Assembly: GCF_001194135.2 (NCBI RefSeq)
Contig: NC_069000.1
Location: 34,041,264-34,088,669 of the forward strand
Direction: 5' to 3'
Origin: Octopus bimaculoides
Lineage: Eukaryota
DNA: 47,406 nucleotides
In this document: one piece after another, positions 1 through 47,406 of the stretch
Position numbering within the stretch: the first letter of the stretch is position 1
Layout of the letters: the number at the start of each line of letters is the position of its first letter
The notes under the pieces: model-generated
What the model was told of the DNA's origin: nothing
Seen by the model: the letters and a program-made list of their open reading frames with translations, nothing else
Database searches by the model: none
Program-made: the position numbers and the translations under genes

Positions 1-13
1 TACAATTTCCATT

Positions 14-515
14 TGATTTGATTTTGATATTGCTGTTGATGTACTTGACTCAATAGGTCTCCTCAAGCACAGCATGTCGCCCTACGATCCAAGGTACTTT
101 TGAGTGGGCTGGTTATGCGACACTGGTGTAGGTTACAGCTGTAGACTAACTTTATTTGCTGGGTCTTCTCAGTCACAGCATACCTCCAGAGGTCTCGATC
201 TTTTGTCATTGGTTCTGTGAGGCCCAACATTCGAAGGTCATGCTTCACCACCCCATCCCATGTCTTCCTGGGTCGCCCTCTACTCTGGATTCCTTCCACT
301 GTTTGAGAGTGACACTTCTTCACACAGCTCTCCTTGTCCATCCACAGTACATGACCATACCAATGCAAACATCTCTCTTGCATGCTGCATCCAATGTTTC
401 TTATGTCTAATATTTCTCTCAGGCGCTTACACTCTGTCGTGTGTGCACACTGACATTACACATCCAGTGGATCATGCTAGCTTCATTTTTTTCAAGCCTA
501 CACGTCTTCAGCAGT
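14..515 (-). mobile_element. RTE-clade non-LTR retrotransposon, 5'-truncated 3' end (degenerate)
   Basis: Minus ORF 63..383 reads RCLHWYGHVLWMDKESCVKKCHSQTVEGIQSRGRPRKTW...DRDLWRYAV, the typical RLRWYGHV...RGRPRKTW...DR..WR C-terminal signature of RTE ORFs; degenerate similarity continues to about 515. Confidence 0.85.
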
Positions 516-557
516 CACGGCCCATGTTCGCATGGCAGTTTGCACACATAGATATAT

Positions 558-715
558 ACATATGACAGGCTTCTTTCAGTTTCTGTCCACCAAATCCACA
601 CACAAGGCTTTGGTTGGGCCAAGACTAGTAGAAGACATTTGTCCAAAGTGGCATGCAGTAGGACTGAATCTAGAACCATGTGATTGGGAAGTAAGTTTCT
701 TACCACACAGCCACA
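558..715 (-). mobile_element. tRNA-derived octopus-type SINE, head fragment
   Basis: Reverse complement shows A-box-like TGGCTGTGTGG and a B-box-like segment; aligns by eye to the full copy at 9763-10167. Confidence 0.85.
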
Positions 716-1883
716 AAAGAAATACTACACAGCCATAAATGAAATATTCACAGAAATGCTTTTTGGGGGAAGAGCAGGGTATTCAACATTTTATACATGT
801 GAACAAATGCAATGAAAACAGAACAGAATGCTTTTAAATTATTTCTTAAGAGGTGATTAAGAGGTATAATCAGAAACAAGTGAAAAAAGAAAATAATAAG
901 CAGAAAATATTACTCAAAATTTAACATAACTCTTACAAATTAATTAATAGGAGCATTACACAGCAATAGGATAATTAAATAAACTTCAATATGTGTTTTA
1001 TGTAAACACATACTTTGGCTTCATTGCAAAAAATAGACCCTTTGGAAATTTTTCTGTGGCAGAAAAAGGAAATCAGGCTACTAGTTTCAGCATTGATTAC
1101 TATTTCATCAGAGATTAATTATTCAATTCACTGATCATAGAGAAAATATTTGGGTTATAGCTATTTTTATAGTATATACACAAACTTTGACAGAATTAAA
1201 TGAGCATGTATAATTTGCATAATTGGCAGAATGAATTAATCAACTATTTAATAGGAGTACTAGATTGCAAATAAGATAATTAGAAATGCAAGATAAACTT
1301 ATAATTCTAATTAACTTACTGAAATCTAAAAACTATGAAGTTAAAATATAATGAAACAACTGTTTGTTTATTTCAAATTTAAATGTTTAAAGAAAACCTC
1401 AAACACCTATCTCCTCATGTTGTATTTGGCCAATATCAGTGTAGTAACTGTCTTAGACAGGCACTAACCACTTCAGTTGATTTTTTTCCTTTTTCCTTGA
1501 CAGAATTTTAATCTAGTTGTAACATATTAAGAGCTTTATTTTTGTAATCAGTTTCTTTTGAAAAATAGTTTTTAGCAATTACTGTTCATATCTTGAATAT
1601 CTCATGAAAGAAGAAACCTTACTTAAATGAGGTGACAATATCTTAAGTACATTGATTCAGTATCCTTTTTAACATATAATATTGAAAATCAAAAATAGTA
1701 TGAAAATCATATGCATCCTTAAAAATTATGTTTTCCTTTACACTCTCGGTATGATCCTCAGGTTTTTTATCTGCCTCTCTCACTCTCTATAGCAACATAG
1801 TTCTAATGTTTAGAGGGAACACAAACCTAAATGATTTATTGATCAGATAAGAGACTATCAATTTATTATGGTTTTATACTTAC

Positions 1884-2043
1884 AATGTGTAACTCCAGCC
1901 AAAGTTTGGTAAAATGTTGGTGTTTCCATGTCATTGGATAATGTCACACTGAGCGGTTCTGACAACAACCATTTGGTTAAAAGAGTGGCATCAGGATGTA
2001 AACTCACCCAGGAACTAAACTGTTCATAGGTCACTTGGTCACA
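1884..2043 (-). CDS. USP32: USP32 coding exon (equivalent to human exon 5), EF-hand region; gene continues left of the window
   Basis: ctatag|TGTGAC...CACATT|gtaagt, 160 bp, phase 0 to 1; translates CDQVTYEQFSSWVSLHPDATLLTKWLLSEPLSVTLSNDMETPTFYQTLAGVTH, matching human ...WLLSGGVYVTLTDDSDTPTFYQTLAGVTHL (from memory). Confidence 0.95.
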
Positions 2044-3105
2044 CTATAGATGTGATTGGAAAAAACAGAAAATAGAAACAATCATTCAAACATTATCAGC
2101 TGACCCTTCCCCACCTCTCTATTTTTAAAGTCATTTTCATAAAACATTCAACTGAAAGGCTGACAGCTTCACATTGCTTATAAAAGCATGAAGACCTGAG
2201 GGGATGCCTTGTTTCATATATTAAATCTATACAACAATGCAACTGCTTTCATAAACATATATTGAAAATGTAACATTTTAAAATTATTAAATCATTCAAA
2301 ACCATTTATAAGAAACCTATGGAAAATGAATTGCTAATTCTAATCATCACTAACAATATTTCATAATTGTATAGCTATGAAAAACTTGTGTAAACTTTAA
2401 AGCAATCACACATTTACTTAAGGTTTTTAAATTTTCTGCTTAAGATAACTGTTTATTTTATTAATAAAAGATATTAATTAAAAATAAATACGAGTTAGAA
2501 AATTTATTTTTCATACTATAGCCATATCAGAAATTAATAATATTGATTTCCAATAAAGCCAAAAATTACAGGGAAGAGAAATAGTCAATTGAAATATTTT
2601 TACTGCTTCTTCTGCATAATGCCTTAATAAAAATAATATCAACTGCAATTTAATTATTAGNNNNNNNNNNNNNNNNNNNNNNNNNNNNNNNNNNNNNNNN
2701 NNNNNNNNNNNNNNNNNNNNNNNNNNNNNNNNNNNNNNNNNNNNNNNNNNNNNNNNNNNNNNNNNNNNNNNNNNNNNNNNNNNNNNNNNNNNNNNNNNNN
2801 NNNNNNNNNNNNNNNNNNNNNNNNNNNNNNNNNNNNNNNNNNNNNNNNNNNNNNNNNNNNNNNNNNNNNNNNNNNNNNNNNNNNNNNNNNNNNNNNNNNN
2901 NNNNNNNNNNNNNNNNNNNNNNNNNNNNNNNNNNNNNNNNNNNNNNNNNNNNNNNNNNNNNNNNNNNNNNNNNNNNNNNNNNNNNNNNNNNNNNNNNNNN
3001 NNNNNNNNNNNNNNNNNNNNNNNNNNNNNNNNNNNNNNNNNNNNNNNNNNNNNNNNNNNNNNNNNNNTTTTTTTTTTTTTCCTTAATATAGCTGCTCTAT
3101 ATTAC

Positions 3106-3224
3106 CTCTTTAAAAAGTTCTGAAAGCGACTGGGAAACTTGTTGTTCAGTTTCTAAAATACGCCGATCCATTTCTTCTTTTTGTATATAACTGAAGGCTT
3201 CATCAGCATACATCCCAAACAGTA
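3106..3224 (-). CDS. USP32: USP32 coding exon (equivalent to human exon 4)
   Basis: tttctag|TACTG...AAAGAG|gtaata, 119 bp, phase 1 to 0; (L)LFGMYADEAFSYIQKEEMDRRILETEQQVSQSLSELFKE, in frame with both neighbouring exons and similar to human YIFSLFSSESGNYVIREEMERML. Confidence 0.9.
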
Positions 3225-3609
3225 CTAGAAACAAATAGAAAAGTTAAATAAATAGAGAGTAACATATTTTCTTTACCAGCTTAACAGTGAATAGTTGCTA
3301 CATTTAAGATAAAATACAGAAAGAATATTTGATATAAGACTCTCTAGAAATATAACTGATTTTAAAAAAATGTATTTCTCTATTTTACTAGTTTTTACTT
3401 GTTTTGAACATTGGACTGTGGCAAAGCTGAAACATCACCATTAAGAATTTAGTTCATCAGAGTGACTCCAACATTTATTTCAGTCTGGTACTATTTTCAT
3501 CAAATGGCTATGTTAACTTTTTAGATAAGGGAATGATATTCAAAACTGATTTAGATTGGTATAAACACACACAATATTCAGGTGTGTGTGTGTGTGTGTG
3601 TGTGGGGTG

Positions 3610-3760
3610 CTATGGATTTTCAAAGAGTTCCTATCCACCAAATTACTGCAGGACATTAATCAGCTTGCAGCTACAATAGGAGACACTTGTCCAGGGTGCC
3701 ATACAATAGAACTGAACCTGGAATGATGTGATTATAAAATAAACTTCTTAACCATACAGT
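3610..3760 (-). mobile_element. Degenerate tRNA-derived SINE head
   Basis: gacacttgtccagggtgcc...actgaacctggaatgatgtg resembles the SINE head at 10020-10167. Confidence 0.65.
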
Positions 3761-6700
3761 TATACTTACAGTCCTATAGCAGTTGAACTCTGTTTCTATC
3801 AAAAGTGCAACAAAAGTGTTTGCAGTTCATGAGTTGATAAATTTCCTTTAGTCATGAAAAAAGATCTTTTTTGATATGTAGTTACAAATTAATCATGAAA
3901 ATAAATTTATAAATATTTCCCATAAGTTTCTTACTTCAATAAATTTGTTTAAATTATGGAATTTTAACCAACAAAGACAACAACATTATCAATTTTATCA
4001 GTTCCTCATAAATTTTCTGCAGTTTGATTGAGCCTTCATTTAACTTCTGTGACATCATTAATATTAATTATGTCCAAGAGTATGGAGGGAAAACACAAAA
4101 GTCAATAAACTGGAAATACATTAATAAAATGAAGTTGCAGAACAGAAATAATAATAACCATAGCAATACTGATTGTTGATGCTATTGCTGTTATTTGCAG
4201 TAGAAGTAATTTAACTGTTCATAGATTGTATTTTGAGTAATTAATTTTTCATAGCCATCTGCAGAAAATCAAAGGAAGTACACCATAAATTTGCCTTGAT
4301 TTATCTCCCCACCTTTATTGGGTTTTTTTCTCTCAAGTTGTTTGATATCATTTAAACCAATTTTTTTTTTATACACATAAAGAGATACTGTTATTTTGTA
4401 ATCAATAACTATTCATGGCACAAAATGGATTTAATATTCAATATACAAAATGTAGAAAATATAAAAATAAACAGTACAGCATTCAATCAAGTTGGCAGAT
4501 TTGTCCAAATGTTGAGCTATTGGTTTGACAAAATAACAGTTTATAAATTGGTTTTACTTTGTATCAGCAACCAAAACAAAATGGTTGAATTAGTTTCCTA
4601 AATAAGTTAAACTCATATGAAATGAAAAAAAAAATTTGGAACCCTAATTGATTAATAAGATTTTTTTCCAAATCTATAAAAATACTTAATGAAAAGAGAG
4701 CAGTCAGATAATTAGGAAATGTAAGATGTTGATAGATCAATCTTATGATCTTATATCACTGAAGGTTATACACTAAAACTAGAACTGAAATATTACTGTT
4801 TTTGATTTCAGTCACAAGGCTTCATAGAGAATACATTCAATTCAGAATTGTTGGTGTCTGTAATAATGCAATAATACAAGTGTTACTTAAATTGGTAATG
4901 AACATATCTAAAAATTGTTCAACAGATACATAAACCTTATTAGACATTTTTCATTACTTCATAAAAGCTGTAAGACATTAGCAATAAACCATGCCAAAAG
5001 TCCCATGTTTTCTTCTCCTGGTGTTAATTCTATGAATAGCACAAAAAAAAAATCATGTTCTTTCAAAGAAAAATGTTATCAATAAAAACTCATTGATTCA
5101 CATCCTCTCTACTCAACCATTCTTTGTTTACATAAGAAAGAATATTGATCCAGAAAATTTCTGCTAAACAAATCTAAATACTTGAATTGAAATCATCCAA
5201 CCAATGACAGGAAAAATTAATATAGATTAAATTAAATTTAAAGAACCATGACATAAAAACAGAAACTATCTAAAATGGAATATATCAGACAGAAATATGA
5301 ATTGCCCGTTTCTATCAAATAGGTATATTCTAAGTGGCAGGCAGAGAAAAGTAAATAATCACATAATTATAGGCAAAATATGTTAATAGGATATAGTTAA
5401 TCCTTCTTGAAACACAGGTATCCATAGGGATGGTACTTAACACTAGTGCTGGATACATTAAGAAGTTGAAAGTCAATTGTCCACTTGTATAAGGTGATAG
5501 GCTATTGTGGGGAAGTTTTTCCAAAGTTCTGGAATATATTTTCAACAACTAAGTAAGCTGAGGCACAAAAGATCTTCATTGCAAAGTACAAGATCTGAGC
5601 TCACAAACCAAGAGCTGATAAGTCAATAATTTATCCATTTCACTTCCAGGATGATGTTCTAAGTTGAACATGACTGATCTTATGGAATGGAATATGAACA
5701 AAATGATTAAATGCTAATTTCACATATTGTGTTATGTTCCAAAATAAAGTATTAAACAAAAATAATGGCTGAATCAGAAGGTTAATGGCTTGCCTGTTAA
5801 CATTTTCTTCTTGGGTGTTTGTAACACAGGGGACTATATCAAAAGGCATGTAATGGCCTTGTAATAGTGTTAAAGCAAATCACTGATTATGTCTACCACC
5901 TATCATTAACTCTCCTTGCTGCAATTAGCTGACTGAACAAAACAACAGAATCCACTCTTATTTCAAGAGGGAGTGGTTAATGATATAGTATCCAACTGTA
6001 AAAACAATTATAATAATGATACCAAGAATGTACCATCCCACCCACACAAGGTTGGACAAATGACTGCAAAACAGAAAACAAAAAAATAATAAATAAATTA
6101 AATTTGAATTTAAGAAGTGTTATTCTTGTAAGCAACTTAAAGTTTGGAGATTTTTACTTTTTTTTTATAACATAATTTATGAGAGGAAAAATCCTTAAAT
6201 ACTGGGTGAGAATCATAAAAATCATAGGGAAATAATGCTTATCAATAACCATTCAATGATGAAACATATGCAATGATCTGTTCTAAGTATGACATATGAC
6301 AATGCACAATAAAGGTGAAGATGAAAGAGCTTAAGGTAACAATATAGAGTTGAATTTGTGACCTAATTTTATTTTTTTTCTTTGTAGTCATCATTCTGAT
6401 TAAGCCACTAATGTTCTCTCGGAAGGTATGGAAATTGCACAGCTTATTCTCCACACTTCAATTAATCAAAACCTCTTTATTGAAATATACTAAGAAATAA
6501 TTCTTTTAATCAATATTTTAGTAAAATTAGCAACTGAGAACAATTATTTATTCAATATGGATACTTTGCATTGAATAATTTTTTCAAGAAAGCACTGCCA
6601 AGGCAATTATCAGAAATTATCAGCTCGGCTATAAAACTAATTTCTTTGATGCTAAGTAACAATGAGTTATATTTATCAATCCACTTAAATTTCAAGTAAC

Positions 6701-9700
6701 TGATTACTAAGCTTACTCTAATAGACAGTTCATATGGAAAGTCTAAGACACAAATATTGAAACATCTAAGAGGATAAAATATTTAATAGATTTTTAAAAG
6801 TTATGATGTAAAAAAGCTAAAATATAACATTATCAAGGTCAAATCTGACTAAATTTATTCTTTTGCTTACAATGATAAGAAATGGCATTTACTCTTAATC
6901 AGATAGGTAATAGTTCAATAATCTTAAATATTAACTCTTTGCCAAACTTTGAAGTTCATTTATTTATTCATTTATTTGTACAGGAGCCAACGAATGAACA
7001 TAAGGATTAAATTAGCCAAGAATATAAGCAATAGTTTTAAGAATGCTCAATATAGTAATATTCCAAAATATCTAAATCATATAATTTATGGGATGGTAGC
7101 CAAAGAATCTTTTTTTTTTTTAGATATAATTTGAGGGGGAAAAAGGAAGAAAAAAACTTTAGAGGTAATAAAAAAAAAACAATCTCCAAATAAGCTCTTC
7201 CTTCACAATGACTGGTTTTATCTTTAAAGCTTACTACTTTATCAATAATTCTTACTTTTATGGAAATAGTTGTTTTGTCTTGTGACTTTAGTTAACATTC
7301 ATAAAGGAAAAATTCAATATCTTATCTATTGTTGTTGGCTGAAATCATTATAAAATGTTGTGGACACTAAATTTGTTTTGAAAGAAAAGTCTCATGAATA
7401 TTACAAATGTTTTGCAGAAAAAAAAATTGTTACCAAAATGGTGTCCCAACACACAACCAATTAGTGTTTAGAGTGATAATGCTAATACATGATCTTTTAA
7501 CATTGTATTGTGTATATGATATACAGATATACAATGTATTTGACACTGAAAATATATTCCTCAGAAGCTTGGCATATTACAAATCATCAGAATTTAAGTT
7601 TACATCTAAGTAGAAATGTTTCCAAGGGACAAGGAAGAGAATCTACTACCAAAAATACCAAATCTATGCAATTCCCAACAAATTTTTAATTACTGGAAAA
7701 ACAAAATTTGCAAGTTAATATTCTCAACATTTTAATATAGTTTTCATTCTGTCAAAGTCAAATACACAAAAACATTTCCTAGTCCTATTAATAGGAGACA
7801 TAATCATTGCTTTATACATGATGGAATTGGTCTACTGTAGATGAGTATGATAATGAGTTCAAGCCTTTCAACAACTATTGCATTGAATTCAAGACATGTT
7901 TGAAGCTAAGGCTCAAGGCTCTACACTTGCCTCAGTTTGTCTAATAAGTTTGTTCTCTCTTTTTTTTTTTTGTCACATTTGAGCGTATAACAAAATGAGA
8001 ATCCAGTTAGAGAAACAATTGTGACCGCAAAACTTATCCTATTCCAGCAGCTATCAGAGAAAAATTTGAAGTAGAAGCCCAAAGAAAAAAGGATTTTAAA
8101 ATTAATATTCAAATAAGTTTTATATGTAACTCTTTCTCGCAATTGACCAGTGGTATCAAACTGCTGCTACATGAAAACAAAGCTGAAAAATTATGGTGAA
8201 AGCCTAATTATAAAAAGAAAAAATTTATGTCTATTCTTCTGGATTAAACATAGGATGCGCATAATTGGACAAAGCTCGTGTCAATGGTGGTAATTTATTA
8301 GAATTTGTTTACAGAGTTAAAAAATTCCTTTCAGACCATATGGAAATTATTTAAATACATATAATAAAAATTCTACATGCTTTTGGCATAATTTTTTCAA
8401 AAAAAGGAAAAAGATAATTCTTATAGTTTTAGTTGAATTAAAGTTAAATGTCCAAGGTTTCTTTGTGTTCGAACATTAAATGAAAACTCAAATCTGACAA
8501 AGCTATTTATAAAACACACAAACCTTTAAAATAAGCATAGATATTGCATGATTTTTTTCTAAATTTCAAAGAAATATATGAAATAATATTCTAGGTGACT
8601 TCATTATTGAAATGAACTTGCTCAAACAGCAGTTTAGAAATAGCAGATAATTTATGTTTACAAGGTGACCTAATTAGTGCTGGAGGTCACTGCACTAAAA
8701 ATAGAATAGCTAGAGTAAGAAATAAACAAAAGCAGTTTAAATGGTTGTTGGCCTCTGAGAAACTGGTTTCATTTTTCTGTGGAAAAAGCAGATTTTATAA
8801 AGCATGTGTAAGAAATACTAAGCACCATAATAGATAGACATAAGCAGTAAATGCAGATCTGTGAAACCTTGAGAGAAATGAATCAAGTATAATTTGTTAG
8901 ATGGATAATGTTAACTTCCATAAAACAGAGGGATGTCAAACAAAAAAAAAAAAGAAACATTTTGAAATGATGAAATTCTCTAATATTTTGAAATCAGCAA
9001 TACTAACTAAAATTAGAAACCAGATATTAAAATTTATCACTGAGATGAAAGATATTATAACAACAAGACAGCACTTTTCAAAATCTTCCTAAATTATTTT
9101 ATTTCTATGTTACACACCATGTTTCCAAAGATCACAAAATCAAATTAAAATACTAAAAGAATAAAAATAAAATAATCTTGCTCAAATTTGCCCACTTGGT
9201 GAAAACAAAAAGAAATCATAATGAAAGAAAAACTAAAATTGTGCTGGAAATTTTTCTTTTTTAAAAATTGAAATGCGAGAATGATTACATAGTCTTAGAT
9301 TCACTAATGAACATCTTTAATAGCTTTATAAATCAATAAGTATTTAGTAGCTGTGTAAGAAATCAATGGCAAAATGATTATTCTAACAAAATATACCAAA
9401 GATTCAATTTTTTTGTAAAGAACAAAAAATATGATTATTCACAATTTCTGTACAAATCATTTCTGTAAAGTTTGCAGTTTTAAAAATCGACATGGAAATT
9501 TCATGGGGTAGTGAACTTAAAAAGAAAAAGAAAAGAAAACTAGTATCTTACAAATGTAACACCTATAATCATGAAGATCCTGTCAGAAATATACAAAACA
9601 AACTTCGCTAGCACTGTATTGTTTATTGTGAAACTAAGAATGAACCGGACAGATTAAACTACTCTTTAGTATATTTAATATAGGGACACTAACTCCAATA

Positions 9701-9762
9701 TATAATCAGCTTTAATGATATTGTCTAAAATATTTTATGAGAAATAAACTATTTATATATAT

Positions 9763-10167
9763 ACACTCTTTACTTGTTTCAGTCATTTGACTGCGGCCAT
9801 GCTGGAGCACCACCTTTAGTCGAGAAAATCGACCCCAGGACTTATTCTTTGTAAGCCTAGTACTTATTCTATCGGTCTCTTTTTGCTGAACCGCTAAGTT
9901 ACGGGGACGTAAACACACCAGCATCGGTTGTCAAGCGATGGGGGGGGGGGACAAACACAGACACACAAACACACATACATACATATATATATATACATAT
10001 ATACGACGGGCTTCTTTCAGTTTCCGTCTAACAAATCCACTCACAAGGCTTTGGTCGGCCCGAGGCTATAGTAGAAGACACTTGCCCAAGGTGCCACGCA
10101 GTGGGACTGAACCTGGGACCATGTGGTTGGTAAGCAAGCTACTTACCACACAGCCACTCCTGCACCT
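9763..10167 (-). mobile_element. Near full-length bipartite tRNA-derived SINE (head, (TA/CA)n linker, 3' part)
   Basis: Minus strand starts with an A-box-like TGGCTGTGTGG and B-box-like GGTTCAGTCCC, has a central microsatellite and a 3' part containing gaataagtac...ggggtcgat; many partial copies elsewhere in the window. Confidence 0.9.
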
Positions 10168-10179
10168 ATATATATATAT

Positions 10180-10330
10180 CATCATCATCATCATTATCAT
10201 TATCATCGTTTAACATCCACTTTCCATGCTAGCATGAGTTGGACGATTTGACTGAGGACTGGTGAACCAGATAGCTACACCAGGCTCCAATCTGATTTGG
10301 CAGAATTTCTACAGCTGGATGCCCTTCCTA

Positions 10331-10335
<5 letters not shown>
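10180..10335 (-). mobile_element. Second retroposon family, 3' end with (GAT)n tail
   Basis: Reverse complement ggaagggcatccagctgtagaaa...gcatggaaagtggatgttaaacgatgatgat; same family as the copies at 20648-20806 and 20838-21140. Confidence 0.8.
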
Positions 10336-10368
<33 letters not shown>

Positions 10369-11204
10369 GAAGTCAAACATGTATAGTAATAAACAAATAC
10401 ACAAGGTCAAGCTGAAAAACACTAAATGCACAGATGAACAGAGAACAAATACCAACTTATCAGTTATTGGCCAGGAGGTAGAGCTCAATTTCATACCATT
10501 ACCAATAATACTGCTTCCACCCTGGAGGCAACCAGCAAGAAAACTTGCTTGGAAAGCAACTAAAGCATAACAAAACAAAATGAGACAGACAAACAAGAAT
10601 GAAAAAGGAATACGGAAGTGGACATATGAAAATGGATAAAAGTAAAATGAGACTGTTAATGAACACTCAAGGGACAAAAAAAACAAAATAAGCAGAATAT
10701 GGCCTTAGAGCTAGGCAAAGACAACAGAAAAAATAATAATACATGTATACAAATTATGTATAACAATTATTCTTCAGATTATTATTCCTTCAATCACTTA
10801 ATGTCTACATCCTTACGTTAATGTAACTATATGTTTATTCCGTGATATTATATCTGAAACATTTTTAGGGTTTGTTTACATTTATATAACTGCTCTATAA
10901 ACACAATAGTGGACAAGCCTACAGATGAGGCATCTCTACGGTTGTTCAATTTGCCAGAAATAGCAGTCAATTCTCCTTCAGATTACACCACACTGTCTTA
11001 AAAGGCTGCATTGAAAAATGTAATCCTAGATACATTATGACTTAAAGATAGGTTGGTTGTGACTAGATTTCAGTTGATCAGAGATCTGTTCAATCAAGGC
11101 TAGCCAAGGACTAAATAATGGCCCCATAATGATGGCTTGGCTTATTAATTTTCACGTGCTATTTTAACTTTAATTGTAACTTTTATGTTTAGTTTATAAA
11201 TAAA

Positions 11205-12637
11205 TCAGTGTAAAAATATTGCAAGCTTTTATTATTTTAAACTTTGATAGTTATTTCAGAACAAACCTTCATTTAACTATGTTCATGTAATATATTACTT
11301 TGAAGTGCAGATTTTGATCTGTTGTTTGATGCTAATGGATTTGCTCTCACATCAAAATTTGAGTAATTTTAAAATACAAGTTGTGAACTGCTCACAATGT
11401 CAATTAAGTATTTGGTCTGGGGATCATCAATGAATATACAACTTAACATTGGTTCCAAAAAATTCATAGTGATGAAGAACCTTGAAGATGAAGAATTTGC
11501 AGCAAACGTCTGCATTGACAACCAATTAAGGGGCATTATTGAAAGGAACCAATACAAAAGAACTTTTGAGACTACAGAAGAGAACTAAATGTTGATCATT
11601 CAACAACTGTTTGACATTTACACCACACTGGAAATTTAAAAAAAACTCATTTGTCGACCTGAGGGGAAAATATAAATTGTTGCCATGAATCCTGCTTTTG
11701 CACAACAAAAACAATTCATTCTTTATCACACTGTAACATGTGTCAAAAGTGAATTCTATATGACAATCAATGGTGTATTAGGCAATAACTGAACTAGGTA
11801 CTAAAACACTCTCCCAAATTGAACTTGCATCAAAAGAAGCTTATAATCACCATTGTTTGGTGGTTGGCAAGTGGAATCAAACAATAGTATTGCTTCAGTA
11901 TTAATGACTTATAAGGACACAGTATTTTGTTATGCAACCATAATATCCAGCAAGGTATATTAAACATTTTTATATGTCAGTATTGTGTTTTACTGTGTTA
12001 GCAGTGCTCTTACATCACTTGAAATATGTCATATTCATCCATTACTCATTTTTCATCTTCTATCTCATTGTTTGTTTACATCTGGCATCTCAGACATGAA
12101 ATGTCATAACAAAATCAGTGTTGACAATAATTTCTATAGAAAATCTGTAGAGATAACCTCAACAAGTGCTTGAATTCTGGTGAAAACATCACAATAGAAG
12201 ACAACTGTCAAGAATCAACAAAATGCACCAAAATCTGCAATGCTTAAATTATAGCTTTGGTCAATCAAAAAGTACCAATTCTTCTCCCTGGCAACATCCA
12301 ACCAGGTTTCACAAATGACTACAGAAATTGAACTAACTGGGCTATGAAACTCCACTTTACCCAATTTAGTTCTCCAGACCACTCCCCAGATGACTATCAC
12401 TTTTTCAAGCATCTTAATTTCCTACATAAGAAGGCTTTCAACAACCAAATAGCAACTCAAAGTGCCAGGATTCCTGAATTTTACTACTAAAATTAAGAGA
12501 TTTTTTTCTTGTTGGCAGGAATGTGTAGGTTTTAATGATTATCGTTTCAATTAATAAAATTTATTCTGAGTTGAGATATATTGCTTAGAAGCTGATGATT
12601 AAAATCTGCAATTATTTTTGTAATCATGCCCACATAG
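11205..12637 (+). mobile_element. Mariner (Hsmar1/cecropia-like) transposon remnant, interrupted
   Basis: Degenerate motifs LEDEE (11481), LHQKK..VWW..SG (about 11825-11875), and SPD..DYHFFKHL (about 12372-12415); TIR-like caaaaataattgc at the right end and a weaker match near 11210; about 275 bp of unrelated sequence at about 11885-12160. Confidence 0.8.
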
Positions 12638-13163
12638 TTATTCTTTTCTAGTATTCTCTCTTTCCACATCCTATAGTTGGTATTTATCTCTCGTATCTAT
12701 GCTGCTATATTAAAATTTACAATTAGATACCATACCGATACAGACCACAAGCTGATCTAAAGGATGCAAATGCAAATATTCAATGCAATGATAATTATTA
12801 TGATGAATAATGTTTTGAAAATTGAAAAGAAAATTCAGTAAAAAATAGAAATATCTAATTTTATTTTATTTTAAATGACAATATCTTAGAGCAAATTTAG
12901 ATAACTTAAAATTGTTTTTGCATGGGAAAGACAAAAAATACTTCAAAAGTTCAATTACAAATCGAGTTGTGTCAATGATGAATCTATTGGATTAGTTTCT
13001 AGAGCAGAAACTGGGTATTTTATTTTCAGTCATGTCAATAACAAAAACATGCAAGTTCAATAGAAAGTGCAAAACATAATCTGGGAAGAAAAGAAACCAA
13101 TATCTTCAAAGCATATATCTTTTAAAATGTAATTCTCTATTTAGGATTTTAAAGAGTACTTAC

Positions 13164-13269
13164 ATTTTATTTTCTCTTCCCGCATCCCCCGTGTTAAGAT
13201 CACCAAACCACATAGTAAATCTTTAAAAGAGAGTCCTTTAGGAGTGCCACCAAATGCTCGATATATCAA
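13164..13269 (-). CDS. USP32: USP32 coding exon (equivalent to human exon 3)
   Basis: atttcag|TTGATA...AAAAT|gtaagt, 106 bp, phase 0 to 1; LIYRAFGGTPKGLSFKDLLCGLVILTRGMREEKIK versus human VIYCSFGGTSKGLHFNNLIVGLVLLTRGKDEEKAK. Confidence 0.95.
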
Positions 13270-13649
13270 CTGAAATTTTAAAAAAACAACTTATAAACAG
13301 ATACAAGATAATCGATTGATGTCAAACAAAGTGGACTCTTCCTTCTTACTCATTGTATAGCAGCTTCTAATGACACTAAAACATCTTTTATTGTCACTGA
13401 GGATAGATACACCCATATCATCTCTCCTCATTATCCACTTTCATTCATCAAATTTATACTGTTGCCTGTGAATTTCATGGCCAAACTTCCCATGGATTAA
13501 TCTTGAGTATCTTCACTGATATCAGAACCACCATATTAAAACTACATTAAAACAATATGGCTTTTTGTGTAACCCAAATCAAAAAATTATAGTTCTGTGA
13601 TATAAATCCTTCCTCAATGAGACATGTTAGTTGATGCTGAAGAATAAAA

Positions 13650-13653
<4 letters not shown>

Positions 13654-13702
<49 letters not shown>
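13654..13702. repeat. (GA)n microsatellite
   Basis: About 24 uninterrupted GA units seen directly. Confidence 0.95.
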
Positions 13703-13709
<7 letters not shown>

Positions 13710-15393
13710 GGGGTGTGTGGAGAGGTAACATATTAGTAGAGAGAGGGGAGCAATCAGAGCCAACTAGAGCAAGGAGAAAATGAAAAGAAGGACAACAGAT
13801 TAGAAATATCTTGTGATGGGGAGGTAATGACATAGAAACACTATAAAAGATGTTTGTGTGTGTACACACACACACACACACAAATAAACATGACCTCCTC
13901 ACCCCATACTGTTTTTCAAATCTGCTTGCCTTTCTGTTCTTATTGTCAGTCACCTCTCACTCCATTAAGACTTGTTGTCTCTCTCCCTCTTTCCCGTCCT
14001 CCTTTATTACATCAACCTAATTTATTTATCCTTGAGCACCATTTGACATTTCTTCTCTCACCAAAGAAGGATTCTGCTTAAAACACTGAACTTTTCTTCT
14101 TTGAGGCATAAGATTTATTCCACTGAACTATCCCATTAGTTTTTGTTAACTCAGAACATCCGTAGTTTCCACAGGGTCTACTGTTTTATCATACATTATA
14201 TGGATCTGTCAATCCCTTTGACACTCTTCCCACTCTTTGTCAATGATTTAGGTATTCCTAATCCAAACTTTTTAATGCCAAGGATACAATCATTCAAATC
14301 CCAGTCCATCATTGATATCAAATCTCACTTAACATGTATCGCTTTCATTAATGAGGATTCTCCTCTTTCATTTTACTCATGGAGATCAGACAAACCAGTA
14401 CACTCTAACAAACTTAAAATGAAAAACGTGTCTGCTTTCAATAAAAACTAACACAATACATCCGCTTCTCAAATGATCCCCTCCCTATACATTTTAAGAT
14501 CTACTATTCTCAATTCTATTATCATTTTCTATATTTGTACTTCAAGTACTCTCAGCAACTAAAATGGTAAACAAAAAGATACAAACTTTACTATTGTCTT
14601 CTAAATATAACATTCAGCTGGTGCTAATTTGAGATTTAAAATTTTTTTAACAGTTACCTCAAGATTAGCAATGAAATATTTTTATATATTTACACCAACA
14701 CCTAGTTTAACCATTAAATCTATTGTGGAAGTAAATATTTTTAAAATATGTTTTATAGCAAAACCAAAATAAAAAAAAATTAATAGCTCCCAAAACTATA
14801 ATCTTATTACAAGATTGTAGACACTTAGGTAATCAATGCTTATCCTGTGACTGAAAAACAAGCATATAATTTTAGCACACAATATCTTCATTTATTAATA
14901 ATATTTAGCACCAAAATACAACTTCAAACTTCCAAATTAAAAAGGTTGAAAGTAAAATATTTTAGGTACAAAATCTTTTTTTCTTTTTTTGGCGGGCACA
15001 AGAAGAGGAATTTGCATAAACACCAGTAACTTATAGGTACCCATTTTTGTACTTATAATGGACTGCAATGCATTTAAACCTGCAATTTCCTGTTAGAAGA
15101 TATACAGTGACTGTTATATCATTGCTGAAACCAAGAGGTCAAAAATTAAGAAAAAATTCTTATAAACCCATTAATGATATATTTTTAGGAATCTATTTTT
15201 ATATTTTACCATTTTTTGTTTCTTATATATATATATATATATATATATAAGTACTAAACTACATTCATTGACCTCAAAAAATTAACCTGATAACATTGAA
15301 AACAAAAAAAAAAAAACGACTAACATATCCAGATATAAGATCAGATAAAATAGTTTAATGACACGGAATGAAACTATAAAATACAATTTTTAC

Positions 15394-15521
15394 CTGAGCA
15401 AATTTGGGAGGAACTCCTTCCCAGAGAACTTCTCTAATAAATAGGCCTTCAGTCATTAATCCATTTAAGTTTGAAGTGCGCTTAAAAGCATTTTTTAAAC
15501 GCTTCATTTCAGCTTCGGTCA
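15394..15521 (-). CDS. USP32: USP32 coding exon (equivalent to human exon 2)
   Basis: cttacag|TGACCG...GCTCAG|gtaaaa, 128 bp, phase 1 to 0; (V)TEAEMKRLKNAFKRTSNLNGLMTEGLFIREVLWEGVPPKFAQ versus human VTDVELKRLKDAFKRT...FIREVLGDGVPPKVAE. Confidence 0.95.
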
Positions 15522-16714
15522 CTGTAAGAAAAGAAACAAAAATCTATATAACAAGAAGCAATGATGATTCTAATTTTATCACATAATCAACATATACTTA
15601 AAAGATTAAGATAAGTAATTAAATTATATAATCTACTCATTCTTTATTGAATGTATTAAGAAAATATCTTCCTTAAGAGTAAATTCCACTTTCAAGCTAT
15701 CTCAGGCAGTTCTCAACCATCTTAGGCAGTTCCAGCCATCACCATCAAATGGTGTACCTCTAAACTGGTCACTATTATTACTGCATTCTTCAAGATTTCT
15801 TGACTCCAGGTATTCAAAGTTATAACAATACATCACCAATAAGGTAACTTCTCAGACTTTGCCAACTGCAGATCTATCATTTCCTTCCAATATGAATTGA
15901 AATTTAGTGATTATACAATAGGGTTTCCATAGAGTGATATATTTTTTATGGTATAATAAAGATCCTGTCTTTAAAAAATTTTAGCAAAAGTTATTGTCCT
16001 TGATCAGTGAAATGCTTGACTAAACAACAAAACCCTAATTAACATGAGTTCAAGTAGCAAGGCTAATAAATTGATACTAAATCCCCAAAAGCTTGGAGTT
16101 TAAACTTGATTACAATGGTAACACTTCAAACACTGCATGGAAAATTGTTTGGCTGTATTCTCAAATTATTTCTTGATAAATATTGTGCTATTAGCAAGTC
16201 TTCCACCAAAATACAATATGTAATCTAACCTCTGGATAAAAGAAAGACTGATGAGAAAAGTCCTACTGATAAGAGGGAAGTATTGGCTCTAGACGATAAA
16301 TGGGAAGTTATTAAAATACATAATCATGGAGACTACAAAGAAAAATAGAATGATACATATGTATGAATGAAGAGACAGTATGAACAATTACATAAAAAAA
16401 ATAGATGACTATAAGTAAAAAGGTAAAGCTGTACTAGGTATGCAAACAAGCAATAGAATCAGTATAATCACCGAATTAGCACATTTTCTGTTTGCAATTA
16501 AAAAATAAATGGCAGAAAATGAGATTTTTGACAAGAACTGAAGAAACTTTTACTGCTAATTACAGTTTTTTTTTGTTTTTTTTTTTTTAAGATTCCAATT
16601 CTGGAAAAGAAAACAAAATTCCTTTTGTTCATGAAAGGAAATACTGATGGTAACTAACTGTTGTGTTAACTAATATTTCCATTGGCTTTTAATATTCCTT
16701 TTTACTATAAGGAC

Positions 16715-16866
16715 AAACCCTGCTCAACTGGTACTTCTTTTATCAACCCCGGAAAGATGAAAGGCAAAGTCGACCTTGGTGTGATTTGAACTCAGAATGT
16801 AATGATGGACAAAATGCCACCAAACATTTTGCCAGTGTGCTAGTGATTTTGCCAGCTCACCACCTT
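16715..16866 (-). mobile_element. tRNA-derived SINE with Nin-like central domain (degenerate)
   Basis: Reverse complement aaggtggtgagctggcaaaatc...ctgagttcaaatc...gtcgactttgcctttcatc..ccggggttgataaaagaagtaccagttgagc: tRNA-like head followed by a Nin-domain-like segment. Confidence 0.7.
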
Positions 16867-17197
16867 ATTGACTTAATACTGGTACTAAATAATTGATACA
16901 CATTGATATCCTATGCACTCTGTATTTCTACTATGAATATCTGCTTGTATTGCTTAAATACTATAAACTACAGTCAATACTCTCATGTAGATTCACTGAT
17001 TTGGGATAGCTTTGACTGAATAGACACACATTGAGGTCATAACACATCAATGTTTCAAAGTCCCCTTATGCCAATGAATCACGTGTTATGAACACACATT
17101 CTCTAAAGGGAGATGTTCTACAAAGATGAAATATAACAACGATGAGCATGTTCATGCTTGAATCTGCCAGAATATATTAAGAATGAACAGATCTGTT

Positions 17198-17767
17198 ATT
17201 AGAAAATTACTATTTTTAAATCTCACAATGTGAGATATTCAGCAACAGTACTTTGTTATAAAGATTGTTTGCCAGCATAACATGGCAGTCCTAGTTTAGG
17301 ACGAATGTCGCTGTAATTTAGCCCCAGGAGGCTATACGACACGATCTGCATCCTTATATTTTCGAACAAGGGAATCTAGCACCCCCACTCAGCTCAAAAC
17401 AATATCCATGTATCACGATTTCCAGGTTATTTCCTTTCATCAGCACAGAATAATTGTTTGGCTAGAGGTGGCACTGCCAAATTCCCGTTCGAAATATATT
17501 GTTTTCAAAGTGAGATCTAGCCACTGATCTATATATTAGAAAATTACTATTTTTAAATCTCACAATATGAGATATTCAGCAACAGTACTTTGTAGTAAAG
17601 ATTGTTTGCCAACATAACATGGCAGTCCTGGTTTAGGATGAATGTTGCTGTAAGGACACAGATCATGTCGTATAGCCAGCTGGAGATGATGAGTCCTGGG
17701 GCTAAATTACAGCAACATTCATCCTAAACCAGGACTGCCATGTTATGTTGGCAGCTAATCTTTACTA
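17198..17767. repeat. Composite rearranged repeat: 119-bp direct repeat plus 60-bp inverted repeat
   Basis: 17198-17316 is repeated at 17535-17653; 17594-17653 is inverted at 17707-17766; 17317-17356 is a deleted reverse complement of the loop 17651-17706. Confidence 0.85.
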
Positions 17768-17949
17768 GATCCGTTATTGTACCAAATTATTGTTTTTATT
17801 GAAAGTCTTGGGGTCTATTTTTAATAGTAACAAAAATCTGCACATTATAAACTCAGACCATGATATTGCTATACTAATGATGTTATGATTTTACATGCCT
17901 TTTGTATGTTTGTGTGCAGCTAAGTCTATTTAAGATAACTACCAGTTTG

Positions 17950-18700
17950 ATGTACGGGGCAGTTATATGGTGTATAATTTGGATAACATTGGTGAATCAA
18001 AATATTCTGCTATAACAGATGTTTAAAGAACTGAACACTGTGGACCTATATTATCACCATAAAGATCATACATAATACAGCAAAAAAACCTATGTGTATC
18101 ACACAGAACCTCAAGGCTCTTAAAGGATATAACCAACAATCTCTATTGATATGTTGGTGTTACCATAAACTATGAGTCATCTCATTTTGAATATTAGCTT
18201 TTGACCTATTTTGCAGGAAGAACAGTCTTACTTTTAAAGAGTTATTTATTTCAGAGAATGTCCCTGGTCGTGGTATTGCACTTAGTGACTTGTGTGAAAA
18301 AAATGAATGCCATATTTTACCCAACAAATATGATATCTCTTTTATAGTCAAGAAGTATTTTTTACTTTTAGTTACAATGAGAGAAAATGCAATTTCAATG
18401 GTAGAGTTTTGAAAACAATTCACTTAAAAGATGTAAGTGAAAATATTCATGAATTATAGGAAAATGTGACAAGTAACATGAGAACTGTTTCAAAACATAT
18501 TTTGCCATATTGTGCTAATGATACAAAGACATTCCCCATCAAAATGAAATTGAGAAATAACTAACATTGGAGGAAAGTTTGTTTCAATGAAAGATGATAC
18601 AAATGTTTAGGATTGATTGAAACATTTTTGGAAAGGATTAGTAGATCATGAAGTGACTTAGCCTAACAGTGTCCATACAAAGAAACAGACTATGAAGAAG
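17950..18700 (+). mobile_element. pogo/Tigger-like DDE transposase remnant
   Basis: Degenerate translation gives P..YH...P(R)ALKG at about 18090-18128 and TFKE.FI.ENVPG.GIALSDLCEK..C.ILP at about 18230-18325, resembling pogo KILL.LDNAPGHP...L.PN; boundaries approximate. Confidence 0.6.
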
Positions 18701-19419
18701 TTGATGAAATTAATCAACAAATGAAGAAAATGGCAAAATGAATGTGATGATGTTTCACAAATTTCACAAAAGTTGAAGCAGTTTATAATATATGCTAATG
18801 GAAATAAAAATCTTTTATTGATAAAAATCAAGGTTTCAGCCATATGACAGCTTAAATCTTAAAACAATGTCAATTTTTGGAATAAATAAATAATCTCTAA
18901 TAGCATTTGTGACCAGTTATTTTATGCAAATATTTGTGCACAAAATAATTTTTTGAAAATGCTCTTCATGAACCATTAAAAATGTGTCAGCTACTTATAG
19001 GTAGATACAGTGAATACAGTTAAAAGAAAAAAGCAAAACAAATAATGCGTTCCCTATTATTTTCAGCATTCATTTGCAGCTCTTCATAAACCTATGGGTT
19101 TATATGCATTTATATAAGTGATTGCCTGTTATAAAAAAAAAAAAAGTACAATCAAAAGAAGTAGGAAAAGAGGTGGAAGTAAAAAAACAAAATGGTCTAT
19201 TACATGATTTAAATATGTGCATCAAAACTATGGAACAAATCTTTAATTGAATATTCCATTGTGCATAATAGTATTTTGGTAATAAAATTTCAATAAAAGT
19301 GGTTGCTGGCAAAGTTTTAAGAATCTGGTGTACTCAGTAGTTACACAAGTGTTAGAAAGGTAAGAGGTAATAATCACCAACCATGAGATTTTAAACTAGA
19401 ATAATATCTAGTTCATATC

Positions 19420-19760
19420 TTTTATTTGTTTCAGTCATTGGATTGTAGCCAGGCTGGGGCACTGCATTGAAAGGTTTAGTCAAACAAATCAACCCCATTA
19501 CTTATTTTTATGCTTGATATTTATATATCAGTCTCTTTTTGAAGAACCACAAAGTTACAGGGATGGAAACACACCAGTAACAGTTGTCAAGTGATGGAAG
19601 GACATACACACACATATAAGGCTTCACATAGTTTCCATCTACACACAAGGCATTCGTTGGCCCAGGGCTGTAGTAAAAGACACTAGCTCAAGATGCCAAA
19701 TAGTGGGACTGAACCCAAAACCATGTGGCCACAAAGTAAACTTCTTAAACACACTGCTAT
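19420..19760 (-). mobile_element. Degenerate bipartite SINE
   Basis: Same order of blocks as 9763-10167, with deletions. Confidence 0.8.
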
Positions 19761-19777
19761 GTCTGTATACGTTTAAG

Positions 19778-19819
<42 letters not shown>

Positions 19820-19829
19820 TCAGTAAATA

Positions 19830-20647
19830 GTGGGGTTGTGTTAACCGCACGTGGAGAAATAATAGGAAAATGAAAAATAATAATAAGGCAGAATGCTAAT
19901 TGGAAGCATATTTTAATAAAGATTTCTAACCAGATTTCATTGCATGGCAAATTATCAAGAAGAGGGAGAATGAAAATGTTTTTTACAAAGAAGTAAAAAA
20001 TGAAAAAAATAATATATAAAAAAATAAATATACCAATACATTATATTGTCTTTGAGCTTTTAAAGTTCAATGGTAATTCATGTAGATAATGGTTGGAAAA
20101 ATATGGATGCATGAAAATTGTGAGTTGTGTTAGGTTTAAAAAAAGAGAAAAGTGGCTAAAAGTTTGTGTTAAGCAGGAAGCGTGGTGTCAAAATAGGAAG
20201 TGTGGTGTCAAAACAGGAAGTGTGTGTAAGGGGAGACAAATCTTTTTAGTTGGAGTTATAAACTCTTTTTCAACAGGAAGTTTATGTCTGTTCCTAGAGA
20301 AATAAGGTCACTGAGGGGTGTGTGTTAAGAAATGGTTGGAATTTCTCTATGAAAAGATTCTCCTTGTTGATTCTTTCTTGTGTGGAGATTCTGTCTTTAC
20401 ATTGATAGAAAGGGAATATAAGGAATTTAGGGTTTTTGTTTCTGGCATAAGAGTCTATGTGGCCACTTTAAAACAAAGTTTAAAATCAAAACCAATTTCT
20501 CTTGTTCCTCTGGGAACCTCATTTATGTCCTCACATGCGCAGGTTGCCAAAACTTCTATATCAGACAGACAAGCCTCCCATTGCATAGAAGAGTAGCAGT
20601 CCATAAAGAACAAATAAATCTCCCTCAATACCGCCAAATTCCACTCA
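19830..20647 (-). mobile_element. Penelope-like element 3' end: GIY-YIG endonuclease fragment with inverted 5' part, plus 3' UTR
   Basis: Plus 20470-20646 encodes KTKFKIKTNFSCSSGNLIYVLTCAGCQNFYIRQTSLPLHRRVAVHKEQINLPQYRQIPL; minus 20467-20294 encodes SGHIDSYARNKNPKFLIFPFYQCKDRISTQERINKENLFIEKFQPFLNTHPSVTLFL*. Together they give IY...YI(G>R), catalytic R, E and LN of a GIY-YIG domain. Left boundary approximate. Confidence 0.85.
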
Positions 20648-20803
20648 TAAAAAGCACCCACTACACTTTGGCGTTAGGAAGGGCATCCAGCTGTAGAAAA
20701 CACTGTCAGATCAGATTGGAGCCTGGTGTAGCCTCCTGGCTTCCCAGACCTCCAGTTGAACTGTCCAACCCATTCCAGCATGGAAAATGGACATTAAACG
20801 ATG

Positions 20804-20806
<3 letters not shown>
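20648..20806 (+). mobile_element. Retroposon 3' end, (GAT)n-tailed family
   Basis: gcgttaggaagggcatccagctgtagaaaa...gcatggaaaatggacattaaacgatgat. Confidence 0.8.
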
Positions 20807-20837
<31 letters not shown>

Positions 20838-21140
20838 GTATATCATCATCATCATTGTTTAACGTCCGCTTTCCATGCTAGCATGGGTTGGACGATTTGA
20901 CTGAGGACTGGTGCAACCGGATGGCTACACCAGGCTCCAATCTAATTTGGCAGAGTTTCTACAGCTGGATGCCCTTCCTAACGCCAACCACTCAGAGAGT
21001 GTAGTGGGTGCTTTTACGTGTCACCCGCACGAAAATGACCACGCTCGAAATGGTGTCTTTTATGTGCCACCCGCACAAGAGCCAGTACAGGGGCACTGGC
21101 AACGATCTCACTTGGCTTGCTGGGTCTTGGCACACATATG
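20838..21140 (-). mobile_element. Retroposon 3' part, (GAT)n-tailed family, inverted relative to 20648-20806
   Basis: atcatcatc...tttaacgtccgctttccatgctagcatgggttggacg...ctacagctggatgcccttcctaacgcc...gtagtgggtgctttta is the reverse complement of the preceding copy. Confidence 0.85.
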
Positions 21141-21184
21141 TATATGTACATATATGTGTATCTATGCATGTATGTATATTTGTG

Positions 21185-21263
<79 letters not shown>

Positions 21264-21949
21264 ATATATATATACATATATATATACATATAGTGCGACA
21301 CAGCAGCAAAAACAGGTGTCTTGCTATAACGGAGAGGGCACTAAAGGAAGTGATCCAGTATCAGATGATGAAAGATTAGAATGTGACAGAGAAATAGAGA
21401 GGCAGAAATAGGTGTGCAGCTATAGAGGAGACATGGCTACCCAACCAGAGGGAAGAACAAGGGAAAGAGAGAGAGTGTAGGAAACAGGAAAAGTGTAAGA
21501 GCAAGAGAGAGATGGTGAAGTGCCAGGGTATACTCACAAGTAACAAGGATCAGAGCATAGATGTGATGGTAGAATAAAGAAGAGAGAGGTACAAGGTCAT
21601 AATATATGCAATTGGCTAGAAGGCACAAGTAGGGAGTGGGGATTGCAGTGACTGATGAAAACCTGGGGTAGAAAAATGGGGTGGGGGAAAGCAGCAGTAC
21701 AGTGAGCAGGGCAGTAAGGGCAGGAAAGAGGACTGGATGACTATCATAGTTTATGAAGAGGAAATTTGAGGAAGAGAAAGATGCTGTTTAGAAAAGATGT
21801 AGTTTGGTTTCTTGGTACATGTGGGTAGGTCACAACTCTTCTAGCACTCAGTTTTGCTGATGTAGATGGGTCTTCTCTAGAACCTCATATCGCCAAACAT
21901 TTCAGTCCATTGTCATATATATATATATATATATACATACACACACATA

Positions 21950-22160
21950 TATTTGTGTGTTTATCTTTGTATTTGTATTTGTCCCCAACCACCATTTGAC
22001 AACTGGTGTTGCTGCGTTTACATCCCCATAGCTTGTAAAACAGACTGAAAGAATGAGTACTAGGCTTTAAATGATGAGTACTGGGGTTGATTCATTCAAC
22101 TAAAACTTTTTCAACGTGGTGCCCCAGCATGGCTGCAGTCTAATGACTGAAAGAAATAAA
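21950..22160 (+). mobile_element. SINE 3' part (degenerate)
   Basis: gtccccaaccaccatttgacaactggtgtt...gagtactggggttgattc...ccagcatggctgcagtc..atgactgaaa. Confidence 0.75.
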
Positions 22161-22189
22161 ATATTAAAAAAGATTCAATGCTTCCAAAG

Positions 22190-22664
22190 TTTGACATTAA
22201 TTGTCTTCTCATGATCTTCATGCACAAGCTGATGAATTTTCTCCACATTTCCAAGGGTGACTCTTATTCAGGCCTTCCAAATTGCTCATCATTTACCTGG
22301 GACGTTCTGCTTTTGAAGTGCCTGTGTCACTTAAAACATTGTGTATGATCCATTGCCTTATTGCAGTAAGCTTATTGAAACATGCTCAATGTCTCTACTG
22401 CAGACTTCTGAAGTTTAGCCCAAAATTTTATGTTGGCTCTTTGTTCCAACTTCCTGTACATGACAAAATTGCAGACTATAGTATACATGTGATCACAAAA
22501 AAAACAAAATAAATTTCACAACTTCTGAAGTAAACACAATGATGTCACTCAGCACACTGCCTCATGAAGGTCACTGCTAGCTCTCACTGTGCACACAACC
22601 ATGTACTGCCATCTGTTGGCACACTACAAAACTAGTCCAAGAACTTTTTGATACCATCTTTGTA
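22190..22664 (-). mobile_element. Mariner transposon 5' remnant
   Basis: Minus strand begins tacaaagatggtatcaaaaagttcttggactag (mariner-like TIR after TA) and encodes degenerate EQRANIKFWAKLQKSAVETL...TQCFK.H.HFK...NVEKIHQLVHED, the transposase HTH region. Confidence 0.8.
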
Positions 22665-22915
22665 TAGTTAGATAGATGGATCTTTTTTAAAACGGGGGCC
22701 ACATTTTTCATTAACGAAACACTTTGAAACTTGGATCACTGGTAGAATGTGTCATATAAAACATCTTTTTCTCTTAGTCTTCTTAAAAAAAAAAGAAATC
22801 CATAAATTATTCCATGTTAAAGTTGTCGTATTTCTGTAATTTCAACCAATCACTGACGTCCATTCAGCCGATATACATTAAGTGCCGACTACATAAACAA
22901 ACGATTCTGAAACAA

Positions 22916-22991
22916 TTAACCCTAACCCTAACCCTAACTCTAACCCTAACCCTAACCCTAGGGTTAGAGTTAGGGTTAGGGTTAGGGTTAA
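22916..22991. repeat. Inverted telomere-type repeat (CCCTAA)n-(TTAGGG)n at the edge of a gap
   Basis: ttaa(ccctaa)3 ctctaa (ccctaa)2 ccctag ggttag agttag (ggttag)2 ggttaa; the right half mirrors the first five units including the variant repeat. Confidence 0.95.
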
Positions 22992-23595
22992 NNNNNNNNN
23001 NNNNNNNNNNNNNNNNNNNNNNNNNNNNNNNNNNNNNNNNNNNNNNNNNNNNNNNNNNNNNNNNNNNNNNNNNNNNNNNNNNNNNNNNNNNNNNNNNNNN
23101 NNNNNNNNNNNNNNNNNNNNNNNNNNNNNNNNNNNNNNNNNNNNNNNNNNNNNNNNNNNNNNNNNNNNNNNNNNNNNNNNNNNNNNNNNNNNNNNNNNNN
23201 NNNNNNNNNNNNNNNNNNNNNNNNNNNNNNNNNNNNNNNNNNNNNNNNNNNNNNNNNNNNNNNNNNNNNNNNNNNNNNNNNNNNNNNNNNNNNNNNNNNN
23301 NNNNNNNNNNNNNNNNNNNNNNNNNNNNNNNNNNNNNNNNNNNNNNNNNNNNNNNNNNNNNNNNNNNNNNNNNNNNNNNNNNNNNNNNNNNNNNNNNNNN
23401 NNNNNNNNNNNNNNNNNNNNNNNNNNNNNNNNNNNNNNNNNNNNNNNNNNNNNNNNNNNNNNNNNNNNNNNNNNNNNNNNNNNNNNNNNNNNNNNNNNNN
23501 NNNNNNNNNNNNNNNNNNNNNNNNNNNNNNNNNNNNNNNNNNNNNNNNNNNNNNNNNNNNNNNNNNNNNNNNNNNNNNNNNNNNNNNNNNNNNNN

Positions 23596-23759
23596 GGTGT
23601 GTTTATGTCCCCGTCACTTAGCGGTTCGGCAAAAGAGACTGATAGAATAAGTACTGGGCTTACAAAGAATAAGTCCTGGGGTCGATTTGCTTGACTAAAG
23701 GCGGTACTCCAGCATGGCCACAGTCAAACGACTGAGACAAGTAAAAGAGTAAAAGAGTA
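23596..23759 (+). mobile_element. SINE 3' part, little diverged
   Basis: Reverse complement of 9763-9920. Confidence 0.9.
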
Positions 23760-25310
23760 TATGTGAGCTGCTAATGTATGAACTTGAGATATAATAGAGA
23801 TGTTATTTGCATTCATGCGTTTCCTAGAGTTTTATCATCACATATATGTTGATAAGGAGATATTTTAATTGCTTTACAGCTTCAAGGTCGAATTTATTCT
23901 TCATACTCATAATTTTCCTAATTTACATAGTTCAAATAATGTTATTTGGGCTGCAGAGATTGTAATTTTATTGAAGGATGTTTGACAAGTAACATGCAAA
24001 AAGTAACAACTAAAATAACCATACAATGAAACAACAAATGATATTTTCTTTATTTTATGAATATTTATTTGATTACATTTCTTTCTCAAGAGCATCTACT
24101 CCTAATTTCTGTATTCTGATAATGTGAGGATTAAGGTCTCATTAGCTAATTTGCTTGTTTCTTCTATTTATCTGTTTAATAGAAGTGATATCTTCTTTCA
24201 GTATCACTATCATTTATAGTACACAATACTATGTTATAACTTCACTCTAGCTTATATTTAAGGCTAGCTTTCAGTTCTCAATGCCTGTTACTATTTCCAT
24301 AATAGCTTGTATTGCTTTCTAATATTTCAGTTGTGTACTATGTTTCTATTGTGTCCTCCTAATTTTTAACCTGCAAGCTTATATTCACTGCACTCAGCAG
24401 TAGCTGCAAAATAAAACTAATACGTAACTAATAAAACAACCACTGATATTTGTAGTGCAATAAGTACTCTATCACTGGTTGACATTAGGAAATGTATGAA
24501 ACTGGAAAAGAAAGGATGTCAACCTAAATATCCAATCAATACATGCCAGCAAAAGAAAATTAATATTAAGCATGCATAATTTTTGTGTTTTTGATTTCAG
24601 GATGAATAAAAACATTAATTGGTAATAATAAAACCTTGCATATAGCTGAGAAATCATATTTAATAGAATATAAATCAAAACATTGTCTATTCTTTTGCAT
24701 ATTGGGAATATTATTTTTAAAATTTACACTATCATTATTTGTGTGTGTGTGTGTGTGTCATCCACACACTCTCATTCCCTCCCATGACCCACTGTCTGTA
24801 TCCTCTCTTATGCTCACTTTCTTGTTCCTTGACAGTTTGCTCTAGCAATCCATTATGACCTTATCTCCTTCAGCCATGTAGCTCTTCTGTAGCAAGAAAG
24901 ATGGACATGTCCCTCTATTATACTTTAGCCTTTCAACACCTGACATAAGGCCACCCTCCCCCACCTTCCTCTCCCAAATATTTCTTTTTAGTAGTGTGAG
25001 CTGTTTCCTTTTCCTCTGTTCTTTTATGCCGTGCAAGTTCCTTGACAACCTATGAGTACCAATGCAGCATGGGTTATGATTAAATAAATATAGAGTGATA
25101 TCAACATGTGTTTAATATTGCTGTGAAATAAGGCTCTGTGAGGGCTTGTTTAGCCTATCAGATGTAGATCAAACCAGCCAACTTTTACTGTTCTTATACT
25201 TTAAATAACAAATAGTGAAGTGCTAAAATAATTTCCTCCCTTTTTTTTTTTTGTAAAAAATATTTTTATATTCTTAGACTTTCAAGCTTGCACATATATA
25301 TATATATATA

Positions 25311-25716
25311 GAAAAATGTAAAATAATAATAAGGCAGAATGCTAAACTGGAAGCATATTTTAATAAAGATTTCTAACTGGCTTTCATTGCATGGCAAATT
25401 ATCAAGAAGAGAGAGAATGAAAATGTTTTTTACAAAGAAGTAAAAAATGTAAAAAAATAATATATAAAAAAATAAACATACCAATACATTATATTGTCTT
25501 TGAGCTTTTAAAGTTCAATGGTAATTCATGTAGATAATGGTTGGAAAAATAAGGATGCATGAAAATTGAGAGTTGTGTTAGGTTTAAAAAAAGAGAAAAG
25601 GGGCTAAAAGTTTTTGTTAAGCAGGAAGTGTGATGTCAAAACAGGAAGTGTGTGTAAGGGGAGACAAATCTTTTTAGTTGGAGTTATGAACTCTTTTTCA
25701 ACAGGAAGTTTATGTC
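25311..25716 (-). mobile_element. Second, more truncated copy of the Penelope-like 3' UTR
   Basis: Highly similar to 19868-20288 apart from a short repeat deletion and point changes; stops just short of the ORF stop codon. Confidence 0.85.
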
Positions 25717-26100
25717 CTTTATAAGAACAATAATAATGTTGAAATGAAGAATGAATCTATAGTGCATGTGTTGTGTTTATTTGGCATAAAAAAAAAACAA
25801 GATCATCCCGAAATATAACAATGTCTGTTTCAATACATGAACGTCTGTTTTAATACACGAATATATATATATATATACGCCACACTAATAACAATTGCAT
25901 ATTTTTGGGTTGTGTGTTGTGTTTTTCTTTCGTTAGCTATTTACTCTATTAGCTTAATTTTGTTTTATTTCTTTCTAAATATTTAATTAACAGAAATCCC
26001 CACCATGTGTCTAATTTGTTCTTTTTCTTTTTCAGTTATAAGCACATTGTCCTATTTTCAAAACTTAAATTTTATTTACACATTCATTCCTTTGTCTTAC

Positions 26101-26153
26101 CTTTGATCATTAATGAACTTCAATCTTTATAATTTCATAGATTTCGGCTTACA
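26101..26153 (-). other. Candidate alternative upstream USP32 exon (5' UTR or MIK start)
   Basis: taatcag|TGTAAG...ATGATCAAAG|gtaagac: strong donor, weak acceptor; ATG ATC AAA G would join exon 15521 in frame. No transcript evidence. Confidence 0.3.
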
Positions 26154-26599
26154 CTGATTAAATTAGCTATGAAATGTTGAACAATCTAATCTATTCTTAT
26201 AAAACATTGTAAAGTGTCTTAGTGCATTATCAAATGTATCAGTTTATAGTGAGTAACTTAAGTATAATTATCATGATTCTTACTGTATGTGTATTCCAAT
26301 GCATACATTGAGCATGTACTAGATATATACTATCACTACAAAAATATGATTAACATTTTACACACAAATTGAGGTATCATTTTTATGTAAACAAAACAAA
26401 CCTATGTTATGAATGCTCAATGACTTGCATTTTCATTCAGTCTCTCTTGCCATAATTCCCTAGTATTATGTCTACATTCAGTATCATAAATCAAGCTTCC
26501 TGAACGTAATTCAAAGGTGCATTATATGAAGAATAAAATATGCAAAACTCTATAGTTCAAGAAAAAAATAAATGAGTCAGCTTTATATATGATCTTTCA

Positions 26600-26824
26600 T
26601 GTTTTACTTGTTTCAGTCATTGGACTCCAGCCATGCTGGGGCATTGGCTTAAAGGATCTAGTTGTACAAATAAATCAACTCGAGGACTTATTTTTAGTTT
26701 CTTTCTGCCAAACCGCAAAGTTACAAGAACATAAACAAACCAACACCAGTTGTCAAGCGGTGGTGATGGACAAACACAAATACAAACATGCATGCAGATA
26801 CATATATAACCCTGTATGTATACA

Positions 26825-26861
<37 letters not shown>

Positions 26862-27055
26862 AGAGAGTGTGTGTGTGCGCACGCGCATGTGTGTATACAT
26901 ACATTTGTCTTTCAGTTTTCATTTACAAATTCACTAACAAGGCTTTGGTCGGCCCAGGGATATAGTAGAAGACACTTGTCCAAGGTGCTGCACAGTGGAA
27001 ACGAACCCAAGATCACATGCTTGGAAAGCAAGCTTCTTAACCACACAACTGTGCC

Positions 27056-27056
<1 letters not shown>
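26600..27056 (-). mobile_element. Bipartite SINE with compound (TG/AG)n linker
   Basis: Both halves match 9763-10167. Confidence 0.85.
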
Positions 27057-27096
<40 letters not shown>

Positions 27097-27360
27097 CTTT
27101 TATAAGTAATATTCTAAAAGAATATGTAACTGAACTTATATTGAGTGCTCTATTTTTTGAGCAAATAAATATATATATATATATATGTGTGTTTTTATAT
27201 TAATAAATTTATAAACTTATCAATAATATTCTCAGGAAATCAATATTTAATATTTCTAAANNNNNNNNNNNNNNNNNNNNNNNNNNNNNNNNNNNNNNNN
27301 NNNNNNNNNNNNNNNNNNNNNNNNNNNNNNNNNNNNNNNNNNNNNNNNNNNNNNNNNNNN

Positions 27361-27877
27361 AAAAATAATTTCAATTTTTGTGCATTAAAAAGCCAAAGCT
27401 GTTAGACGCTAGCTTACAGCGATCGATATATACGCAGTGAACGTTTTCTCCATTTGCGTGCAATAAGGCTTAGGGCAAGCGAGTGTAACATCCAAATAAC
27501 TTGAAAAGAATGCATGTGGAAATGCCATTATAATGAATGCTCATTTAAATGTATTTTGCATGGAGTTGATGTACTTTTTAACAGGAGAGGAGTGCTTGCT
27601 GGCTGGTTCTTCTCAAGTTTACGCATTTTCAGGTTCAATGTGTTTCAAATAAGTACTGACAATTGAAGGTGATTGCAAAGACAAAGAACTACCTGTTTTT
27701 TTAAACAATTTTAACAGTGAGAACATTGGACAAAATATGTTATTGACATTAATAGTTTATACCTCAGCTAATTACTGTTGAGAACTGCATAATCTATGTG
27801 TCATGTTAGAGATCTAAAAGGCATTTTCGAATTTCATTCTTTTCTTTAATCCAGGCAACGCTGGATATTTCTGCTAG
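27361..27877 (+). mobile_element. Helitron-like non-autonomous element; only the 3' end is well supported
   Basis: Subterminal hairpin atccag-gcaacg-ctggat (27849-27866) followed after 7 nt by CTAG (27874-27877) and then T, the canonical Helitron 3' terminus; 5' end unknown and possibly in gap 27261-27360. Confidence 0.6.
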
Positions 27878-27880
27878 TTA

Positions 27881-28102
27881 CCTATGTAACCATTTCTGTA
27901 TAAGGTCAAATTCAACTCTTAATTCAAGTTAAATAAGTAAATTTCCTTACACATCCTCAGGGTAAAGAGTAAACACCCCAAAAAATGTATAATCTTTTTT
28001 TTTTTTGTATTTACTCTTTACCCTGAGGATGTGTAAGGAAATTTACTTATTTAACTAGAATTAAGAGTTGAATTTGACCTTATACAGAAATGGTTACATA
28101 GG
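27881..28102. mobile_element. Young foldback MITE with TA target duplication (Tc1/mariner type)
   Basis: About 92-bp arms (27881-27972 and 28011-28102) with one mismatch, flanked by TA on both sides. Confidence 0.9.
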
Positions 28103-28282
28103 TAATAAACTTTAATATATATGGATATTAGCGTCAAAGCTCTTATTTAAATTTTTGATATATAACCAAGGAGATCGATTCATAAGGGGTTTACTATAGA
28201 CCTTTGTGGACGAATTTTTGCTATTTTGGTAACGATTACATGTTTTATCTTACTAATACATTTGGTAGATATTGTTATATGA

Positions 28283-28317
<35 letters not shown>

Positions 28318-28339
28318 CATATATATACATACATACATA

Positions 28340-28484
28340 CATATGATGGGCTTCTTTCAGTTTCTGTCTACCAAATTCAAGGCTATAGTGGAAGACACTT
28401 GATCAAGGTGCCATGCAGTGGGACTGAACCTGGAACCATGTGGTTAAAGAAGCAAACTTCTTACCACACAGCCATGCCTGTGTA
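28340..28484 (-). mobile_element. SINE head fragment
   Basis: Matches 10010-10160 with an internal deletion. Confidence 0.85.
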
Positions 28485-28719
28485 ATATATGTAGTATTGT
28501 GTGTGTGTATCTATAGATCTTTGAAAGATGGTTGGTTGTGCTGTGACCAGGATGGAAGTCATGCCATTCTTCAGCTAGCTTGAAGTTAACAATTTCCCAA
28601 CATTTCTTTTCCAGACACTAATCATAGACTTTACTGGGGAGGCTGAATAAAGAGATTCTTCTCTATAATTAGAGCACTTTCTCTTGTCTCCATTTAAAAA
28701 AATTGATGATATCAACCCA

Positions 28720-28995
28720 GGTTGGCTTTGCCTCAGTGTCTGAGTTCCAAAGCCATCTGACATGTTGCAGGAGAGAATTGCAAGATGGATTCTTCAAGCT
28801 GAACCAATCAACAAGATACCCAAGAGTAGACCCAGTACAATATGGTTGGATAATATCCATGGTGTCAATTGGACATGCTTGGAAATCCAGCCAGAAATTC
28901 CAATAATAGTTACTTCTGATAGGACCCAATGGAGGAGGTGCCTGAGGATTCTATCCCAACGACCCTTCCAGTTATAGTGAACAGGGAAGATGGAC
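28720..28995 (+). mobile_element. RTE-clade LINE 3' end (different family from 14-515)
   Basis: ORF 28762..28977 QERIARWILQAEP...PKSRPSTIWLDNIH...W..LEIQPE...DRTQWRRCLRILSQRP resembles the RTE/Expander-type terminus R..W.D.I...W..LGI.PE...DR..W...L.LLPPRP. Confidence 0.7.
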
Positions 28996-29524
28996 GAATG
29001 AATAGATATGCTTATGTCTATGTAAAATAAGGGATAGTCCCTTACATATATATATACAATATGTGTATGTGGAATGCGTGTGAATGTATGCACACACACA
29101 CATATTTACACAGTGACAGTTTACTCTCACACACGACAGGATAGTGAGATTTATTTTTACTTTTAACAAATGTATAATATTGGTAACTTAACACGATAAA
29201 ATATCTTCGTTACTAGCATTCTCAATAATAACTTCGTTACCAATATTCTCAATAACACTATTATCTATGGATTATTGTAGTTGATTTATTAGCTTATTGG
29301 AACATTCTTAACACCATAGTTACAAATATATAAACTATGGCGACCATGCGCCATTCCTTCCGTCGTTTCCACACCTTACATAATTTATTGATAACGTCAC
29401 CAAGTATTTCCTCCGTAGAACTATACATACATACAGATAGATAGATATACATACACATCTCTCTCTACATGTGTGTGTATATATGTAATATAAACTTCGA
29501 TCTGTTGTATCGATGGTTTTCATT

Positions 29525-29610
29525 TTCATTTTATTTATTTCAGTCATTAGACTGCGGCCATGTTGGGGCACCGCCTTGAAGCATTTTTGTCGAATAAATT
29601 GACTCCAGTT
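29525..29610 (-). mobile_element. SINE 3' terminal fragment
   Basis: tttcagtcattagactgcggccatgttggggcaccgcc. Confidence 0.75.
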
Positions 29611-29724
29611 TTTTTTTATTGTTATGTATTTTAAAAAAGGATTTTTCTTTAGTTGAAACAGCATGTATAAACACACATTAAATATCATTATCTAAATATA
29701 CTGTTATGTTATATATATATATAT

Positions 29725-30267
29725 NNNNNNNNNNNNNNNNNNNNNNNNNNNNNNNNNNNNNNNNNNNNNNNNNNNNNNNNNNNNNNNNNNNNNNNNNNNN
29801 NNNNNNNNNNNNNNNNNNNNNNNNNNNNNNNNNNNNNNNNNNNNNNNNNNNNNNNNNNNNNNNNNNNNNNNNNNNNNNNNNNNNNNNNNNNNNNNNNNNN
29901 NNNNNNNNNNNNNNNNNNNNNNNNNNNNNNNNNNNNNNNNNNNNNNNNNNNNNNNNNNNNNNNNNNNNNNNNNNNNNNNNNNNNNNNNNNNNNNNNNNNN
30001 NNNNNNNNNNNNNNNNNNNNNNNNNNNNNNNNNNNNNNNNNNNNNNNNNNNNNNNNNNNNNNNNNNNNNNNNNNNNNNNNNNNNNNNNNNNNNNNNNNNN
30101 NNNNNNNNNNNNNNNNNNNNNNNNNNNNNNNNNNNNNNNNNNNNNNNNNNNNNNNNNNNNNNNNNNNNNNNNNNNNNNNNNNNNNNNNNNNNNNNNNNNN
30201 NNNNNNNNNNNNNNNNNNNNNNNNNNNNNNNNNNNNNNNNNNNNNNNNNNNNNNNNNNNNNNNNNNN
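29725..30267. other. Assembly gap flanked by (TA)n; other gaps at 2661-3067, 22992-23595, 27261-27360, 35694-35703, 42200-42680, 45821-46230
   Basis: Runs of N seen directly. Confidence 1.
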
Positions 30268-30954
30268 ATATATATATATATATATATACGTCAACGATAC
30301 CAAATTGTGTGTTTATGTTTATACGCACATGATCGCTTGTTTTAAGTTTTATTAAAAATAAAATTCTTTTGAGATATTTCCTCTTATTAACGAATATAGC
30401 TCCATCATGGCTTTAACACGAAACTAATATAAATGTATAAATAATGGCTATCCCCACAGCCTCATAGAAGAAATACTATTGTTAGTTTTAACTACTACTG
30501 TAAAATAGTTTTAGTAACTGTTTCTTTATTATATATACATTTTAATATACATAAGAAATGTTTGAAAAACATTAAGGTGGATAATCATAATTACTATATA
30601 AATGCATTTGATTATTGTAAATATTCCAACGCCATGTTTAAAAAAAATTATGGCGATTCGCTTAACATTATTAGAAAAGATTGTTGTGTCGATACTTTTC
30701 TATAAATTTTACAAATTGCTACTGCACAAAATAGTGTATTGAAAGGATCTTTATATATATATATGATGTGTGTCTATGTATATATATATGTGTGTGTGTA
30801 TATGTGTATATAAGTATATATATATATCTTTAAATATAGATATATAGAATAATTTGTAAAATTTGCCTATAAGGTTTTTATTTACGTACTTACTACTTTG
30901 TAAAATTATTACTGATTTTACTCTATATTATTTAAATTATACATACATACACAC

Positions 30955-31002
<48 letters not shown>

Positions 31003-31849
31003 TCACATATCACATTCATATATTTATATTTGAGTGTGTTATATATATTAATACAAACACATACAAAAAATTACTCATTGAATTTCCTAAACTAATGACT
31101 CGATTTAATAGCTAAAAAGAAAAAAAAAGATGAAATTATCAGTTTATTCCGAAAAAGGAACTTCGGTGATCCAGAAAGTTTAGCGTCTTTCCGTGATAAT
31201 AAATACGTCTTAGTTTCCTTGGAGATTTTTCGTCAGTTATTTATTTATTAGCTTTAACTTTAGCTGATCTTTTCTCCGTTCGTTAGCATTTATTTTTTAA
31301 AACTACATATGACTCGATTAATTCGGTTTTGTATTTCGTAAGTATAAAACTGTGAAACCATACTTAAAACCATTCTCAGCGACTTTATTATTACTATTAT
31401 TATTAACATTATAATCTATATATATTTTAATAGACATAAAAATGTTTATAACCCTTGAACCATGGAAAGTGGGAGTTATTATTGACTAATTCGAATAACC
31501 TAAATTTCACAACGCTATAGTTTTCTAACAATGGCGATCAACCATCATTCTATATGTCGCATTGATATATATATATTTTTATACCTTCTTAACAAATTTT
31601 TGAGTAAAAGATTATATAAAAGGATTTTTATTTTTAGTCAAACTAGTTACTTTCTTAGTTAAAAATCAACTATCCCACATTCAGTTCATTTTCCGGGACG
31701 CTATTTCTTTTTATTTTTAAACATGATTATGAAATAATTTTCAGTGCAGAAAATAAGAAATATATTTTGTTAAAACAATAACAATCGGAGTTTTCTTTAG
31801 TAATTATTCTATATTTTCGATTTTTGTAAATATTTACTTTAATATTCGA

Positions 31850-31960
31850 CAGATGCAAAATGGCGGAAGGGAGGGGGGGCTGTAAGCTTTTTTTTTAAGC
31901 CATGGAGTGACGTGGCAAATACTATGCAGTAAACAACACGTGATCAAGACGTGGGTGTGA
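31850..31960. promoter_or_regulatory. Putative bidirectional promoter motif cluster
   Basis: CAAAATGGCGG (YY1 type, 31856-31866) overlapping GCGGAAG (ETS-like), G-rich box, TGACGTGG (31908-31915), CACGTG (31937-31942), GACGTGG (31948-31954); reverse YY1 site CGCCATTTTG at 33036-33045; CpG-richer than the flanks. Confidence 0.55.
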
Positions 31961-32424
31961 GTTGCAGAACAGACATTAACAAATTCCTCCGCTATGATAC
32001 TATTTATGTATATCGTATTATAAGTTTTAAATTTTCATATATTTTTTCTTATATATAATTAATATATAATTTTTATTTGATGGACAAGGAAAATATCCAT
32101 TAGATTTAATTGTATTTGAAAATATAAAAAAAATGTGAATGGAACTATATTTTACCTTGGGTGCGTATTAATACTGAAAAATGTGATTAGACCTATTAGT
32201 ATAAATACTACTGGTGTACTATTTTCCAGCAGTTGCAGTACCCGGTCGCCTGATCAAGTTCTTGTCAATTTGTCGTAAAACTTTTTTTCCTTATTTTTTC
32301 GAAATTTAAACATAATTATTTGTGCAACATTTGTAAAATATCAGAAAATAAAACATTTGTATTTTGTGTTATACATATGTCTATTTATTCTTTTTAATAT
32401 TTTACTTGACTTTTTCTTCTGCAG

Positions 32425-32473
32425 TTAACGTTATTAGGAGTGAAATATTTCGACAACCTGGCTTGTCAACATA
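32425..32473 (+). ncRNA. Candidate exon of a divergent plus-strand, apparently non-coding transcript
   Basis: Branch-like cttgac, polypyrimidine tract and tgcag acceptor, then donor ATA|gtgaga; further plus-strand donors such as gttaag|gtaagt at 35146/35147 and GATGAG|gtaata at about 39177. No sustained ORF found. Confidence 0.4.
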
Positions 32474-35400
32474 GTGAGAATCAAAGGTTCACTGATCTAT
32501 CCTGGTTCCCAAGTAGACTCATGCCATTTCTGCCTAAATTCCTGCGTATATTCCTACATTTTATGGGTAATCATGGTTAACTGTTTTAATGTATTCCGCA
32601 TCCACCCTGGCAGCTTGGAAAAAGTACACGGGCAATCAAAACACCACTTTTTGTAAGGTTTCTCTTTACATTCTTCTATACATTTACAGCTCCAAATGTA
32701 ATAAAAATTCTTGATAAGCGAAAAAAAAAAAAAAGACACATAAAATAATTTAAAAGAAACTACATATATATTGGTTACAGTGTAAATGCTTAAAATAATT
32801 TCATTTTATTGAAATAATCGCGAAATTTGTTGCGGCGCAATTCTCTTTGTTCGTGGTTTTCTTTTTTCTATAGCCATATGCCTCAATAGGAGAAAGCTGG
32901 CCTTATAAAATTGAAATAAACCATTTTGTGACGGAACTCCTGCTACTAGAAGAAATAACCTGCTTACTGTGTGATGAGTGACGTGTGTGGGTAAAATTGT
33001 AAGTTGTGTTGAGTAAAGGTCGAGTGTCCTTGAGACGCCATTTTGATTTATTTCTACGTCTTTTGTATTTAGTTCGTGACCTTATTTTGTCGACTAATTT
33101 TTTTTTTCAAATTGACATTTAAAAAAGTCTTCACAGTTAATGTAATTGTAAAACGATTGTTGAAAGCACTAGTTTTTAATTAAGTTCTGACTATTTGAGA
33201 ATTATGACGGAATTTTTTTTTTCGAATTAAGTTTAGAGACTTCTGTTTTATTAGAACATAAAATACGTCATACGTAATAATGACGAAAAGATTCGTAAGC
33301 TAAATTGACGTTAATTTAGAATCTTGTTTTACATGAATTTGTATTTAAATACCAGTGACGAACTTAACTAATCAAAACTTCATTTGTCAGTATGCGAAGC
33401 ATTTTCCTAATGCTAATGTGATGACATTTTATGAAGATTAAATTTGATCTGATGAGACGTAGATTTGCTCCTCAAAGATGGTCGTCTTTGAGGGCTTGCT
33501 TGATGGTCGCGTTATGGGGATTTTAGGTCAACGATTTCATGTGCCAGACCTGCATTCTTGGGGGGAAAAGTCCGAGTTTTTGGAATACTGTTTGAATTCG
33601 AGATAAAATAATAAGAATTTTCTCTAACAATGAGTTGTTTAAACATGCTTGCTTGTGTTATAGCATTTTCTCGTCCACGCAATTTGTTTGTATTTTATGG
33701 CTACAGTGTTCACCTTGAGAATCCTGTTTTTGAGACTACAGCAAGGTCTGTCATTTCTCGCGCTCCGGTCCACGGGTTGCCGCCAGTTGGCTACTTTGGA
33801 CCCAAACCCTTTGTCTTGTCCAGGCTCATGTCTCCCCATCATATTGTGTACATACAGATACAACAAAGGATATCTAAACAACGGTTCAGGTAAACCCTGG
33901 TGTTTTACTTTTGCTACCCTGTGTATGTGGACACGATATGAATGTTGTCACTTGTATGTATTAGATGGTGATGGTGACTCGTGTTGAGTGAATGATTGAT
34001 TTTGACATCTGTATTGAATTGTGTATATTTTATGGTCACTAATGCGGTATGGCAACACTGGATTGTGAATATTCTCGATCGATAGTACTGTTACTTTAAG
34101 GGAATCGGAACTCGTTTAAGACAGTTTGTATGGGAAATATCAGTGTGATGCTTCTTAAGTTAGCTTTGTTGCAGAATATTCTAGTAAACGTGATTATATA
34201 GGAATTGACAAATTAATTTTTTGTATTTAGTGCAACAAGAAATTGTAATTATCTAAATATAGTTTCAAGTGCAATGTGTTTTCCACTCTTGGGAAGCCAC
34301 TTGTTTTAGCTGGCTATTTTTATTCTAGGGATGTTTCACCATGCAAAGTTTAGCCATTTCCTGGCAAGGGAAACAAATGTTGATGACATAAGGATAAATT
34401 TTTACTATTACACTTTGTCAAGCTATTTATAGCTCGTGTTACTATTGATATTTTGACTTCTTTCAATTCCAAAGTCAGAATTGGAATATAGTAATATTCG
34501 TTACGCGCTTGTCTTGACTAGTTTATAAATGAAGATGAGTTATTCTGAATTATGTGGAAGTTGTTGGCCTTTGTCGAGTGATAATTTAAAGCTAATCAGA
34601 AAAGATTGGTAGCAAATATTAAATATTTTGCTTGTATGCGGGGAATGAATTCATTTTGCTTTCATTTCTCGAAACCCTTTGTATTTAGAATGTTTATATT
34701 TTAACTTTTGAAATTATATAATTAGCATTGTTAATGTATTTCAATGAAAGCTTGCTAAGTTTATTCTGCAATTGAGTCATGTAATATTCTTAGAACTAAA
34801 ACAAGGTATATTATCGTGAATGAGTGATTGTGCCCGAAATTGTCTTAGATGTAAGTTTATTAGCTTCAGGCTATTGATGTTGTAAATATTGTTTGTTGAT
34901 AAAAGTATTGGAATTTGTACCAATATTTGTCTTTTTCTCCCCCCAACACGATTTTACCTGGATGAAAATGGGGCTGAGATGCTGGCAAGACGAAGTCAGC
35001 TTCTTTGGCAAAAAAAACTAGAAGAATTATAGAAAGGCTATTCTGTGACAGGGTAGACAAAAAGCCATCAAATATTGGGGAGCTGTTAAATCTTATTCAA
35101 CCAAGCTACACATAACGATTGCCTGGGCCATGGTTTTTTGGTTAAGGTAAGTCTTGTCACCAAATGAGTTTGCAGTCTCTACTTGTTTTAGCTTTGTAGT
35201 TCATAGCAGATGATTTGATTAAACTCTTGTTTGTTTAAAGAGGTTTTACTAGATAATATATCAATGATTTCAGATGTGGAAATTTTGATATGAACAAATA
35301 CAAAGATAAGATTGTATTTTTGAAGTTTAACTTCCTACTATGCTTTGTCACTGTAAAATGATTTCATTAAGGATAAGCTGGCAGTTTTAATGTACTCTAG

Positions 35401-35511
35401 ATTTTGTTTCTTCAACTTCATTAAAAATGGGTGCTTTGTAACGAAAATTTCCAAGTAACATTCAGATGTAAATTACGATGATATCGGAATTTAAGTGGAT
35501 ATAAAAAATTG

Positions 35512-35716
35512 GGTAATCTTCAAGTTTAGGGGGGTAAATAAAAATATTCAAGGGAAATAACTGCACGACTTACCAGTATTCGTTTTCTTCCAGCTGTTTA
35601 TAAATAAATCACACCCCAACGTCAATCAAATCACGTGTGATTTATTTATAAACAGATGTACGGAGAATACTGGTAAGACGTTCAGTTACTTCCNNNNNNN
35701 NNNCTTGAAGATTGCC
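35512..35716. mobile_element. Merlin-like foldback MITE 1
   Basis: Ends GGTAATCTTCAAG / CTTGAAGATTGCC, 8-bp direct repeat AAAAATTG at 35504-35511 and 35717-35724, inner arms 35553-35614 and 35635-35693; a 10-N gap lies in the right arm. Confidence 0.7.
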
Positions 35717-35864
35717 AAAAATTGGATACCCATATATAAATGGGTATTTCTCATAATTTCGAGCTTTTACATGGTGAGCGCGCAACGTACACCATGTATT
35801 TTTTTTTTTCCTTTCTCACATTAAATTTCGTTATAATTGCAATTTACACCATCTGGAAGTTAGG

Positions 35865-36118
35865 GGTAATCCTTCGTTTTAGCTCGACAGAACCAAACAA
35901 ACGCTCGGCTGTTTCCATGACAACTCAATTCACTTCGGTTATCTTCGTGACAATTGCTAAAATGGAAAAGGCTAATGGATCGTGTGTGCGTGCGCGCGCA
36001 CAACACGTTAGCTTTCTTCTCCATTTCAGCAACTGTCACGAAGATATCCGAAATGAATTGTCGAGTTACGGAAACAACCGAGTGTTTGTTTTGGTTCTGT
36101 CGAGTTGAAACGATTACC
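35865..36118. mobile_element. Merlin-like foldback MITE 2
   Basis: Ends GGTAATC / GATTACC, 8-bp direct repeat AAGTTAGG at 35857-35864 and 36119-36126, imperfect arms of about 110 bp around a (TG/CG)-rich loop. Confidence 0.75.
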
Positions 36119-36424
36119 AAGTTAGGGAACAAGGTCAGGGAGGGATTATTTGATCTGTTGGTTTTGGGACTCTACATAATTTGATAACATAGTTTCTCGT
36201 TTTCGTTTTGTCTTGGTTAATATCTTGTAGAAGTTTATCTCGTGTGATGCTGGCGAAGCATCACACTAGATTGGTTGTAATTTTTTTAGGATATTTTTTT
36301 ACATTCCCCGCCTCCAATGTGTGGTATTAGGATTCTGTAAAAAGTTGCAAAATTCATGGTCAAATATAAAGACCTTCGCCCGGGAACAAAAAAAATTAAC
36401 CAACCTGGGGGTCGGTGTCAACAA

Positions 36425-36960
36425 GTGTGTCGAAAACGAATGTGTTAAATGCGGGGTGGGGAGGGGACTTTCGGAAAATTCACAAGATCCGATATTTCCG
36501 TTATAACTTTTGGGAAAATTGATGTGTATTGATTTTTTTAACGGAATCCCACATTTTTAGCTATGGAGGATCACACACATAGATACCCGTAGGCCTTTAA
36601 GCAGGCTATCTACATGCTAGAAATAACAGCCAAAACTGCAATAACGATGAAATTTTGAAAAGCTTTTGGTTAATTTTCAGATTAACACCCGCACGATTTT
36701 CACTAGGGGGTTAGGGTTAGGGACGGAATTGCCTAACCCCAACCCTAACACCCTAGTGAAAATCGTTCGGGTGTTAGTCTGAAAATTTATCAAACTTTTT
36801 TCTTCCGTAACCAAAAACATGGGGATTCCGTAAAAAAAAAAAAATCTATATCCACCCCCCAATGACGGAAATATCGGGTCTTGTGAATTTTCTGAAAGTC
36901 CCCTTCACACCCCCAGGGTCGTCAGCGCTTTTTTTTTTTTCATATTCGTCTTCCACACGC
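36425..36960. repeat. Imperfect nested foldback element with a telomere-like inner hairpin
   Basis: Outer arms about 36460-36580 and 36800-36902 (ggactttcggaaaattcacaagatccgatatttccg mirrored); inner hairpin 36672-36787 with ttagggttaggg / cctaaccccaaccctaa; outer boundaries approximate. Confidence 0.75.
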
Positions 36961-39900
36961 TATCCTTACAAGTAAACAAATTTAAAAGATTGTCGAAAAT
37001 ATAAGTTTAGGCTTTAAAATGTGCTTCATTCCAAACGCTTGTCTGTTTCTTATAAATGTAACGTTAATAGCATCTTGTATGTTGGTTTTCTCGTAATGGG
37101 GAAAACTATTCGATGTAACTATAATGGTACCATACCCTGGACAAAGTATAGGCCAGCTAAACTATCAAGGTGGTGCAGCGCTTTCTAAGATAAATTTCTA
37201 GCTAATATTAAGTTTCTAGATGCTGCCAGAAAATTAGTGCACAGTTTAACTTTGGATTGGATCTATTGTAATCCTGTTTCAATATAAAACCATTTAAATA
37301 ATATACAAGTACTCACTAACACGGGAGTGGGCAGAAGTGGACATACGAGTTGCTTTAAAGGAATGGAATGTTCTTTTCATTATTTTCCTAAAAAGAACTT
37401 TCCACTCCTATTGAATTCTCTCGGTACGACTCGCAAAAACAAGTAGATAATGTTTTGTTGCAGATTTAAGGGGAGATAACTTGATTTAGTCTTAAACCAG
37501 TCACATGAATATACTTTTTTTCACAAAAAGTGCAGTGTTTTCCTTTCGATTTCACGAAATGAAATTTGAAAGTATTTCACAGCCAGGTAAATGTGTATTG
37601 ATAGGCTTAAAGTAGACATATTCAATAATTCATCAATAACTGCTACATGAATTATATTCTGTTTGCAAGTAGAATGTTGATCCTTTTGATGTCAAAGCTT
37701 GTGTAGCATTGAAACATTTTATAGAATCTAAACTAATCGACACATGTAGGCAATGCATTTCACTGGTGATGGGCTGAAGTATTTTTAGATTATCACGTAA
37801 GTCAAATGTTATATGATGCGACATATATCTATTGCATTAAAGTATTGAAATTTGTACACTATAAAAGATGTCGAATGCAGGCATGCTAATATATCTAATC
37901 CAAAGTTTGTGTATAGAGCTTTCTGGTTAGGTTGTCAATGAAGTGGCTAAGATAACTATCGTATTCTTGGATATGTTTTAGTATTGTTTTGAAGTTTAAC
38001 AAAATAGTTGAACAACAAAAGATCTTTTCCTTTTTAGGTCTGCTGTCCAATATTAGAAGCTTACAAGGCAATTTGCATACTTGTCCAAGACACTTGGGAC
38101 AACTGCAGTGGCAGGAATGTTGTGTTGGATGAGTGCTTCATGAAACATGGCTTTTGAATATTCAAAGGAAAGGGTTTCTGTAAATTTTAACAAGTTTCAT
38201 CACATTTTCTAAATGAAATGAGTTGTAATTTATTGAGCATCATAACCAAAACTGGAACTGGAAATAGACAAGGCAAACATGAATTTACATTTACAAAAAG
38301 ACAATCTCACATGAACTATTTTAACTGCATACAACAAAACAACTTTGTGGATGACATACAGCAGTAATGGTTATATAGTATGGAATATACAAATGTGCTG
38401 AAAGATTAGGGTGAAATCGAGCTTCATGGTTACGTGAATAGGGAAAAAAAAATAGGTTCTTATGAAACATCACATCTTTAAATAGTGAACCAAACAAAGT
38501 GAATGTCAATTTGATAAACTTGGAAGGCAAATATTCTCATCTTGCGATGTTCTCCAGAATGAAGTGTCTCATTTGAGATGAGTTGTTATTGCTGCAATAC
38601 AGATAGAAAGAATTTTGAAATGGATGACAGCAGAAAAAAGTCCTACAGTATGATGTATATTATCCTGAAACTCTCCAACAAATTCTTCAGGTATGATAGG
38701 TTAATTCACGGGTTGGAGAGATTGCTTTTTTTATTTTATTACAGATTTTTCTTTCATTGTATTGCAATAACAATTTCCAGAAGAAAATAGGATGAATATG
38801 TAATAAGATAAATTTATCATGGCTGCAAAATTAATTTTGATCTTGATAATAACTAAAAAAAAAACAAGTGTTAAATTTTGTTTCCAAATGATAGACCTTT
38901 CGTATGTAGAACTTCAGGTTCCATTGCCATTTAAAATGTTGGGGGTTTTTTCCCTCCTGTATTCTATTTAAAATATAATTACAAGTAATATAGAAGATAA
39001 ATTTAAAATTCTTTGACAAATTTGTTCCTAGGGAGGGGGTGAAAAGTTCTATATTGCTAGGTGGTTTCCACCTAGCATATTTTTTTTCATTTACAGATAC
39101 TGTTATAATTGATGAAATGAATATTCTGTAATTGACGACAATTTTCATCAGCCCTTAAAATATTTGAATAGGATGAGGTAATATTTGTGCAAGCATCTCT
39201 GTTAGAATGCAGAGAAAACAGTGTCACCCACTCATTCTGATTTGGGAAGGGAAGAACAAAATGTCTTCAGGTATGTGAGAGCACTTGGCATTAATTGTTG
39301 TAAAGGAGAAAATAGGAAAGAAAATTGCAATGTAGCACTGAAAAGTTGCAGCACCAGATGTTTTTCCTTCCCTTTCAGGTATTTGGTATTTTCTTTTAAA
39401 AGGTGATGACAACACTAATAGTGAATATACATGCATCATTGATAGTTTGCAGCAGGTTAGGAGCAAATGTATCAAAGAATATGATTGCAAGGTAAAAGGA
39501 AATTTTTTATATATATTTACAAGATCCAAGTCATCTCTAACAGTTATTGACGATAACAGAAAATGCATCATTTATGATATTAACTACACTGGAAAAAAAA
39601 TTTAATATATAGTAGGCAAATGAACAACTACAGAAATTTTTTTAATCTTTTATGGTTTTGTACAGTGCAATATCTGTTTGGAATCAGAAGCATGACTTCT
39701 GCAATTTCAAATATATTGTCCAGTTGGAATTTTGTATTAAGTGGAGACTTGTGAAATAGAGGGTTTGGTATGAGTATAAGATCAACTTGGTATATGAACA
39801 TGTGGAATATGGTTCTTTTATTTTCAGGTACATAAACACATCTATACATGACACAGCATCTACAAATGATCTAATATGGCGTTAACTCCTATTCAGATGA

Positions 39901-40361
39901 ATCTTCATGATTCACTACAGTTAGCTGACATGACAGACCAAAAAGAAACTGTTCCTGTTTTGCAGTAACATCTTTACAGAAATTTGCATAATTGAGTATT
40001 TTATTATCTTGGTTGTAAAACAATGTCTTAACACATTAGAAAACTTGAGCATATTCTGAGAGAATCTTTAATGAATTGACAGCTTGAAATGTACAAAAGA
40101 ATCATCTTTAAAAACCTGGTGATAGAGGGCCATGATTAATATATGTGAAATTAACACTTAAAATCTGTGATTTATGGTTGGTATCACTACTATATGTTTC
40201 ACTTGTAGCTTCCTAATCTAACGATTACTATGAGCTGTGATCAACTAACACCTTCAAGCAACAGGTGGAGGTGTAATCTTTCATTTTCAGGTATATTGAG
40301 TGGCAAATTCATTTTCACTGTTTAAAACGAGTTTTTTTGTAAGCGTTGTGATTGCATATGA

Positions 40362-40482
40362 ACTGCATTTTTTTTTTAAACCTTAGATTATCTAAGGAAA
40401 CTGCTGCATTTTTTTTTAAACCTTAGATTATCTAAGGAAACTGCTGCATTTTTTTTTAACCTTAGATTATCTAAGGAAACTA
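40362..40482. repeat. Three tandem copies of a 39-40 bp unit with an internal palindrome
   Basis: Unit ctgctgca(t)n aaa CCTTAGAT-T-ATCTAAGG aaa; palindromes start at 40381, 40421 and 40460. Confidence 0.95.
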
Positions 40483-41589
40483 CATTCGTGGATAAGAACT
40501 TCTCTGTTAATGAATACCTATTACAAAAATTACAGCATGATTTACGAAATAAAGGAATGGGTGTAACAGTATCAGCATTATGATGCACCTGCTCTGAGAT
40601 AAGATATTGACTGATTAATGGTGACTAGAGGTGAAAAGTGGAGGTTTATTTTGGTTCATTTTCAGGTTTGTTGCTGATCAATCACTGATATCTACATGAA
40701 ATAAGAATAAGACTTCTGGTGAAAACTAATAGCATCTAACGGTAGCTGATAAAGGTCTGACTGACGTTTAATACCAACTATATGATGGACTTCCCTTAAG
40801 GTATCTCCAGTTATGGTTTAAGTTTCCTTTACAGGTTCTTGTAGTATGACTCACTTTTGAAAATCAGTTGGTAATGTTAACAAGATGAATTGTACATGAG
40901 GTTGTTTCAAGCATCTGACTCCGCTTGTATTTGCTGATTTATCACATGGAAAGAATAGGTACTATCTTTTTTTCCTCAGGTTTTCTTTTAGATATTTTGT
41001 GGTGTGGGAATTTATTTGGCACCAGGTGTTTACTGTATGGTTCAGAAACAATGATTGTCAGTTGTCAATGTATACATCAGGGGAGGAAATGAAACTGCAT
41101 CTACTGATTGTGAAAAGGAGAATGGGATCTATGGTGAGAACTGGGGGACAAAAAGTGAAAACTAGTGACAGGTGGAACGTTTAGAAGCTGGTGAAAACTG
41201 ACAGCATCCACTGAAGGCTAACAGTTCTTACGGGATATGTCTAATTTCTTTCCAATGTGATGATGGATATGCCCTGAGAGACAACAGCAAGAGGAGGCTC
41301 TTGGACATTGCTGGTTTGGTGGAAAAGGTGAGTTTTTTGTTTTTTTTTTTCAGATGTCCTATGATGGTTTAGAAACTTGTGCATCTAGTCAGCTGTTTCT
41401 CTGCTGCATTATGTAGTAACATTGATTGTTGGCTGTTAATGTCTATACTTGTGAGTGGGAAAATGAATTCACAACCAACTGATGGAACATTTGTGACAAT
41501 ATGGTGGAATCCCCTTGATAACTGGATATACAATGGAAGCTGGTACTACCTAATGAGTCAGACAAGAAACTGGTGTTACATCTGGCAAA

Positions 41590-42905
41590 TGATGGAACTT
41601 CAGACTGGTGGCAACTGCGATGGAACATCATCAGACTGGTGGCAACTGCGATGGAACATCTTCAGACTGGTGGAGACTGATGGAACATCTCATGGAGACT
41701 GCGATGGAACATCTTCAGACTGGTGGTGACTGCGCTGGAACTTCTTCAGACTGGTGGAGACTGATGGAACATCTCATGGAGACTGTGATTGAACATCTTC
41801 AGACTAGTGGAGACTGCGATGGAACTTCTTCAGACTGGTGTCGACTGATGAAACATCTCATGGAGACTGCGATGGAACATCTTCAGACTGGTGGCGGCTG
41901 ATGGAACATCTCATGGAGACTGTGATGGAACATCTTCAGACTGGTGGAGACTGATGGAACATCTTCAGACTGGTGGCGACTGCAATGGAACATCTTCTGA
42001 CTGGTGGCAACTGCGATGGAACATCTTCAGACTGGTGGAGACTGCGATGGAACATCTTCAGACTGGTGGAGACTGATGGAACATCTCATGGAGACTGCGA
42101 TGGAACATCTTCAGACTGGTGGTGACTGCGCTGGAACTTCTTCAGACTGGTGGAGACTGATGGAACATCTCATGGAGACTGTGATTGAACATCTTCAGAN
42201 NNNNNNNNNNNNNNNNNNNNNNNNNNNNNNNNNNNNNNNNNNNNNNNNNNNNNNNNNNNNNNNNNNNNNNNNNNNNNNNNNNNNNNNNNNNNNNNNNNNN
42301 NNNNNNNNNNNNNNNNNNNNNNNNNNNNNNNNNNNNNNNNNNNNNNNNNNNNNNNNNNNNNNNNNNNNNNNNNNNNNNNNNNNNNNNNNNNNNNNNNNNN
42401 NNNNNNNNNNNNNNNNNNNNNNNNNNNNNNNNNNNNNNNNNNNNNNNNNNNNNNNNNNNNNNNNNNNNNNNNNNNNNNNNNNNNNNNNNNNNNNNNNNNN
42501 NNNNNNNNNNNNNNNNNNNNNNNNNNNNNNNNNNNNNNNNNNNNNNNNNNNNNNNNNNNNNNNNNNNNNNNNNNNNNNNNNNNNNNNNNNNNNNNNNNNN
42601 NNNNNNNNNNNNNNNNNNNNNNNNNNNNNNNNNNNNNNNNNNNNNNNNNNNNNNNNNNNNNNNNNNNNNNNNNNNNNNNNNGACTGGTGGCGACTGATGG
42701 AACATCTCATGGAGACTGCGATGGAACATATTCAGACTGGTGGCGACTGCGATGGAGCATCTTCAGACTGGTGGCGACTGCGATGGAGCATCTTCAGACT
42801 GGTGGCGACTGCAATGGAGCATCTTCAGACTGGTGGCGACTGCGATGGAGCATCTTCAGACTGGTGGCGACTGCGATGGAACATCTTCAGACTGGTGGCA
42901 ACTGA
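41590..42905 (+). repeat. 31-bp minisatellite with 53-bp and 28-bp variants, spanning a gap
   Basis: Unit GACTGGTGGCAACTGCGATGGAACATCTTCA; N gap at 42200-42680. Confidence 0.95.
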
Positions 42906-45641
42906 TACAATGTTTATGACAGCTGATTACAATTCTTGCATTAGGGAAGCTGCTAACAAAAGAATTTCCACATACAACTGAAATGATTCATACATGTTGA
43001 TTTTTGGAACTGGGAAAAATAAGGTGAGTTTTTCTTTTCAGATATTTTCTTTTGCAGATGAGGATTGTAGAATCTCCTTGATAATTGTCTAGTGGATATA
43101 GTATGGAAGCTGATGACTTCTAATAGAACATAGTCTACTGGAAATTGGCAAAAAGGGAACATGTAAAAGAGATTAGTAGCAATTGTGTTGGGATGCAACT
43201 AATTATTAAAGTTATGGTGGACCTGCCTTTGGACTACTGCAAATGTTGACTTTGGAAGAAAGAAGTGGAAGGAAGTACCTTGATGATGTTTACTATGAAA
43301 CTTGATGGTTGGTGATGATTGGAACATTTGAGGCAACTTTGTATATTGCAGACGGTGGCTCATTGCTGATTTGTGAGAGAAGAGGTGAGTTTCTCTTTTG
43401 TGTGGTTTTCTTTTGCAGAAAAGTATGACATCTATAATTGACAACTATCTGGAGACAGCTGTATGATGGAAGATTTGTGACATTGGTGGTGACTGATGCA
43501 ATCTTCATGAAGAAAATTGTCTGATGGATATGCAGTAAAATATGGTGCTTACTAATAGAACATTTATTTACTGGAAATTGGTAGAAGGCTGTTGGCAATT
43601 TTCATGGAATGCAAATTAAGAATACTACGAAAGTTATGTTGGACGTGCATTTAAATGTCTGTTAACAGAACTGGTGACTTGGCAAGGAAAAAGTGCTTTC
43701 ATTTCCTAGATTTTTGGGCTTTTTTCATCCGTAGTACATTACGGTGAGACAAGAAACTGGAGACAACATTCATAGAACATCAAATGGAGACTGGTGGCAG
43801 TTGTGATGGAACATCTGATGGAGACTAGTGGCAACTGTGATGGAATATGTTAGACTGGTTGCAGCTTCGATTCAACATAGAGACAGGTGGCTGCTGTGAT
43901 AGAACATCTGGTAGTTGTGATGGGACATCTGGAAGTGTTTGGCAACTGTTGTGGACACTGGTTGCAATGGTGATAGAACAACTAATGGCAACTGAAAAAC
44001 CACCTGAAGACTGGCTTTTTTTTTTCTCCATAAAATTTTCTTTTGCAGATAAGGATGACATCAAATGTTGACAGGACTGGTAACTTAGGAGGAAAGAGGT
44101 GGCTCATTTTGTTTCATTTTCAGGCTTTTTAATATCTAATGAAACGGACAAGAAACTGGCATCTGTGATGGAATGCCTGATGGAGACTGGCATTGGTGAT
44201 GGGGCATCTGCAAATTGACGGCAAAGAAGATGGTGGCAACTGCAGTGGAACATCTGACGGAGACTGGTGGCAAGTGTGATACAACATATGACAAAGACTA
44301 GTGGCAAACGTGATGGAACATATATAATGATGGCTGAAGACTGATGACAACTGTAATTGAACTGGAGACTGATAGCAACTTTGGCAACTGTGATGGAGCA
44401 TATTATGAAAACTGGTAACTAGCATAGAACATCTGATGGAGGCTGGGGTAACTGCTCTGAAATATCTAATGAAAGCTGCTTACAAAAGAACCTCAACATA
44501 GTGATGTCTAATGTGAAACCTGATGGTTGGTGATATGTGAAATTCTGAGATGACTTTATATGTTGAAGAGACTGGTTCATCATTGCCGAATTGTGAGACT
44601 GAAAGGGGTAAGGTTTTTTCTTCTCTAGTATTTTCTTTTCTGCACATGAGGATGACATCTGTAATTAACAACCAGCTGGTGAGAATGGAATATTTGTGAT
44701 AAATTGATGGTAACTGCATGATAGAATCTTGAGGATACTTGTCTGGTGGGATGTATTGTATAAGCTGATGTCTGGCAAATAGAACAAATCTACTACTGCA
44801 AATTGGCAAAAAGGAGACAGACCATGTATTGAAGGTTGGTGACTGATTATTATCGAAGTTATTGTGGACATGCGTTTGAATGTCAACATTGGTGACTTTG
44901 GAGGGAAGTGGTGTTTCGTTTTGTTTCATTTTCAGGATTTTTGGTATCTTGAGTCAGACAAACTTGTGACAACTTTGGAGCTTCTAATGGAGACTGGCAT
45001 CTGTAGTGGACACTTGTGGCAACTGTGATATGAACAACTATGAAAGATCTAATGGAAAATAGTAGAAACTGTGAAACGTCTAGTGACAGCTGTAATGGAA
45101 CGTGCAAATGGTGATGTTGCCAAGCTCATGATAGAAGTGGAGATGCATTGTGCTTGAATTTCAGGCTTATTCTCATTTGTCCAGTATTTGGTGGTTGACG
45201 CATGATGGTAACACAAGAAAAATTCCTATTACCTCAATGATGTTCACTGTGTAATTTGATGGCTGATGATGATTTGAACGTCTTAGGCAACTTTGTATAT
45301 TGCAGAGACTGAACAGGTGAGTTTTTGTTTTCTGAGGTTTTCTTTTGCAGAGAAGGATGACCTCTGTAATTGACAACTAACTGGAGACAGCTGTAACCTA
45401 GATTTGTGATGTTGGTGGTGACACTTTGGTGGAATCTTCATAAGGAGAATTGACTGGTGGGTAATGCTGTAGAAGGTGGTGCCTACTAATAGAACATTCA
45501 TTTACTGGAATTTGGTAGAAATGGCTGTTGGCGATTTTCATGGAATGCAAGATAAGATTACTACCAGAACTGGTGACTTGGGTAGAAAGAAGTGGTTCAC
45601 TTTCATGTTTGTGATTGGTGAGACAAACTGGACACATCTTC

Positions 45642-46630
45642 GATGGAACATCTGATGGAGACTGGTAGCAATTGTGATGGAACATCTGATAGTGACTGGT
45701 GGCAACTGTGACGGAACATCTGATGGTGACTGGTGGCAACTGTGACGGAACATCTGATGGTGACTGGTGGCAACTGTGACGGAACATCTGATGGTGACTG
45801 GTGGCAACTGTGACGGAACANNNNNNNNNNNNNNNNNNNNNNNNNNNNNNNNNNNNNNNNNNNNNNNNNNNNNNNNNNNNNNNNNNNNNNNNNNNNNNNN
45901 NNNNNNNNNNNNNNNNNNNNNNNNNNNNNNNNNNNNNNNNNNNNNNNNNNNNNNNNNNNNNNNNNNNNNNNNNNNNNNNNNNNNNNNNNNNNNNNNNNNN
46001 NNNNNNNNNNNNNNNNNNNNNNNNNNNNNNNNNNNNNNNNNNNNNNNNNNNNNNNNNNNNNNNNNNNNNNNNNNNNNNNNNNNNNNNNNNNNNNNNNNNN
46101 NNNNNNNNNNNNNNNNNNNNNNNNNNNNNNNNNNNNNNNNNNNNNNNNNNNNNNNNNNNNNNNNNNNNNNNNNNNNNNNNNNNNNNNNNNNNNNNNNNNN
46201 NNNNNNNNNNNNNNNNNNNNNNNNNNNNNNTGACGGAACATCTGATGGTGACTGGTGGCAACTGTGACGGAACATCTGATGGTGACTGGTGGCAACTGTG
46301 ACGGAACATCTGATGGTGACTGGTGGCAACTGTCACGGAACATCTGATGGTGACTGGTGGCAACTGTCACGGAACATCTGATGGTGACTGGTAGGAACTG
46401 TCACGGAACATCTGATATTGATTGGTAGCAACTGATGGAAAATTTGATGGTGACTGGTGGGCAACTGTGACGGAACATCTGATGGTGACTGGTAGGAACT
46501 GTCATGGAACATCTGATATTGATTGGTAGCAACTGATGGAAAATTTGATGGTGACTGGTGGCCACTGTGATGGAACATTCGATAGTCTGCTGGAAACTGT
46601 AATAGAATCTTCTGATGGAGACTGGTGTCA
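45642..46630 (+). repeat. 34-bp minisatellite spanning a gap
   Basis: Unit GACTGGTGGCAACTGTGACGGAACATCTGATGGT, near-perfect on both sides of gap 45821-46230 and degenerating after about 46400. Confidence 0.95.
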
Positions 46631-47406
46631 GCCATGGTGTAATGTCTGGAGATGGGTACCAACCGTGATATAACTTCTGAAGACTTATCGCTTTCTCTTC
46701 TCAAGTATTTTTGTTTGCAAATGAGGATGACATCAAGTGTTGACAGGACCAATAACTTAGGAGGAAAGAGGTCGCTCATTTTACTTCATTTTCAGGCTTT
46801 TCAATATCTAATGAATCAGACAAGAAGCTGGTGGTATCTGTGAAGAAGACTGATGGCTGCTGTGACGGAGCATCTGCAAATTGATGGCAACTGTGATGGA
46901 ACATCAGATTATAAATGGTAACTGGAGGAGCAGATATCGGCAATTGCAGTGGAAATGGTGAGGAACCGTCTGACGGACACTTGCAACTGTGGAAAAGGAA
47001 TGACAAGACTGGTGACAAATGTGGCAGAAATACTAATGGATTCTGGTGACAAGTCTGAATGCCTAATGAGAGCTGCTTAGAAAAGAATCACTGTATAAGC
47101 TTAGTGGTGTCTACCATGAGACATGATGATCTGGACTTCTGGAACAGCTTCATCTATCGAAGAGACTGACTCATCATCACCAATTAGTGAGATTGAAAGA
47201 AGAGGTGAGTTTTGCTTTTGAGATATTTTCTGTTGCAGATGAGGATCACATCTGCAGACAACCAACTTGTGATAACTATGTGATAGAAGATTCATGATGA
47301 ATTGGAGGAAGCTAGTGCTGACCAGTAGAATATCTTATGAAATCTGTTTGCACTTGTGATGGAATGCAACTAATTGTTACCAAAGTTATTACTGTCCTGA
47401 CGTGAT

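Follow-up and report, generated by a model that had tools for sequence, protein, structure and literature searches.

The repeat locus and its neighbour USP32

The window (the whole stretch of 47,406 nucleotides analysed from Octopus bimaculoides) was found to contain exons of USP32 on the minus strand, and about 7 kb adjoining USP32 was found to consist of a 31-34-nt unit arranged head to tail in layers that differ in age. The exons of USP32 were found at 15522-15394, ~13272-13117 and ~2067-1861 (Pfam USP32_N, E=1e-18). A preliminary description of this DNA had placed the repeat downstream of a divergent USP32 promoter. The USP32 exons are real, whereas the promoter is placed by inference, since the first coding exon (MGxxx..., ~19 aa) was not found in the readable window. 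A promoter-type motif cluster containing CACGTG, TGACGTGG and GCCATTTT was found at ~31.86-31.95 kb. Exon 1 of USP32 may sit in one of three gaps between 22.9 and 30.3 kb; with its first coding exon not found, the array could also fall in USP32 intron 1.

Extent and orientation of the repeat family

Profile searches of the window found a single repeat family from 40226 to the window end at 47406, in plus orientation only, and the family probably extends past 47406. The preliminary claim of one family over at least 6 kb was thus borne out, whereas its start, given there as 40620, was moved ~400 nt upstream to 40226. The family consists of a young array of 31-nt units, another of 34-nt units, older arrays that have decayed, and eight T-rich junctions. 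With up to 9 of 27 mismatches allowed, 56 copies of a 27-nt core, ACTGGTGGCAACTGTGATGGAACATCT, were found (0.025 expected from shuffles), all on the plus strand and all at or beyond 41604 in the whole window; it was absent from the other 40 kb and from the minus strand. Likewise, no copy of the family was found in the other 40 kb by blastn, core count or profile searches. This copy excess and the uniform orientation are those of a minisatellite or tandem array.

Tandem Repeats Finder gave arrays of period 31 at 41598-42170 and 42710-42904 (95% matches) and of period 34 at 45645-45820 (95%) and 46231-46627; the match level of 82-95% across them is that of head-to-tail minisatellite units. The pieces between the arrays were found to match each other only, and the layers differ in age, with 95-100% identity in the young arrays against 63-81% between the modules. 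The M-module profile also matched the short-unit arrays in nhmmer searches, so the M modules are old arrays. Positions 9, 10 and 15 of the young arrays, which are CpG/TpG/CpA sites, were the least conserved (0.50-0.55 against 0.68-1.0 elsewhere), which points to methylation-driven decay.

One orientation over at least 7 kb, together with possible germline transcription, would suit a uni-strand piRNA source or the internal repeat of a transposon. This reading is very unlikely, as the region holds one homogeneous family rather than the mosaic graveyard of transposon fragments of a piRNA cluster; it contains no transposase or reverse-transcriptase ORF, is not bounded by terminal or inverted repeats, and has no second copy within 40 kb.

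Anatomy of the repeat region

All parts of the repeat described here lie on the plus strand. The region is preceded by a leader at 37501..40225, which is non-repeat and CpG-depleted, lacks a recognisable coding exon, and contains five TTCAGGTA motifs and a plus-strand shortage of poly(A) hexamers; from its sequence, it may open a transcription unit shared with the repeat and may in part consist of very old family copies. The leader is followed by the oldest clearly recognisable copy of an 'N-end' element (...TTCATTTTCAG/G) at 40226..40308 (nhmmer N profile, E=3e-14, and alignment) and by a further N-end copy at 40586..40684 (nhmmer, E=1.7e-20; blastn, 73-77% identity to 44056-44130 and 44890-44943). 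Junction J0 at 41328..41353 (26 nt) was found to contain AG/GTGAGT, a T-run and CAG, followed by module M0, a decayed array, at 41354..41597 (alignment; nhmmer M profile, E=1.5e-11 at 41466-41625).

The young 31-nt array ACTGGTGGCAACTGCGATGGAACATCTTCAG occupies 41598..42904 with 29-, 53- and 84-nt variants, and holds an assembly gap at 42200-42681. It is followed by a linker at 42905..43023 with a perfect donor-like AGGTGAGT at its end, junction J1 (GTGAGT...TTTTGCAG, exactly 34 nt) at 43024..43057, module M1 at 43058..43384 with stops in all three plus frames, junction J2 (34 nt) at 43385..43418, and module M2 at 43419..43749 (nhmmer, E=7e-98; 78% identity to M4). A decayed short-unit array at 43750..43992 is followed by module N1 at 43993..44160 (81% identity to 46666-46822), which contains an acceptor-like CAG at 44048 without a donor and the N-end CAG at 44123.

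A second decayed array at 44161..44450 is followed by a linker with a decayed junction (GGTAAG...TGCAC, 38 nt) at 44451..44645 and by module M3 with an N-end element at 44646..44960. A decayed array and linker with AGGTGAGT at the linker end (44961..45316), a 34-nt junction (45317..45350) and module M4 (45351..45626) lead to the young 34-nt array ACTGGTGGCAACTGTGACGGAACATCTGATGGTG at 45627..46665, which has a higher-order unit of ~101 nt and holds the assembly gap at 45821-46230. Module N2 at 46666..46831, in which the acceptor-like site has decayed to CAA at 46721, is followed by a decayed array and linker, again with AGGTGAGT at the linker end (46832..47204), a 34-nt junction (47205..47238) and module M5 (47239..47406), which is cut by the window end.

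Both gaps of the repeat region lie inside the young arrays, and in each the two flanks were found to contain the same unit variant in the same orientation, with a 2-nt overlap at the first gap and a 44-nt exact suffix/prefix overlap at the second. The N length of the first gap (482) is 17 mod 31 where 29 is needed for register, and that of the second (410) is 2 mod 34 where 24 is needed. From the like flanks and out-of-register lengths, the arrays are continuous in kind and the N lengths do not give copy number; reading frames drawn across either gap are meaningless. The gap position and the 44-nt flank overlap fit an open copy number and do not prove polymorphism between individuals.

Coding capacity and the deposited protein model

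The candidate exons from 43058 onward, which had been described as having stops in all frames, were indeed found to contain plus-strand stops in all three frames. With no consistent frame on the minus strand, no Pfam domain and no homologue, the repeat region is non-coding. Neither unit period (31 or 34) is divisible by 3, and the open strand differs between the arrays, being plus in the 31-nt array and minus in the 34-nt array. Exact look-ups of seven proteins (six ORFs of the region and the P0001 model) returned no contigs. Rfam 15 gave no match at the gathering score in the whole window and no tRNA was found there; two chance-level Rfam matches (E 0.5-0.9) were present in 40000-47406.

The UniProt entry A0A0L8FND8 (A0A0L8FND8_OCTBM, Octopus bimaculoides) is an ORF model on the minus strand of the repeat locus, with a footprint at 45401..46635 over the 34-nt array and its gap. 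A minus-strand gene for a 34-aa repeat protein would agree with this deposited model and with the minus strand of the 34-nt array, which is open in all three frames with ORFs of 148-321 aa. Such a gene is scarcely credible. Being poor in G, the minus strand has few stop codons by composition, and the 31-nt array is open on the plus strand instead. Successive 34-nt units are 95% identical, so the DNA evolves as a 34-mer and not as a 102-nt codon repeat. The model crosses the assembly gap and contains no Pfam domain; searches of 5.8 billion clustered proteins and of 1.84 billion representatives found the model itself but no true relative. The candidate gene was rejected on its period, the switch of open strand and the lack of homologues and domains; the model is almost certainly spurious, an ORF of the tandem repeat's stop-poor strand.

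CpG depletion and strand asymmetry

The ratio of observed to expected CpG was 0.23 both over the USP32 body and over 37.5-40.2 kb, and 0.21-0.47 across the repeat; the stretch at 27-37.5 kb gave 0.84-1.16. The depletion begins ~2.7 kb upstream of the recognisable repeat, where the leader contained 15 CpG against 64.8 expected. In O. bimaculoides 5mC clusters on constitutively expressed gene bodies, intergenic DNA and transposons carry little of it, and satellite repeats are relatively more methylated (PMC9476566), so the CpG decay within the repeat could reflect satellite methylation rather than transcription. The non-repeat leader alone argues against that source.

The skew index, (T-A)/(T+A)+(G-C)/(G+C), was -0.115 over the confirmed minus-strand part of USP32 and changed sign to +0.13 to +0.24 at 33-40.2 kb; it was ~0 over 15.5-27 kb, the expected USP32 intron, and so is a weak guide here. 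With direction inferred from the majority consensus, plus-strand substitutions of the repeat were A>G in 51/473 against T>C in 30/553 (odds ratio 2.1, p=0.0017), an asymmetry read by a transcription rule that derives from mammals, and G>A and C>T were symmetric. Poly(A) hexamers at 37501-40225 numbered 1 on the plus strand against 7.9 expected (0/500 simulations), a shortage found post hoc, and 8 against 7.7 on the minus strand. The sense strand of the USP32 body contained 70 against 64 expected, so transcription in the octopus genome does not generally leave such a shortage. Taken together with the U1-type sites, the CpG depletion, strand skew, A>G excess and poly(A)-signal shortage suggest a plus-strand (germline) transcription unit starting near 37.5 kb.

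A neutral, untranscribed intergenic satellite or minisatellite, in which the asymmetries are properties of the unit and the CpG decay is satellite methylation, is unlikely. It would fit the classic tandem-repeat dynamics, the higher methylation of satellites in this species (PMC9476566) and the lack of any homologue or RNA family; the GC skew of the arrays (+0.2 to +0.33) is also far above any transcription-linked skew and is therefore set by the unit itself. However, the CpG depletion starts in unique sequence, the unique leader has its own poly(A) hexamer shortage and G>C skew on the plus strand, and the asymmetry of A>G over T>C concerns substitutions after amplification and not unit composition.

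It is decidedly improbable that a minus-strand gene carries the array in an intron, be it USP32 (intron 1, with exon 1 beyond 47.4 kb) or another gene ending at ~38 kb, whose body methylation would account for the CpG decay. The missing USP32 exon, minus-strand AATAAA/ATTAAA sites at 38.2-40.0 kb and the minus strand of the sole public gene model at the locus would agree with it. The two depleted domains are, however, parted by the 10-kb zone without CpG depletion at 27-37.5 kb, which holds the promoter-type cluster; the sign of the skew and the A>G excess favour plus as the sense strand, the minus strand contains one weak donor-like site only, and exon 1 may simply be hidden in one of the 22.9-30.3 kb gaps.

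Composition, folding and splice-like junctions

The repeat had been called strongly G/A-biased; its purine fraction is only 0.53-0.59 and its A and T contents are nearly equal, the actual bias being an excess of G relative to C (GC skew +0.20 to +0.33). The proposed GATG-GAA-CATC stem-loop did not survive folding: the hairpin GATGGAACATC has a negligible dG of -0.2 kcal/mol, and the folds of arrays and modules are no more stable than those of shuffled sequences (z -0.3 to +2.5). No inverted repeats or hairpins were found in the repeat region, and the unit thus contains no defined structural motif of the Xist/roX kind.

The window was found to contain five perfect copies of AGGTGAGT, all on the plus strand and all within the repeat, whereas the minus strand contained none and just one weak donor-like site. 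Loose acceptor-like sites numbered 18 on the plus and 18 on the minus strand, because the minus strand is pyrimidine-rich. A splice consensus on the plus strand only therefore holds for the perfect donor (5 against 0) and fails for the acceptor. Four copies have a donor-to-acceptor spacing of exactly 34 nt, and two others of 26 and 38 nt; 34 nt is below the minimum size of animal spliceosomal introns, so these 'introns' are too short to splice.

A spliced plus-strand multi-exon gene using the 34-nt introns was considered and rejected, since spacings of 26-38 nt do not give workable introns. Splicing between distant sites would still be possible.

Within the long unit, it is the donor- and acceptor-like junctions that have been preserved best. 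A perfect AGGTGAGT was retained in 5/6 donor-bearing junctions though the modules are only 63-78% identical, and the T-tract+CAG/G element was recognisable even in the oldest copies; CTAATAGAACAT and other islands were conserved as well as the splice-like motifs. Just upstream, five exact TTCAGGTA motifs were found in 1.6 kb (0.05 expected, P ~3e-9). The junctions may serve as U1-binding or pyrimidine-tract-binding sites, not as 34-nt introns.

A functional repeat-built lncRNA, as proposed in the preliminary description, is unlikely. In this reading the array would be exonic in a stable plus-strand nuclear RNA, and its unstructured G/U-rich units, present by the dozen, would recruit RNA-binding proteins together with the U1/pyrimidine-tract junctions, by the logic of hsr-omega, Xist, Rsx or FIRRE. 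Such an RNA would agree with all the indirect signs that the plus strand is transcribed, along with the uniform orientation, the retained AGGTGAGT and T-tract elements, the upstream TTCAGGTA motifs, and a 2.7-kb unique leader before at least 7 kb of repeats, as in hsr-omega. The predicted RNA is unstructured (z >= 0) and would hence be accessible to proteins. Against it, the splice-like motifs are conserved no better than CTAATAGAACAT and other islands; introns of 34 nt are not plausible, the hairpin put forward for the unit is negligible and no Rfam match was found; and the fast turnover and young arrays are the behaviour of a neutral minisatellite. Two octopus Z-linked lncRNAs, Zmast and Zfest, have been described in a preprint dated 2025 (doi 10.1101/2024.12.09.627507), and no literature tie was found between them and USP32 or the repeat locus, or between USP32 and the octopus Z chromosome.

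The fullest form of this proposal is clearly unlikely: 37.5-47.4+ kb would be a plus-strand nuclear lncRNA gene divergent from USP32, with fast-evolving unstructured G/U-rich protein-binding units of 31-34 nt and unspliceable U1/pyrimidine-tract junctions tethering the RNA to chromatin, as a cephalopod counterpart of the hsr-omega/Xist type.

Origin of the repeat

On the observed anatomy, absence of coding capacity and CpG and skew patterns, the best explanation, to which we give close to an even chance, would be a nested minisatellite, locus-specific within the window, inside a probably transcribed non-coding domain. Replication slippage and unequal exchange would have amplified a G-rich, C-poor unit of 31-34 nt in repeated rounds, and the 300-nt 'M' modules and degenerate stretches would be the decayed remnants of old arrays. 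A longer unit of ~0.36-1.7 kb, in the order module, N-end T-tract, array, linker and T-rich junction, would then have been duplicated at least 8 times. The two fresh arrays (31-mer and 34-mer) would be of recent origin and would have broken the assembly, so that a minisatellite appears to be growing inside its own decayed remains. The block would lie within a non-coding domain that starts at ~37.5 kb and carries a CpG-decay signature of germline methylation and the strand asymmetries expected if plus is the sense strand. This domain is probably read through on the plus strand, either as an unannotated non-coding transcript or as the upstream part of a gene beyond the window.

The nested minisatellite implies no specific RNA function and accounts for both assembly gaps; as seen, the repeat is an ordinary kind of object. 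The locus would matter more if plus-strand transcription were real and the repeats exonic, as the description of cephalopod lncRNA biology is just beginning. The CpG and skew landscape of the window also offers a cheap guess, from sequence only, at the boundaries of octopus transcription units, which can be checked against methylomes.

Comparison with known repeat systems

Mammals, marsupials and flies have known regulatory RNAs that are built from repeats. The octopus repeat resembles Xist, Rsx and roX in being non-coding, with blocks of tandem motifs in one orientation; Xist repeat A and the roX boxes are structured repeats, whereas the octopus unit is without stable structure. Mammalian repeated host-gene exons of the SNORD116/115 type share a unit bounded by acceptor- and donor-like sites with stops in all frames, whereas the 34-nt 'introns' of the octopus contain no snoRNA or miRNA (Rfam negative) and no hairpins.

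The Drosophila hsr-omega nuclear transcript organises hnRNP speckles through 5-15 kb of 280-nt tandem repeats, which lie downstream of a unique leader. The octopus locus, a candidate transcription unit, is similar in that 2-3 kb of unique non-coding leader precede many kb of tandem repeats in the same orientation, and its repeats are predicted to be unstructured; it differs in a unit ten times shorter, without sequence similarity.

Jeffreys-type G-rich minisatellites are likewise composed of head-to-tail units of 10-100 nt (31 and 34 in the octopus) with one G-rich strand, interspersed variant units and higher-order periods (53/84 and 101 nt in the octopus) and a turnover quick enough to break assembly. 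Unlike them, the octopus array is nested in ~5 kb of its own decayed copies and is organised in at least 8 longer units with conserved T-rich junctions.

Organisation of the repeat family

The repeat family was found to extend from 40226 to the end of the window (7.2 kb, of which 6.3 kb is read) and probably continues beyond it. Tandem Repeats Finder detected period-31 arrays at 41598-42170 and 42710-42904 (95% matches) and period-34 arrays at 45645-45820 (95%) and 46231-46627, together with higher-order periods of 53/84 nt and of 101 nt. When cut at ACTGGT, the arrays were found to contain two units, ACTGGTGGCAACTGCGATGGAACATCTTCAG (31 nt) and ACTGGTGGCAACTGTGACGGAACATCTGATGGTG (34 nt), with a common 27-nt core, and 56 copies of this core with at most 9 mismatches were found in the read sequence (0.025 in shuffled sequence). 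All 56 copies were located on the plus strand at or beyond 41604, and at the same threshold the core was absent from the remaining 40 kb of the window and from the minus strand. The single repeat family of at least 6 kb claimed in the preliminary description was thereby confirmed.

The stretches between the arrays matched only one another, at 63-81% identity. They were found to contain M modules of about 300 nt (starting at 41354, 43058, 43419, 44646, 45351 and 47239) and shorter N modules (starting at 43993 and 46666). Further copies of the N-end element, TTCATTTTCAG and then G, were located at 40226-40308, 40586-40684 and 44868-44970. The M-module profile was found to match the short-unit arrays too, which identifies the modules as old arrays of the 31-34-nt unit that have since decayed. 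The structure of the family is nested, with layers differing in age, and the locus is by structure a minisatellite, belonging to the class of tandem-repeat arrays. An unrelated 40-nt tandem repeat in three copies (40363-40481, 97% matches), with its own palindrome CCTTAGATTATCTAAGG, sits as an insertion between two of the family's N-end elements.

Weighing the sequence together with protein-level searches in public collections, exact look-ups of regional ORFs and the published literature, we favour, at somewhat less than even confidence, a locus-specific nested minisatellite that would grow by slippage and unequal exchange. The surrounding non-coding domain would be methylated in the germline and probably transcribed from the plus strand, with no specific RNA function implied. 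No inverted repeats were found in the repeat region, and a small-RNA source or a transposon-borne repeat is very improbable.

Both runs of N were located within the two young arrays, gap 1 (42200-42681) in the 31-nt array at 41598-42904 and gap 2 (45821-46230) in the 34-nt array at 45627-46665. Each gap was flanked on both sides by the same unit variant in the same orientation, and the flanks of gap 2 had an exact suffix/prefix overlap of 44 nt. The stated N lengths of 482 and 410 were out of register with the 31- and 34-nt periods. The young arrays are continuous in kind across the gaps, the N lengths are no guide to copy number, and an ORF drawn across either gap is meaningless.

Coding capacity

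On the plus strand, stops were found in all frames of every module, as had been claimed for the candidate exons. The minus strand is poor in stop codons because it is G-poor; all three minus frames were open in the 34-nt array, whereas in the 31-nt array the plus strand was open instead. The periods of 31 and 34 nt, together with the 95% identity of neighbouring units, show that evolution here acts on the nucleotide repeat unit, not on codons.

When one minus-strand ORF was used as a homology query, the single match was the Octopus bimaculoides 'uncharacterized protein' UniProt A0A0L8FND8, of which residues 43-177 map to 45820-45401 (the last ~110 identical) and the N-terminus from 46635 onward. 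This mapping identifies A0A0L8FND8_OCTBM as a model of this very locus (45401-46635, minus strand), drawn across gap 2 on that strand of the 34-nt array which has few stop codons. The protein was found to contain no Pfam domain and to have no true relatives among 1.84 billion representative proteins, where two unrelated low-complexity matches were returned, and at the protein level no other copies or orthologues were found beyond it. We judge the model to be spurious and probably an annotation artefact, and a minus-strand protein-coding gene at this place is extremely improbable.

No genuine Pfam domain was found in the local ORFs, the marginal matches on the repeat ORF being set aside as repeat artefacts. 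Exact look-up of six regional ORFs and the P0001 model in public assemblies gave zero matches, the Rfam and tRNA scans gave no match, and none of the ORFs of 30 aa or more, taken from all six frames of 37301-40225, had a homologue, so that upstream of the array no coding exon could be recognised. On the minus strand at 63-383, a 106-aa ORF containing RPRKTWDGVVKHDLRMLGL resembles the tail of a retroelement protein, with no Pfam match.

USP32 and the CpG-rich zone

A USP32 exon with clean acceptor and donor was found on the minus strand at 15522-15394, followed by further minus-strand exons at ~13272-13117 and ~2067-1861, and the joined exons matched Pfam USP32_N (E=1e-18). Neither a pattern search nor tblastn with N-termini from human and molluscs found the first coding exon (MG..., ~19 residues) in the readable window; it may lie in the gap at 22992-23595, 27261-27360 or 29725-30267, or else beyond the window. 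Of the 'USP32 divergent promoter' in the preliminary description, USP32 itself was upheld, on the minus strand, and the promoter is accordingly putative. That the repeats are intronic to a minus-strand gene, with intron 1 of USP32 as one candidate, is quite improbable.

The region 27001-37500 was found to be a zone of about 10 kb with undepleted CpG, flanked on either side by a strongly depleted domain (0.23 in both), and is probably an unmethylated promoter or intergenic zone. Motifs of the CACGTG, TGACGTGG and GCCATTTT types were clustered within ~100 nt near 31856-31945 in this zone, which also contained three foldback (inverted-repeat) elements at 36453-36913, 35895-36091 and 35553-35693. 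The largest, MITE-like in appearance, was found to contain 52-nt arms that are 90% complementary and, inside them, a 66-nt palindrome with TTAGGG/CCCTAA-like repeats, and the third straddles a 10-N gap. At 22917-22990, next to the gap 22992-23595 and upstream of USP32 exon 2, hexamers of telomere type were found head to head, (TAACCC)x7 running without a break into (TAGGGT)x5. A dispersed SINE-like element was present in three copies (9938-10213, 26871-27203 and 28204-28485), each beside a microsatellite, which were recognised by the common pseudo-ORF text ...LTRLWSA(R/Q)GYSRRHL...SG.EP..., with no Pfam match.

Composition, splice-like junctions and folding

The repeat was found to contain C fractions of 0.11-0.20 and G fractions of 0.23-0.33, with A about equal to T and a GC skew of +0.20 to +0.33. 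The purine content was just 0.53-0.59, so the repeat is not 'strongly G/A-biased' as first described, the true asymmetry being that of G over C. The perfect donor-like AGGTGAGT was found five times, solely on the plus strand and solely inside the repeat, and loosely defined acceptor-like sites were found 18 times on each strand; the claim of a plus-only splice consensus therefore holds for the perfect donor and fails for the acceptor.

In four junctions, the T-rich segments running from a donor-like to an acceptor-like site, the distance from donor to acceptor-like TTTTGCAG was exactly 34 nt (43024-43057, 43385-43418, 45317-45350 and 47205-47238), and in two further junctions the spacing was 26 nt and 38 nt. 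Given the minimum intron sizes of animals, these spacings are too short for a spliceosomal intron. The junctions as mini-introns were ruled out by this length of 26-38 nt, which concerns adjacent pairs and not distant donor-acceptor pairs. In the M alignment, AAGGTGAG and TTTTCTTTTGCAGAT ranked with the best-retained 8-mers, but CTAATAGAACAT was retained equally well; the conservation of the splice-like motifs is thus suggestive and falls short of decisive.

The proposed GATG-GAA-CATC stem-loop was not sustained, its free energy being -0.2 kcal/mol, and the arrays and modules on either strand folded no better than mononucleotide shuffles (plus-strand z -0.3 to +2.5). A functional repeat-built lncRNA, in the sense of the preliminary description, is rather unlikely; several of its supporting details (the hairpin, the mini-introns, the strong G/A bias and the plus-only acceptors) were refuted or had been overstated.

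Indirect signs of transcription

The CpG observed/expected ratio was 0.23 over 1-27 kb (151 vs 661), 0.84 over 27-37.5 kb (1.16 at 29-33.5 kb), 0.23 over the non-repeat 37.5-40.2 kb (15 vs 64.8) and 0.21-0.47 in the repeat. The depleted domains were found to contain a matching TpG/CpA excess, and the least conserved positions of the young arrays were precisely the CpG sites. In O. bimaculoides, methylated CpGs are clustered on constitutively expressed gene bodies and sparse in intergenic DNA and transposons, but satellites carry comparatively more methylation (PMC9476566).

The skew index, (T-A)/(T+A)+(G-C)/(G+C), was -0.115 in the confirmed part of USP32; it was close to 0 across 15.5-33 kb and between +0.13 and +0.24 across 33-40.2 kb. 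With the majority base taken as ancestral, A>G exceeded T>C on the plus strand, both in the decayed units (27/182 vs 14/182) and in the M modules (24/291 vs 16/371), with a pooled odds ratio of 2.1 (p=0.0017), and G>A and C>T were symmetric. An excess of A>G over T>C marks the non-template strand of germline-transcribed regions in mammals, and its carry-over to cephalopods is an assumption.

In the leader, the non-repeat 37501-40225, the hexamers AATAAA/ATTAAA were found once on the plus strand vs 7.9 expected (0/500 simulations as low) and eight times on the minus strand vs 7.7 expected; this signal was found post hoc and is weak because USP32 has no such depletion. The CpG, skew, A>G excess and poly(A) hexamer signals are indirect and would fit divergent transcription. 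A neutral untranscribed satellite, in which the asymmetries would be properties of the unit, is unlikely, though to be taken seriously.

Five exact TTCAGGTA motifs (acceptor-like CAG, then GTA) were found on the plus strand within 1.6 kb (38686-40293; 0.05 expected, P ~3e-9). Two of the five align with the N-end element, so the family may reach ~39.3 kb in very decayed form, and the five motifs could be very old family copies or juxtaposed splice sites.

Comparison with known systems

No literature was found linking USP32 with octopus or describing a cephalopod repeat lncRNA at this locus, and no Rfam match was found for the region. Zmast and Zfest are published octopus Z-linked lncRNAs (doi 10.1101/2024.12.09.627507), and the text of that paper was found to contain no sequence or neighbour genes tying either to the USP32-side locus. 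The likeness to Xist, Rsx and roX lies solely in the non-coding and repetitive character, whereas the structured repeat motif, a feature of that class, was not found at the octopus locus. That the locus makes a nuclear RNA comparable to hsr-omega or Xist in a cephalopod is improbable; the likeness to hsr-omega is one of layout, in that a unique leader precedes many kb of repeats in the same sense.
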